A DNA stretch of 64,000 nucleotides from assembly GCA_047967505.1 (NCBI GenBank), contig CM106538.1, one strand, 5' to 3'. Source of the stretch: Dipteris shenzhenensis (taxonomy: Eukaryota). How positions within the stretch are numbered: the first letter of the stretch is position 1; every line of letters starts with the position of its first letter. Shown piece by piece: positions 1-64,000 of this stretch. Under the pieces are notes generated by a model that had not been told where the DNA came from, made no database searches, and was given only the letters and a program-made list of their open reading frames with translations. The translations under genes and the position numbers were made by a program.

Positions 1-920
1 AAGTGCTCGATGAATCTCACTTAAAGATTGCCAATGGACACTTTGATGCAAAAGTCATGGCACGTAAGGTATTGTAAGCAAGCCTCTAGTGGCCCACTCT
101 TTTTGCGGATGCAAACTAAATTTGTTAAATGTGCAACCAGTGTTAACAAGTGAAAATGCCCCGAGATTTCAATATGATGCCCCTCACCAGTGTTTTCAAC
201 CATTTCAAAAGTGGGGTATTGAGGCTAGAGGCCCAATAAGCCTAGTAGCTTAAGGTAGGGGCACTGATGTGTCCTCATGACCACCAATTATTTCACAAAA
301 TGGGTAGAAGAAAAGGCCACAAGAGGGCCAACCACCAAATTGCTATATGAGAATGTAATTACAAGGTTTGGATTCCCATTGGTGCTAGTCAACGATAGAG
401 GAACCCATCTCCTCACTGAGAACATCAATATCCTGACAAATGAATTTGTGATTGTCCATCAAAAATCCATAGCCTATCACCCTAGGGTCAATTGCTTAGC
501 AAAGAGATAAAAAAAGATGTTATGCTTTATCATGAACCAAACATCCAAAGCTAGTTGAACAAATTGGGAGCACAAACACGGTGGCACTAGGACCTATTGC
601 ACCACATACAAAGTAGCCACCAGCTACACCCTGTTTAGCCTAGTCTTTGGGATAGAGGCAGCCATGCCCAAGGATTTCGTAGTGCCTAGCTTGAGAATTG
701 TGGTGAGTGAGAGAATATCTATGAATTCCATTTTTGAAAGGCTTATTGATCTTGAAAATCTTGATCAAATTAGACTTCGAGCCACATATTGCCTAAAGAT
801 TAAAAAAGCATGACGAAAGAAATGGTTCAATCATAACCTTAGAAATGAGGAATTATTTAGGAGGGTAACCTTGCAACTTTATATAGTGTAAGAAATGGAA
901 AGTAGAAGTATAGACATAGG
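1..920 (+). pseudogene. Ty3/gypsy retrotransposon integrase remnant (zinc-binding, rve core and downstream region), with stops and frameshifts
   Basis: Translations across frames give WPTLFADA..KC, FQKWGI..GPI, TNYFTKWVE, LYENVITRFGFP.LV.DRGTH, AYHPR.N and YKVAT.YT.F.LVFG.EA.MP, which are typical gypsy integrase motifs. Confidence 0.85.
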
Positions 921-925
921 CCCTA

Positions 926-1385
926 TGTCGGTCGAGTGCCTCCTTACCCATTTTTCAAGGAGACAAATGGCTTACCTTATTAGGAGCAACATGACAATAG
1001 AGCAACAATGCAAGAAGTAGAATGCATAGAATACACAATACAGAAAGTACACAAAATGGAAGAGAAAGAGAGACACCGATATATGTGGTTCACCCAGTGT
1101 CAGCTACATCCATGAAGAAATAGCCAATCCTATGTTTTTGTATCTATCCAGTGAGAAGATACAAGATACAAGCAGTATATCCACTTCTCTCATGCTATGT
1201 GAGCCACACACCTTTTTACAAAATTTGACCACACAGTTCATGTGCCAATTTTCATGTATTTTGGACCCTCTTGGAACCCCCCCGGCAACCTACAACCCCC
1301 TTCATAGAGTGGGTATAAACATGCCTGGGTCCAAAGCATGGCTAAAAGCAACCTCTAAAAAAAGGATTATGCTCCACATACAACA
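926..1385 (-). mobile_element. Probable LTR (reverse orientation) inserted downstream of the gypsy integrase remnant
   Basis: TG...CA ends (tgtcgg at 926, caaca ending 1385) and an internal atgtggttcacccagtgtcagctacatcc motif resembling plant Copia LTRs. No target-site duplication found. Confidence 0.35.
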
Positions 1386-3989
1386 CATCTAATGTCATTT
1401 TGGCATGTGTGGACATAATTTGGTTGGATGCTAAGTCATCATGCTGGGATGACTATTCTTGTACTCAAGCAAACTTTACTACATATTGTTTGGGGTGTGG
1501 GCATCCAAGAAAAGCCATCATAATACTGTATGCATGTAGCCGTGCCACTTATAGCACCGCTTGCCCTTATTTCAAAAGCCTTTTGTCTCTCTCACTCCTT
1601 TTCTTCATCACCAATCATCCTCTTGCTACTTCTTTGTGCCTTGCCACTTGCTCCCATAATCATTTTCCCCCTTGCCACCTTTGTGATCTCTCTCGCAGTA
1701 GTTCTTCCCTTCCCCACTGCTTCCCTGCAATTCTCCCACACTGCTGCTGCCGAGGTGAACTACAAGCTTTTGACCAACTTGAACCTTTCTTCCACACATG
1801 TTTGCAAATGTTTGAGTTCACTGTGCCTCTCATCAAAGAAATGTAACTACCTTGGAGTGCAACGTCTACTCACTATGAGATAGATAGCATTCTTGCAGAG
1901 TTGGCTCAGGGTGATGCTGTATGGGTGGCGAGTACCTACTCTTGGAGTAGCTTGTAGCTCAGCAGCTATGATTGCCCATGGATGGGCACAAGAAGGTGCC
2001 ACCTATCCCCCCACAAAAATGGAGATGATTTTTGGTACCACCAAGAAGTCTGAGGGCTCTAAGAAGAATATGGATTACCTCCTTGTTTTTTAGTCTAAGG
2101 AGCATTACACACTTATAAAAACAAGGGTTTGGAGTTTGCAAATCACTTCTCATGACTCTTTGTTCGGATCTACGGAGTAAAGGACACCTACCTAAGTTAT
2201 ACCTAACGTGAGTTTAGACGTAAATAACATACCTAGATAAGTTTAACTAATTATTTTGAAAATAAAGTGTTACAAACTACACATGAATGCATGGTATAGT
2301 ATGCCACAAGTTTCATCTTACATCTATTTAAATAAGTGCAGTCTGTAACGTTCTCTAGCACATAATTTGTGGGTTGATACAAGCTAGCAATTGCGAGCTA
2401 CACAACTGGCTAGACTTTCAACGAGTTGTTACAGCTGGCAAATGTGAGGCACAATCGGCCAAAGCCAAGTATTTTTTCTAATAAGTACCCACAATAAACT
2501 ATAATATATAATTTACTATTTCACATCCATGTGCGAGTAGTTACCAATTGGCATGTGGACCGCCCACTGGCACATGGTTCAAAGATATTATGTATCCATA
2601 TGTGAGTAGTTACAAGTCAGCATACACGGACTCCCCACTAGCACGTAGATACTTTCAAAACTATCTTTTTTACTATTTTTTTGTAAAATATATAGCTAAT
2701 GACTACTAAACATGTGATTTCTTTACAAGTTTATAAATACATTAAAAACAATATGGTTTGTGGCGACCAAAAACATATTTTTTCACTAATTTTTAAAAAC
2801 TATATAGCTAATGCTTAGAAAACATCTTTCTTTTTAATTTTTTAATGAAAATAAAAGCCCACACTGGACACTTTTTAAAAGGAGTCAAAAACTTACAAAT
2901 TAGTTTGTAGTCTTTCTTTATCCTTTTTTGCTTGTCCTTTGTTTTTTTCAAGACTCCAAGCAGAGCTAGATTCTCGGGAATGCAAATAGTATGAGGTGGG
3001 CACCCAGTTTATATAAGATACTGCACCTCACGGCATATCAACAATACCATGCAGTATATATGCCAATCCCATGTGATACTCATGCAATATACATATCACC
3101 GCTTGGTATAGACAAATACCGAGTGGTAATTCCACCTTCTTACCGCATGGTGTGCCTTTTTACTTGCAAGATAATGGCTATAGCTAGTTCTAGTAAAAAA
3201 ATGTGGCAGGGCCGGTTTAAATTGCTCCATGGGGAGCCCAAAAAATGTTTGAAACGTTTTAATTAGATGTTTTAAAATGCCTGTTTTAATTCCCTCCCAA
3301 ATCCCTGGCTCAATCTCATATATGAATCCTACACCAATTAGCTTTTGGATTTCTTCTCAAGCAATCGTCACATATTTGGGGTTCATGGGGTGAGGTCTTT
3401 GCCTAATTGGTATGACCTCATCCATCATTGAAATGGTGTGCTGTATGACTTTGGGAGGCACATGCTTCATGTCTATGTACTCCTAGATAGAGTAGTCCTT
3501 ATATTCTAGGAGGAGCATAATTAGAGCATCCTCGGGTGAGGTCATCGAAAATATACACCGATTGAGGATTTACACCCTCCAACACAAGGTTTAACTCCTT
3601 TACCTTAGCAGGACTATCATAGCCTTGATGGCCACCCTCTTCCCTTGTTCGTTTGGCTTGCTAGAAGAGGATGTTCTAGTCTTAGATCATGTAAGCACCC
3701 TTGTAGTGGGGAAGGACTTGGTGTACATCATCCTTATCATCATCATTCTCTTGTACCACCATAATATTAGGTAGGGGTTTGGTTTGCATTGAGCTTTGAA
3801 TTTAGTACCCTAGGCCTTGGTACAGTGAAAGGGTGCTTACAAGAAGATGTTAGAAATGCTATATTCAAGATCAGTGGTATTGTGAGGTATGCTTACTATC
3901 AAATCGCATTGATTGCATTTTCTTCAATTTAAGTTGAATAATTTGTAGACTAATTATGAATATATCTTACATGGGCATGTGAAATAGGT

Positions 3990-5975
3990 AAAAATATCTC
4001 AAAAAGAGATCTCCATATTGAGCATCAAGAAGGCTAGGGTGGACTCCATCGAATCCATATGCTTGCTTAAGAAACACTTTCCCTCGAGCATTATGACAAC
4101 TCAAGTGCACTTGCTTGTGCACATAGTTGATGAGGTGGCCATTGTAGGTACTGTTCATAGTCGGTGGATGTTTTTTCTCGAGTGGTTTATGAAAAATTTG
4201 AAGGGATTTGTAAGGCAAAGAGCAAGATCGGAAGCAAGCATGGCAGAGGGATGGCTTGTGCAAGAGTCATTAGTATATATCACGGAGTTTCTTGCATCCA
4301 TGGATCCCGATATGCCACAGGCTTGGCATAACACGATGATTGCATTGTTGGCGAGGTCCCCCAAGGAAAAGGGATTGAAAGAAAGATAAGCGAAGAGCAA
4401 ATGGAGAAGTTCAATAAGTTTTTTATCCTCAATAGCAAGGAGATGAAGAAGTGGATTGAGAGATATGAAGCGGCCAAAGCAGAAAGAATAAATGCAAGGA
4501 AGAGATTCAGAGTAATGTTTAGGCAATTGCAACCATATCTAAGGGATCTTGCCCTTCTCCCCACTCACATGTCACTTGATTGGCTACAACTAGCTCTACG
4601 TAAAGCCAAACGTGATGGAGAGACAATAAACGAGTGCGAGCGAGAGTTATCATTTGGATGTATGATGCATGTAAGTTTCTTACCGCTTGATGTATTATGG
4701 TCATATGGGCGACATTTTTGCGTAGAATGCATCGATTCAAAGCGAGTCATGTATGATTGTGGAGTCATGGCTAACTTCACACAAGATAGCCGAGCAAGTG
4801 CTTCGGATACCAATCTTCTCTCCTCGCAGTTGGATTATTGTGGGACCATACGCGAGATCTATGAAATTGATTTCAGACAATTTAGTATTTTCATTGTTGA
4901 TGTAAAATGGTTTATAAATTATATTTACAACGGTCCCCATGCGACAGTGAGGAAAGACAATAGCGGTTTCTTTGCAATAGACTCCACCAAACTTTGGACC
5001 GATGAAAGTGATACTTTTGTTCTTCCCGAGCATTGTGAGTAGGTGCATACTAATGATTTAATTAATCGAAGATTTAGTTTTTAAAGATCCATTGGTACAT
5101 GTACTTACGCATCATTTCATATATATAATTGATGGCATTTGGCACCCATCTTCAATATAGGTGGTTTTTCATCCAAATCATTCTGATCCGAGATGGTGGT
5201 ACCTGATCCAAGTTGCACCATGAAGTAAGCAAATTTTTGAAGATAGAGATGTGGATATGGAGATGCCACTACCAATGCCAGATCCAATTGATCCAGATGG
5301 ATCTATCGAAGAAGATGAAGATCACAATATGAGCCAAGAGGAAGATGTGCATAATGACATCGTACGGGAGGAAGATGGAGATCACGATATTGAGAAAGAA
5401 GATGATGATCATCAAGAATCACCACACTTTATTGAAGAAGATGATCAAGTCTTAGGTGACCGTACGATAACAAAGTACGATGATGATATAGGAGATCAAC
5501 TCGGTATAGAGTTGGAGATAGACTTGTTTGGCATGCTAGACTTGGCTTAGAAGCCGTTGATTTAAGTGCTCTTCATTAATTTTTTTCATCTCAAACTTAG
5601 ACATGAATATATGAGCTTCAAACTTGATGTACATGCTCGTGTACTTTTATCCTTTCAAAGGATCAAACATATATGAAAAAGAAAACAATTTTGTCATTGG
5701 GAAAAACTATCTTTAAAGGTTGGTATGGGGAAAAACACTCTCTGTAAAATGTTGCTATAGGAAATTGTCTCAGTGTCGCTATATAACGACCTTCTACAAG
5801 TCTGGCAAGTGTCGCTATATAGCGACTTTGTATAAATGCTGCTATATAGTAACACTTGCCCAGAGTTGCTATACAGTGACACTTGCTTAAACCCGCTTTG
5901 CTTACGATGATTAGCGCCCTACATGTGCTAGACATTGGCACTTAAGCATCGAAATAGGACCCGTGTGTAGTAGTG
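3990..5975 (+). mobile_element. 5'-truncated CACTA (En/Spm) transposon, right end intact
   Basis: Ends in ...ccgtgtgtagTAGTG (reverse complement CACTACTACACACGG) at 5975. Subterminal gtcgctata/gttgctata repeats in both orientations at ~5750-5880. Contains the C-terminal half of a CACTA transposase. Confidence 0.85.
4018..5550 (+). pseudogene. CACTA transposase (TnpD-like) C-terminal part: DUF4218- and DUF4216-like regions plus acidic tail
   Basis: Motifs HLLVHIVDEV..GTVHSRWMFFLE.FMK.LK.FVRQRARSEASMAEG, DYCGTIREIYEIDF...DVKW and D.FVLPEHCE(Q). Frameshifts, stops and GT-AG introns (e.g. ~5043-5160) are present. Confidence 0.85.
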
Positions 5976-6060
5976 TTATGTGTTGAAACTTGAAAGGTTG
6001 TGGCCCCAGTTCATGTCCACTCATCTTCTTGGACCACCACTCTCCCTATCATTAGAATGC

Positions 6061-6317
6061 TGTTGAGAGTTCATGCTCAACATCATGTGATCATGTGTGC
6101 ATAGCACCATCATGTAATCATATGTGCATAGCACTAACCCAATAGAGTGCTATAAAGGAAAGGGTTAGATGCCCTAACCCTAACCCTAAATGGGCTTGTA
6201 TATATTCTACATTTTCAACTAAATCTAGTGTATAGTTAGTCATTTGTGGTGTGCTCTCTAGCTGTGCCCTCTCTCCTCATCTCCACTCTTCTCCTCTCTC
6301 CTCTTCATATTTTGTCA
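6061..6317 (+). repeat. LTR of a Copia family (isolated copy; same family as 34419-34634 and 36956-37158)
   Basis: Starts tgttgag...ctcaacatcat, shares gtgcatagcactaac and catttgtggtgtgctctctag.tgtgccctctctcctc with the other two copies, and ends tgtca. No clear TSD. Confidence 0.7.
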
Positions 6318-9300
6318 AGCCCCCCTCCTTTTCATAACTAAGAGGTTTTCTACCATAGATAGAGTCTCCTATAAAAACACACTCTCAATGATCGACCCTA
6401 AACGTTCATCAAACCCCCTATTCACTCTATCTAGCACTAAGGGGGTCACTATTCTAAAAGCAAAGATAATGCCATGTCTTTTCCAAAGGTCAAATTAAAT
6501 ACATGCTTGTCACTTTACACTAAGGTTGTACCCTTATTCTTTACCAGCTTTTGTTTTTGAAGATTGAATTCAAAGTAAATCTTTTAAAAAATTAATGTAA
6601 AGCTTTCAATTAATACATATTCCATCATTCATCTTGCTTGGCCACATCCTAACAGGAGCCTTAAGCTAACAAGGTAACTTTTAAACAATATACTCTAAAG
6701 GAAGCTTCCATTCTTAATGAATTACTAAGTCTTAAAGCCACCTTTTTGCAAGAAATTCATTGGGGTGATTTGTCATATGAAGTCATAGTGCTTTGATGAA
6801 GTTCATAGTGCTATAATGAAGTTTTGTTGGAGCTTTTAGATGTGAACATCGATTGTAAGTCCCACACTTTTGCCCCCAAAAAACACATGCACTTTTTTTA
6901 TTCAAAATTCTCTAGAAAAAGCACGTTACAATTTTTTTTGGGGGTGTTAGCTTATTTTTGGCTTGCCCCTTGTGGTTAGCCTAAGCAAAATTTGTGGTGC
7001 AGACTTTGTGTTTATTGTGCATTTGTTGCATTGGAATCCGTGTTTGTTGCAATGGAAAACATTGTGTATGGTTCCCTTGTATTGAAGGATAATCTCCTTG
7101 CCTAGATTCTGCGATGAGATTGATGGAAGATGAAGGAGGCCACACCTCAGTGGACACTTCTAAGAACACGAACGCCAATTAATTACAATAAGGCACCGTT
7201 GGTAAAGTAGAATTCGCTCACTTATGGATTTGTGGTGGTGGGTTTGTGCTTCTTCCGCGTTAAAGGCAAATCTCGTGATAAGGAAAGTCTACGTTGGTAA
7301 AGTAGAATTTGCTCAGTTTTTAAATTGTGGTGCTAGCTTTGTGCTTCTTCCGCATTGAAGGCAAATCTCCCTACCCAATCTCACTTACGAATTTTTCAAG
7401 AAGCCACGACTGCTTGCATGCCAATCTGTGTGGAAAGCCAGGTCTGTGGTCTTTATAATAGAGCTCGAAAAAACATTCTACGCTCCAAGGAAGAGGAATA
7501 CAATTTGGTGGATTTTTGGCTCTACCTCATTACTATATCTTCTGCATTGTGAATTGAAGGCAACAGCTTGCTGCGTCCGCTGCAGTTCGTTGCGCTCTAT
7601 ATCATGCATTGTGAATTGAAGGTAAGAGCTTGATGTGTCCACTGCCACCCTATTTTGAGATGAGATTGGATACTCACTTATTAAAGATTAGGAAGGTCAC
7701 AGTTGGGGGGACGCTTCTAACATGCCAGCCACAGGTCTTCACTCTATAAAGGATCCTTTAGTCATTCCACGAGTGAAGAAATCCATAAGAAAAGAGCCAT
7801 GACGGTCAGCAAAAGGCAACATTCTAAGAGGGCACGATTGCATGCAGGTGAATTATGCAAAAATCGAGGTTTGCAAACATTCTGCAATTGAAGGTATGCA
7901 ATTCAGTGGATTTTTGGATGTATTTCATTAGTGACGCCGCTCCAATTCAATGTTTGAGGAGCATGCATCTCGTTGGCGGTGAACATCATTGTGTATCATG
8001 GGGTTCCTGTGGGATGGAAGTGCAGACGCCTCTGCAGCCTTTATAAATGGTAGTGCACGACCGTTAACAATACCTTCTTCTGTTGTCCTGTGTTTTCGAT
8101 ATCTAAGATGGCAGCCTCTACAGAGTTTACACGGATAGCTGTGCCTTTGTGGACACGGATAGCTGTGCCTTTGTGAAAGGTAGATCAAAGTGCTGATTTT
8201 GTTCTTCTCTTCATGCGTCTTTTCTTGCTTCTGCTTTTGTCTTCTTCGTTCAAATTAAGAAGTGTTTTTGCTTGTAGGGTTGGCTAAAGTTTGCCCTCAA
8301 GTGATCGATAGCCTCGCCTCACTTGTTCCAGTGACGTGTGCTCCTGTTGAAAGCATCAATAATCCACGCAGCTTGAGCAAAGGTTTGATCTCGTTTATTA
8401 TGAGCCAAATAGACACAAAACATAGTACTTTCATTGCGAATTCTTTATAATAATGGAAGCGCTCCTTTCAATGTAGATTGCCAGTTATGTTGCTAGATTC
8501 TATCATCACTCCCCCCATAGACAAAGCTACTGCTTTGATGAAGCCCAACGGTAATCTATACTCTTGAGCCAACATGTTTTCGTGAACTTGCCTTGAAGCC
8601 CTCAAGCCTCTTGCTCGTAGCCCTCTGCCACCTACATTTGTTCGTGCCTGATCTCCAAGCTTTTGGAGTCCGTCGCTTGCATCCCTTCCTTCCTATGGTC
8701 TCTTATTTCAGACTTACCTTCCGTATACATCTCCACATCTTGCCCCCAGAGTTTCCTCAGTTCATCTTTCCACGCCCATTGAATCGTGCACTATCTTTCA
8801 TTTGTTTGCGTTGTGAGAGTCGAGGACAACGTAGCGCTTGCTGCAGCATGTAGAGCAGGAATTGCATTTCTGGTTTCCTTATGGCCAGGCGTTGATCAGA
8901 ATTTCTCTCTGTCTGGCACTGGGATCTCCCCAAAATGCTGAAAGTATAGGAACTTTCAGGATAGACTGCCTCCTCTGCTAAAAGATATGTTCCAAGGCAT
9001 GAAGAAAGTAGCCATAATATTCAGCTTACTACTTTGAGAAGGTCTGGCTTCAATTTGCTATCCATAAGCCCATCAACTTGCATAATCCAAGACTAGTGTC
9101 GAATTCGCCTTGGTTCTCTGTTCATATAAATTCACCTTAGTATGAATACTGCATTCTTTCATGTGCGAGTGGGTCGGACAAGGTTCTCAGAAAGGCCTGG
9201 TGATAGCATAAGTTATCATTGTGTTCACCTTATGTGACTCTTGCACTGGGCTTTTTATGAGCAGAAAGAATATTGAGAATACCGTAGAATATCTTTGCAG

Positions 9301-9842
9301 TTTGCTGAGTGTGTTTTTCAATGTGAGCCGCTTTATCTATATGGTTGTTACTTAATGTTTTGTTAATGCACAACAACACAAAGCAACTATAGACGCACTT
9401 GATAGATGCACAAAATAGCGGGCACGTCTATAGGGATTGCTTTAATAGAGAAATTACAGGCGCGTCTAATAGCACGTCTAACAGCTCGTCTATTTGTGCA
9501 TGTATTAACACATCCATTTGCGTGTTTACATTGAGAAAATACGGGCCCGTCTAACACTGCATTTGTCAACACGTCTATTTGTGCGTGTATTAGCGCGTCT
9601 ATTAGCATGTCTACACTGAGAATATAATGCATTTTAGATGCGTATTTAAATGCAAAACAGAGAATATAAAAAGTGAGATTTTGGTGTACATCACTGCTTT
9701 CCAAACATTGCCCATGATTACCAAAGCACATAATTTTAACAAAAACATCACTGCTTTTTTGCAAGTCCACATATACAAGAATTAAGTGAGGTGAGGAAAA
9801 TGAGACAATATGTAAAACAATTTTGCCAATATAAATGATGGG

Positions 9843-12800
9843 CTACGGTTCAATCTCATCCTCAATGAGATCAACCCTTGCCAAACTATCTACTTCAAAA
9901 TCCAAACAAGTGTTTAGATCTACAAATACATTCAACCCACTACTACTTGTGCTACTCATGTACTCATCGAAATCAGCATCACTAATGGTAGGCTTGTCCT
10001 CATGGGTAATGGCCTCAATATCTGTATCTCCTATCTCATGATCCTCCTCCTCTCTTGTATCACGGTCATCATCACGTCCATGGCCATGATCATCCTCCAT
10101 ACGCTCAATATTAGTAAATGTACTATACATCACTTTGGAATGTGCCATAATAAGTATGACATGCCACCATCTATTATTATCCACCATTGGTTGATAGACA
10201 ACCTAATTCAAATACAAATACAATCATGTTATTTTCCTTGCATTGAAGGTATCAAATATTTAAAAGCAAGTATTTTTATATGTGTGCACAGTACCTGTTC
10301 ACATTGTTACGGTAGTATTAGTGTGTCCTTCTTACTTTGCCAAAACTTTGTGGAGTCAATAGTTACAAAGCCACTTGCATGGAATTTGATTGTTGCATTA
10401 GGGCCTCTTTCCACCATGTTCGTAAACCACTTTACATCCAAAACATACACAAAGAAGCATCGAAAGTCAAGCTTAATAATATCTTAGATTATGCCACAAT
10501 AATCATCCATGGCTCCATTGGCTCCCTCAAAGCTAGCAATGATGCCGCAATCTTGTGTGTTTCTCTTATCATCAATCCGTTGTTTTCGAAAATGCTTGCC
10601 CTCACACCATATAGCATTGAACATAGTGTACTACACCAAGAAAAAATCAATTCAATAAGCAATCTAAATTATTGAAAGCTCCTAACTTATGCATAACATT
10701 CTATATACCGACCTTGCTTATGCATCCCCTAGCATACTCCCATTCTTCCATTGTGATATGCATCCCCTCGTCTTTCTCTGCTTTCTCCATTTCATCAAGT
10801 AGCCAATCCACATGAATATCCTTTGGAAGTGCTCTTAGATACTGAGGGTATGGCATATGAGATCCGTGGTGTGTATGAAAGAGGGCCCTTTCTTCTTGTC
10901 TTCTTGCCTTTGCATCCTTGTATCTTGTCATCCATCTTTTCATCACATCACTATTAAGCATGCAATAGAGGTTGATACTATTATGCAACTCCATGTCTAT
11001 TACTTTGTTGCATCCTTTCCCTTGAGGCACAATAGAGGTCATCCTTAGGTCTTCATCATCTCCATAGTCATGGGAGAGAGCTATCCACCTCAACAAGAAA
11101 CTCAGAAATATATACAAGTGACTCTTGTACTAACCAACCCTCGGCCATGCTACCTTCGGGTCTTGCATTTTGTCTCACGAAGCCCTTCAAGGTCTTCATG
11201 AAGCGCTCGAGGAAGAACAACCATCATGCATGTATAGTACTGCATATAGCAATCTCATCCACCAAATGCACTATAAGATGTAGTTGGCTTGTGAGAATAG
11301 AACATGGAAATGTCTCCTCCACTAAAGAAACCACCTCCACTAACATAACTCGAGCATTCTCAAGCATGGTGGGATCTATTTCCTTTGAGCTCACATACCT
11401 AGAAATGAAAAAGTACACCATATTAGCAATATGAACACCTTGCATGGAGCATTGATATGCATCATATTTTGTATCATGTAAAATACCTCACAAGCTCGCC
11501 CATCTTGTAAATACAATCCTTCATGTCCTTCGATGCACTACAAGAAATGCTAGTAGGTAGTATGAACTGAACCCACGAGGAGGTGGTTGATTAGTTGCTT
11601 ATAATTATTCACTCACAAATTTGAAAGGAAAAAGATATTATGCACATAAAATACTTACTTGGAGCATCTTGTGCCAATCATGAGATTTCAAGCCATATAA
11701 TTGCTCTACACCTCTTTTCTTGCTCTTTGTAAAGGCTCCCTTCAAACACCTCATGCATCCAGTGGGAGTACGAATTGTAGTAATAGTGTGCTTCACCGCC
11801 ACCATCTCTAGCTTTGATAACCTCCATGGTGCACGAGGTAAAAAAACACGCCCATTTGGTCTCTCTTATGGCCAAGCTTCATGCATTCTCCCTGTGGTAC
11901 ATAGATCCTCCCTTATGCCTACGGAATCTCGTGTCCTATTCAAATGCTCCCAAATGGTAAATGCCACATTCTTGAAGATATGCATGGGATCAAGCAGGTG
12001 ATTGATCTTGAGGTGGGACCAATACGGTAAACGATAAAAGATGGAGTATCTAAACAAAAGTTGGTGTTAGCGGGCAATCTTTATTTCCAGCCAATATAGC
12101 ACATAATAGTTACAAACCCTTACCAGCTCATGCCAAGTGGTGGAGGAGTCGTGGAACCATCCCAAATTCTCATCCAATCTCCCACGGTGAGTGATTGTGG
12201 GAGGACTTTATTCCAAGGGGCAACATATCTAGGATGATCAGGTGGGAGAAATCAATGGTAATTCTCATAGATGACCTTATTCAATGCGTCTGCCCGTGAG
12301 GCAACTAGCGAAGGACCACAAACAAGACATGCATGGTAACTCAATGTAGTGAGACCTGAACAATAGACGCAATTAAGAGTTGAAGGTGGGTTTAGGGTGC
12401 CACATCCTTTGCCTATTCATAATTAGAAGTGCAATGCTTAACTGAGCACTTGCCATAGCCTAGGAAGTCATGCATCGTCCACATCAAGACTGCTTTGTAG
12501 TTGAAGTCTCATGACGAGGGAGGCCTGCTCACATCATGCACCTCGATACCTCTCCAAAGTATCTCTAACTCATCAATCAAAGGCTCCAAATAAACATCAG
12601 GATTTTTGACTTTATGTTTCCCTGGAATTAGAAGGGACAGCATGACATGTCCTTTCTTAATAGCCATAGAGGGTGGAAGATTATAATTCACCAATATCAC
12701 TGGCCATACACTGTAAGAGGTGCTTTTGAGACCAAATGGGTTCACACCATCCATACCCAATCCAAGTCTCAAGCTCCTAGGTTCTTCCTTGAAGCTTGGC

Positions 12801-13914
12801 CATATGTCTTCAATATGCTTCCAGGCAGGAGAGTTTGCAGGAGTTCTCCACTTGCCATCGGTTGATCGATGGGAGGAATGCCATGACATGAGCTCTGCAA
12901 TGGATTTGCACTTGAACATATGTTGGATGCAAGGGACTATGGGAAAATGTCGCAAAACCTTACGAGGCACGTCCGAAGTTTTGAGATCTGCTCTATATCT
13001 TGCCTCTCCACAAGTAGGGCACTCTCTTGCATCCTTATGTAGTCCACAAAACAAAATGCAATCATTGATGCATGCATGGATGCACTTGTAATCTAATCCT
13101 CCAAGAGAGGTCACATGTTGCCTTGCCATATCTCTTGAGGTCAGTAATTTATTCTCCCTTGGAAGCATTTTACATAATAGCCTGCACGTGAAGACCATAA
13201 ATGAGGAAAAGCATTCGAGTAATTGACCCACTAGCATAATTCACCATGTTTGCAAAATAGACTTTAAAGCTTACTTGAGTAATGCATTCAAACTTGCATT
13301 GCTTCATCCATAGATGGTTTGCAAGTTTAGTAACTCAAGGGAGGCACGTAGAATAGAGAAAGTACACCTCTCAAATAGTGGAGTCGATGCTGTGGTAAAA
13401 AGATAATCCTGCTCCATGCTATCATCCCTCCCTTCGGATTGATGGACATATAAATCCCGCACCATATCATCAAACACCTCCTCCTCCATGGCTTTATGAG
13501 GTAATGGCAGAGGGCTACTTCACTCCATACATCCGTAACGGTCCCTCCTAAAGATCCCACCTCATATCACCGATGCTTCGCCTCCTCACGGTGAGCATAG
13601 GGCAACATATGCGGGTGTGGCACTACATCCTATATCAAATTAAAATGGGATCATAACTCAAACATATGAATACCCATAGGTATCTCAATCAACCTTAACT
13701 CTTTAACACTTACCATGTTTACGGTCGCATCCCATTCTCCATACTTTGAGATGTGATTGAGTGTAATCCTACATGCACGATACATGTTTCCTGGACATCG
13801 ATCACACATACATTTGATTTTTTGCTCCAACCACATCTCACGATGGTGGATACGGAGGGATTCATCCTCACTGGAGCTAATTGTTGAAGATGAAGACATC
13901 CTACAAACAAACAA
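9843..13914 (-). pseudogene. CACTA transposase TnpD-like (Transposase_21, DUF4218- and DUF4216-like regions), multi-exon, with stops
   Basis: IHACINDCILF..CPTCGEARY, LRHFP, LRLGLGMDGVNPF, SVWPVILVNYNLPP, DVYLEPLIDEL..LW, HDFLGY, LDPMHIFKNV, HLIVHL, FLERFMK.LK.FV..ARPEGSMAEG and acidic C-terminus. In-frame stop at 12509-12511. Confidence 0.92.
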
Positions 13915-14734
13915 TCCAAAAAAATTTTCTTTTCTTCAAATATTTAATTTTAAAACTCTATGGCACATCTAAAGATGTGTCTGTCTGTTCTGTGGTGCAC
14001 ATGATCTATAGGCACATCTAAAATTGCGTCTGCTCTATGTATGTAGACGTGCAATTACACGTGTATTTAGATGCACTATTAAACACGCTTATAAACATAG
14101 TTTTCAAATCTGTTTTTAGCGCGCTCGCTTTGCTTTTCTTCACATTACTTATACTTCATGCGGCTTGCTTGCTTTGCTATCAACAGATCCACAGTTTTGA
14201 TGCTTAAGAGGAAGGCACCCACACTTACTTCCAAGCTTATACTTAAGAGGAAGGCACCCACACTTACTTCCAGGCTTACAGGAGAAGAGGGTGAACAAGG
14301 AAGAGAAGCAACTTTGAAGAAGGAGAAGAAGCTTCCATACCTCTATCCAAGTTAAGTCTCTTTATGGTGGATCTTTTTTGGAAGTTGCTCTCTTTGAATT
14401 TGTCCTTTGTCGTATCCAAGAAATGAATGATTTTGGTATCAGTGTTACGTTTTTGTGTCGGGTGCATGTCCTTTTCTACTTTTTAGAAAAGTCCATTTGT
14501 CGGAGCGCATCTCATAGCACATCTAAAATTGCATCTACAGGTGCGTTTAGCCTGTTTACAGACATAGATAGTCGCGTCTATAGACGCGCTGTTATACATG
14601 AAAATAGAGATGCTTCTCAGACGCGTCTATAGATGTGCTCCAATAGTAATCTTTTCCGATAGTAATCTTTTCTTCCGTTCCCCTTTCTTCTCAGCTCATC
14701 AATAATCATCTTTTTTTATTTTTTCCAGTTCACC

Positions 14735-16262
14735 ATGTGGCAACAAGCTCTTCGGGCTCACTTGATCTCCGGGAGTCTATTTTTAGGGACTTATATAACC
14801 TTTTAGGGCACCCTCCCAGTCCTACGGAGTTATACGAGTATATGACAGGTACTCTAAACACCCCCCAGGAGTTGGCACTACAGACTCCAAACCACCCCAC
14901 ACTAGCTGAGATTACCCCAGCGGAGTCAGCATAGCCCAGCCGGCTACATAGCTGAGGCCCTTCTCCCATGTCATCTTATGTCCCTTCCCCCATGCCATCT
15001 TATGCCCCTTCCCCCATGCCATCTTATGCCCCTTCCCCCATGCCGTCAGGAGGTCATCCTGTCTCACAGAGTCGTCATCATACTCCTGTGTAGTTGAGAC
15101 TCGGTTCTCTAGCTACGAGTGGTCCACGTAGTCCCGTGCAGTCTCTAGCTATGAGTGGCCAGCGTACTAGCTTGACACGACATGGTAGCAGGCATAGTAG
15201 CAGGGAGAGCGGTGGGGGATGCATGGCACAGTGCTTTGGGGGGGGTGGTGGTAGGGATGATGATGATTTGGACGTGCCTCTGGGTGATGGTACGATCTTC
15301 TATGATATCACTCAGACAAGAGGCATCTTGATGGATACACGGGGGAAGGACATCATGGCCTTCATGCGCTCTATAATTGCTAACAATTACAGAGATTGCT
15401 TTATCCACTACAAAGGCCAGACAAAGAGGTTGGCTGATGAGACCCTCGCTACTATTCGGTCTAGGTATCCTAACCCCCCCAATCGTCAGTTCACAGATAA
15501 ATGGGCCAAGTCAAAGATCCTAACCCCCCCAATCATCAGTTCACAGATAAATGGTCTAGGTATCCTAACCCCCCCAATCGTCAGTTCACAGATAAATGGG
15601 CCAATTGTTACGATACTTGGCAATAAAAGATCTTCGCTTAAGAGGCAGGCATTAGCGGAGCTTGCCAGGCTCGAGGGAGGTCAACCACCAAGGGGCCTGC
15701 CCCACACCGCTCATAAGCGTGAGTGGAAGAAAGCAATGAAGTCAGCGAGGGAGAACCCCAGTCTGCAGCACGTGGAAGCATGAAGGATCCAGATGGAGCA
15801 ATATGGAAGCGTGCATTTTGGAGCAGGGGTGTTGAATCATGGGAGGCCCAATTTGTAAGTATCAATCTCAAATTATATTGCTTATGTAGTTTATTAGGCT
15901 GTTTCTTTGTACTAACCCCTCCGTAAATTGTGTCGTCTTGCAGCTTGAGATCGTGGGCAGATACCCTACTCCTGTCGAGATAGCCTACCACTGCCACAAT
16001 CGCAGAGGAGATACATGGAAGCACTTCTATCATAACGGGTTGATTATTGAGGAGCAGTATATCTGGGCTACTGGAGCGGCCCCCGAGGTATTTGAAAGTA
16101 GTTAATAATGTCAATATTATAAGTAAAGATTTGATTTTTCATACATTGATATATGTTGTCCCTTATTTACAGGTCCCTACACAAGAAGACGAGGAAGGAG
16201 GCAGAGAAGGGAGCACAGAAGGGAGCGTGGAAGGGAGTGAGGACGTCAAGAACATAGATTAG
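14735..16262 (+). pseudogene. Second (TnpA-like/accessory) gene of the CACTA element, transcribed divergently from the transposase; degenerate
   Basis: Lies inside the TIRs. Long Pro/Ser-rich then basic reading frames (14737-14934, 15094-15783) with GT-AG introns (~15856-15943, ~16088-16172) and internal tandem duplications. Function inferred from position only. Confidence 0.5.
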
Positions 16263-16962
16263 TCGTAGAAGTAGTGCTAGCTACTCTTTTTTGTACTTAA
16301 AGCCACTGGCTTGGCTTCGTGCCTCTCTTGTATATACACTCCTCTTATTTTTTGTACTTAAAGCCACATGATGTGGCTTAACTTCGTGCTATATGTACAT
16401 ACAAGCACTTTTTGAGCTTTCAATTTTATTGTGTTTTGGAGTTGTAATTTTTTATTTGGAATTATAATTAAAATGCAGTTGGCTGTAAGAATTGAATTAC
16501 ACAATGTGGAAATGGGATTCTTGTAACTATATAGCATACACAACATACACAGCATTCTGTAAATTTAAAAAAAAATATATTATGTAGCGCGTCTATCAGT
16601 GCATTTATAAATGTGTCTATATACGCGTCTGTTTGTTTGGGAAGCATCTATTTGCACGTCTATAAAAGCATCTATAAGACCATTTATAAATGCATCTATA
16701 CACACGTTTAACGATGCGTCTGTTTGTTTTTTAAATTTTTTAGCAGAGTGTCTATTTAGGTGTCTAGATGCATGTCTATACGTGCATCTGTCTGCTATAT
16801 AGATGCGCTGTTAGATGCGGGTCTCTAGACATGCAAATAGACGTGCCCGTAAGTTTTTTTTAAAGTTCAGTAAATGCGTCTGTGTGTGTGTCTGTGGGCG
16901 CTTTGTCTTGTTGTGATGGTTTGAATAATATTCATGTTTGTTTGTGTTCTTTTTTTCCCTAG

Positions 16963-19574
16963 TTGCACCTGTTGTGTCTGCATGTTCTTATGTTAAAAAA
17001 ACATCACCTAGTCCAAATTCAAGTCCAATGGTCGTTGGGACTCCTAGTAGACCTCCAAAGGAGAATCTTTTGAAGAACTCATCAATTAAGAAAACTCTGC
17101 GTCGTTCTTTGAAAAGCTCGTTTCAAGAAGTGGCTGAAGAAGCTTATGCCCAAGGTGAGCTTTTATTCTTCTTATGTAGGCAAATTCTGGGAAGTAATTA
17201 ATTTTAATTGTATTCTCTTTTGTACTTTTGTTTTTGCTAGTAAAGAAGCTAGTTCAAAAACATCCGCCGGAGTACGTTAGCTTTAAGTCTACGATAACTT
17301 ATGTGCATCGCAAAAGTCACACTAGTTGTTCAGTTCAAGAGGAACTAAAGAATTGCACACCAAAGAAAAGAGAAAATAATGTTATTATCATTGATTAAAC
17401 CCCCACAAAAAACCTATGTTTTCTTTTTGAATTATTGATTTGCTTTTTTAAAGTATTGGTACACAACATTGTGATGTTGACCTATTAGTGCCTATACTAT
17501 TGTTTTCTAGTTATCATATATTGAAATTCTATTGTTGTGAAACATTTGGAAGCTATTGTGAAAAATTATTATTTGCAAAGGATTTCATTTTATTGTATTA
17601 CATTAAGTGCACCCTTAATAATTTGTAATACTTAAGTATTATTTTCGAGCAATAATGTGCATCACTTTCATTTGTATTGGCATTTGCAGCTAGCAAACAA
17701 CTCATCTGCAAGGAAGATAATGACAAAGTGAATTCTCATAATGTTCGTAATCATGTCAATCAATTTCAACCATCCTTTCATAATGTTTCATCTATATCCA
17801 AAGCTATCATTCCTTCAAAGGAGAACTTTATAGGAGGTGGAAATTCCTTAGTGTCACTTCCAATAACCAAACTTTCAGATTGTAATGCTGAAAGATTTGT
17901 ATTTGAAGGCAAATTACTTTCCAAATATGGTACGTATATAGTATAAAATCCTAAATGCCCCACCTTTCTAAAAGGAGATTTTACCGATAAGTTTTGTTCA
18001 CACACAATCACACTACTTATTCCTTCTACCTATATTCATCAATTTGAAACTTCTTACAAGTTGGGGAATTTTATAGAGTAGAAGCTACTAGTATCGTAGT
18101 GAAAGGTCCATTTGAAGGTGGTACTTCCAAGTTCTCTCTACTCATTGATGCAACCACATGCATCATTAGGGGAGAACCCTTTGAAGGAAATCTTTGACTA
18201 TTGCCAGACCATTCCCTCTGTATGTATGTTCAATGGGTAGCTGAGATGGTGAACATCGCAAAGCTGAGCATTGCACAAGTGATGGGGACAATTGCAATAG
18301 TCATCATCAAAGTTGCAAACGAGGAGGGAATGGCTGACCAAATAATTGTTGCGGATGTGGACCATGAAATGAGGACAGGGCTACGGTAAGTTAAACCTAC
18401 ATTCTCTAATTTGGTGATTGGAACTCAAAGTAATTAACATTTAGCTTACTCTTACATAAATTGTTGTGCAGCTTTCATTTGTCAATGAAAGGAAACCGAC
18501 GTTAACTCAACTTGTCCAAGAATTTAATGACGAAGGTGTGGTGATGTACATCTTGAAGAATGTGTCATTCTTAAAGGCAAAGAACATTATTTGCATGTTT
18601 GACTTTACCAAACCTACCGCATGAGGTGGCACAAGTGGCCTCAAGACTCTTCACACTCACACAACTGTAGGACACTCCTAGGTCTCTAGGACCACACACA
18701 CTAGGACTCCGATAGTTCCAACAAATACCCCTTCGGAGCTAGGGTGAGAAACTATGACATCATCCAGACTATGCATCCCGGGCAATCTTAGAGGCTAACA
18801 GCTGAGCATAATTTAGAGGTGGAACCAAGCACTCTCATGGCTTAGGTGTCAACGTGATCAGAGACTCAAATCTGAGCATGGATGCATGACCAACTCATAG
18901 GTCTAGAGAGTGCACCAACGTCCTGGAACTCGGCCAAGCTTGATAAAGGAAAGACATAACAACCCCCCTGTCTCCTAACTGGGTACATGGAAATAAGTGG
19001 AGCCTTTTATAGGACAAGGCACACAAAATGACAAATTATTACATCATTTTAGGGGGACTACCCAAGGCAGAGTACCTAACACACATGACTCTAGAAAGCC
19101 CACTCTTCATCTATCACCTCATGGAGGGATAGACCAGAAATAGCAACAGTGCAAACTTGAAAGCAACTTTCAGTAGCCAAGTGTCACAGCTAGGATATGG
19201 GACCAAGGTGAATTCTTTCTTTTACATTTACTTATGCTATTTATTTGAAGCACTTGCTAACTCCTCTTAAGCTACAAGTGTTTGGGATTTTATGCTTCAC
19301 GAATGTTAATGCTGATCTTGTGGAGCATGTGTGTGACTCTTGTGGTAGTTTATGAGTGAGCAGGGACCCTCTTCGACCATATTGTTACTCTTGCCAAGCC
19401 CCTACAAGCATCAGTCAAGTAACTAGTTTGAGTGGAGACATAGTTCAACGTAGTGGTGAGCAAATCCCTGTGCATGTTAGAGAGCCCTACATTGATGTCA
19501 TACTTTCATTGGGTGTACCCTTCCTTGATGATATTGGCACGAAGTACACTCAAAACATCAAAACCCAGTGGTAG
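16963..19574 (+). pseudogene. RPA70-like OB-fold/zinc-finger ssDNA-binding protein gene of the Helentron, intron-containing, degenerate
   Basis: Reading through stops gives RFVFEGKLLSKY...ITLLIP...HQFETSLQVGEFYRVE...F.LLIDATT, an OB-fold-like pattern. The C-terminal exon has VCDSC...PYCYSC, a C4 zinc-ribbon pattern like RPA70 DBD-C. Plant Helitrons are known to carry RPA70-like genes. Confidence 0.55.
18622..19121. mobile_element. ~500-bp insertion with terminal inverted repeats (solo-LTR-like or MITE) inside the RPA-like gene
   Basis: Begins TGAGGTG and ends CACCTCA (perfect 7-bp inversion, TG...CA). Sequence is non-coding and interrupts the RPA-like reading frame. No 5-bp TSD seen. Confidence 0.55.
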
Positions 19575-19742
19575 CTTCACCATAAATAGCTCTCGTTTTG
19601 CAATTTCGTTCGAACCAAATATCTAAAGCATTTCTTGGGACTTGTAATTGATTTTTTTCAACTATAGCATTTGCTACTTACTTTGTTATCGTTATATTTT
19701 TTGTAAGCATCAATTGTTGTTACAATTTCATTTGTTAACACT

Positions 19743-20885
19743 ATGGATGTAGAGCAACTTCTACTAAAGAAGAAATTGATGAAGCATTCATCTTTCATGG
19801 ATAACAATCCTTCCAACACAAATGTACTCAGTTGCATTGTGCAAATTCTTCCTAGTGTAACATATGACCAATTGTTGAGAACATTATTTGAGAGTGTTAT
19901 TTTAGAACCTTTGAATTCTCAAAATCCATGGAACATTTTCCAAACAATATCAAACGAGCCAATCCTAACAATTGGAAAAGTAAAAAATTTGCTTGTAAAC
20001 ACTGCTACCTCCATAGCATTGACTGTAGATGTCCTTAAGCAATTTAATTTGTTATTCGGTACATCTTTCACCTTTCTATCCTACAATGGGAAAAACCTTC
20101 AAGTAAAAGCAAAAGTAGGTTGTGCAAAAAATAAGCCGACAAATTCTCTGTTGTTGGAACAACAAAATCCCACTTGCTCTATTATTCCATTGGTCAAAGT
20201 AGATGCAAAACTTCCCTACCAAATATGGAATGAAGAACACCAACAAAATTTAGAAGACACAGTTTTGCAAAACCCAAGTTTGCCTGCAAAAGATATAGCT
20301 TTATTGTTCCACTCTTCATCTTCAAAACATGCTTACACAATCCAATCTACCTTAACCAAAATATATAAAGTTAGGAAATTTGTTCTTGAACCTATGCATA
20401 CTCCGATGAAGATGAACACACTACAAGAAGAGCTAAACATTCACAAACAACAAACATGCAAGAGAAAAAGAAATGAGAACAAAGCAGAACCACAATATAT
20501 AAAGAAAATACTCGATACTCCTAGTTTCCCATGTACTTGTTGTGGCTCCCTAAAGTTCTCCATGAAAATGAAGAAGCTAAAACAACATATGGCAATATTT
20601 CTCCAAAGCAACAAAACTAACATTCCAAGAACTTGCGTAAGAAGAATGTTATGTTCTCTTTGTTTTAAAGATGTTAAAAAAGGAATAATGCCATTAATGT
20701 GCACAAAGAACCTCACAATGGCCCAAAAGAAAGTTCATACAAGCAAACTCAATGACATGGAGGCACGATTAGTCTCCATTAGAATACCATTTGCTCAAAT
20801 TCGCGAGCTCTCCTATGAAGGGCAATTTGGCTTACATGGATTACAGACCAACAAAACTTCTCTCTACAAAATAACAACCATATGA
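19743..20885 (+). CDS. N-terminal part of a Helitron/Helentron Rep-helicase polyprotein (Cys-rich, DUF6570-like), truncated by deletion
   Basis: 380-aa ORF with FPCTCCGSL, LCSLC and LNDMEARLVSIRIPFAQI...GQFGLHG, a pattern that precedes the Rep domain in Helitron-type proteins. Rep and Pif1-helicase motifs are absent. Confidence 0.6.
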   Translation: MDVEQLLLKKKLMKHSSFMDNNPSNTNVLSCIVQILPSVTYDQLLRTLFESVILEPLNSQNPWNIFQTISNEPILTIGKVKNLLVNTATSIALTVDVLKQFNLLFGTSFTFLSYNGKNLQVKAKVGCAKNKPTNSLLLEQQNPTCSIIPLVKVDAKLPYQIWNEEHQQNLEDTVLQNPSLPAKDIALLFHSSSSKHAYTIQSTLTKIYKVRKFVLEPMHTPMKMNTLQEELNIHKQQTCKRKRNENKAEPQYIKKILDTPSFPCTCCGSLKFSMKMKKLKQHMAIFLQSNKTNIPRTCVRRMLCSLCFKDVKKGIMPLMCTKNLTMAQKKVHTSKLNDMEARLVSIRIPFAQIRELSYEGQFGLHGLQTNKTSLYKITTI

Positions 20886-21502
20886 CTTTACAATCTCTAA
20901 ACACATGAGCACTCAATTCACATTACGAGGACATACTTGAAGAAAAAAGTTTGCTTCATGCAAAAATTTTATGCCTCCAAGAATTGCATATCAAAGACAA
21001 ACAAACAATCTCTTTGCCAAACTTCACATGTTTGCAAAACAACAAAGGAATTGGTATTGCAACATGTTTCAAAAGTAACTTCACATTGCAAACCCAAGAA
21101 TACATAACCATCAAACAAACTAAATGCTTGTTAATAATATTCACAACAAAAAAACAATCACAATTCGCAATAATTAACGTTTACAAGTCACCTTCCTCAC
21201 CGCAATCAACACTAATATCTTCATTGCAAACAACTCTCGCTCAATTTAATATAAAAACACCAACGTTCATCTTAGGTGACTTCAACATTGATTATAATTC
21301 CAAAAATATAAATACAACAAAACTTTATCAATTCCTCCATAAACAAAACTTTCACCAACTCATAAACGACCCAACAACTATACATGGGTCCACAATTGAC
21401 CATATCTGGACAAACATTAAAAAAACAACAATTCTAAGCAGAACAAACTACATATATTGGTCCGACCATTCCCTTGTTTACACACCTTTGAACATTGACT
21501 AG
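20886..21502 (+). CDS. Apurinic/apyrimidinic (EEP-family) endonuclease domain, C-terminus of the Helentron polyprotein (frameshifted)
   Basis: ILCLQE, INVYKSP, ILGDFNID, STIDHIW and WSDH motifs. The stop codon overlaps the right sub-TIR, and no RT domain follows. Confidence 0.85.
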
Positions 21503-21767
21503 GGCAGGCCTCGTGAATGAAATTCACCTTGTTTTCTCTTTGACTCCCAAAAAGTAGAGATTTTGTTTGGGAGGCCAAAGCTTAAGCCAAAAGGCAAGTA
21601 GCCACTCCATTTCGTACTATTTTTAAAGCAGCTCAAGAAACCCATCATATCCAAAATTCTTTTATTATAATACTTGACTAGAAGCTTAAGTCAAGATTGT
21701 TCGCGGATCTACTTTAATTATGTAAAATAACTTTTAGCCAAAAACAACTCCTTTATCCGTTGTTATG

Positions 21768-22944
21768 TCAAAGCACTGCAGCTGATAGGTGAGGGTTGTT
21801 CATCACTTTTGGAGCTAGTTTCATCTTTTCATTCACCTCTGATTGCTCCAACATATAAGTCCACCGGTCTTGTAAAAGATAAACAGTGGCCATGATTGCA
21901 ACTTGAATAGAAAAGAGCACGTTCCATATTTTCAGACTCTTTCGGACATGGTTCTCATATAATGTGAGGCCGATGTAGGTGTTGATGATACCGAGGATGA
22001 TTGTAACGTGCCCGAGGAGCCAATGCGTGAAGTACCAATACCCTCTTGCGGGACTCCCTCTGCGGTGTAGATAAGGATAAATCAAATACGCAGTGAGCAC
22101 AGAATTGCGGACACGAGGAGGTGGGATATATTGCAAAGTAGAATAGATGTTAGAATCGAGAACCGGTACGAGCTTTACCTTTTAGGCCTCAGGAATCCAA
22201 CAATCGGCGCCAGCCAAGCTGAGAGGTACAGCGCCAATCCAAGCCTGTGATGTGTATGACGGAATTTATTTCCGAAGTACTTAAGTGAGATAGCTCCTCC
22301 GATCACTGAGAATCCGACCGCCAGGAGCTAGAACGAATTGGACGCGAAGCATCAAAATCAATGGGACGATGGTCAGTAGCTGCTAGCTCACTGCTATTGT
22401 GACGAGAAAAAATGCAAAGAGAGGAAAGAACATCCGTGCGAGGGTTGTAAGCTCGAGCTGCGTGCGGAACAAGCGGCATGGCAAGAAAGCTTAACCGCGA
22501 AGAGTGAGATCTAGAAGGATTCAACGTCAGACCTGCAAGACAAAATGGGAGTAGTATAACGCCTCCATTCTTTTCGGGGACGCCCCGCTTTCAGCCGATA
22601 TTTTGGACATTCTGATGATGATGGTTCCGAGCGGCATAAGAAAGCCCATGGAAACCCACAACAGCCAGCCATGGGCTGCTTCCATAGCCAACTCGTGCTG
22701 CAAGAACAAAATAAAAACGATAAGCCACCTGAAAGGAAGGTCGTCAACTCAATTGTGGCAAAGTCTGGCACGGCGATCGCAAGATATCGTACAGGAATGA
22801 GAGGTGTACCTTACGACGCGCAGTGAGGGTAGCATTTTGGGTCTGAGCGGCAACAGGCAATAGTTGCACGCAAAGATTCAAAGACAGCAATGCCCAGAAG
22901 ATAGGCAGACGTGAAAAGCGAAGGAGAAAAGCAGTGGCCTCCAT
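21768..22944 (-). CDS. Cytochrome b561 domain-containing membrane protein (246 aa, 4 exons: 22944-22810, 22697-22533, 22327-22179, 22059-21768)
   Basis: All introns are GT-AG and the spliced frame is intact. N-terminal signal-like segment, AAHGWLLWVSMGFLMPLG, YSHFVLQ, HTHHRLGL, FLRP.RG..R..WYFTHWLLG supply the four heme-ligating His positions of cytochrome b561. Region retains CpG. Confidence 0.93.
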
Positions 22945-24379
22945 GGTATTGTTCGTGGCTGAGGATAGTTCAAAAGAATGCGAAGTGAGGTAGTAAGAGG
23001 CTAGCTGTGCTCGCCCGTGGACAAAGATGAGGGTTGGCAACGATGATCAAATCATCAAAACGTGCAATGGGCATCCAGAAGATCGATTGTTGGCATGTAA
23101 GAGCAGAGACTATGCTTGTATCTCAGACGAAGGAGCATAGGTTTCTCAAAGCTCACAAGCTCCGATTACTTCCTGAGTGTCCTGCTCTCTGCTATCTCTG
23201 CGATATTTAAGCCTGGGAGTGACCGCGTTGTAGCGTCAGCTATACGTGAGATTGCTGCAGAGAGATCGCGGATCATCCCTGCTCAGATGTAGGCTCCGAT
23301 AATCAGTCCGAGGCAGCCATAGCCGAGGAGATTGCCTGGATTTGATGAAAGCTGAATGTCGAGCGGTTGCTCGTGTCGAGCACGAGGTACGTTGCGCACA
23401 GCACGCTTGCTTCTTGCACATCCATGCAAGATGGACTCGTAACCCAAGGCAGTGCGTCTTCTCTTAGTTGTGTGTGCTCTCTTAATTGTGTGCGTCAACG
23501 CCTCCACTATATTATGAGACAAAGTTGACACAGAATTGTTCATGAAACAATGGCTCTTTCGTACCTCAAATTGTTTAACCAACTTTACCAACAAGTTTTG
23601 GTAGCCCTCCCTTGGACCACCATCCAGCGATACTTCCAAGAAAAAACTCTTGCAAAAAATGACAACCTTGATGGTGATTGAGATTCACACTAGCGGGAAA
23701 GTGGTGCAAAAGTTGAATGAAAAACTCCACGGTTAGGTAACTAGTTCTTTTCTTCTTTTTCGTAGAATGATGTTCTCTTACGAAAAAGACAAGGAATGGC
23801 TATGAGCAACCTCACCCTACAAACATTTGTTATAATCGATAGTAAGTTTTTATCAATTGATATCACTACTGCATGTAATATGCAAGAACAACACAAAAAT
23901 GTTGTCTTTAAAAGTCATTTTCGATTCATGATGCTCAAAGCACCAAGTTGCACCGGGTGTATGATATCAAAATAAAGGTGGTTGAGATCTACTACAATGC
24001 TTCCTCCTTTAGGCATGATGATTTCGAAAGCTCCAAGTCATAAATCTCTATGACTTCTACATACCCTACTATATGTATTGAATGTTTTTATGCATTAGCA
24101 TTAGTACAAAATATTAGTTGATTTTCGACACAAATTTCTATTGAATTTATGAAGAAAACCTAAATTTTCTTAGGAAAAAAAATGTTGGTAGTTTAATGGT
24201 ATTTGTGTTGGAAGGAAATTGTTGATATACTCATTAGTGTCCCATGTACTTTTTACATAACAATTACATCACTATGGTCATCGATTAGATGGTTGTTAAC
24301 GATTGATGAGTATATTGATGTAAAATAGTGTTGGTATACTTGCTTAGGGCCTTCACTATGTAAAAACACTTGCATCAAT

Positions 24380-24570
24380 GTATGTATATTTCTATAACTA
24401 CACAAGGAAATAAATCACCCTTATATATGTAGAAGGGGTTTTAAGTACACTCTATGTATGTATATTTTTGTAACTCCACATGGAAATAAATCCCCCTTAT
24501 GTATGTAGAAGGGGTTTTAAGTACCCCTTATGTATGCATATTTGTGTAAGTCCACAAAAAAATAAATCCC
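24380..24570. repeat. Tandem repeat, ~72-bp unit, ~2.6 copies
   Basis: Repeated tatgtatattt...ggaaataaatc.cccttat.tatgtagaaggggttttaagtac. Confidence 0.8.
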
Positions 24571-24720
24571 CTTCATTGAACTGAGATTGAACTCAAATGC
24601 TATCTTATATACAGTGTGGGACTATGAGTCCCATTCTTCCCTATTATATGTCAACATAATAATTAATGAAAGTGCACCCAAGTAGGGTGCTATAGGATGT
24701 ACAAACATAAATGTATTACA

Positions 24721-24960
24721 AAACCCCCCTAGAAGGGACATGAATATATAAGGCGAGATGTACTATAAGAGCCCCATCTAATGGATATGAATGTTTAGGG
24801 GGAGACACATTACAATAAGACCCTCTTCAAAGGGGATATAAAACCCCCCTAGAAGGGACATGAATATATAAGGTGAGATGTACTATAAGAGCCCCATCAA
24901 ATGGGTATGAATGTTTAGGGGGAGACATATTACAATAAGATCCTCTTTAAAGGGGATACA
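24721..24960. repeat. Tandem duplication, 120-bp unit x2
   Basis: 24721-24840 and 24841-24960 align in register with only a few substitutions. Confidence 0.95.
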
Positions 24961-25694
24961 AAATCACTCTCTCAAAAAAACATGGGAGATTACAATTTAA
25001 GAAATGCACTACAATTTAGAGACAAGGTGACTCTCATCAACTACAAAAATAAAAGTGCACAAAAGTCTACAACACTTAAGACTATAATAACTAAAGCACT
25101 TAGAGGAGCCCTCATCTCCTTAATCATCACCCTTGGAGGATCCCTTGTCTCCTACATCACACTTGCCCTTGCCTCTTTCTCACTATCACATGGGGTAAGC
25201 TGCATGTACCATGAACAAATATGTTTCTTTGGTAAAGTAATGTTTCAGAAGTTAAAAGGAGCTATTTTAGACATTAAGATGTGAGACTTGCCTGAGCTAT
25301 TGCAATTTGTGCTCTCTCTGACTCAATCTTGTCAAAAGAGCCTAGGCATTATGTTGATAAGCATATTTATACTCGTTTGGGGTAGTTTGAGGTGCATCCT
25401 ATGCCAACATTCCATTATTGACCACTTCATCAATGCTAGTGTCTTGGTCCAGGTGCATGAGTTCTCCTCACCCAATAGATCAAATTTTATAGAGTCATTT
25501 AGATAAAGATATAAGGTCAAATCCAAGCCAATGGTCTATGCCATGCCATCATCCAGCATGATAATCTTTCTCTCCCACCTAGATTCACACATGCGGTTGA
25601 CAATTTTCCAATGAAAAAACTGGCACTACCTCAATGTGAGATTGATCGATGGGCTCAATTTGTGTAGCCCTTTGAGATATAAGCTCATCTAAAT

Positions 25695-26002
25695 CCACAC
25701 ACACACACACACACATACAAACACACACACGTGCATGCACACATGCAAAAATGCACATGCATGCACATGCACATGCACACACATATGCACACCAGCGCAC
25801 ACATGCACACACATGTGCATGTGCATGCACACATACATGCACATGCATACATGTGTGTACACACATGTAAAATCACACACATGTACACACGCATGCATGT
25901 GCATGTGTGCAAGTGTGTGCATGCATGCTCACACACACGCACACAGACACACATGCATACATGTGCATGCATGCACGTGTGCACACACATGCATGCACGC
26001 GT

Positions 26003-26037
<35 letters not shown>

Positions 26038-26050
26038 CACACGCATGCAC
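25695..26050. repeat. Degenerate (CA/TG)n alternating purine-pyrimidine microsatellite
   Basis: Directly visible cacacacatgcatgcac... tract; source of many spurious H/M/C/V-rich ORFs. Confidence 0.95.
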
Positions 26051-29000
26051 TGCTCACCTCTTCCCATATGCACCTCGGGGCTTGGCATTCTGTGAGTAAA
26101 GTTCTATTCAATTTTGTGAGTTTTGTGAGGCTTTTCTATGTGACATTTATAGCTGATAGTTAGCTATAAACCTTGAATATAATAGAGCTAGTGGCTCTCG
26201 TTTCATTTTAAACTAAGCATTGTGTTTTTTTTTTCCAAAATTTTAGTCTATGTGAACTTATTAATTATTACAATTTATCTTCTAATGATACTACATGTTT
26301 CATTCAATGTTTGATAATTGATTGCATTGACTTTGTTATGTGGAAGGTTTATAGCTAGCCACTAGGGAAACACATTGAGTTTGTCGGAGGTTTTTAATTT
26401 CAAAGTAAGAATGGGATTTGTGTCAGTTTCAAAATTTTAGTGTGAGTGGAGTTACAAATTTTGGGCATTTCATAACAATATTGAAAGCTTGCTTAGTGTT
26501 TTGCTAATTGCACAGCCTCCAACATACTTAATAGTTTAAGAAAAACAAAGTATTCTTGCACTTAGTGATACTATATGGAAATAATTGAACAATATCCATG
26601 TGTATCCCTATGGTTCATCTTCAAAATCATTATCCTCTAATACAATTTCATCTACAAACGCATAGTGACTTTTCTTCTTTCTCTTCATTTGGCATGCATC
26701 ATAGATTTCCTCATGCCTTAGTTTCCCTTTGCCTCTACATAACACACAAAATTTTTAGAAATAGTCAAAATCTTGAAGTTTTCAATGCCATGGAGAATGC
26801 TTGCCAATAAAAGGTCTAGAATGCCATATTTTTACCCACCACAAGTCCGTTATTACCAGTCCTTCACCATAGTCCAAAATAAAAAATGCCAAACATTGTT
26901 ACATAATGGTAATAAAAACCACAACTTAAATGAACTACAAGGACCATTCAAGACAAAATTTTCTTACCCTCTTCAAAGTAATTAAATTTATGTCCTTCCA
27001 TATGGGATCCCATGCTTGGATAATCTCATCTGAAACAAAGTATGGGTACCCATTTTGAACCAACAAAAGAAATGATAAAGGTGGGTCTCTCCTCCAAGTA
27101 TCCCTCCTCTCAAAATGACTTCTTCAATCTCCTTCATTGCACATTTCCAACTTGCTTGACACTTTGATGAAGACATATTCTACATAAAGGAACAAGTGGT
27201 GATGGAGTGTCCCTCTTTACCTTCAACCTATTCATTGTCTCAGCAAACAACTCCTCTACCTTTTTTTTTTCAATTTTTTGTCTCATCTTCATTCTTCCCC
27301 CCAGAAATGTCCTCATCTTCATTTAGATACTCATCTTCCTCTCTTTTAGAGTGTCCATCTTTTCATATCATCATCCTCCTATCAATATATTTCTGGTTTA
27401 GGTTATTTTCAATGGAAAGATGAAATAAATAATCTTTAAAGTAAATCTCAACCACTTACCTCATCCCCTCCTCATCCCATAGGAGGATGAGCAATTTCTA
27501 TGTCTCTCTTTAATTGAGCATGTCCATCTAAGGTAGAGGCTGAACCATCTATCAAAAAATCACTTTGTCGAACCAAACTTTATGCCTTATGTGAGTATTT
27601 TGTACTAATGGCTTGCTTACATTACAACCAAGTAATCACCATTCACTATAGCAATCGTTAGTCATGATAATCATTCATCTAGTTTGTCCACTTTGCAACC
27701 AAACGTTGATTGAGACTGAGTAACAAGGACCACAAATTGTTGTTGTCATATCGCATTCCAAATTTCATACATTTGCATCATGCTATTTTTTGTCCCATAG
27801 GTTGTGTTCATAACTAAAAATACATTACAAATCTCACTATAACTTTCTTTCTAGTATAGTATTTAGCTTAAACTATAAGGAATTTCTAGGACTTCAAAAA
27901 TTACCTGCCTATTGTTTGTTGTACAATAGAAAATCTCTTGAATGTTGTTTTAGAATCTAGATTTTGAACTCAAAGTTTTAAATTTTCTTGGTCCTATGGA
28001 GACACATAAATGCTTTTAAAAATTAATAAACACTAGCATGACACACACTACAAGTAGAGCCCTAACTTCCCCCATAAATAGCTTGAAAGGAGGAACAAAT
28101 AAAGCAAGTTTAATGGCATAACAACGTGCTATTAAACTTACTTTTTTCATTTCTATTGTTCAATCGGAACTAAACTAAGAAGCACATAAAATGGCAAGTG
28201 GAAGCATTGAAAGATATTACTACTCAACAACCACTTATCTAAAGATCCTAGAACATTAAGCATGAGATGAGGAAAAAAGTCACCACAATGCAATAAGGCC
28301 TTGGAGACAAGCTAGCTTCCTCTAGATGAAGGAATTTGAAAAAGACAAACAAAGACTCCAACCAATTAATGTATTGCACATATAATCTAGTAGACAAGCC
28401 TTGTATGCCCAAGGCATATAGAGCTTCGATAATAAAACAAAACACTTAAGGATGGCCCTTTATACCTTTCCTGTTCTAACAAGAGGAGACACTAGAAGTA
28501 TTAAAATTAGGAACAAGAAAAGCAAGTTTGATGGCAAGTTGGCGTGTTATCAAACTTACTTTTTGAAATCCACTTGATAGAATTGTATTTCATTCAATGG
28601 CAAAACAACTCCTTTGCATAAACAATCCTCCTCTAAAGCATCAAGGATGCAATATGAAAATCTAAAGAAGTGGAAAAGAGAGAGAGGTTTCAAGCAAGAG
28701 GCAGTGGAAGGGGTTGGGAAAAAAACTATAGAAGAGATTGTAGGTGCAATAAATGTAGCCCTTTGAGGGAAGACAATAGCTTTAATCGGCTATTTTTGCA
28801 ACAACATAGCCTCAAAAAGATAGGTGATACATTTAAAAGGATGTCCAAGCATTAAACACTATTCTTAGATGATAGTACAATAGAAAATGCAACCCTAAAG
28901 GTCAGCATAACAGAAAACCAATCCCTATAGATTGTTAATACCATGACAAAGTTCTAAACAATGAAAGACAAAGATTTTCATAGATAGAAGATGCATAGGA

Positions 29001-30029
29001 ATTGAAGGAACATTGTACTAATCCCGTATTGAAAGAAGCCATCCTGAATTGCTCTCGAATTGCTCCACTTTTTAGGCTTCCACACTCTCTCTAGCTCTTT
29101 GTCCAACAATCTTGCCTAGCCTTTTGCACCTCCCCCCCCCCCCCCATGTTTTGGTTTGCTTGCCCATTTTTGGTGTAGATGAAAGATGAAACTGCCTTCT
29201 TTAAGTAGGATCCATTTCCGTTGACGTGAAAAATGGGATTTAACATCCTTCTTCTTTACTTCAACACAATTCCTTTGAATTTCTCTAGTTTCTATCTCTC
29301 CCCTAGACAGATTCAAACTCTATCCATGTGCCATCTTTTTGTTGCATTGTATCTTTCTTGCAATACTCTAATTTCTACATAGCTTTGTGAAAGTATTGGC
29401 TTTACCTTCCATACTCTTAATAGTTTAGGGTTGTCTCTCTTCTTTTTTGTCTTTCATGATAGGTACCTCTACATCTTTTCCTTCCCTTGATTTGCTCCTT
29501 ATAATATCCATCATTCCCTTTCTTTTTAAAAAAAAGACCAATTTCAATGACCCTTCAATATGGCTATAAACAAGGAATTTTCCTTGATTGTTTTCATTTT
29601 GCAAGCACTTAAACATACTCCCTTCTTAAATGTTATGCATTTCAATATAGTTTTAGAAAGATTACATCTGTAAGCGAACTTCCCTTCTTGAATGTTATGC
29701 ATCCCTATGTAGTTTTTGAAAGACTACATGTGTAAACCGAACTATTATGGTGATGGTTTTGTGTGACAACAAAGATGATCCCTAGAGCAATTGCATATTC
29801 ACTTTCATCATCTACCTCCTCCCATATATACACGATGTCTTGTCTCCTTCATCTACCTTCCTCTCTCTTTTTTACTTTCTATGCTCTTCCTCAGCCATAC
29901 ATAAGCTCAAGGCAATAGCTATGGTCATAGGATTCCCCTCTATAGCCATATCTTGAAAGCTTGGAATAAAAAACTACAAAAGATGCTGGATGCTTTCTTC
30001 CCAAACCATTTTTCTAGAACATATGAAAG

Positions 30030-30095
30030 TAGGAACAAAAAAAGTAAGTTTGACGGTAGGCTGACTTGCTATCAAACTTGCATTTTTTGTTCCTA
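30030..30095. repeat. 66-bp palindromic repeat (further copies at ~28091-28155 and ~28508-28571)
   Basis: taggaacaaaaaaagtaagtttgacggtagg pairs with cttgctatcaaacttgcattttttgttccta. The other two copies share aggaacaa...aagcaagttt.atggca...tg.tat.aaactta.ttttt. Confidence 0.8.
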
Positions 30096-30892
30096 TGTTC
30101 AATTAACAATGTAACATCTAATTCGAGAACCGTAACCTCAAAATGAGAACTCTTAGGGGAATCTTTCAAAGATTCCCTTCTTTTCATGTGAATTTTACAT
30201 ATTTTTTAAAAAGATGGCCATTTTGCATAATGTCTTTTGACAAAAGACATAAAAACCATCTTTTTTGGAAAAAATTTGACAACGGATTTTCAAAAAACAG
30301 GCATGAAAACCTTTACTTAGAATACATAATCCACATAAAATACAATAATGTCTCAAAACCATTACAATATGGACCTATGCATCCAATGCAAATAAAAGGG
30401 CCATGGCATGACATATTTCAAAACTCTAATATGCTAGAAATTACATTGCTTCACAAATATACATGCCATTGATTCTACAAAGAATAGTACTCATCCTCGG
30501 ATCCTATACCTTCAAATGCACTACAGCTAAAGCTTTGTGGGGTAAAAATTGTAAGAGCCTTCCTCCTCCAAACTATCCACTAGAACATTCTCTGAGTTAA
30601 CCTAACCAAGTTGAGATGCCACTCTCTTTCTTGCATGGCGTGTCTTGGCTTTAACTTGTGCACTGCATCCAATCAATGTCTTTGGGATCTTTCAGGATAA
30701 TGTTATGTATTGTGTCACCTTTGGCAATTTCCCTACTTGTCTCAATTGAAATGCATATACCAAAATATCTAACCCAATTGCTCAATCAATGATATCATCT
30801 ACCAAGCTCTACCTTGCTTGCTTTATGCAACCAAGCTATATGCTTGGTCAATGATATCATTGATTGAGTGAGCCAAAACCTTTAAAAGCTCT

Positions 30893-31279
30893 AAATTATT
30901 TGCAAAAAAAAAATTTAACTTTTTGTAGATACATATTTTGGTACTTTTGACATCAGAAATGAGCTTGGAGGGCCCCAAAGCCCTACAAACAATTGCAAAC
31001 ATGGGTACCTTCTGATGATTTTTTGAAAAATCCTAGAGGGAAAAGCATGCACCCATGTGCTAGGTTGATGATATCATTGACTTGGCGTGTTTGGTTGATG
31101 ATATCATCGACCGAGAGTTAGGTGCATGCTTTTCCATGTGAGATTTTCAAAAAATTGTCGGAAGGTATCCATGTTTACAGTCATTTTTAGGGTTTTGGGG
31201 CCTTTCAAGATCATTTTTAATGTCAAAAGTACCAAAATATGAATCTATAAAAAACTTACTTTTTTCCCTCAAATAATTT
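30893..31279. repeat. Foldback / long inverted repeat (~160-bp arms, ~67-bp spacer), MITE-like
   Basis: Left arm 30893-31053 (e.g. catattttggtacttttgacat; ggaaaagcatgcacc) is the reverse complement of right arm 31121-31279 (ggtgcatgcttttcc; atgtcaaaagtaccaaaatatg). Confidence 0.88.
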
Positions 31280-33210
31280 GAAGGTTTACATGTCCATAGT
31301 TAGTCCCTCAATAAATAATGGGATTATGTGTTGAGTGAGAAGGCTCATGTGCTCCAATACCAAAATCCTCACATAATTTGGCATCACTATGTAAATGCCT
31401 TCTAGATCCCATGGTACTTTGTAGTAGCTATCATCCAAGAGCACTATGGTTTTCACAACATGTTGCAACCATTGCCTCCAAAAAGTTTCCAAATCTTTGA
31501 AAAATACTGGTTTCCCACTAGGAAAATAAAATGGAGATTTGGCACAATACAACTTGCCAATATATACTACAATTCCATTATCCTTATCTAAAATGCAACA
31601 TTTAGAATGTCATAAAAGATTACACTGGGGTTGAGAGCTCCACATATATAGATGAAACCATTTTAACTCCCGCAGTGCAAGAATTTTTTAGCACCTCTGC
31701 ACACAAGTCATGCGCTATCAAAATCTTGATCACCATCATAGAAAACCACAACTTATAAATAGGTTGTATGCACCATTGAGAAAATTTGATATTTACACTG
31801 ATTCACCACATGCACTAGCATGTTAAGGATCAAGACACAACAGTACTTGGTAATTTATAATGAAATGACCTTGCTTCCATGAGAAGGAAGCATAAGTGTG
31901 GGCCATAGGGGTAGTGATAAAGTATCATCACCACACTATGCCAAACCATGGTTTTTTAAAAGAGAAAGATTTTGAAGTTGTACATCATTTTGGGATGCAT
32001 TTTGAATGGTCCCTTCACTCTCATGGATACATTTGTGTCATGATCTCCACATGCCTCCATCTTTATAGATTCCCTTTTTGGTGCACCTATGGGTAAAATC
32101 AAGTTAACAGCATGTCCCTGGACATTGCTATTAGCACTGCTGCTCCTAGCACATCAAAACAAATTTTTATGCACCCCTACTTGTGCTCCTAGCATACCCT
32201 ATACAAAAATGCACCATAAGAACTATTCATTGCACCCTTTACATATATGCCACGTGGAAATAATTAAGGTTTATTGAAGCTAGCATAACATTACTAATTA
32301 GCACAAAATGTGTTACAGTTAAATTGCTTTTACCCCTATACATAAATCAATATACAAGCATAATTATAACACTAGTAGTACTATCTCGTTTTTAATACAT
32401 TGCACATCAATACATTTTTGGTGTCACTCAACTATTAGATATTTGATGTAGGGCTACATGTGACATTGGCAAAATACTTAAGAATGAATAGAAGTGCTAG
32501 CAATTTATGAGTGAAGTGGTAAAGTACTAAAAATTCATGTTAACATTTCTAGGATGTTATGGTAAGGTGTCATTCAAATTAAACAACAATAAAAGACAAG
32601 ATCTCATGACCAATAAATGGTGTAACCTATCCTCTAGTATTAAAATTAGATGCATAGCTTCAGATGGTCAATAGTATTATATACCATTAGTATTATTACC
32701 ATGACACATAAACTCCTAGCTTCAAAGACCAATCCTAGTAAGTTTACATGGACATACTTTGTTAAAGGCATTGTTATTGCCTCAAGTGGTAAAGAAAAAT
32801 TCACTCATCATAAGCCACATACTAGATGACAATAGGAAAATTCAAGAATAAGAATCCATTACAAACATAAGAAAGTAAAATAATGGTATATATATCTCAG
32901 GAAGTGTTCACAATTTCCTATAAAAAAGCATTGTTGTGGCCTAAGAACCATATTGTAATAAAAGATGCATGAAAAGATCTATGCATCCTCAACAACACAA
33001 ACTAAGGTCCTAAATTCACAAGACATAGAGAGGTATAAAGTGTGACCATCGATATGGTGGATTATATACAGTGACATGATTAAACCTTCAACATCTCAAG
33101 GATGTTTTAGTAGAGTAGTGTTCAAATAGTGCAATCATACTAGAGGAGAATGCATATTGGCATAAATGTGCCTGCATTGCCCTATGAAAGCTAAGAAAAG
33201 CATTGATTAT

Positions 33211-33249
<39 letters not shown>

Positions 33250-34418
33250 GTGATGCTTACTATTATGAGTATATAGTTAGCACTTTGAACCACTAATAGG
33301 ACTATGTTAGCACTATCGATATATAGTCAGAACTATCAATCACCTAGAGGACTATATTAATATATAGTTACCATTGTGAATATATAGTTACCCATAAGAG
33401 AGATGATTAACATAGGATACCTATAGTACTAATAAGGCTCCACTTAAAAGAGAATAATCATCTCACTATGTTAAAAGTGCTAAACAAGCACAATTTAAGA
33501 ACATTGTATCCTGTGACAGGGAACTTACCTCTCTTTGAAGTCTTCATTTGGTATTTGGAAACAATAATTGACCTTGCTATGGGTGGGAAACGTTGTGTAT
33601 ATATGAGAACACCACACTCATTAGCCACAAGGGATGCTATAGAAAACCACATGAGGTGGTAATATTGCTTGCAAGGCAACATGAGTAGCTCAATGACATG
33701 TTCATTCTAAATAGATAGCCCACATCTAGCACATTGACCCTCAAGTGCGAGCAACCCTTCATTGTTAAGACATGTATGTGGCAGGCTTTTGGCACAATGA
33801 CAACCCCTTTTCCTTTCTCAAGGTGATACAATACCTCAACTACCAGCCTATTTTGGTGTTCAAGTTCCTATTTGATGTTGGCTTATTCCATTCTTTCTAG
33901 CCATAGGAAGGCAATAGAAGTAGCACATAATTGATCAAATTAGATTGAGTATGAGAAAATATGATGTAGTACCAAAATTAAAATACATGTTTTATGAGAA
34001 CGTACAAGTTTTCTGTAATCTCTTATGCATCATGAAGAAAGGAAGCCACTAAATGTAATAAACAGTTTTCCATGAGCCTTGATGATTAAATATCAACTAG
34101 AACTTATACAAATTCATCCGACAATTTAACTAGATTGCCAACACAGGTTATATATTGTCTTATCAATAGGACTCACATCCGCCTTTGGAAAACTTAGTAG
34201 TTGTAGTGTTGAATTTGAAGTAGAAATAGAGCCTCAAGTTCTATTTGTGTTGCTTTGTGAATATCACCGTTGTGAAGGCAAGGTTTAGGTCCATTGGGAA
34301 TATAGGCCTTTCTTCATTGTGCTAGCCTCCTACTTCAGCATTTGTTGCTCTAGACAACTTTTCTCTTGCAATTCCAAGGCATGGTGCTCGGCAAACACAA
34401 CCCATGTAGTATGTTTAT

Positions 34419-36830
34419 TGCACAAATATGGAGAGGGAGTGGAGATGAGGAGAGAGGTCATAGCTAGAGAGCACACCACAAATGACTAAGTGTACACTAG
34501 TATTAGTAGAAAAGAATGAGTCTATACAAATCCCTTGGGGTTAGGTTTATGGTTTCCGACCCTTGTGCCATAGTACGCTTTTGTGTTAGTGCTATGCACA
34601 CATCAACACATGATGTTGAGATGATTCCTCAACACCTTCCCTCAAGATCAACATCATGAAGTAGGCCTTCCCTCAAGATGATCACTATGGGGAATGGAAG
34701 AAGCACTGAAAATTACATTCTATCACACCCCTTTAATGGGAATGTTTTTCCTTTGAGTCAAACCAAAAGCTTGTTAGTGTTTTTCAAAAATCTCTTTCCC
34801 AAGTGGTTTGGTAAAGATATCTACAACATTCTCTTTGTTGTCACAACATTGCAATGTGATTTGACCAAGTAACACTATTTCTTTGATGAAGTGTTGAAAT
34901 CAATGTGCTTTGTCTTGGAGTCTTATACCGGATCCTTGGCTAATGCTTGACTTGATTGATTATTACAGTATATTGTTGTTGGCTTTGACTCATCAACGTA
35001 ATCTATTTCTAATAATAGCCTTATGAGTCATATAGCCTCACATGCATCTGTTGCGAGTCCTTTATACTTTACTTTTGTTGAAGATAAAGAAATAGTTGGT
35101 TGCTTGTTTGACAACCATGATATAGCACCTTGACCAAGGAGAAATCCAAATCCTTGTGTGGATCTTGGGTCTCATGATCTCCTACATAGTCATTGTCATA
35201 GTATCCATGCAACATTGGATGACTTCCTCTGTATTCTATTCCAAACTATCTTGTATGTCTAATGTATATTAAGACTCTCTTGGCTGAATTCTAGTGAGAC
35301 TGTTTTGGATTTGCCTTAAACTATACAAGTGAACTCATTGCACAAAAAATATCTAGCCCTATGATAGATATATAAGAGATCTGATGGGCTGCTGATAGTA
35401 CTTGTCATTGACTATAGGCTTTTCTAGATCTTTGGTAAGTTATAAACTCTGCTCCATAGGTGTGGTTTCAATCTTGCAATCTTCCATATATTAAAACTTC
35501 TTTAGGAGACTATTCACATATTTGTATGGCTCATGAAGGTGCTGTCCGAGTCTCTTCAAAACTTAATTCCAAGACAATAATGCGTAAGTTCAAGATGTTT
35601 CATGTCATTGAACTCTATAAATAAGTCTTGTTTCATATTGTTAATGAAGCTTTCATTGCTTCCCATTAGAATCATATCATCTACATATGAAATTGCAATA
35701 GTCATATCTTCCCCTTGTATCCAATGAATGCCTCATAAGGTGACATACCTTGAATTGGCTCGGTCTAAAGCCAATCAAGCAAGTAGTTTGCTGTGGCAAT
35801 TGCTTCTACCCAATATTAATTCTTAATATGCTTTGCACTGAGCATTGCTCTAGCACTGTCTGCTAATTTAAAAGTCCCATTCTTCCTTTTATCTAATTGC
35901 ATTTTGCTGAGCAGTATCTTGCTGGCATTGTTGCTCACAAGTGCATGTGCTTAGGCTTCATTAATGGAAGCACTTGGGAGTCACCTTTGGTGATGGCACG
36001 ATAGTGAGCTTGGTTTTATGAGGTGAGGTCATTGTAGTAGCCTTTGCTTGGAGCAGTTGTTCCTAGATCCTTTCAGGGACTCTCCCCTTAAATCGAAAAT
36101 AGATTGTAGAGATCTATATTTCTCTTCCTCTCACAGATCTCTCTTTCTCAAGCAATAGGAAACAAAAACAAAATGAACTCAGAATAAAGCAGTAGAATCT
36201 CTCTCTCTTTCTCTTAAATCTCTTGAAGAGAAGAATGACAACCTTGCAAGAAATTTTTGAAAGAGAAAAGAACCGAAATGGATGGAAGTCTCTCACATGA
36301 ACAAAATTTCTCTCACCGAAAGAGACTCTCTCAAATCTATAGGATGGTGTAACATGAACACCGCATACAACATTTTTGTGAATTTGATGTTTTGAACAAA
36401 GAAGTTAAAAACGTAAAGTACATGCATGGATTTGATTGGAATAAAGAAGAGCAGTAGAGGAGATTCATATAAGCTATTTTTTTGAAATTGTGAACTAGAA
36501 AGAGTGGGATTAAAAAAGTGAAACAAAAAATCAACAAGGACCATCATAGAGATGGTTTGTTACACAACTGATAGAATTCCCAAAGCAGAGAAATTCTTAC
36601 ATGATGCAATCAAATCTACATGAGCAATAAGGGCTTAGTTTGGAGGGATTGGATCCACATAGACACATGGATGCAGTCTTGACAAAATGCCATAGGTCAA
36701 TCAATTTCAAATGCTTGCAAGACACTACTCACCATAGAGTTAAATGCATCTCCATTAGAGAGGATGCCCACAAAGAGATGATGTTGTTCTATCACAAGGC
36801 CACCCGAGATGATTGTGGTATTACTCAATT
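34419..36830 (-). mobile_element. Degenerate, internally deleted Ty1/copia element: 3' LTR 34419-34634, PPT, RNase H/RT remnants, gag-like remnant
   Basis: Minus-strand IAISYVDDMILMG (~35670-35700), DNQS..ALAKDP...SKTKHID (~34895-34965), purine tract gagggaagg directly before the LTR start tgttgag, and LTR ending ..tgca. Confidence 0.85.
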
Positions 36831-36955
36831 TTACATGCTATAAAAGTGTCTAGCCATCAAAAAGGGCACGAACAAGGAAAATAAACATATTTGCATCGTC
36901 TTATGTGTTGTAAAAGTGTCCATCTAGTAGAAATAGCAATGAAAAGGTAGATAAA

Positions 36956-37170
36956 TGTTGAGGAATCATCTCAACATCATATGTTTATATGTGCATAGCA
37001 CTAACACAAAAGAGTGTTAAAAGGCACTTAAAAGGCACAAGAGTTGAAAACCCTAACTTATATATACTCATTCTTTTGAATTAATGGTAGTGTACAATTC
37101 TTCATTCGTGGTGTGCTCTCTAGATGTGCCCTCTCTCCTCCCTCTCCATATTTGTTTATGGTATCAGAGC
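36956..37170 (+). mobile_element. 5' LTR plus primer-binding site of the same Copia family, opposite orientation
   Basis: tgttgaggaatcatctcaaca start, homologous to the other two LTRs, followed by TGGTATCAGAGC (37159-37170), the canonical tRNA-iMet PBS. Confidence 0.85.
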
Positions 37171-38569
37171 ATGGTTGCACCTTCCATTGAGGTTCCATCC
37201 TTATGAGAGATTGAGAGATTGATAGGCCTTAAACACACAAGTTCAGATCCACATTAGCTCTAACACTAAACTTTGTACATTAGCTCTAACGCTAATCTTT
37301 GTACTATTTCAATCTTTGCACCACCTCCAAGACTCAATATCTTGGTATTCCAATGAGTACATGAAGATTGGTTTGTGAAATCTTTTACATTTGAGGATTT
37401 CCATTCCAATGTTTTAAATATATAATTACACTGACCTTGTTTTTGAATGGTGTGGAATCTATGAGTTATGATGCTCTTTCTATGGGAGTGGACAAGGGAG
37501 AAGAATCATAGGGCCTAGGTAACCTCTCAAGGAAGAGGTTAGCCTCACTCCAAACCACAATTGTGTAGGGTGCAAAGATAAAGCCATCACAATTTTTCTA
37601 CAAAACAAAAGAAAAAAGATAGGAAAAACAAACATGGAACTAAATAGGATCCATGCATGCATTGTGTAACTGAAAGAAAGCACTTGTTTGTAAAAAAGCC
37701 ATGAGGATTAATAAGGCATAAATATTTTGCAAGAGAAACATTATAGGAAGGAATTTAAGGCAAGTGTGAAAAAATTATGAGCCACACATGCATGAAGTAT
37801 TTTAAACCTGGTGCCTCGTATGCAGGGGACAATATGAGCACCTCATAGTGCTATCATAGTTAGGACTTTCTTACAATTTTGACCTAGAACTCCTCATATG
37901 TAGGGGACAATACAAGCACCTTGTAATTGATCATAACCTTCTTCATAGCAACTTCTTTCAAGGCACTGGTAGAGAGAACTCAACTTAGCGGTGAGCTCAA
38001 TCGAGCACAACATTTGACAGTGGACAAGGAACTCAATCTGGTGGTGAGCTCCAACACATTGACACATGCTCTCAATGAGCTTGAGTTACCAAGTTGAGTT
38101 CTCCTTCCCAAGTTTCAAAGGCTGTACTCAATTACAAGAGGCTCATCACTAAGTTGAGTTCTCTCGGAGTGCCTGATAGAACAACGACGACATGTTTCCC
38201 TTGGCTTCCCATCCTGCAGCTCCCTTGGTCATGGCTATGGCTAGTGGAGTGTTGCAGGGTGGAGAGCCAAGGCAAAAAATGGATCCCATGACTTGGGCAT
38301 CATTATGAAGGGGCATCGAGATTGCAGCAAAAATTTATCACAGGGGTGGAAGGGGGCTTGGAGAGCGTGGAAGGAGGTAGGAGAGGGATTTTCCTAGGTG
38401 CGATGAATCATTGCTCTGACCTTAAGGCCTTTACATAGCTAGATGTCCTACCCTACCACTCTTTTCCCCTTCATTTCTTATGTCAATTTGTGCGACTCTA
38501 GGTGCCTATCGCTACTAAGAGCACCCAATCCACTCGTTGGATTTTGCTGGAAGCACAGCCTAGCGTAAG

Positions 38570-41520
38570 CAGTCACATACATCATCGTCTAGCCATGACG
38601 TGTGATTAGATGGTTGTCATAGGAGAATTTCTTGGTCATCAGAGCCAAGATCATAATAATTTAATGGGATGAGGGGGAAGAAGCAGTGGCACATGCACCC
38701 AGCTTGCTGATAGCCCACCCTAGTATAGGCGGTCAATCACATACATCTTCATCTAGCCATGGCATGCGATTAGATGGTTGCCATGGGAGAATTTCTCGAT
38801 CATCGGAGTAAAGATCACAATAATTAAATGGGATGAATGGGGAGGAGTGGTGGCACATGTACTTAGCTTACTAGTAGACCAACCTAGCATAGGCAGTCAT
38901 GTACATCATCGTCTAACCATGATGCGTGATTAGATGGTTGCCATGGGAGAATTCCTTGATCATCAAAAAATTCTAACAGTCTGATATGTTCTTATAGTGT
39001 ATCTCTAGCTTGATGCTAATCTGAGCGTGCGAATTGGATGGTCCCTCATGAAAAGTCATTGTTATTATAGTCTGATTCTGACTCAATACTAATCTGAGCC
39101 TATGAGCTAGATGGCTCCTCATGCAAAGTCATTGTTATTACAGTGAAATGAAGAAAGCCAAGATCAAAACAAGACATCAGATTAGCATTGAGTCAGTTCA
39201 TCAGACTGTAATAAAAATACTTCTTGGTCATAAGAACGAGAACTATTGTTATTACAGGCTGATGAACTGACTAAATGCTAATCTAAGCTTGTGAACTAGA
39301 TGGTCCCCCATGCAAAGTCATTGTTATTACAATTTGATTCTGGCTCAATTATCTAAACATGTGAATTAGATGGTACCTCATGCACAATCACTATTATTAT
39401 AGTCGGGATTCCAGCTGAATGCTAATATGAACCTATGAATTAGATGGTCCCTCATGCACAATCATTGTCACTAAAACAAGCACGGTGGTTGTTTGGGATT
39501 AGTATACTATTTGGGATTTACATTTTCCCTTGTTTGGGATTTATTAATTGGGATTTACTAAAACAAGTGCGGTGGTTGTTTGGGATTTACTAAAGGTTAT
39601 ATTTTGTGGGGGTTGCAATTAATCCTAAACCAACAAAAATGCATTTCCTTGCCAGTGACTACCTCCTCTAGCAAGTGCCTACCTCCTCTAGCCTTAACTA
39701 TCATACAAATAACCTGTCATATTCATCCATGTAATGTGTGGGGAATCTATCGATAGACGGGTCCTCAAAGATGGCAAAGATCTCACTAGATTACATCGTT
39801 GAGCATGTCAAGACAGCTTGATTTAATAGACTAGACTATGTGAACAATTACAGCTCATTCGTTATGAGACTGCTTCACTCAATTGGACTTCATAATTTGA
39901 AAATGTTTCCCTGAGTTGGAATTTATAATTTGATGGACATATTCCAATAATACAGTACAATTCTATATCTTGCAATTCATTTAGGATTTGTGGTCACCAG
40001 CCCGGTGGCTAAATTCTAATAGAAGATAAAGAGAACCAGCCTAAAGGGGACTCTTTTAGTATTGCACTTTGCAACAATACGATCCATTTTAGGATAGCAA
40101 GGGAGTAGTGCATGATAAGTCATCAAGATAAGTGTTTGCCAGCACAGTGGTTGGTTGCACAGGTTGGTTGCACACTAGGATATCAATTGCCACTAGCACT
40201 GTGGTTTGCTTCTATTACTACAAGATGAATGGCATGCAATTCATTCATTTAGGATTTGTGGTCACAGCCCAATGGTTGAAATTTGACAATAGTTAAATAG
40301 AACTAGCCCAAAGGGGACGCCATAAGCAAATGCATTTTCTAATATTTCACTAGCTCGGTGGTTGAAATTTGACAATAGTTACAGAGAGCTAGCCTATTCG
40401 TGGGAGCTATTTTCCTTGTGTGCAACCAAGGAAAATTTAATTAGATCCCATCACGTGCCATTAGATTACTAAAATCAAGCACGATGGTTGTTTGGCATAT
40501 ACTTAAAACAAGCGTGGGGTTAATCTATCGTTTGGGATTTACAAAAATGAGCACGGTGGTTTTTTGGGACATAAAATGAGGATCTAGGTGGCCTTTCTTG
40601 TGACACATGATGAAGACCTAGGTGGCCTATAGACTACACATTCATCGAGGAGACATGGCCATCGATCCCCATGGATCAATGCTCCAATACGACCAGATCT
40701 CAAGTCAGTCACACCATTCCTACATAGTTCAAAGCCTATGTGTATTTGGTAAATTGGCAACAACAAACATTCTTGTCTTTGAGTTTCCTAACGTACCAGG
40801 GATTCCAAATCTCAAAGCTCCTCTGCCCAATTTAAATATTAGGATTATGATCCATAAAATTGAGATACAATCCGTCTGCTGACCCAACATGCAGGCCCCA
40901 TTTTTGCACTACTATGAGGAAAACAAAACAAAATACAGTATGTGCAAATTAAATTTAACTAATTTATAGTAATTTCAACGACTGAGCTGGTCAACAACTA
41001 ATGTCTGCTCAACCATACTAGTGTTTGAGATGAACTAGCCAATGGTTGCATGACGTTCCAACCACCGGGCTGGTTTAGTAAAATAACAATATATTGATGT
41101 TCGGTTGTGAAATATGTTGTTGTTACTTTCTATTCAACCACCTTGGTTCAAGACAATTTTATAATTTGGTGTTTGAGTTGACGAGGAGCTGAATCAACCA
41201 TGATTACAGGATGCTCCAACCATCAGGGTAGTTTAGGATAATCACATTAAGTCCAGGCTAGCCTAGTTCTGGCGTTTGAGTTGAACCAACCATGGTTGCA
41301 TGATATTCCAACCACTGGGCTAGTTTAGGACAATCACATTAAGTCCATGCTAGCCTAGTAAACTATCCCAAAGCTTAATCACAAACAACCACCAGGCTAG
41401 TTTAGACACCACTGACCTGTGTTGTATCAATAAATGAAACAAGTAAACTATCCCGAAGCTCAATCACAAACAACCACTGGGATGGTTTAGACAACCACTG
41501 ACCTGCACTGTATCAAGCAT
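38570..41520. repeat. Mosaic of several diverged tandem-repeat families
   Basis: ~160-bp unit x2.5 (38570-38960), ~70-bp unit x5-6 with one inverted copy (39010-39470), aaaacaagcacggtggttgtttggg units (39470-39590, 40470-40570) and caaccac..ggctagtttag units (41000-41510). Confidence 0.75.
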
Positions 41521-44339
41521 GTGTATGATGTGCTCATCAAACATCTTGCGTCCTGTTCACTTTCTATAGATGTCCTTTTTAAGAAACTCTCGTATTTTCA
41601 TGCCAAAACATCACCACTAATGCAATGACTTCCACACTTAGGCTGTCTCTCCTTTTCTTGCATTCTGTTGAAGGCCATAGACTACTCGGGAGTCAGATCA
41701 GGATGATAGGGCATTGCTTCCGCTTTGCGTGCATCTTGCGAGGTGTTGGTAGGGTTGTCACTCTATGAACTTTAGGGTGTAGGCTAAATCTTGCAAAGAC
41801 TCAAGAATGGTATTTACCTGAATGGTTTGATGTTGCTTGCTCAAATGCTACCACCAATCATGACATCACAGCTCATGTTCTTCGCTCTAATGGCAATGAT
41901 TAAATATGTGCATCTGCAATTGCTTCCTGTTGATGCTCTGTAAGGAGTCTTCTGTTCCTTGTGCCCTGACTAAGCTTTTCATCTTTTCTGTGTCGCAGCC
42001 TCTGTTTGCTTCTCTTACAAGCCACGGTAAGCTGCATGTTGCTAAGCAAAGAATAGAAGACAACTTACTCGAAAGACGACAATGCCAAACCCAAGACGGC
42101 ACAAGGTCACATCAAGGTGGGTGCAGGCTGCAGGGCAGAGGCAGGTTGCAAGTACTTAATCTTATAAGATTTGATGGGCGGCTGGTGTGAAAATACAAAA
42201 TTTGCAGGAGTAACAAAATTTTAAACTGCCGGTTTTTCCCCCTCTGACGATACATGTCAGTAGAATTGGATATCCCAAACAAGTGCAATGTGGTCACAAA
42301 TGCTTCAAAATGCAAATAGAACAAAGGGCACGCTATTGGGTTTGATGTTGTGTATTATGAAATGCAATGACCTTTGGCATGCTTATGAGCCATATAGCAA
42401 GTAAGTGCATGGAAAAGAAATAATTTAAAATTGTAAATAGTGTTGGATTTATTAAAAGATCTTTGCACATGCACAAATTGCACATTTTCAAATTATTCCA
42501 TTTTATGGTGAATCTAGATCTCATCTAGATACCAATACCAACAACTATCAATGTTTTAAGACCACCATGCAGTAGTCCCACTAGTTTGGATTCCAAATTT
42601 TTAATCTGTTTTGGTTTTCAATAAATAAAAAAAAAGTTATGGAGCGTGCCCTCAAATGGGAGTGTGTTATTTTAGCACAGCATTGGAGGCACATTAATCC
42701 ATACCTAATGTTCTCATTTAGGTGTGTCCTTGGGTTGAGGAGAAGTCACATAGTGTACTTTTGAATGATTACTTGGTTGCATGTATGTACATAACAAAAT
42801 TTTGATGTTTTTGAATAAATTGCTATATCCTATTGTCTTTAGGATGCATGCTTCACATGCAGCATAACACTTGTAGTGCTTTAATGATCTCGCTCCAAAT
42901 CCTTATTCCATAAATTTTTGGTATCATGTTTAAGTTTGGAATGTGTACTACAACTTGAAGACTAAGTTTGTTGAGCAATGCATAAGTTATGGGTCATGCA
43001 AGATACCTATAAATAGAAAAGTCCCTGAACCTCACCAAAAATGGTTACACCCAAGCAAACAATGACCCCATTGACTTATCCCCAAACAAATAAGGATAAA
43101 ACACATACATTATGTCTTGTATCTTGCACCTTGTACTCCATTATATTTTTGAAAGCATATATAAACTATTTCAAAATATGGTCTTGGATTTCCTTTAGGA
43201 GTTGTGGCATGGATATAAAATTCCAAATCTCTTTCTCTATCAAACCATGGTCAAACCTATGATATGAAGCAAGGCAAGCTTATGAATCTCAATCGAAAAT
43301 GAAACCTTCGGTGTCTCAATGGATAATTGAACATTGATCTAAGGCATACAATAATCATTACGTAAGAACACAAACATTCAAAAGAAAAAAAGAAAGATAA
43401 GCCCTAAAAAAAGTAAGTTACCATGTATACACATTGATTATAAGGATTTCTAATCCAATGTTGAACATTACAATCTTCTTTTAAATCCACTTTATAGAAA
43501 GCTTTCCCTATCTTGTTGAAGTATATAGTATGACGAAAATGCTTCATAGACCTTCTAGCATGGCTTTACCTAAGAATGGTGAAATAAATTGACTTTCCAT
43601 TATAGTATTATACCCATTTTACATATGATATTAAGGTTATGAAATCATGGTAATGTTAAATATTAATTTTTGACAATTCCAATGAGCGTGATCTAGTTGT
43701 TAAGATGGAAAGATGGTATCCATGGAAGTAGTAGATGAAAATGTACACACAAGGTAGTCATAGTAGATTTCCCCCTCAGGGGATTCACTCTTTATTAATG
43801 GGGGATGTCACCTGCGTGCATGAACTTCAAGAAAACCCCCTATTTAAGATCCATGTAGGATGATAAAACACCCCTATTTAAGTTTATAAGATACCACCCA
43901 AATTCTATTATGTCCCCCCCCCCTTTCCTTAAATCTACATTCTTTCTCAAGCATTTAGATTACACAATAAGCAAATTTAGATTACTTTCCCTATGACTAT
44001 TTAAAACTATACACAAAACCAAACTTGTTCGAACTAGTTACCCAAGGTAGCCTATACTATGTCCCCCCCCCCCCCCTCTTGAATATGGCATGGCCCCCCT
44101 AACTTAAATTCAATATTGGGAAAAAATAAAAAGGGCCCCCACCCCTAATGTATAAGCTTATGCCTCATTTTAAAACACCCTCCTATTGTACACTCACGTG
44201 ATATCATAATTTTCCCTTCTGGGGCATCAACTCAATATGTATTATGTTACTACCCTCGTCCAAAATCTAGGGTATGGAGGGACAAGGTCCACATATAATA
44301 TGCATGGATTTTCTCCAAAAACTTTATTTTATTTTTTGC

Positions 44340-45650
44340 AAAAAGAAGGGCTAATTATATTACTTTCGAAACAAGGATTACAAGAGACTCAACAGCAATG
44401 CTAGAGCACAGGGATAACTCCCACCCGCGAAACTACAAGCCACACAGGGCTAAGCATAAAACTGTTGCAAAATGCTGTCAAAACAAGAAGCCCTAGTCTG
44501 GGTCTTCTAAAAACCAGTAAACCGCGAAACCAAAAAAGCTACGGATCCCTGATGAAGTGAATCCTGGAGGTACTCGTGATCCAAGAAAGTATGGATCCCT
44601 CCTCCGTTGAGCTCCCGTCCATCGAGCCCGCCCAAGGGAACCAATAGGAAAAGACTCGCCTGCATGAGCAACCACCTTCTCGTGGGGGGCGAGTCTGCAC
44701 TCCAGTAGCCCGCTCCACGCATTTGCAGGCCTCAATCCAGTTGGGGTGCCTCCTAGTACGACAAGAAAGAGTAGAGCCCCAAGAGAAGGGATCAACTCTA
44801 GGAGCCTTGCGGATAGAGCCAAGAGCCGCCCTGTGGGTAGAAAGTCTTCGAGACAGTGAACCATCAACTGATATGACTCCTCTGAGTCAAACATCTAGCA
44901 ATCGAGGCTGGTCATGACCAAGGTGCCAACCATGATCAAGAACCCCTGCTAGGAAGAAAGCAGTGAAGCCACGTTGAGGTAGCAAGGTTCCACGAGCCGA
45001 TGTAGCTCCGAGATAGGAAGCGCCAGGATCCCTGTTGTCGAGCTTGACCATCAAGAAGAGCTCTTGACCACCATGGGGGCAGGCATCTCGCATCTCTATC
45101 TCCTTGAGCTCGAGGTAGTACCAAACCTTTCCTCGACAAAAGGTCCCGAGCACACACGACGCTTCTTGAAAGATGTTCTTGCTGCTGCGATGAAGGTGCA
45201 GGTGATGCAAGCCGCTGCGATAGAGGAGCAGGCTATAGCCAACAATGCTCCCCTTCGAGGAGGTGCAATGCCCCAAGCCACGGGTGGCATGAGAAAGCAA
45301 CTTGCACCTGCAAGCCCTACGTGAATGAAGCATGCCCCAACAAGAGGGCAAAGGGTGCAGACCACCCAACCCGCCACTGGCTAGCTTTGTCGCTAGAGGT
45401 GAACCACCATCACATGATCGAGGTTGCTCAAAGGAGGTCTACGGAGGCCCAGGCGAGGGAGGTTCCATTGAACTCCAGCCGTTGCTGCCATCAGATCGAA
45501 GAGGGGTGCCAGGCGAGGTGGAGGAGGGTGAGGGAGGGGAAGTGGAGGAAGATGGGGGGGAGGGGGGTGAAGCGGTGTGCAGGCAGTGAGGGGCCGTGGG
45601 CGACGGGGTTGCAGCAACAGGGAGGTGGGAAGGTCACGACGCGTTCAATT
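44340..45650 (-). mobile_element. GC-rich retroelement-like fragment, possibly a deleted non-LTR (LINE) copy
   Basis: Sharp switch to GC-rich, CpG-containing sequence with several overlapping reading frames and an A/T-rich boundary near 44330. No diagnostic RT or EN motif recognised. Confidence 0.3.
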
Positions 45651-48600
45651 GCAATCTTCTTGCTTTCTCCGAAAACTTTAAATATGCAAGGGAAAAATAT
45701 GACAATCTCCAGTTCTCCCTACCACAAAGCAGAAGGTTTACACTTCAAAAAATATGAAAGATTTTAAGATTTGTACATATTATTCATACTATGTGAGACC
45801 CAATGGGAGGTCTTTTGGATGAGGGAGGTTAAAACAAAAGATACACTAAAATATAAAAACCCGACTCCTTTCAAAATCATGTAACTTTTCCAGGTGTTAC
45901 CCAAATTTCAAGGTATAAAGACATATTTGAAGCTTTTTAGTGTAGCACACAACCAAGCTAATTTAACAAACTTTTACTCATGGCATATTGTTAAATTCAT
46001 CTCATACTTAAAATTTACATAGCTATTATTTCTGAAGGGTATTCCATCTTGAATCATAATCGGATCCCTCAAGTTGGTGCCCCATGATTTCCCCCTATGA
46101 ATCCCCTGGGATTTTTCCATGAACACGTAAAGATGAGTAGCAATGATTGTAATCATCGATGGTTTCTCCAGAATCACCACATCTTTATGTTATATTGCAA
46201 TTGTTTGAAGGCTCATTATCACATTGACTATGAAGCTATCTTCATGTGCAATAGTATAGATATGTACCATAGTATAATATACAGAAGGTTTGCTCGCACA
46301 CGCCTATCTGGATTCTATTTATTGGAAGGATTAGTTACTTCTTTACTCGACTTTTCCTTTTGTCATGATAAAAACACGTATGAGTGAGCTGTCAATACTA
46401 ATATCAAGTAAATACTACATGCATTTCATGATTCATGCATTAAGTCTTATGTAATAGTCTCCCCTATAACTAGATTTTATCATAAAAGTATTATATTAGT
46501 AACAATTTATCATATATCTTCTTCCACTAGATTTTACTTTGCAATAGGGTACAAATTAGAGGGGAACATAGTTTGGAAATGTAGGTTATTGGGAAAATAT
46601 TTCAAGAAGATAGCTGTGGAATTGTACATCATTGGGCAAACTTCTCCCAACATAGAGTAACAGACATTAGCCCATGTTACCATTTTAAAGACTTCAATGG
46701 GTTTTAAGTATACTTAAACTTCATACGCAGGTTTTTAATAAGCTAGAATCTGAAAAATATAATCTTAAATTGGGTCCACATGATTTGTGCCAATCGATTT
46801 GAGTACTTAGAGGGATAAATTTGGATATTCTATGAGACAGTTATGTTAATTTTTGGGTGAATTTATCAAATTTAAAGATATAAATATTAGCCCAAGCAGC
46901 TTGGAGAAGGCTCAAGATTCACATTGGGCTAATATTTTTCCCTATTTTTTCCTTGCTTTGAGAAGGAGGATGGACCATGATCGTAACTTGTTTTCCTTTT
47001 TGCAATCCTACTCTAAATAGATTATCTATACCCACACACTACCTCACGAGAACCAAAGGACCATAAGTATACTCATCGATTTTGTAATAACAATCATCAT
47101 GGGATTACTTTTGAAGTGCTTAAAGTGAAATTATTTTCTCACATCTAATTATTAAGATCATCTATCATAAGCTTACTTTTTAATTGCTCAAAGTGGAAAT
47201 ATTTTATGAGTACATCTCATGAGATGAAGAACGTGCTATACTCAATGTATGGCAAGCAAATGCAATGCATTGAATAATACATATATGTTATTTTTTGCCT
47301 TTGGGCATGAGACAGTATAGATAGCTGTCCATATAAATCCCTCGATGTAGATGGTTGTAACATTTTACCCTATTAGATTCATTAGCAACTTTCTTGATAA
47401 TTCCCTCCACCAATCATCTTAAGAACTTCACACATCATCTCTTAGTTCCTTTGAAATTGTCAATGCCCATTGTCCTAGTTATATCTCATCGAGAAATGGG
47501 CTCTTGGCTTAGATTCAATGCATATATAGCCCCCCTCAAGGTGGGGCTATCGAGCTGTTTCCACGGCACAGGGGTGAATGCAACACCCCTCCTCCTCCTC
47601 AGCGCCACCGGTGGAGGTGGGTTGAGCAACAGCCACTTGCCTTTGTTGTTCCCGAGCATAGAATGGAGATAGAGGTAGAAGAGCCAGCGCAGACAATTAA
47701 CACAGAGGCAGAGACAGAAGACGTTTGCATGGAGGGCAGGGTGAGAGTTGATTGGTGGATGCCCTACCCGAGACTACAGGTTCAACTCTCGAGGCTGCAG
47801 GTTCATTTCTCTATGCAAGTCTCACCCAGGAGGCCCTTTGGATCCAAGGAAATTCGTTGGATTCATTCTACCACCATTGGCTCAGAGTGCCATTTGACGT
47901 TGTGGCGTAAGAACAGCACACATGTGGCTATCTTGCAAGAAAATGGCCCATTTATCCCTCCGTGGAAACAAGCAGTATGTGGTGCAATGAGATCATCACC
48001 CGAAATTCTATGATGTCGTTTCTTGCACCATCTACGCTTTCTTGATTGCTTGTGGGAGGTCACCCCATGATTTTAAAAAAAAGATGCAGCAGCCAACAAC
48101 CTATGGCTGAGGCTCAGGCTATAGCCCTTCTTTTGCTCCAACAATTGGTCAACTGATGGGTTGCACTTGCACTAGGTCTTGCATCTTCCCAAGATCTCTG
48201 TATCATGACCATGTACTGTATCGATCGTCATCGCGCGTGCCTCCAAAAGTTTAGGACTTTCTCTTCGAGGTAGATTTGGTGAAAAGTTGGCTCATCTACG
48301 TAACCTGCCTAAAACGACTGCCACTAGAAAAGTAGTACCGCCCAACTCTTGCAAGCTTACGACGTAATGCCCGGGACCAGTGGTCACAGCTCATATTCTC
48401 ATATTCTAGTTCTCAATCTCTCGTCGGTGTCGATTTCAGATGCACACTATGAAGGCATGCGCGGATGGCAATTGCAGCTGTACTGAAAACACACCATACC
48501 GATGATGATGAGTCCTTTTAACGTAGGAGCAGGAGCTAAGACGGATCAACTGACTATTGAAACCCCCCACTCACAAACTATCTTTTGCATAAAGAGAGAG

Positions 48601-49360
48601 AGAGACTGCTTTGGAGTCCCAAACTCTGATACGTATCGGAGAACCTTCTGTAATTTGCAGCAACAGAACCATTCCAAGATTTCTCTCAATTGGCTCCAAT
48701 CAAGTCCCAAGCTGAGCATACCCATGCAGATCGTTTCCGAGATCATTTTTATCGATTCAGACAAGACGACCTGCACCAGAAAGAGCGCTGTCGCATCTCT
48801 TTATGTTTATCAGCTCCTGTATACTATCCTTATCTCCATAAGTCCTTTCGCTGAACTCGAGAAAGGTCGAGGTGCAGTGCTTAACGAGAAGTTAAAAAGT
48901 TAAAATTTGCTTGTAATGCATTGGGAAAAGCCCTTCAAAAGACGCTGACGTGGCAAGACCGGAGGAGGTGCTTGAAGACAAGCAAGGTGGCAAAATGGCC
49001 ACTTGTGCTTTTTGTAAAAAGATTATACAAAATTCTCTTGCGCAATCTTTGCTCCACAAATCTTATCCTCCCATCTCATCATGTGACTAAAGCAAAGGTG
49101 AAACCTGAATGATGGATTTTACTTGAAACCACACAATAGCCCTCCTCTAATTAGTTTTCTCCTTTATGACAAGAACCTTGGCATTGATATTACGAGTAGC
49201 ATGACCCGTCTACGATGGGTTAGAGACCCGCTCCACTGGGTCTCAAGGTTGGGATCCTAGGGTTTTTTTAATTTCAAGGAATAAATGATTTTAAAGGGAT
49301 TTTCAAATTGAGTACGTTGCATCACTTTTATTTAGAAAAAATGTTTTCGATAGCATTGTA

Positions 49361-49445
<85 letters not shown>

Positions 49446-49538
49446 TGAAAGTTTACAAATCTCAACAAAGTTTTGGATCAAGTCCAATGAGGCTCTAATA
49501 ATGCCTTTGTTTGGAAAAAATATATTTTATACCAATAC

Positions 49539-49615
<77 letters not shown>

Positions 49616-49920
49616 ATGTGTGTGTGTGTGTGTGTGTGTGGAAACCACCTACTATATGCATATGTATTCATGTTTATACGCACACATATACATTTGCATA
49701 TCACACGTGTGTGCATGCTCAAGCGCATGTATGTGCATATACATGTATGCTCATGTACATGTGTATGTCTATATGTCACATGCATATGTGTGTTTGCCTA
49801 TGTGTGCACATAGGTCATGCTGTGTCTACACATTGTACATGTGTGTTGATTCTTTTGGCATGTTTGAGTGTGTACATCTCTATCTACATGCACACACATA
49901 GGACACACATTCACAATATA
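49361..49920. repeat. Compound microsatellites (CT)n, (CT)n(AT)n(GT)n and degenerate RY tract
   Basis: Directly visible: 49361-49441 and 49542-49640, followed by degenerate tgtgcata repeats. Confidence 0.95.
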
Positions 49921-50799
49921 TGTGATAAATGGTAGGAATGCACTTTGCAAAACCTTGCTGAATGGGTGTCTTTGCAGTTTGCACATCTAGGTTGTATGGA
50001 TGGCAAAGAAAAAAACATCCAGACATTTATCAAGCAAGCCTTATGTATTCAAGCTTCTTAAGGTTTGATATTTTATGGACTTCATAGTCAAGAAAGCTCA
50101 CATATAAAAAGTGTAATATAATAGTACAAAGTGTAAAGCAAATGCAATGCTCCACAAATCGTATTATGGTGCTACTTAGAAAATGTCATCATAAGACTAT
50201 TCTCTCCCCTAATTCTTCCTTTGGAGAAGCAACAATAATAACAACTGTGAGGCAATCACAGGCCTCACTCCTCCCTTCACCATGGAGTCTAAGCCCTATG
50301 CTGATTAATTCCTCTCTGCACCCTCTCCTTGGCACCTCATCATCATGATCAATGGCATCACTGGTAGATTTGTTCCCTCCCCCAATCTCTCCATTGCCTA
50401 GCCTTCTTAGTTCTCAAAATTAACATGAGTATCAAAATTTTGAAGTAAATCTATATTTATTAATAAAGGAAAGGTTGGAATAGAAATGAGCGTGATGTAT
50501 CTATTTGTGCATGTGCCTCCTAGTCAATGTGTGCCCCACCTCCCCCCTTTTTACGGCCCCTCTTGTAGTTGGAGTGTGTTTGTCTTCCCTCTCTCTTATA
50601 TACCCCCCCTCCTGTGTATTTGTGTGTGTGGGCCCCTCTCGATTCCTACACATGTGCTTCCCCCCCTAGATCCCCTAACTCTCCTCTTTGTTTTCTCTCT
50701 CTCTCCTCCCCCTACACAAAAATTAAAACACTAAATATTAAAATATAGAGAAGATTGATAGAGAATATCAATCTTTACTCTCTAAATATGAAATATTAA

Positions 50800-50922
50800 A
50801 ATATATAATATAATGTATATATAACATATTATATTATATTGTGTGTGTGTGTGTGTGTGTGTTTTAGAGTATATGAAATGAAATATATACTATAGTGTGT
50901 ATATAATATAAACTATATTATA

Positions 50923-50957
<35 letters not shown>

Positions 50958-51039
50958 AGTATATGAAATGAAATATATATACTATAGTATGTATATATAT
51001 TATAACATATAATATATATTGTATAAATATCTTATATAT

Positions 51040-51091
<52 letters not shown>
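50800..51091. repeat. AT-rich compound microsatellite with (GT)n, (CT)n and a short internal duplication
   Basis: Directly visible; the unit agtatatgaaatgaaatatata.. occurs twice. Confidence 0.9.
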
Positions 51092-51096
<5 letters not shown>

Positions 51097-52741
51097 ATTT
51101 ATGCTCTCTCTCACCATGTCCGCACTTTGCAGCTCCGTGCATTTACTATGGACTCTATAGCTCTATCTCCGTAGCAACACGTGGTGCGATACGTGTGCGA
51201 TGCGCCAGTCAAACCAGCCACCCAGTGCCCTCAATCTGCCCGTCAACATAGCATGTAGCACATGTCAAAACTTGCTGTGCAATTTTTGACCCTCAGCAAT
51301 ATCAACACTACGCCATGCCTCATCATTGTGCCTATGCTTGTGCTGCACCACGCCATGTCAAGCCTCTACGTGATCAGTCTCTGTCCCCTGTGCAAATTGC
51401 CATGTGTTTATCCCTTGTTGTTGCACGGTTTGCTCTATGTCTCTTGGCCTTTGCGCCACAAATCGTGTTGTGATATTTGTCCCGTGCTGGTGCCAAAGTT
51501 TTGGAATGTCCACCGACTCCACCACCCATAGCCCGCGCCTGCCCATACAACCCACCAGCTGCACTTTAAATCGGCCTTCGATGCTTCTTGAAACCATCGG
51601 CCCATGTCGGTGCTTTGGCTTTGCTAATAATAGTAGTGGTGTGCTGTGCCCTTTGCTCCTCTTCCCTCTGCAGACACCTCTCCCTGAGCCATGTGGCATA
51701 GCTCCGCACCCACCTTCTAGTCCAATGTGGAGCTTCTCCTCGAGCCTCCCCAAACCTATAATTCCTCCCTGAACCTCCCGCGAAGCTTCCTCCCTACTCT
51801 CTCCAAACCTTCAGAGAGCTCCACATGGTTCCTTTCCTTAAAGAATAGTATAGAAGCACAGCTTATCATCATCCTACTCTAAAATAAGAAAATAAGAATG
51901 TATCTACCAATGATCATACTCTATACCTCTTAGTTTTTGCCTTTATGAGGGGAACATGTGCATTTATATTAAGCAGATTCTTGTCATAGTCCTACTCTTA
52001 AATAAGAAATTAAGAGTGTCTCTATCTAGCTTATAAGGTGACAAAGTGCAAATAGATCCCTTACATTCTAGAGTAGCACTTATTATCTTAAAAAAGCATT
52101 CCAAAATCCTCATCATGATCATAGACAACAAGTGACGGGCCTCTTTACATGCCATGAATATTCATGTCCTTGCAAGGATATTTGATTTGCTTCAAACTCA
52201 ATCTCCTATTCCCTAGAAAGCAATTTCAATGGGAACATATAAGATGTCTCTTGTATTCCTTGTAAGGGTCCACTATTTTAAAGTCCAATATGAAATGGAA
52301 AAGAGCCAGTCATAAAGCTAAACTTGCATTTAAAAAAATTACTCCAAATTCATAATAATTAGTCTCCCCTCAAATTAAAATTTTTTAATTTAAGCTAAAT
52401 AACCCTCTTTACATGATAATTACTTGGATTATCCTAAGTTAAAAAAATACCCCTGCCTAAACATGATAAGCTACGTCAAAAATTATCTCTCCTCTGTCCC
52501 CTTCGCTTCTATCCTTGCCTTAGCCCCTTGCCTCAACCCTCCTTTTCTTTTATGGACCTCCCCTTCTCTTACTTCATCTCTCGCTTTGCTTGGACCTCTT
52601 TTCTTTAAACTCACCCCTCCTCTCGTCTTATCATCTAGCCTCAGCTCCACTCGCCAGGCCTCCTAGCGTGGTAACCCTCCCCTACTCCCCTTCTTTAGTG
52701 CCAGAGTTTGTCTCGGTTGCTTCAAAGCTACAATGCATATG

Positions 52742-52860
52742 CTCGAGTGGTGCACTATTGAGAAACCCTATGTATCACATGCATTCAAGGGGTATTTTTA
52801 AAAACCCTTGACTAAAATTTCCCCCCCAATAAAAACACCCCTCTTTACTTATGAACTAAG
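52742..52860 (+). repeat. Transposon-end-like sequence homologous to 56989-57150
   Basis: ctcgagtggtgcactattgagaaaccctatg...ttcaaggggtatttttaaaaaccctt aligns with ctcgaggggatcactatgtataaaccctatag...ttcaaggcctatttataaaacccctt. Confidence 0.6.
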
Positions 52861-54705
52861 TGATTTTTTTCTAAAGTTGAATTTAAAAACCCCTCCTATT
52901 ATTGTAATCCTATTAAATTTTTCCAAAAAGTTTAATTAAAATATTCCTCCTTTTGAATGCATGTGGTATACTAAAATTCTGTGTGGTGAACACCCCAAGT
53001 GCATATACTTCCTTTAAAATAAGTCACATGTATAGCTTTGAGGTGGTGTTGCTCAAGATTTTGATGTGTCTAAAGCCTTAGAACATTTTAGATTCACTAA
53101 GCCAAGCCATGCTAGTAATTCATGGAGGGAAGGCATTGGGATTGTTAAACACATGCATGTTGCTTTTGGGGGCAACCTAGGGTTTTGGCTATGGTGCTTT
53201 TCCTATTGTCCTCAATTTCTTTCTTCCCTCCTACCTACTCAGGAGGCTATGTGATTCATGTGTCAACTGAAATGGCTAGGTTCATGGGCCACATACTAGG
53301 TATTGGACTATGCTCTGCTATACTCTAATTTGTAATTCTCAATGTGGATTCTCAAACTATCTTTTGTGATTGTGGAAGAAAGCTGGTTTTGTATCATCTC
53401 TAATTTTACAATTGCTGTAGTGATGGTACTAGCACAAGCAGCTATGTTCTAATACTAATATATGATCAAGATTAGCAAATCCTCACCTTGTGCAAGTAGC
53501 TCTATAATATAATATAATATACTAGCACAAGCAACTATGTTCTAATACTAATATAGTACGTCAATTTTGCCTTGTGCAAGTTAGCCCAAGATTGACAAAC
53601 CCTCACCTTTCACTCCCTCCCTCAACTTTCCCTCTCTCCCTCCCCTTGGTCCCTTAGCTTTCCCTCTCCCCCTTGTCGTACCTTGATCCCTTTTCCCTCT
53701 CTCCCTCCCCCTGGTCCCTTAGCTTTCCCTCTCTCCTTGCTCGTCCCTTGATCCCTTTGCTTCTCTCTATCCTTACAGAGTCCTCCCTCTCTTTCCCTCC
53801 CTTCCCCTCATTAGGTTTTGTTACGTGGTTAAGTTGTGGTAGGTGGTTGAGTTACATTACCTTTGGTATCTTACATCTGTTTAATATATATCTATAAGAC
53901 TCATGTTATTAATTTTGGGCTAGTGTGCTCTCCAAAATAATATTTATAATTACGTTTAGAAAGAAAGAGAGATATTAGAACCCTCTAAATATTTAAAAAA
54001 AATCCTGTAAATCACAAAAGATGCTCTTGATTTTAAAGGTTTTGTTTTGAAATTATAAGTGATTATTAAAGGGGTTGATGACATTTTCTAGCAATTTCAG
54101 GTAAAATTATAAAATGACTTATGACATTACAAAATCTCCAAGTCAAATTATAAAAAGATTTACAACACAAGGATGTAATTGCAAGTTGCATTACAAAATG
54201 AGCAAGTAAAATTATAAAAGGGAATTTTTGTTGCATTAAATGCAGGTAGTAAAATCTCAAAGTACTTACGTGTTAACAAACACCTTTCAATAGTTACAAG
54301 AACACATGCCTATTAGTACTTTCTATCTTAGAAGTAGTGGAATCCTTTGCTTCATGCTTTTCTTTGTCGCCAATATAAAGACACTAATAGAAGAGGACCG
54401 AGGAATTAAAAATTCTTTCTTACAAAGACTTTTTTCTATTCTAAGTTACTTTTGCTTCATCATGTGGATATGGTCCATAACGAGTCCTTCTATAAGACAT
54501 CTCAATCAATAACTTTACTAGCTCTTCTCTAGTTGAAGGTAATTTTCTTTGTTCTTGTTTACTATCTCTTCATTTCTTGAGCTCCTACTTCTCTTGCCAC
54601 TTATATAGGGAAAACTATTTTTTCTCATCCGATGTCAATGGTTCTCGTTCTCTTTTTTGCTCCTCTCAACATCTTTGGTTCTCAGCAATCTAGTCTAACT
54701 TTTAC

Positions 54706-54951
54706 TCTCAGGGGGGTCACTGCCTGACAAATATGTAAGCATAGCATGTGGGTTCAATAGAAGGGATTTTTAAACTCCGTTTTTTGCACATTTTTTATAG
54801 ATTGAAGGGTACCATTTTATAGGGGGTATTAATAGATTGAATAGAAAAATGGCATGCTTTATTCATGGAAAACTCGCAGATAAGGGACTTCTAAATTAGG
54901 TCTTGAATGCACTTGATATCATAGGATTTACATGTAGTAAACCCCCTGAGA
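54706..54951. mobile_element. 246-bp MITE whose ends match the putative terminus upstream of the RAG-like transposase
   Basis: Perfect 10-bp TIR TCTCAGGGGG...CCCCCTGAGA, extended by tcact/ttact. The reverse complement of 54830-54950 aligns over ~115 bp with 56990-57105 (ttcaag.ccta.tt.a.aa..cccttatctg.ga.tt..; t.ttcaatct.t). No TSD recognised. Confidence 0.65.
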
Positions 54952-57900
54952 AATTACTACTTATTGCTTGCTCCTCTTGAGATATTATTGTAAAAAAATT
55001 CTAAATGGTTACAGAAAATAAGAGAGAATATAGAGAAAGTGCACAACTAAACAAGAAATGAGCAATATAGAAATAGGAAAGAGCAAGAAATGAGCAAGAT
55101 GGAAATAGAAAAGAGCAAGCAAGGGTGAGAGAAAGGAAGTGCTTTCTCCATGATTATGAGAGAAGAAAGAAAGTACTTTTGCAACAAGATGAGAAATGAA
55201 ATGCACAACTATACATTGATGAAATGGAAGCAAAAAGTTGAGAACAGGAAGAGAAGAAGATGATGACAAAAAATAAGTGTTTTTGCCAAGATCTGAAAGA
55301 TTTGAAATAAAGTGATTAGGGAAGGGGCTGTAGTTATTATATTCTCCTCATGACACATTTAATATAATTGATAAAGTGGAGTGAAATATTTAAAATACAT
55401 TTTTGGAGATAGGATTGATATAATCATTATATTCTCATAATGAGCTATTTCATATAATTTAAAAAATCATGAGACATTCATATAATATTTAAAAAACATA
55501 TCAGCACATGATCCTTGTGCATTCGGGGAATTTTCTCAATTACAAATCAACATGAAATAAACATTACAAGCACATGCTCCTCATGCGTTGAGACATTTTT
55601 TAGTATAACTACAACACAACATCATCATGAGATATTTCATAAAATTAAAAAATATCACATGAAAATATAGTTGTAATTCATATTGAATGTGTTTTTCTTA
55701 CACAAAAATTTGGCCATTTAGGCCATTTGCATGCTTCAAAACTTGTATAATTTATCAATGAAGAATGTTGGGTAGACTCATCTAATGCTTCTTTGGAGGC
55801 AGTGATGCTTTGTGTGTAGATTGTATCTTTGACACTTTATTTAAGCCTTTCTTTTAGCCTCTAATATGTGTGAACTACATCTTTGTTGCTTCATTCATGC
55901 CTACAATAGAGAAAAACCATGTGAAGTCTTTGGGAAATGCCTCTTTGATGGCTTCTACTATTTGTTGATTAGCATACCTTGCCCTGAATATATCATAAGA
56001 TGTAAAGGTGATGGAGAAGGCACACCACGCTTGTCCTCTAGATCAGTGACTTGTAGTGGTATAGTTGAAAGTAAAGAAAAGCACCATCATTCTTCCAATT
56101 TCCTAAGGATACACACCAAAAACTCCATGCCCCACTTCTCATGGCTAGCTAACACTCAAACAATGAGGTGTGGTGAAGAGTAGCCCTAAAAAATATTCAT
56201 CATGAAAAGTCCCTAAAAAGAAAGTAGAAGCTACTATGCCATACTTGGAGTGATGGAGCTACAACAACAAAAGGAACAGGGACCCTCAAATGACCGTCAA
56301 ATGCATTGGTTTACAATCTCCAATGCACAAATTACACTAGAAGTAAGAGAACAAAGTACTTGTGCATGAATGATGAAAACCATGTGATCTAGTAGCAAGT
56401 AGAGGTCAATCAAGATGTCAAGAAGAAGGAATAAATTGGCATGCATGGCCATGCACGCCAATAAGGCATCCATGCATACACCTCAATTCATTGTTACCCA
56501 CTAGAATAATACCTTCAACTTACTCATGACCTCATGGACTCATGATGTCATGCACTTTGAGGAAGGGTGGGTCAAACATTGATGTGGGGGGATCCACATG
56601 CCATATGCACATAAGACAAATAGGACTCCCTGATATCTATCCTTAGGCATTGACCATTGTCCCCACAATTTGGATGCTTTGCATCCAATTGATTCCAGCT
56701 CCTCACGGTCAGACTCTCTGTGATTAGAGGATTAATCACTAAAGTAATTTGCAAATAAATTCCATCATACGCATGGATTGGTGTTGTATCTCTTAGCTTG
56801 GTTGGCACCAATCGTTTGATATGTAAGGCCTAAAAGATAAAGATTGTAATTGTTCTTGATTGTAAAAGCTATTCTACTTTACTATATCCCACCTCATGTC
56901 TACATTTATGTGCTTAGTAAGTATTTGATTTTCTTCTCATCTACATTGTAGAGGGAGTCCTACAAGAGGGGTATTGGTACTTAATGCACTCGAGGGGATC
57001 ACTATGTATAAACCCTATAGTGTGTTCAAGGCCTATTTATAAAACCCCTTATCTGTGAATTATTCATTAATGAAATGCACCCTTTTCCTATTCAATCTGT
57101 AAATGTTTTTCTAAAGTCCTTTTTACAACACCCTTTTGTCTATGAAAATGTGAGAAAAAATGAAGTTAACATTACAAAAAATTTGGGCTAAAAAAGGGAC
57201 CTATAAGGGAGCCCTTGGGCTGGTGACATGGAAGAATAAGATGAATAAAACCCAATAGAATATTGGCTGGTGGAGGGCAATAGAATATTGGAAGTGACAT
57301 GACTTCTCTATTTCCTTATTCAATGTCCCAAACAATGATGTGGAGCACCCACTTGCTACCTCAACTCTCCCATCACATTGTTTACTATATAACCAAACTG
57401 AGAAACCTAGTTTCTCAACCAAACTTGTACCATTTGACCCGAAACCAAATCCTCCCATTTAACTACCACACTCCTTTCATTCTCTCTCATTCCTCTTACT
57501 TCCCCCTCATTTCTAAGCACCATTTTGAATTTTTATTTGCTCCAGCCCTCTTTTTAAATTTCCTACTGGCTCTTGAGCAGGAAGCTTCTTTCTCTATTCT
57601 CCCTCTCATGGGATGGAATCTCATGCCAAAATCTCGTCACTTCTCTTCTCTACCTACATTTCCCTCCCATTTCACTCTCATTCTTTTAAAACTTTCAAGA
57701 TTTTTGAATGAGATTCAACTTACCTTCTCCTTTCTCTATTTTGGGCACTTCTCCTTCAAATCTCGCCACTTCCTCTCTCATTTGAGATTCTCCCACGATC
57801 TCAAGTGATTTCATTTAGGAAGATAAGGCAATCAATGTTCTGAGCAAGCCATGAATGATGCAAGGTGTTTGGAGCTTAGAAGGAGCTACTGGACGAGATT

Positions 57901-58134
57901 CTTTAAGAAAGGATCAAAGAAGATTGACTTTCAGGAATTGCAATTGCTAATGCATGAAAATCAATCTTTCTTTTACCCATCTCTCAATACTAGTCACTTT
58001 CCCTGTTGCAATCTCTAAGGGTGCATGATTTCAAACCATTTGTAAAGGTTTGGGGTCCATCCAGACAACTTGTATGGAGGTTGAGGTGAGATAATCTTTG
58101 GAACAATGCAACACAGTGATTATGATGAGATTTG

Positions 58135-58900
58135 TTTGTTAATGATGTAACTTTGAAGAAACAGTTAGTTCATAGTTCATTTTGTGTAGTTGTGTTGTTT
58201 TGTTTTATTACATGGTTTGAAAATGTTGAAAATTTTGTTTGTTTTGTAAGAAATTCCATGAGAAATGAGTCTTTTCAACTCTTACTATCAATAGTTTTCT
58301 ATAGAATATTGCTTAAAATAGATTTCAAGATGTTCGGGAGCATATAATTTGTTTAAATTAAAGCAAGAACCATCAACTTCACCATTCCTAGAACACATTT
58401 GGGACCACTGGGAGGGACAAGTTTGCTAACATTTTTCTTTCATAAAACCTTGCTCCAAGAATCAGGTACTGTTCATTCATGTAGTTTTAGAATGTTTTTA
58501 GTTTTCAACTCAAATCAGGGTCTATCAAAGCAACTTGCATGGAGATTCAGGTGAGAAAACCTTTAGAATAATGCAAGACAATGAAAATAATGAGATTTTA
58601 TGATGCAATTTTGAAGAAGCAGTTAATTTGTAGTTTGTTTTGGTAATTGTGCTGTTTTCTTTTAATACATGATTTGAAGAGGAAGAAAGATTTGTTTGTT
58701 TTAAAAGATACACTCTTACTATTGAGATTTTTTTAAGAAGATGGTTTGGAAGCATATAATTAGTTTTGGAGAAAAATCCATCAACTTCAGCAACCTGGAT
58801 TACAAGAGGGACCTTTGAGGAGGACAAGTTTGATCACGTTTTTTCTTCCAAGATCCCTGTGAGGTATTGTTCATTCCCATAGTTTAACAGTGTTTGATGA
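58135..58900. repeat. Diverged tandem duplication (two copies starting ~460 bp apart) in the putative first intron of the transposase
   Basis: ~58135-58500 and ~58600-58900 share gaagaa.cagtta.tt, tacatg.tttga, tttgtttgtttt, ctcttactat, gcatataatt, catcaacttca, ggacaagtttg and ggta.tgttcattc in the same order. Confidence 0.7.
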
Positions 58901-59061
58901 TAAGTAAATGTTTTTTTGAATTTGTAGATTTCAATCATTAGATTTTGCATGCAATTGGGGTTTTCATTTTTGCTTGGTTTGATACTTTTCTGAAACATGT
59001 CATGTTTGTCATCATCAATGTTATATTATATTTGTCATCAGTCAATGTTATATTATATTAG

Positions 59062-61866
59062 GTGGAAAGTGCATGAAATCATGTAAACCACTCAGAATTT
59101 AAAGACGGTTGATATCCATTTTCAAATAGATGTAGAGAATGCACCATTTTTAAAGAGGAATGAATCCTCCTTAGTAAGTGAAAGTGATTTAGTAGCTCTT
59201 TGAAATCAAGGAAAAACACATATGGATTTGTGTTTAGAAGGGAAAATATATCCAATAGATTCACAAACTTGTCAGACTCCTCAATTCTATGGATTGACTA
59301 GCTTAATAAAGCTCCTATGTAAGGGTAAGAATGGTTTGTTAAGATATTGTTGAAGTTTGATTGGTCATGGAGCAAGTAGCCTTCACAGCCAATCTCAATC
59401 TTTGCTTAATGAAAGAGACAAAAGGATCGCAATGTTGGAGGCTTGGAATCAACGTTTGATATCATCTATGCAATCTAAAAGTGTTAAAATTTTGCATATG
59501 ATGGCATAGAGAAGAAAAATCAAGAATTATAGGTAAAGGTTTAAACATTAGATGCTCAATTGGGAGAGAGCACTATAGATGCAATTCACTTATAGATGCA
59601 AAACACAGTTCTGAAGGATGAGATCAAAAAGTTAGAAAAAACATTATCATTCATGAAGGATACTCCAATGGGTCCAAGACTACATAAGAGGAAATTGCAT
59701 CCAATGGATGAAATATCCAAGAAAACTGATCACTCGAAGTGTCGAGTGAGAGCTTGTAGGACTGTTTCAGAACTCATGTCTATCCATGATGAGCACTATG
59801 GCGCTATGGGTGAAGTGTTTATGAAAAAAATGTTGGAGTCTGCTGTTATACAACATCCAAAATTCAAAAGTCTAAAATCAAAGATAACATCTGAGTCAAT
59901 GAGCAAAGTTGAGCATTTCAATGCAACTAGTGCACAAGGAGTTTGTGATATTGTAGGGATAAGTACGTGGGTATATCGGCTCATATTTAAGAGCTTAAAG
60001 ACAACATGTCTTTCTGTGGGAGGAAAAGTTAAAGCCCCGCTTCCTAAACTAATTGATGTTGATAAGGCCAGGCATGCACTCAATTTGGGCATACTTGATT
60101 TAGTCGGTGAGCCCCAGCATGTATGTAGTACACTAACTTTGAAAACAAAGGCTAGAGAGTTTAAAGAATTGGAATTGACAGTCAAAAATAACTTTGTGAT
60201 GAATGTTCAAAGAGTTTTGCAAGCCATGGTGAAGTTTTACAATATGCCTATGGAGGAATGCAATAGTACTCTAAAGATTGTACTAAAGCTTGATGAAAGT
60301 GAGGTGGTCAAAGGTCAAAAATTAAAACGAGTTAGTTTGACAATGATCAATAGAATACTGGACCTTGAAGTTGAGCTTGATGATGCAAGACAGTTCAATG
60401 TGCAATCAGAATAGGAGATTTAGTGGTTGGCTGCCTTTGAGGTATGATGGAAATTTGAATTTTAATGTAATAATGTAAAAAGACTTAGAATATTTGAGGA
60501 ATATTTTGAAATAACATGTGAGTTTTTTTTTGCAGGTGCTGAAAGAGTCACATTCAATTTTGAAGTGGTTTTTTTACCAAACCGATATCCCAAGTGTGAT
60601 CAAAGGTCATAACAATGGTGAGCTACTTGAAGTTGAGGGCTATGGATCCTACCGTGTAGAATGGCATCTAGATGCTGACCTCAAGACTATTAAATGTATG
60701 TTTAATGTGGGACATGGAGCAAATACAAGCCATCCTTATCCACTATGCATGCAAATGAGAGTACCTGCAAAGGGTGGTAAAAAGAATCAAAAGCAATGGG
60801 CCTTTGAACTTGCAGAGATAGATCAAACTAAGGCATCGGATACCGATGCTCTAGGGAAATATCCATCATAGAGCCCAATTCTTGAAATTCCTCTTGAGCG
60901 AGTACACGTTTATGCGCTTCATGCTATTGTGAGAATAATTGAAAAGTTGATGCATCTCTGTACATCATCGATGCATATAACTTGAAGCCCTAACAAGAGA
61001 GTGAAAGGATGATTGCAAGAATTGAAAAGGTTCTTTCAAATATGGGATTACACTCTAGGCAAGTAAAGATTACAAAAGATGAGAAAAGATGTGGAAAAAT
61101 AGGCAATGTTCCTTCTAATCCAAGCTTTGGTGGTGTCAAGGCTTTAAAATTCCTTTCTTCAAAGAAGAAGAATGACAAGCTCAAATGTGCTAATGAGTTT
61201 GATGCATGGAGAAAGTTACACAATGCCTATTGTGAATGAGGGGGGAAGGGACAAAAAAGATTGGAAAAGGCATGAGCGTGGTTAGCTCTTGATAGCTTGG
61301 TACCTTTACTACAAAAGAAAAGATTCGAAGATGATGATGCATAGTGTTTCATCAATGATGTGAATGACTTTAGCCGGAATATGGAGATAGCTTGGGGAAA
61401 GAATCATTTCACACAATACATGGTAATCTCTAACTTGGACATTGAGATGTGCATATTGAATGGCCCTATATTTACTAAATTGTTTTTCTATTTGGCAGCA
61501 CATTTTAGATGCTCATGCACTATACATGGCATGGAAAGATCGCATTGGCAAGCGCATTGTGCATATAATAGAGTAACCCAACATGGGGGTGGTAGAACTA
61601 AGTCAAGCCCAATGGTTCAATTGGTTCAATGGGGGTACAGGCATATCAAAATTAGAGCAGCCGCAACACTAGCATTCAAAGAGTCCTTAGTGTCCCATGT
61701 AGTGCAAGATGTTAACACGAAACGTCGAAGAAGAATATACAACTCATCAAATGCAAGATAGAATGATGTAAGGTGGCGAGCAACCTGTCATAGACAAGGG
61801 TGCATATGGGTGGAGACACATGAAAATGATGGTGTAGACTCTTCCAATGTGCATGCCCATGCATAA
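59062..61866 (+). pseudogene. RAG1-core/Transib-like DDE transposase, intron-containing, inactivated by stops and frameshifts (possible upstream exon 57851-58085)
   Basis: Ordered motifs: LKIVLKLDES (D at 60292); intron 60442-60535; VEWHLDADLK (D at 60677); GHGANTSHPYPLC (decayed CxxC); VHVYALHAIVRI; FTQYM|HILDAH across intron 61423-61498; GMERSH (E at 61534). These parallel RAG1 VKESCDG, GYDEK, GSVYICTLC, IDALH, TNYFHKTLAH and EGNESGNK. Confidence 0.75.
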
Positions 61867-62048
61867 GTTTTAGAATCTCCTTGTAATTTTAGTAATGTGA
61901 TTTGCAGTAAAGCCAATGTATAATGGCCATGAGCATAGTACAAATTAGAAATTTTGAGTTATTGGATGTTAATTATAAGTATTTAGCTCAAGGTTGCACC
62001 AATTTTACTTCTTTTAGAGTTTTTATTAAAACAAGCATTTTTAAAAAT

Positions 62049-62081
62049 TAGGGTTTTGGGCCCTATATAAAAGAATGGGCC
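62049..62081 (+). promoter_or_regulatory. Compact plant promoter: telo-box, site II, TATA box, site II
   Basis: TAGGGTTT (62049-62056), TGGGCC (62057-62062), TATATAAAA (62064-62072), TGGGCC (62076-62081), then a pyrimidine-rich leader to the ATG at 62204. Confidence 0.55.
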
Positions 62082-62203
62082 CTCATTTTCATTTCATTGT
62101 TTAAAGAGCTCTCTAGTCCCACACCACCTCCCACTTGCCCCTGACATTTCCACCCTATATTTTGCACCCTCACCCTTTCTCTCGCACACTCTCTCCATCC
62201 CCC

Positions 62204-62951
62204 ATGGCCAGGCGCAAGATCAAGGCACCATAAAGACTGGCACAACCAGACCCACCTCTAGACTCAAAGACAAAGAATGATAGCCTCCCCCCCTCTCCCC
62301 CGATGATCCCTGTTGAAGGGAGAAACTGCCAATCCGAAAGCCAGACAGGGAGCAAGGAGTAAGCCCACAGACAGAGGGGCAGAGGAAGGCACAAGAGGAT
62401 CATTATGCAGAGGCTGATGACTCAGAGAGCACAGAGGAGGAGCATGAGGAAGAGGAACAACGAAGGACAGAGCAAAGGAATAAGGCAAGAACAGACAATT
62501 AGGGTCCACGCCAATGGGGGATAGGACACCAAGCTCTAGATCCATGGCAAAGAGGCCCTCAACATCTAGGAAGAGGCCCTCCACATCAAGGGTAAAGAGG
62601 CCCTCCTCCAGTGAGGTGATACAGATTCAAGCTAGGGACAGTGGCACTTTGGGAGATCAGAAAATTTCAAAAGTCCATCGATCTACTCATCTTGATTGTG
62701 AGCTTCGCAAGGGTGGTACGGTCATGTAGAACCTCAATAATAGCTCAACCTCTCGATTTTATAGGTGCGGAGTTATGGAGGCTCCCTAGCGTATTTCTAG
62801 AGATGCCTTACTTACCATGCAGCATGCAACTAAGGTCTACCTAGTAGACCTCATGGATGACACCCAGCTAGCTACCATCCATAGGAAAACGATCGTGGTG
62901 ACCGCAAAAGACATGTAGTGTATTGTATGCTCCACCTTGGGTGATAGTTAG
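62204..62951 (+). pseudogene. Divergent histone H3-family (CENH3-like) gene with a long N-terminal tail, pseudogenised
   Basis: Starts MARRKIKAP*RLA. The histone fold reads R*YRFKLGTVALWEIRKFQKSIDLLILIVSFARV (62614-62715) and, after a possible intron (62716-62764) and a frameshift, RISRDALLTMQHATKVYLVDLMDDTQLATIHRKTIVVTAKDM (62790-62915). This is colinear with H3 [68 protein letters not shown]. Confidence 0.85.
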
Positions 62952-63065
62952 ATTCATATGCTCTGCCTATGGGCATCTGTCTTGTATCAGCCTCTTTTCA
63001 ATATAATAAAATGTCTATTATCTTTGTATGTGCAATCTCAAATTTATTTTCATTGTATTTGTAAT

Positions 63066-64000
63066 TGTTGGGGTAAAGGGCAGTGTGCCCACCCACTTGT
63101 ACAGTTGCCATGTATACTCATATATATATGATAGAGGAATAAGCTGGAGTAGCTTTTGCTCCACCACTTTTGGTGTCTCCTTATTCCTTTGTGTGTGCTC
63201 TCCTCTCCCACAACTGGTATCAGAGCAGGTCATGGTGTTCGGTCTGCAGGGAGCTTCGCGAGAGCTTGTGGTGTGTGCGAATCGAGCATTGAAGGAGCTT
63301 TGGATTAATGTTTCTCGTGGAGAAGATGGGACAGCCATAGCTATGTTGATCTGCTGATCTGAGCTCCGGGAGCTCGAGGAGAAGAGCCTGAGGAGAGAGT
63401 TCAATGCAGCCATCGAGGGAGCCCAGGCTGTTGAGGCACCCATGAGCGTGTGTTGCAAGACACTGTTGTAGAGCCGTGAGTAGGAGTGGTACCTTGTTAT
63501 GCCTAGTGGCTCTATTCTTGTTCTACAGAGGGTTAGACATATACCAGGACTTGCTACGAGCAAGATCAGTACTGGACAGTTGGTTGAGGTAGGTTATCAT
63601 GTCTCTTTGGGTGATCATGCATGGAAAATTGCTAGAGGCAATCTGGTTATGGCTAGGGGATCACGGGTTGGATTCTCTTATGCATTGCATGTATCAGGTG
63701 TCCAGGATAAGATGCTTATGATTAGTAAGCAGCCATCAGCTAGTTTATGGTATGCCAGACTTGGACATATGTCTACTGCAGGTATGGAAGCCCTTACAAC
63801 ATTGAGATACATTCCTGTTATGGATGTCTCTCAAATTTTATGTCATGATTGTGATGATGGTCAGCAATTAGGATCCTCCTTTGTGAGGAAGATAGTCAGT
63901 GAGAGATATCTTGAGCCATTGCAGTTGGTTCATAGTGCAGTTTGTGGGCCTATGCCTACCGTTTCACTGGGTGGCGCCTCTTACTTTGTGACATTTATTG
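63066..64000 (+). mobile_element. Ty1/copia retrotransposon 5' part: short LTR (63066-63212), PBS, deleted gag, GAG-pre-integrase and integrase start; runs off the window
   Basis: TG...CA LTR, TGGTATCAGAGC PBS at 63215-63226, then VRHIPGL...IS.GQL, LWYARLGHMS and LQLVHSAVCGPMPTVSLGGASYFVTFI. Confidence 0.9.

Follow-up and report, generated by a model that had tools for sequence, protein, structure and literature searches.

The VANC protein of the VANDAL/Hiun elements is encoded by an extra gene of a DNA transposon; it acts on host chromatin silencing and is a sequence-specific DNA-binding protein. RAG2, the partner of RAG1, reads the histone H3 tail. Target site duplications (TSDs) of 8 bp are generated by both Novosib and hAT elements. 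Histone cargo is not new as such: two published reports describe hAT elements of Dothideomycetes (the H3L element of Pyrenophora tritici-repentis and elements of Pseudocercospora fijiensis and relatives) that carry one or two H3-like sequences each (PMC3538342, PMC6710886). As described there, these elements move by cut-and-paste, encode a transposase together with an H3-like gene and another ORF of unknown function, and have an 8-bp TSD; their H3 copies are recent captures, near-identical or RIP-destroyed.

The locus described here was found in a stretch of 64,000 nucleotides, referred to as the window in its whole length. It is very probably the remains of an autonomous DNA transposon of the cut-and-paste type with several genes. 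The left end of this dead copy is intact, and the right part is truncated by a Copia insertion and the window end. The element resembles the fungal hAT elements in its cut-and-paste type and in having a transposase, an H3-like gene and, in relatives, a further ORF; the TSD, too, looks to be 8 bp long. In contrast to them, its H3 gene is old, divergent and co-diverged with the transposase under purifying selection. As the window contains Copia, LINE and CACTA sequences, the hosts are judged to be non-fungal, whereas the precedent is fungal. A sequence-only reading that preceded this analysis had regarded the layout as undescribed in plants, and this holds for plants in the literature searched.

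The left terminus abuts an older repeat

The following features define the left part of the element and its small relatives in the window.

56651..56988, + strand: R1, an older repeat, which is target DNA outside the element and ends at 56988
56989..57002, + strand: left terminal inverted repeat (TIR) of the autonomous element, CTCGAGGGGATCAC, a 14-mer pattern common to both MITE ends
56989..59113, + strand: 5' subterminal and leader region with a CCTATTTA motif at 57032, TATA-like sites and a degenerate internal duplication
54707..54950, - strand: MITE of the same family, 244 bp, with both TIRs, subterminal likeness to 56994-57104 and 8-bp flanks identical at 5/8 positions
43775..46110, + strand: probable 2.3-kb non-autonomous relative with the ends CTCAGGGGATTCAC and, on the other strand, CCCAGGGGATTCAT, and two CCTATTTA motifs

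The terminus CTCGAGGGGATCAC fits the pattern CTCAGGGGGKTYAC, which is exact at both ends of the MITE (54707 on the plus strand, 54937-54950 on the minus strand). Termini of the element family in the window read CTCAGGGGG(G/T)T(C/T)AC. In an alignment, ~110 nt of subterminal sequence (56994-57104) were 70% identical to the MITE (54945-54828). R1 is 75% identical to 22375-22024 on the opposite strand and stops at 56988. Because the copy at 22 kb continues beyond the point matching 56988, the true terminus is 56989; the terminal repeat noticed in the sequence-only reading is indeed present, but not at 56987 as placed there. The element integrated into the older repeat R1 at 56988/56989.

The 8-bp flanks of the 2.3-kb relative, ATTTCCCC and ATTTTTCC, are identical at 6/8 positions. 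When flank identity of the two small elements was compared for TSD lengths of 2-10, the highest fraction was obtained at 8. In these two elements, both decayed, the fit was 5/8 (chance ~0.04) and 6/8 (chance ~0.006) for 8 bp, and 2/5 and 0/5 for 5 bp. From two decayed and imperfect elements, the TSD of the family looks to be 8 bp long. Of the five CCTATTTA sites in the window, three are no more than 100 bp away from TIR-like termini. The internal duplication of the leader (58053-58251 and 58518-58708) has 77% identity.

The element codes for a transposase with two introns

59114..61845, + strand: nearly complete pseudogene of the transposase, interrupted by 8 in-frame stops and one or more frameshifts
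60442..60535, + strand: transposase intron 1, GT..AG, at residue 429 of the relative P0102
61423..61498, + strand: transposase intron 2, GT..AG, at P0102 residue 728, immediately 5' of the HxxxxH motif

The ORF at 59596-60411 has 88 protein relatives, 23 of them at E<=1e-10 (best E 3.8e-26). Full-length relatives of the transposase are P0102 (813 aa) and P0120 (811 aa), and 28 loci coding for relatives were found in metagenome contigs, which are short and without visible termini. In tblastn, residues 10-806 of P0102 aligned at 59114-61719, and the match extended to 61845 with the metagenome locus L002. This coverage, together with the two GT..AG introns and the 8 stops, confirmed the spliced transposase pseudogene first noticed from the letters alone. 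The ORF breaks at the position of intron 1 in 7-8 related loci and at that of intron 2 in ~9. The element thus codes for a transposase of ~800 aa, with two introns at family-conserved positions.

P0102, P0120, P0016 and P0059 matched no Pfam family, with E values up to 10 allowed. When every PDB chain was searched with the same E limit, the transposase matched no solved structure either, neither by phmmer (queries: two pieces of the window sequence, P0120 and the L004 ORF) nor by hmmsearch with the profiles A4 and A6. By sequence, the transposase family appears to lie outside every Pfam family and solved structure. Candidate catalytic residues of P0102 are D379, D476 and E753, and C496/C499 with H729/H734 form a candidate zinc module. 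In 23 aligned sequences, D476 and C496 never vary and C499 hardly does. D476 and C496 are separated by 20 residues and H734 and E753 by 19, with CxxC and HxxxxH in between; the D-to-D and D-to-E distances are 97 and 277. The spacing of these motifs alone suggests that the transposase is an RNase-H-fold DDE enzyme, with the catalytic and zinc residues putatively assigned as given.

Relation to described transposon superfamilies

The transposase could be part of a superfamily that already has a name but is little known, most probably Novosib, or be a very divergent hAT, only the histone cargo being new; this is possible, although on the unlikely side. The 8-bp TSD favoured by the two small elements of the window would suit either. 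Shared with Novosib would be rarity, a distribution mainly in plants and algae, the lack of a Pfam model and, if that length holds, the 8-bp TSD. Novosib is presented as the smallest DDE superfamily, with 10 transposases and Archaeplastida as the main host, in one account (bioRxiv 2021.09.26.461848), and as having no Pfam model in another (PMC5751038), with which the absence of Pfam matches here is consistent. As for hAT, the H3-carrying fungal elements are hAT with 8-bp TSDs according to their description (PMC6710886). However, P0102, P0120, P0016 and P0059 showed none of the hAT domains of Pfam (Dimer_Tnp_hAT, DUF659 and others) with E values up to 10 allowed, nor did the other homologues, whereas the fungal hAT transposases have them. 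Moreover, with Hermes having a D-to-D spacing of 68, the 97 residues found here are closer to the value of RAG1 (108).

True membership in the Transib/RAG1 superfamily, as proposed in the sequence-only reading, is quite unlikely. The motif layout matches closely: D, D, CxxC, HxxxxH and E come in this order, and the second D is separated from E by a long insertion. The local spacings are within one residue of those given for mouse RAG1 (D708 to C727, 19; H942 to E962, 20; PMC4914335), and the wider ones compare as 97 vs 108 (D-to-D) and 277 vs 254 (D-to-E). Transib-like proteins are also reported from plants, 39 in the account concerned (PMC9435367). Sequence similarity was nevertheless undetectable: neither single sequences nor the two profiles found RAG1 or Transib when every PDB chain was searched (E up to 10), and the Pfam RAG1 model gave no match at that limit. 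The PDB does contain structures of RAG1 and of the Transib transposase. The terminus opens with CTCAGGGG and has no CAC heptamer. The TSD looks to be 8 bp and not the 5 bp by which Transib is defined in its description (PMC1131882). On these grounds the membership was not supported, and it is the motif layout alone that matches. The accessory gene differs as well, being a histone here and not a RAG2-like propeller, although the H3-tail reading of RAG2 echoes the H3 link of this element.

An H3 variant gene follows the transposase

62040..62203, + strand: promoter-like region and leader of the H3 gene (GGGCCCTATATAAAAGAATGGGCCC), as read from the letters, with a predicted function
62204..62951, + strand: H3-variant pseudogene, a long N-terminal tail followed by a histone fold with a loop-1 insert (..SRFYR..)
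62549..62606, + strand: 21-bp tandem repeat in the H3 tail, 2.6 copies, coding for KRPSTSR repeats
62952..63065, + strand: 3' flank of the H3 gene, still element DNA, with AATAAA; putative boundary set by TG at 63066 and a primer-binding site at 63215

The pseudogene with an H3 fold that had been proposed 3' of the transposase on the same strand was confirmed, at a gap of ~360 bp, by Pfam Histone matches and by the intact H3 of the metagenome locus L003. Pfam Histone (PF00125) matched at 62790-62915 (E 1.2e-6, 29.2 bits, above cut-off) and a second time at 62620-62841 (E 1.7e-4, below cut-off), and tblastn with the L003 H3 gave E 2e-19. The gene is without introns, and reading through it requires passing at least five stops and at least three frameshifts. 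TATA-like sites are present at corresponding places in L002, L003 and L012. No terminal repeat was found between the transposase and the H3 gene in the window; the interval 61866-62204, where the sequence-only reading had considered a right TIR, holds none.

The L003 H3 is an open ORF of 168 aa (Pfam Histone E 5.6e-34). The H3s of the relatives are 44-50% identical to canonical H3, aligned over 127-135 columns. Twelve cluster representatives share 62-94% of their residues with the H3 of L003, the next matches being canonical H3 with ~50%; eleven of the twelve are 155-170 aa long and P0221 is a fragment of 103 aa. All share the hallmarks of the family, an insert of 15 residues in loop 1 and an extension of the C-terminus, RNN.DAF..DPNMP. 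Compared to the relatives, the window H3 has a tail that is ~90 residues longer and lacks the C-terminal extension. The best PDB scores were obtained with H3/CENP-A chimeras and S. pombe Cnp1 (102 and 101 bits), compared to 94-97 for H3. The start of alpha-2 (RW.AQALLAIQ.AAE.YLV) and the lengthened loop 1 are also CENH3-like. However, these scores exceed those of canonical H3 by little, the insert in the loop is far longer (15 residues), the tail starts H3-like (M-x-R-x-K), the C-terminal extension is conserved, and the gene is multi-copy and located in a transposon. On these alignments, the H3 of the relatives is a distinct H3 variant.

The histone gene is probably part of the element

In L002 and L003, independent metagenome loci from other assemblies, the transposase is followed by H3 on the same strand, and both genes are open or nearly open. 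With the L003 H3 as tblastn query, L002 was matched 3' of its transposase on the same strand (E 5e-58), and L025 has an H3 fragment (E 1e-4) directly 3' of a truncated transposase. In total, an H3 fold is found in 3/28 metagenome loci, and in 2/13 loci having at least 400 bp beyond the transposase match; six others of the 13 have an unrelated ORF2 family, one has an H3-tail ORF only, and in four nothing was recognised. Within the clade nearest to the window (P0102/L001, L002, L003), which the window joins on the transposase tree with a support of 54, H3 is present in 2/2 loci with usable downstream sequence. L025 stands apart from L002 and L003 on this tree, so the H3 label needs two changes.

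Further support is provided by the divergence of the two genes. Identity between L002 and L003 is 64.5% for the transposases and 59-64% for the H3s, and dN is 0.27 and 0.26 for the two genes, i.e. equal. The dN/dS of H3 is ~0.21, pointing to purifying selection. These data support the histone as a gene of the element and not a chance neighbour. A right TIR was seen at none of the window, L002, L003 and L025, which share their synteny. Since the right terminus and TSD of the window copy lie beyond the window, it is from synteny that we infer a position of H3 between the TIRs.

Alternatively, H3 might be a host gene that was passively captured (transduplication) and does no service to the element. 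A precedent is given by the hAT elements of Pyrenophora tritici-repentis, Pseudocercospora fijiensis and relatives, for whose H3-like genes no function is shown in the reports cited (PMC3538342, PMC6710886), and the H3 gene is confined to some clades of the transposase family. The H3 is, however, far from canonical (44-50% identity), the family-specific inserts are preserved across the 12 cluster representatives, and the ORF has remained open at 62-94% identity, with a dN/dS of ~0.2 and a dN equal to that of the transposase. Passive capture is improbable, because neutral drift at such divergence would leave many stops. Chance adjacency of an unrelated host pseudogene or retrocopy, with which the right TIR outside the view, the intronless H3 gene and the similar decay across the whole window would agree, is highly improbable and already disfavoured by the gene order and strand repeated in L002 and L003 from other assemblies, by the family-specific loop-1 insert (..SRFYR..) of the window fold and by the TATA-like promoter 5' of the window H3, as in the relatives.

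A histone gene belonging to the element agrees in part with the two-gene element proposed at first: the synteny and co-divergence of L002 and L003 bear out the histone, but in the relatives a third gene follows 3' of H3. Its product begins with an H3-tail-like peptide. The peptides MVRVKKTPTRTNQY (L003) and MVRRKITPRRLNPY (L002) match with E 4e-6, and the downstream ORF of L012 begins with MARTKQTARK.

Possible roles of the element-encoded H3

The transposase would bind the CTCAGGGG termini and the subterminal CCTATTTA motifs, excise the element and reinsert it with an 8-bp TSD. The H3 variant made by the element would pair with host H4 in nucleosomes. A conserved H3 variant beside the transposase in intact relatives suggests that these elements may use a histone they encode themselves to act on chromatin. 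Tentatively, we put first a putative role in which variant nucleosomes without the usual K9 and K27 contexts blunt the H3-methylation-based silencing of the element. Guiding or tethering of integration is a more doubtful putative role, considered because the alpha-2 helix and the long loop 1 resemble centromeric H3. A putative function as an architectural cofactor of the transposition complex is unlikely, and what probability remains falls to another role or none. VANC and this H3 are both products of extra genes of DNA transposons; here the product is a histone and the anti-silencing role is putative.

It is possible, if hardly probable, that the element stems from an old eukaryotic transposon lineage, separate from the well-described superfamilies, whose catalytic and zinc residues are arranged as in RAG1 and which has retained its own centromeric-like nucleosomal H3 together with a second protein beginning with an H3-tail mimic. 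If so, the element would make part of its own chromatin, to escape H3-methylation silencing or to steer its landing, and RAG1-like enzymes would have been connected with the H3 tail earlier and more widely than the RAG1-RAG2 pair shows.

A Copia insertion interrupts the decayed copy

63066..64000, + strand: Ty1/copia element interrupting the transposon, with a short LTR, a primer-binding site and a gag-pre-integrase (gag_pre-integrs, E 1.8e-7)

The primer-binding site of the Copia element, TGGTATCAGAGC, is of the tRNA-Met type and located at 63215-63226. The LTR probably starts near 63066, so ~115 bp 3' of the H3 stop would belong to the transposon. Copia conceals the remainder, in which the third gene and the right terminus are expected.

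With both genes broken, the window copy is inert. C>T/G>A changes explain at least 5/8 transposase stops and 2-3/3 stops in the fold region of H3. The decay of both genes by such changes, which the earlier reading had taken as a common fate, fits most stops but is not peculiar to the element, because the observed/expected ratio of CpG is low throughout (0.37 in the whole window, 0.24 in the element). The window also holds Copia, LINE and CACTA content.

A transposase and a histone H3 gene behind one terminus

The element region of the window (56500-64000) was read directly and its frames were listed. Three features lie in a row on the + strand, a terminal repeat, a transposase pseudogene and a histone gene, followed by a Copia element.

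Features of the element region
56651-56988: older repeat R1, directly left of 56989
56989-57002, +: terminal repeat CTCGAGGGGATCAC (sequence reading, 14-mer search)
60442-60535, +: GT..AG intron of the transposase, at residue 429 of the database relative P0102
61423-61498, +: GT..AG intron of the transposase, at P0102 residue 728
First ~115 bp after the H3 stop: 3' flank of H3, containing AATAAA
Right of this flank, running off the window end: Copia element (primer-binding site 63215-63226; gag-pre-integrase, E = 1.8e-7)

The four longest frames of the region contained no Pfam family, and the first exon in the window, used as query in a word-index protein search, gave no match among proteins of near or greater length. 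In an exhaustive HMMER search, the ORF at 59596-60411 matched 88 proteins (E ≤ 1e-10 for 23), most of them fragments from sequencing-run assemblies. Two relatives of full length, P0102 (813 aa) and P0120 (811 aa), were obtained by cluster look-up. By tblastn, P0102 residues 10-806 aligned at 59114-61719, and with the metagenome locus L002 as query the alignment reached 61845. The window copy has eight in-frame stops and at least one frameshift, and ORF breaks occur at the same two intron positions in many related loci. The coverage by P0102 and the introns thus identify a near full-length, spliced pseudogene, as the sequence-only reading had proposed. No relatives were found among prokaryote genome contigs and viral contigs, which, together with the conserved spliceosomal introns, marks the family as eukaryotic and nuclear. 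Two of the 88 matches, P0076 and P0032, carry retrotransposon domains (gag plus protease; integrase zinc domain) fused to a transposase piece and are probably gene calls spanning nested insertions. A degenerate duplication was noticed in the leader (58053-58251 and 58518-58708; 77% identical, starts ~465 bp apart), both copies having GT-like splice-donor contexts.

The same-strand H3 gene behind the transposase, already observed in that reading, was confirmed by tblastn and by a Pfam Histone match at 62790-62915 (E = 1.2e-6); a further Histone match at 62620-62841 (E = 1.7e-4) is below the cut-off. The gene starts with the ATG at 62204 (MARRKIKAP*RL...). Ahead of the fold is a long tail, ~90 residues longer than in relatives, in which an acidic stretch occurs together with KRPSTSR units encoded by a 21-bp tandem repeat; the loop insert (..SRFYR..) is present and the C-terminal extension is absent. 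To be read through, the gene needs a minimum of three frameshifts and five stops. The similar decay of both genes had been taken as a sign of joint silencing, an argument that we rejected because CpG depletion covers the whole window. Sequence reading placed a TATA-like site between GGGCCC flanks ~130 bp upstream of the H3 ATG. TATA-like sites with short G+C words (GGGACCTATAAGGGAGCCC, GGGCCCTATATAAAAGAATGGGCCC, GCACCTATAAAGGGGCACC) precede the transposase leader and the H3 genes (window 57190-57215 and 62055-62080; L002 2140-2160), and this arrangement may be a promoter design common to the family.

Termini, insertion site and small relatives

A pattern search of the window with the degenerate 14-mer CTCAGGGGGKTYAC gave exact matches in opposite orientations at 54707 and 54937-54950, which are the two ends of one 244-bp MITE. 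The MITE interior is 70% identical to 56994-57104. A second copy of R1 (22375-22024, on the other strand) extends beyond the point where the copy at 56651-56988 ends; the element was therefore inserted into R1, with 56989 as its first base. The left end had previously been set at 56987; the element begins two bases further right. Gene order, shared termini, insertion into R1 and the death of this copy are all evident in the window. The right terminus would be expected past the Copia insertion as ...GTGAYCCCCYGAG, and might be followed by TTAATGCA and then by the continuation of R1 (TTGGCTCC...).

A further small element likely lies at 43775-46110. One of its ends has 1 mismatch to the pattern, and the other, in inverted orientation, has 3. 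The motif CCTATTTA occurs five times in the window, three of these sites being no more than 100 bp inward of the termini at 43775 and 56989. In the 8-bp flanks, 5/8 positions match for the MITE and 6/8 for the second small element (chance ~0.04 and ~0.006, respectively, by sampling of the window), and for both elements the fraction of matching flank bases was highest at length 8 among lengths 2-10. The 2.3-kb element is a probable non-autonomous relative; its interior is G+C-rich (44400-45650), with long ORFs in both directions that match no Pfam family, and could have been captured from the host.

When the metagenome loci were scanned for inverted repeats and searched for CTCAGGGGG, no element ends were found, only palindromic subterminal repeats in L004 and L010. 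In these two loci, repeated palindromic units (e.g. ...AAAAAGGGGGGGTACC / GGTACCCCCCCTTTTT...) lie beyond the accessory gene ORF2 (L004 5009-5257; L010 5051-5291) and may be subterminal repeats of those elements.

Linkage of H3 to the transposase in relatives

Metagenome contigs scanned with the transposase alignment gave 28 loci, which were searched for H3 by tblastn with pieces of the window H3 and then with the intact L003 H3. Three of the loci (L002, L003 and L025) have an H3 gene that follows the transposase in the same orientation. In L003 both genes are open, the H3 ORF being 168 aa long (Pfam Histone, E = 5.6e-34). The L002 transposase is open over 699 aa and its H3 (E = 5e-58) has one in-frame stop. 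L025 has an H3 fragment (E = 1e-4) at the contig end, immediately behind a truncated transposase. L002 and L003 come from different assemblies, and their transposases are 64.5% and their H3s 59-64% identical. By the Nei-Gojobori method, dN between them is 0.27 for the transposase and 0.26 for H3; H3 dS is 1.26, giving dN/dS ~0.21, and the synonymous sites of the transposase are saturated. Equal dN with low dN/dS is the pattern of co-inherited genes under selection, and purifying selection on both genes is evident in these relatives. A TIR between transposase and H3 had been named as evidence that would count against a joint element; none was found between the window's two genes, up to three mismatches being allowed.

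Thirteen loci have at least 400 bp beyond the transposase match. An H3 fold is present in two of these and ORF2, of ~600 aa, in six; L012 has an H3-tail-like ORF, and nothing was recognised downstream in the remaining four. These counts, with an H3 fold in only 3 of the 28 loci, speak against the link. Relative to the transposase, ORF2 runs convergently in four loci (L004, L007, L010 and L019) and in the same direction in two (L011 and L021).

Positions of ORF2
L004 3261-4884, -
L007 3105-4572, -
L010 3290-5120, -
L019 3467-5347, -
L011 1937-3094, +
L021 3791-4030, +

ORF2 is conserved, with the common motif Y.LL.DI..LF.LRED..LAILA; it has no Pfam family, no PDB match and no copy in the window.

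Of 34 rows, 31 entered a tree of the transposase core; the other three had under 150 filled columns and were left out. The rows nearest to the window are P0102/L001 and L002/L003 (49% identity to L003), the joining branch having a support of only 54. The loci with convergent ORF2 form one clade (support 99). L025 clusters with L012 and L026 with high support, apart from L002 and L003, and the H3 label therefore requires two changes on the tree. Locus counts and tree thus indicate that the histone gene marks some lineages of the family, not all; over time the gene may have been lost or passed from one element to another.

The H3 variant family and a third gene

A word-index search with the L003 H3 returned 12 cluster representatives at 62-94% identity, all from run or metagenome assemblies and several standing for 6-21 member sequences; below them identity falls to canonical H3 at ~50%. 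Lengths are 155-170 aa in eleven of the 12; the other, P0221, is a fragment of 103 aa. Aligned with canonical H3 (residues 1-136 of P0143, taken from a match), the variants are 44-50% identical. Their N-terminus, M-(G/V)-R-x-K-x-C-A, resembles H3 residues 1-8, and counterparts of the H3 K27 and K36 regions are absent from the alignment. Loop 1 has a 15-residue insert containing (G/A)(R/K)FY, alpha-2 begins RW(S/T)AQALLAIQ.AAE.YLV, and a C-terminal extension, RNN.DAF..DPNMP, is conserved. The best PDB scores were those of H3/CENP-A chimeras and fission-yeast Cnp1 (102 and 101 bits), a small margin over H3 (94-97 bits). The likeness to centromeric H3 is a hint worth following rather than an established result. 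Matches named CENH3/CSE4 were rejected as CENH3 references since they are tandem fusions of canonical H3: many of the proteins P0132-P0240 are 270-290 aa long, are called 'histone H3-like centromeric protein CSE4/CENH3' and consist of two canonical H3 in tandem (checked for P0134, P0143, P0239 and P0240), and these names mislead.

Downstream of H3, L002 and L003 contain a third gene with its own TATA-like site, of which the first 50-90 residues lie on the contigs. It begins MVRRKITPRRLNPY or MVRVKKTPTRTNQY; the two starts match each other at E = 4e-6 and resemble both the H3 start and an ORF of L012. Located ~280 bp beyond the transposase, this ORF (2659-2888, +) opens with MARTKQTARK, exactly the first ten residues of canonical H3, and continues into an acidic stretch before the contig ends.

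Class of the transposase

In an alignment of 23 long sequences, W471, H472, D476, K478, K481, C496, P523, H554, C556 and H559 are invariant and C499 nearly so. The motifs of P0102 are KLD379E, WHLAGD476LKTLKC, C496xxC499, H729xxxxH734 and WSTQGME753. Mouse RAG1 has D600, D708 and E962 and a zinc site formed by C727/C730 and H937/H942 (PMC4914335). The spacings in P0102 and mouse RAG1 are, respectively, 97 and 108 from D to D, 20 and 19 from the second D to the first C, 19 and 20 from the second H to E, and 277 and 254 from the second D to E. At the level of sequence motifs, the layout thus appears strikingly similar to that of RAG1. Nevertheless, neither phmmer with four sequences nor hmmsearch with two family profiles matched RAG1, Transib or hAT chains in PDB at E up to 10, and Pfam searched at the same threshold gave no transposase family.

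Duplications of 8 bp, to which the flanks of the small elements fit, are found with hAT and P elements and also with Novosib. The defining traits of Transib, in contrast, are duplications of 5 bp and termini resembling the RSS (PMC1131882), whereas the termini of the element read CTCAGGGG. The Transib/RAG1 membership put forward in the sequence-only reading is not shown by these data. Novosib is described as a tiny superfamily, mainly of plants and algae, without a Pfam model (bioRxiv 2021.09.26.461848; PMC5751038). No description of the transposase family was found in the literature searched. PMC9435367 reports 39 Transib-like proteins from plants, and the family may be among them. With no Pfam model and a RAG1-like motif layout, the family bears on the spread of RAG1-type enzymes outside animals.

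Proposed role of the histone

Transposons borrow chromatin readers, e.g. chromodomains and PHD fingers; to our knowledge, a core histone under selection inside a DNA transposon is rare. The captured chromatin genes in the available part of one survey are readers and enzymes, not histones (bioRxiv 2021.11.30.470311). Two papers describe hAT elements of Dothideomycetes that carry H3-like genes (PMC3538342; PMC6710886). A 9.5-kb hAT element with an 8-bp duplication and one or two H3-like sequences occurs in Pseudocercospora fijiensis and five other genomes, and the P. fijiensis H3-like sequences are reported as all inactivated by RIP (PMC6710886). The authors read the fungal cases as capture of a housekeeping gene, an accidental event (PMC3538342; PMC6710886). 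No plant transposon with a histone gene was found in the literature searched. The layout, which had been thought undescribed in plants, has no plant counterpart in that literature; H3-carrying transposons are known from fungi.

The element is a multi-gene DNA transposon with its own histone H3 gene; an earlier description as a two-gene element holds for the histone as second gene, but relatives have a third gene as well. The co-divergence of histone and transposase, the histone's own conserved inserts and the H3-tail-like third gene point to a working role. We infer that the putative DDE transposase would bind CTCAGGGG at the termini and CCTATTTA at subterminal positions, moving the element with 8-bp duplications, and that the H3 variant, expressed from its own predicted promoter, would pair with host H4. 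Tentatively, the resulting nucleosomes could be unable to carry the usual K9/K27 marks, so that silencing would be weaker. Integration targeting or tethering, for which the centromeric-H3-like alpha-2 and loop 1 could speak, seems doubtful; an architectural role in the transposition complex seems unlikely, and the remaining probability falls to another role or none. The recurrence of H3-tail-like N-termini, seen in the variant, in the third gene and in the ORF of L012, suggests host readers or writers of the H3 tail as the common target. If the variant enters nucleosomes, it would be a natural tool for studying the part that H3 tails and loop 1 play in directing silencing or deposition, and mobile DNA would have a new means of countering or exploiting the chromatin of its host.

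Other mobile DNA was observed in the window. A CACTA-type transposase fragment lies at 12509-13237, - (Pfam Transposase_21, E = 2.5e-39). At 19707-21499, +, lies a LINE-like element: a 392-aa ORF that matches no Pfam family comes first, the endonuclease/reverse-transcriptase domain follows at 20909-21499 (E = 1.4e-10), and the R1 copy at 22024-22375 is found just downstream of the element.

What the first reader, a model, noticed from the sequence alone, without database searches (positions are those of the whole stretch)
62204..62951. Atypical H3 variant with ~140-aa tail: neither canonical H3 nor clear CENH3
The reconstructed tail is MARRKIKAP(Q)RLA, a Pro-rich stretch, an acidic patch (ADDSESTEEEHEEEE) and three RGP(P/Q) repeats in frame with the fold (62551-62610). 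It lacks the K9, K27 and K36 contexts (ARKS, GVKKP), so it could not carry standard silencing marks. CENH3-like traits: long divergent tail, loss of the Q in FQRL (SFARV), replacement of F in RFQ, and a possible intron before VR. Against: T in DT is kept and loop 1 length is ambiguous. An unmethylatable H3 on a transposon would be a plausible anti-silencing device (inference).
Basis: partly seen in the sequence, partly recalled or inferred. Interest (0 to 1): 0.8.

Follow-up and report, generated by a model that had tools for sequence, protein, structure and literature searches.

The report
Dead copy of unnamed H3 variant
This is a broken, non-functional copy of a histone H3 variant from a previously unnamed, centromeric-H3-like family in a plant genome; the locus itself is ordinary, but the intact family is worth a closer look.

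Summary
The H3-like sequence is real. Two pieces in different frames match Pfam Histone and PDB H3/CENP-A chains. It is a pseudogene: reading from ATG 62204 to 62951 crosses two frame changes and eight of the nine in-frame stops listed.

It is not an orphan. It is colinear with about 10 clusters of unnamed 155-170-aa proteins, 59 sequences in all. Tail, fold, a 24-residue loop 1 and a C-terminal extension all line up. In a tree it joins this family (86/87), apart from canonical H3 and from angiosperm CENH3.

The "~140-aa tail" is not ancestral. About 300 nt (62324-62625), holding the acidic patch and the repeats, have no counterpart in the family.

The copy looks neutrally decayed. It keeps 36 of 64 family-invariant residues, its tree branch is 1.6 against a median of 0.13, and CpG o/e is 0.27.

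Variant contigs from one sequencing run suggest that the unit is multi-copy. Transposon carriage and an anti-silencing role are not shown.

The parts
62050..62073 (+). Promoter-like stretch: AGGGTTTT, a GGGCCC motif (a second GGGCCC follows at about 62077-62082) and TATATAAAAG (62064-62073), about 130 nt upstream of the ATG
   Evidence: Read directly. Calling it a promoter is inference; the motif names are recalled. Variant contigs of run X1 cover 62029-62230, so this stretch belongs to the repeated unit.
62204..62323 (+). N-terminal tail part that matches the family tail; TAA stop at 62231
   Evidence: tblastn of P0046 gives 14 of 32 identical, E 0.003. Colinear in the alignments. Stop listed.
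62324..62625 (+). Extra segment of about 300 nt with no counterpart in the family: the acidic patch, then 2.6 copies of a 21-22-nt unit (62549-62606)
   Evidence: Gap against all family members. A+G is 67%, and the length is 2 mod 3, so the tail and the fold share a frame without it. Tandem repeat. A run X1 contig covers 62417-62605 with 14 differences in 189 nt.
62626..62721 (+). Alpha-N and alpha-1 of the H3 fold (FKLGTVAL ... SFARVVR)
   Evidence: PF00125 profile positions 31-64. 27 of 41 identical to P0046. PDB Cnp1 and H3 hits.
62722..62723 (+). Frame change: 4 nt missing relative to the family's R-E-V-M
   Evidence: Alignment read against the DNA.
62724..62915 (+). Long loop 1, alpha-2 and alpha-3 in the third frame, with TAG stops at 62727 and 62787
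   Evidence: PF00125 profile positions 74-115, E 1.2e-6. The loop motif SSTSRFYR matches the family. Stops.
62916..62951 (+). Decayed remnant of the family's C-terminal extension; TAG stops at 62916 and 62949
   Evidence: Alignment to the family C-terminus. Stops.
63005..63010 (+). AATAAA, a possible polyadenylation signal
   Evidence: Read. Function is inferred.
63066..64000 (+). Flanking Ty1/copia fragment, not part of the gene: putative short LTR, primer-binding site TGGTATCAGAGC at 63215-63226, gag-pre-integrase ORF 63484-63999
   Evidence: Pfam PF13976 at 1.8e-7. The primer-binding site is read and its meaning is recalled. The LTR limits are inferred because the other LTR lies outside the window.

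Best explanation
The locus is one decayed, non-functional copy of an intronless gene for a lineage-specific histone H3 variant.

The living relatives are unnamed 155-170-aa proteins in public assemblies. They share these features:
- a short Pro/acidic tail;
- an H3 fold with CENH3-type substitutions;
- a 24-residue loop 1;
- a 13-residue C-terminal extension.

The window copy, carrying its own promoter-like 5' region, appears to belong to a dispersed multi-copy unit. After it lost function it gained a ~300-nt purine-rich segment in the tail, a 4-nt deletion after alpha-1 and many stops. It was then methylated and mutated like the repeats around it.

Shown: the H3 fold, membership of the family, the disablements and the decay. 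Inferred: the order of events, the copy number, and that the intact family members assemble with H4 into specialised (possibly centromeric) nucleosomes.
For: - Fold.
- Family link: P0046 shares the tail, the LGTVAL and KSIDLLI motifs and the loop motif.
- Family size: the P0046 search gave 10 clusters at E 8.9e-44 to 6.4e-31, and the next hit was at 4.3e-17. They hold 59 member sequences, only 1 of them named ("histone H3/H4").
- Colinear alignment with 37-48% identity.
- Tree of 54 rows: the window plus 11 family rows form one side of a branch at 86/87.
- Disablements.
- Decay: 36 of 64 family-invariant columns are kept. The end branch is 1.6 against a median of 0.13. CpG o/e is 0.27.
- Intact family fold: the AF2 model of P0156 has helices at 54-65, 76-89, 110-137 and 145-154 (mean pLDDT 69). 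Its Foldseek top hits are nucleosomal H3 at probability 1.00.
- Multi-copy: 11 contigs of one small run (17,770 records) lie on 60000-64000, and 8 are listed. Four overlapping variants cover 62029-62230 and one covers 62417-62605, mostly 90-99% alike.
- Broken relatives exist: 6 ORFs of 85-86 aa starting at the same internal Met, plus ORFs of 57 and 82 aa.
Against: - No second copy lies in the 64-kb window.
- The copy-number hint rests on one coded run of unknown library type. Contig depth is not copy number.
- The window row sits outside the 11 family rows on a very long branch, so its exact position is unsure. It could be a separate, older paralogue rather than a decayed member.
- The organisms that carry the family are unknown, and I could not see their DNA. 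Intronless, multi-copy status for the family is therefore inferred from ORF lengths, contig sizes and variant counts.
- The first searches with the window's own read-through found no close relative. The word-based search gave 0 of 45 candidates. The exhaustive search put P0046 only at E 7e-5.
Confidence: 0.75

Rival explanations
1. It is a processed pseudogene (retrocopy) of the host's single-copy, intron-bearing CENH3 gene. On this reading the unnamed family is simply the CENH3 of a poorly annotated plant clade.
For: - The copy is intronless and dead.
- The family shows CENH3-type traits: a divergent tail, a long loop 1, A in place of the alpha-1 Q, W in place of the F of RFQ, and G in place of T107.
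- The family's length of about 168 aa is typical of CENH3. Named plant CENH3s in the same searches are 144-169 aa.
Against: - The repeated part seen in run X1 includes the TATA/promoter-like stretch upstream of any transcript start (62029 onward). A retrocopy would not carry that.
- No poly(A) run follows the AATAAA.
- Intact 168-aa ORFs lie on contigs of up to 6.9 kb, and there are many near-identical variants and broken ORFs.
- The family does not join the angiosperm CENH3 clade.
- No named protein from any annotated plant fell in the family.
Confidence: 0.12
2. The H3 variant is cargo of a transposon and, in its intact copies, acts as an anti-silencing histone that cannot carry K9/K27 marks. 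This copy would be a dead member of that mobile family.
For: - Multi-copy hints.
- The unit has its own promoter-like region and an intronless ORF.
- No K9/K27/K36 motif contexts.
- ORFs 1.3-2.6 kb upstream (59596-60868) have faint language-model likeness to Plavaka, Transposase_21 and RAG1-type transposases (score 0.93-0.96, but recognition 2067 is below the tool's 2300 mark).
- Precedent in fungi: hAT transposons that captured and amplified histone H3 (PMC6710886, abstract read).
Against: - No terminal repeats or target duplication were found. The only inverted pair near the unit is 25 nt at 76%.
- The upstream ORFs have no Pfam hit and no credible PDB relative: the only hits are designed SAKe repeat proteins with no matched stretch and one antibody chain at E 0.88. 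They do not match 120 CACTA proteins.
- The upstream ORF seen beside a family member (P0286, P0287) is absent from the window, so no shared cargo context is visible.
- Lack of K9/K27 contexts is usual for CENH3-like histones (recalled).
- This copy is CpG-depleted like silenced DNA.
Confidence: 0.1
3. It is a live gene read by unusual splicing, frameshifting or stop read-through.
For: One stop (TAG at 62500) is CAG in a related contig.
Against: - Eight stops in three frames and a 4-nt gap inside the fold.
- 28 of 64 family-invariant residues are replaced.
- No GT..AG pair restores the frame (my reading).
Confidence: 0.02

Closest known systems
Plant CENH3 (centromeric histone H3; named examples met here: P0189 Solanum, P0248 Olea, P0265 Allium, P0112 Asimina)
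   Same: Divergent N-tail without the K9/K27/K36 contexts. LLIP-type alpha-N/alpha-1 junction in the family. The alpha-1 Q is replaced by A. W or I replaces the F of RFQ. Loop 1 is lengthened. Length is about 168 aa.
   Different: The family forms its own group outside the angiosperm CENH3 clade, which has 91/91 support. Loop 1 has 24 residues against about 10 in P0058 and P0173. There is a 13-residue C-terminal extension. The family seems intronless and multi-copy. The window copy keeps T at the DT position. Centromere location is untested.
Canonical H3.1/H3.3
   Same: The same fold. The PGTVAL-type alpha-N and the AIHAKRVT region are recognisable.
   Different: Only 38-56% identity in the fold pieces to canonical H3. 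The tail motifs are absent. Loop 1 is 15 residues longer than the 9 of canonical H3 (P0001). It is separated from the canonical H3 clade (97/88) in the tree.
Transposon-amplified histone H3 of Dothideomycete fungi (hAT transduplication; PMC6710886, abstract read)
   Same: An H3-derived sequence present in many copies, most of them inactivated.
   Different: In the fungi a canonical H3 was captured by a defined hAT element and the copies were killed by RIP. Here the source is a divergent variant, the host is a plant, no carrier element is defined, and some family members are intact.

Membership tests
Histone H3 family (Pfam PF00125, H3 type) | Histone fold with H3-type alpha-N, alpha-1, alpha-2 and alpha-3 in order | tested here: met
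   Two pieces cover profile positions 31-64 and 74-115. The PDB best hits are H3/CENP-A chains. Alpha-3 is cut by a stop at 62916.
Histone H3 family (Pfam PF00125, H3 type) | An open reading frame able to give a protein | tested here: not met
   Two frame changes and eight stops lie between 62204 and 62951.
Unnamed 155-170-aa H3-variant family (P0154-P0163, P0046, P0168) | Colinear tail, 24-residue loop 1 with the S-S-T-x-R-F-Y/H-R-type motif, and the C-terminal extension | tested here: met
   The tree groups the window with the 11 family rows at 86/87. Identity is only 37-48%.
CENH3 / CENP-A | Divergent N-tail; loop 1 longer than in H3; the alpha-1 Q replaced (criteria recalled from Malik and Henikoff's work, not read here) | tested here: met
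   SFARVV in the window and PFAR in the family; a 24-residue loop against 9 in canonical H3.
CENH3 / CENP-A | T107 of H3 replaced (recalled criterion) | tested here: not met
   The window reads DDTQL with T kept. The family has G there.
CENH3 / CENP-A | Groups with the CENH3 proteins of related organisms | tested here: inconclusive
   It is not inside the angiosperm CENH3 clade, but the deep forks are unresolved with 101 columns, and no fern or gymnosperm CENH3 was available to include.
CENH3 / CENP-A | Localises to centromeres and is needed for kinetochore assembly | not testable with these tools
   Needs cytology or ChIP.
Transposon cargo gene (transduplicated or captured host gene) | Lies between defined element ends (TIRs or LTRs plus a target-site duplication), with copies sharing those ends | tested here: inconclusive
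   No convincing ends in the window. The right side is cut by a copia insertion and by the window's end. No host genome is held. Multi-copy hints only.
Processed pseudogene (LINE-mediated retrocopy) | No promoter carried along; a poly(A) tail; flanking target duplications | tested here: not met
   The repeated unit starts upstream of the TATA. No A-run follows the AATAAA.

The most novel reading that the evidence does not exclude
The unnamed 155-170-aa family is a mobile or transposon-amplified, intronless CENH3-like histone gene of land plants. It travels with its own promoter, exists in many copies per genome (some still intact and conserved), and the window holds one dead copy. That would be the first transposon-borne H3 variant described in plants, with possible roles in the element's own chromatin or in centromere targeting.
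Probability: 0.2. Interest if true: 0.8.

Novelty: new member of a known kind. Interest (0 to 1): 0.4.

Why it matters
The locus itself is a pseudogene and changes nothing. Its value is as a pointer to a sizeable family of H3 variants: at least 59 distinct sequences in public assemblies, only one of them named, and that name is generic. The family has CENH3 hallmarks, an unusually long loop 1 and a C-terminal extension.

If this family is the centromeric histone of a poorly annotated plant clade, it fills a gap in CENH3 surveys. If it is multi-copy and mobile, it would extend transposon capture of histone H3, known so far from fungi, to plants and to a variant histone.

Tried and rejected
**No whole genome or earlier findings**
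- No whole genome is held for the window.

**Searches that found no family member**
- Word-based protein search with the 175-aa read-through: 45 candidates, none scored.
- Metagenome contig scans with the 74-aa ORF and with a 28-nt promoter pattern: no relative.
- Viral contig scans with A1 and with P0156: none.
- Genome contig scan with P0156: none.
- Genome contig scan with P0154: 11 loci, all ordinary H3-like at 36-51% identity apart from one 18-residue match at 94%, on prokaryote-labelled contigs. None is a family member.

**Sequencing runs**
- One DNA holder with a small share of the query's words, and no RNA holder listed.

**RNA features**
- Rfam and tRNA scans of the window: nothing.

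**Upstream ORFs 59596-60868**
- No Pfam family. At E up to 10 there are only FliD_C (0.037) and Pox_A_type_inc (0.55), which I take as chance.
- The PDB hits are designed repeat proteins with no matched stretch, taken as spurious.
- The Atlas gave nothing for the 272-aa ORF.
- 120 CACTA proteins match only 3500-5039 and 10289-13489, not this region.

**ORF upstream of a family member (P0286)**
- It reminded me of an ABC-transporter exon, but it has no Pfam hit better than E 0.23 and no PDB hit. It is absent from the window. I dropped the idea.

**Other points**
- Inverted pair 55537-55561 / 63043-63067 (25 nt, 76%): taken as chance.
- The bacterial promoter/terminator scan is irrelevant to a plant gene.

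**Literature**
- Searches turned up no plant transposon-borne histone H3 and no printed match to three family motifs. Only search listings were seen, apart from the papers named in the full report.
- Supplementary files were not opened. They may hold CENH3 alignments that bear on whether the family is already known.

Full report
**1. What is at the coordinates**

The stretch 62204-62951 on the + strand holds a recognisable histone H3 gene, but it is in ruins.

- The first frame starts with ATG at 62204 and reads MARRKIKAP. It then meets TAA at 62231, runs through a Pro-rich stretch to ...MIPVEGR at 62323, and stops again at 62360.
- A second frame, open from 62317, carries the acidic patch. 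It has TAG at 62500, then three RGP units with TAA at 62593 and TGA at 62617. It continues with FKLGTVALWEIRKFQKSIDLLILIVSFARVVR (62626-62721).
- A third frame, from 62724, reads the rest: a long loop, then RISRDALLTMQHATKVYLVDLMDDTQLATIHRKTIVVTAKDM. It has TAG at 62727, 62787, 62916 and 62949.

Two independent pieces match Pfam Histone PF00125. Piece 62790-62915 scores E 1.2e-6 on profile positions 74-115. Piece 62620-62841 scores E 1.7e-4 on profile positions 31-64. The tail piece 62317-62499 matches nothing.

Against solved structures, the best hits in both searches are H3 or CENP-A chains. The best are fission-yeast Cnp1 at 1.7e-7 and an H3 at 3.8e-6.

No ARKS, KKP or GVK-type motif occurs in any forward frame of 62100-63000. 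blastn and tblastx of 62000-63000 against the whole window find no second copy.

The "reconstruction", however, crosses two frame changes and eight stops.

**2. The host and the surroundings**

The window is repeat-rich land-plant DNA. A CACTA transposase ORF (12512-13240, minus strand; Pfam Transposase_21, 2.5e-39) has its best named relatives in the fern Adiantum nelumboides, at 58-61% identity. A liverwort follows at 51-52% and angiosperms at 40-51%.

Directly downstream of the H3 unit lies a Ty1/copia fragment. Its primer-binding site TGGTATCAGAGC is at 63215-63226, and its gag-pre-integrase ORF is at 63484-63999.

Upstream, ORFs at 59596-60411 and 60515-60868 have no Pfam family. They show only a faint language-model likeness to Plavaka, Transposase_21 and RAG1-type transposases, and recognition is below the tool's mark. 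They are not matched by 120 CACTA proteins.

The unit has a TATA-like stretch at 62064-62073 with GGGCCC motifs, and an AATAAA at 63005-63010. Calling these a promoter and a poly(A) signal is inference.

**3. It belongs to a family that nobody has named**

The word-based search with a 175-aa read-through found nothing: 45 candidates, none scored. The exhaustive search gave 194 proteins at E up to 0.001, mostly ordinary H3.

One of these, P0046 (127 aa), stood out for several shared odd traits:
- L in place of the P of PGTVAL;
- KSIDLLI;
- a tail that aligns with 62235-62323 (14 of 32 identical);
- a loop motif, SSTARFHR, against the window's SSTSRFYR.

Searching with P0046 gave 4187 proteins at E up to 0.001 among 5506 candidates. 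Ten clusters score E 8.9e-44 to 6.4e-31 (P0154-P0163). There is then a gap to 4.3e-17, where ordinary plant H3 and CENH3 begin.

These ten clusters hold 59 sequences from ENA, Logan, NCBI and JGI assemblies, on contigs of 518 to 11,103 nt. Only one is named, and only as "histone H3/H4".

The full-length members are 155-170 aa and fall into two subgroups, 60-68% alike between them.

The window gene is colinear with them from the start codon to the C-terminal extension, at 37-48% identity. In a tree of 54 rows and 101 columns:
- the window row and the 11 family rows form one side of a branch (86/87);
- the family alone has 87/90 support;
- named angiosperm CENH3s sit in a separate clade (91/91);
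- canonical H3 sits in another (97/88).

The deep forks are unresolved, and the window's branch is very long.

**4.

*The tail.* Family tails run to about 35-55 residues and pass directly from a Pro-rich stretch into RRWRPGTVAL. In the window, the matching ...MIPVEGR and FKLGTVAL are separated by about 300 nt (62324-62625). These have no counterpart in any family member.
- The segment is 67% purine. It holds the acidic patch and 2.6 copies of a 21-22-nt unit.
- Its length is 2 mod 3, so without it the tail and the fold share one frame. That is a 1-in-3 coincidence, so only weak support.
- The RGP reading of the repeats holds two stops. The neighbouring frame reads them without a stop.
- The "~140-aa tail" is therefore most simply an insertion or expansion in this lineage, not a native feature.

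*Loop 1.* The 68 nt between VVR and RIS, plus a 4-nt gap right after VVR, give the family's 24 residues. Canonical H3 has 9 (P0001), and two plant CENH3-type proteins have about 10 (P0058, P0173). The long loop is real and shared.

*The "possible intron before VR".* That stretch lies inside the extra segment, and I found no GT..AG pair that restores the frame.

*CENH3-like residues.* The family has A for the alpha-1 Q, W for the F of RFQ and G for T107. The window has A, I and T. The criteria themselves are recalled, not read here.

**5. State of this copy**

- At the 64 columns that are invariant in nine full-length family members, the window keeps 36 and has replaced 28. These include W to F, P to L, W to I and R to T.
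- Its end branch is 1.6 changes per column against a median of 0.13.
- CpG observed/expected is 0.27 in the unit, against 0.37 for the window as a whole.

Together with the stops and the frame changes, this is what neutral decay of a methylated, silent sequence looks like.

**6. The intact family**

An AlphaFold2 model of P0156, built with a 66-row alignment, has mean pLDDT 69. It shows alpha-N, alpha-1, a short helix in loop 1, alpha-2 and alpha-3. Its Foldseek top hits are nucleosomal H3 chains (probability 1.00, TM about 0.6 on the target). That fits an H3-type fold; pairing with H4 is inferred and was not tested here.

Among 38 full-length members of one subgroup, the share of variable columns is 68% in the tail, 44% in alpha-N to alpha-1, 61% in loop 1, 47% in alpha-2 to alpha-3 and 38% in the C-terminal extension. 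This contrast is only modest.

Eleven further sequences of that subgroup are not full-length:
- five ORFs of 85-86 aa that start at the same internal Met (P0168 in the other subgroup is a sixth);
- one ORF of 57 aa and one of 82 aa;
- four sequences that come from the gene's upstream flank or read through from it (P0286, P0287, P0290, P0291).

Several of the seven short gene ORFs look like broken copies. Many slightly different intact ORFs plus broken ones, on contigs of genomic size and absent from annotated proteomes, fit a multi-copy intronless gene better than a single-copy CENH3.

**7. Copy number of the window's unit**

One public run holds parts of the stretch. It is coded X1, is DNA by guess, and has 17,770 contig records in 1.95 Mb. 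Eleven contigs lie on 60000-64000, and eight are listed:
- three lie on 61120-61285;
- four overlapping ones, with different substitutions, lie on 62029-62230;
- one lies on 62417-62605, with 14 differences in 189 nt.

By likeness, 2, 4, 5 and 0 of the eleven fall in the classes 99% or more, 95-99%, 90-95% and under 90%.

Several variant contigs over the same 100 nt in one small run point to several copies per genome. They also include the promoter-like stretch, which a LINE-made retrocopy would lack. One of the differences turns the TAG at 62500 into CAG.

This is suggestive, not proof. The library type is unknown, and contig depth is not copy number.

**8. Reading**

*Most likely (0.75).* This is a dead member of a dispersed, intronless H3-variant gene family with CENH3-like features.

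*Rivals.*
- A retrocopy of a single-copy host CENH3 (0.12).
- A live gene read by recoding or unusual splicing (0.02).

No element ends were found. The right flank is cut by the copia insertion and by the window's end.

**9. Literature**

Transposon capture and amplification of histone H3 is known in Dothideomycete fungi (PMC6710886; abstract and outline read).

In a survey of chromatin genes fused to transposons (bioRxiv 10.1101/2021.11.30.470311), the 11 passages found by term search concern readers, remodellers and viral histones, not histones on transposons.

A CENH3 survey across plant groups (PMC11687628; the 12 passages shown of 14 places) has no occurrence of "pseudogene" or "intronless".

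Searches for a plant case, and for three family motifs, found nothing. Only search listings were seen for these, and supplements were not opened.

**10. Verdict**

The long tail is not native, this copy is dead, and neither transposon carriage nor anti-silencing is shown. The unnamed family is the part worth following up.

Noticed in passing
window 3500-5039 (+) and 10289-13489 (-): Two fragments of CACTA (TNP2-like) transposons: Transposase_21 at 12512-13240 and DUF4218 at 3988-4386. The best named relatives are in a fern (Adiantum nelumboides, 58-61%), which places the window in land plants.
   Followed up: partly
window 19707-21499 (+): LINE-like pair: a 392-aa ORF with no Pfam family, followed by an endonuclease/exonuclease/phosphatase ORF (PF14529, 1.4e-10).
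   Followed up: no
window 63066-64000 (+): Ty1/copia fragment next to the H3 unit. Only about 270 nt lie between the primer-binding site (63215-63226) and the gag-pre-integrase region, so most of gag seems to be deleted. A related contig in run X1 diverges upstream of 63491.
   Followed up: partly
window 59596-60411 and 60515-60868 (+): Two long ORFs in different frames with no Pfam family. The second has a faint language-model likeness to Plavaka, Transposase_21 and RAG1-type transposases. It may be an uncharacterised transposase remnant upstream of the H3 unit.
   Followed up: partly
window 58053-58497 and 58518-58895: Old tandem duplication of about 450 nt (66-77% identity).
   Followed up: no
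window 25588-26160 and 49354-49932: Long dinucleotide microsatellite tracts (CA/TG, TC and TA types), seen as repetitive ORF translations.
   Followed up: no
P0286, P0290, P0291 and the N-terminal 109 residues of P0287: A conserved ORF-like stretch immediately upstream of one subgroup of the H3-variant family, present in at least four variants. The shared sequence of those copies therefore extends at least 330 nt upstream of the gene. It has no Pfam or PDB relative and is not present in the window.
   Followed up: partly
L001-L011 (genome contigs): Ordinary eukaryote-type H3 genes on contigs filed under bacterial genomes and MAGs. Several are short, low-coverage contigs, so they look like eukaryotic contamination of those assemblies.
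   Followed up: no
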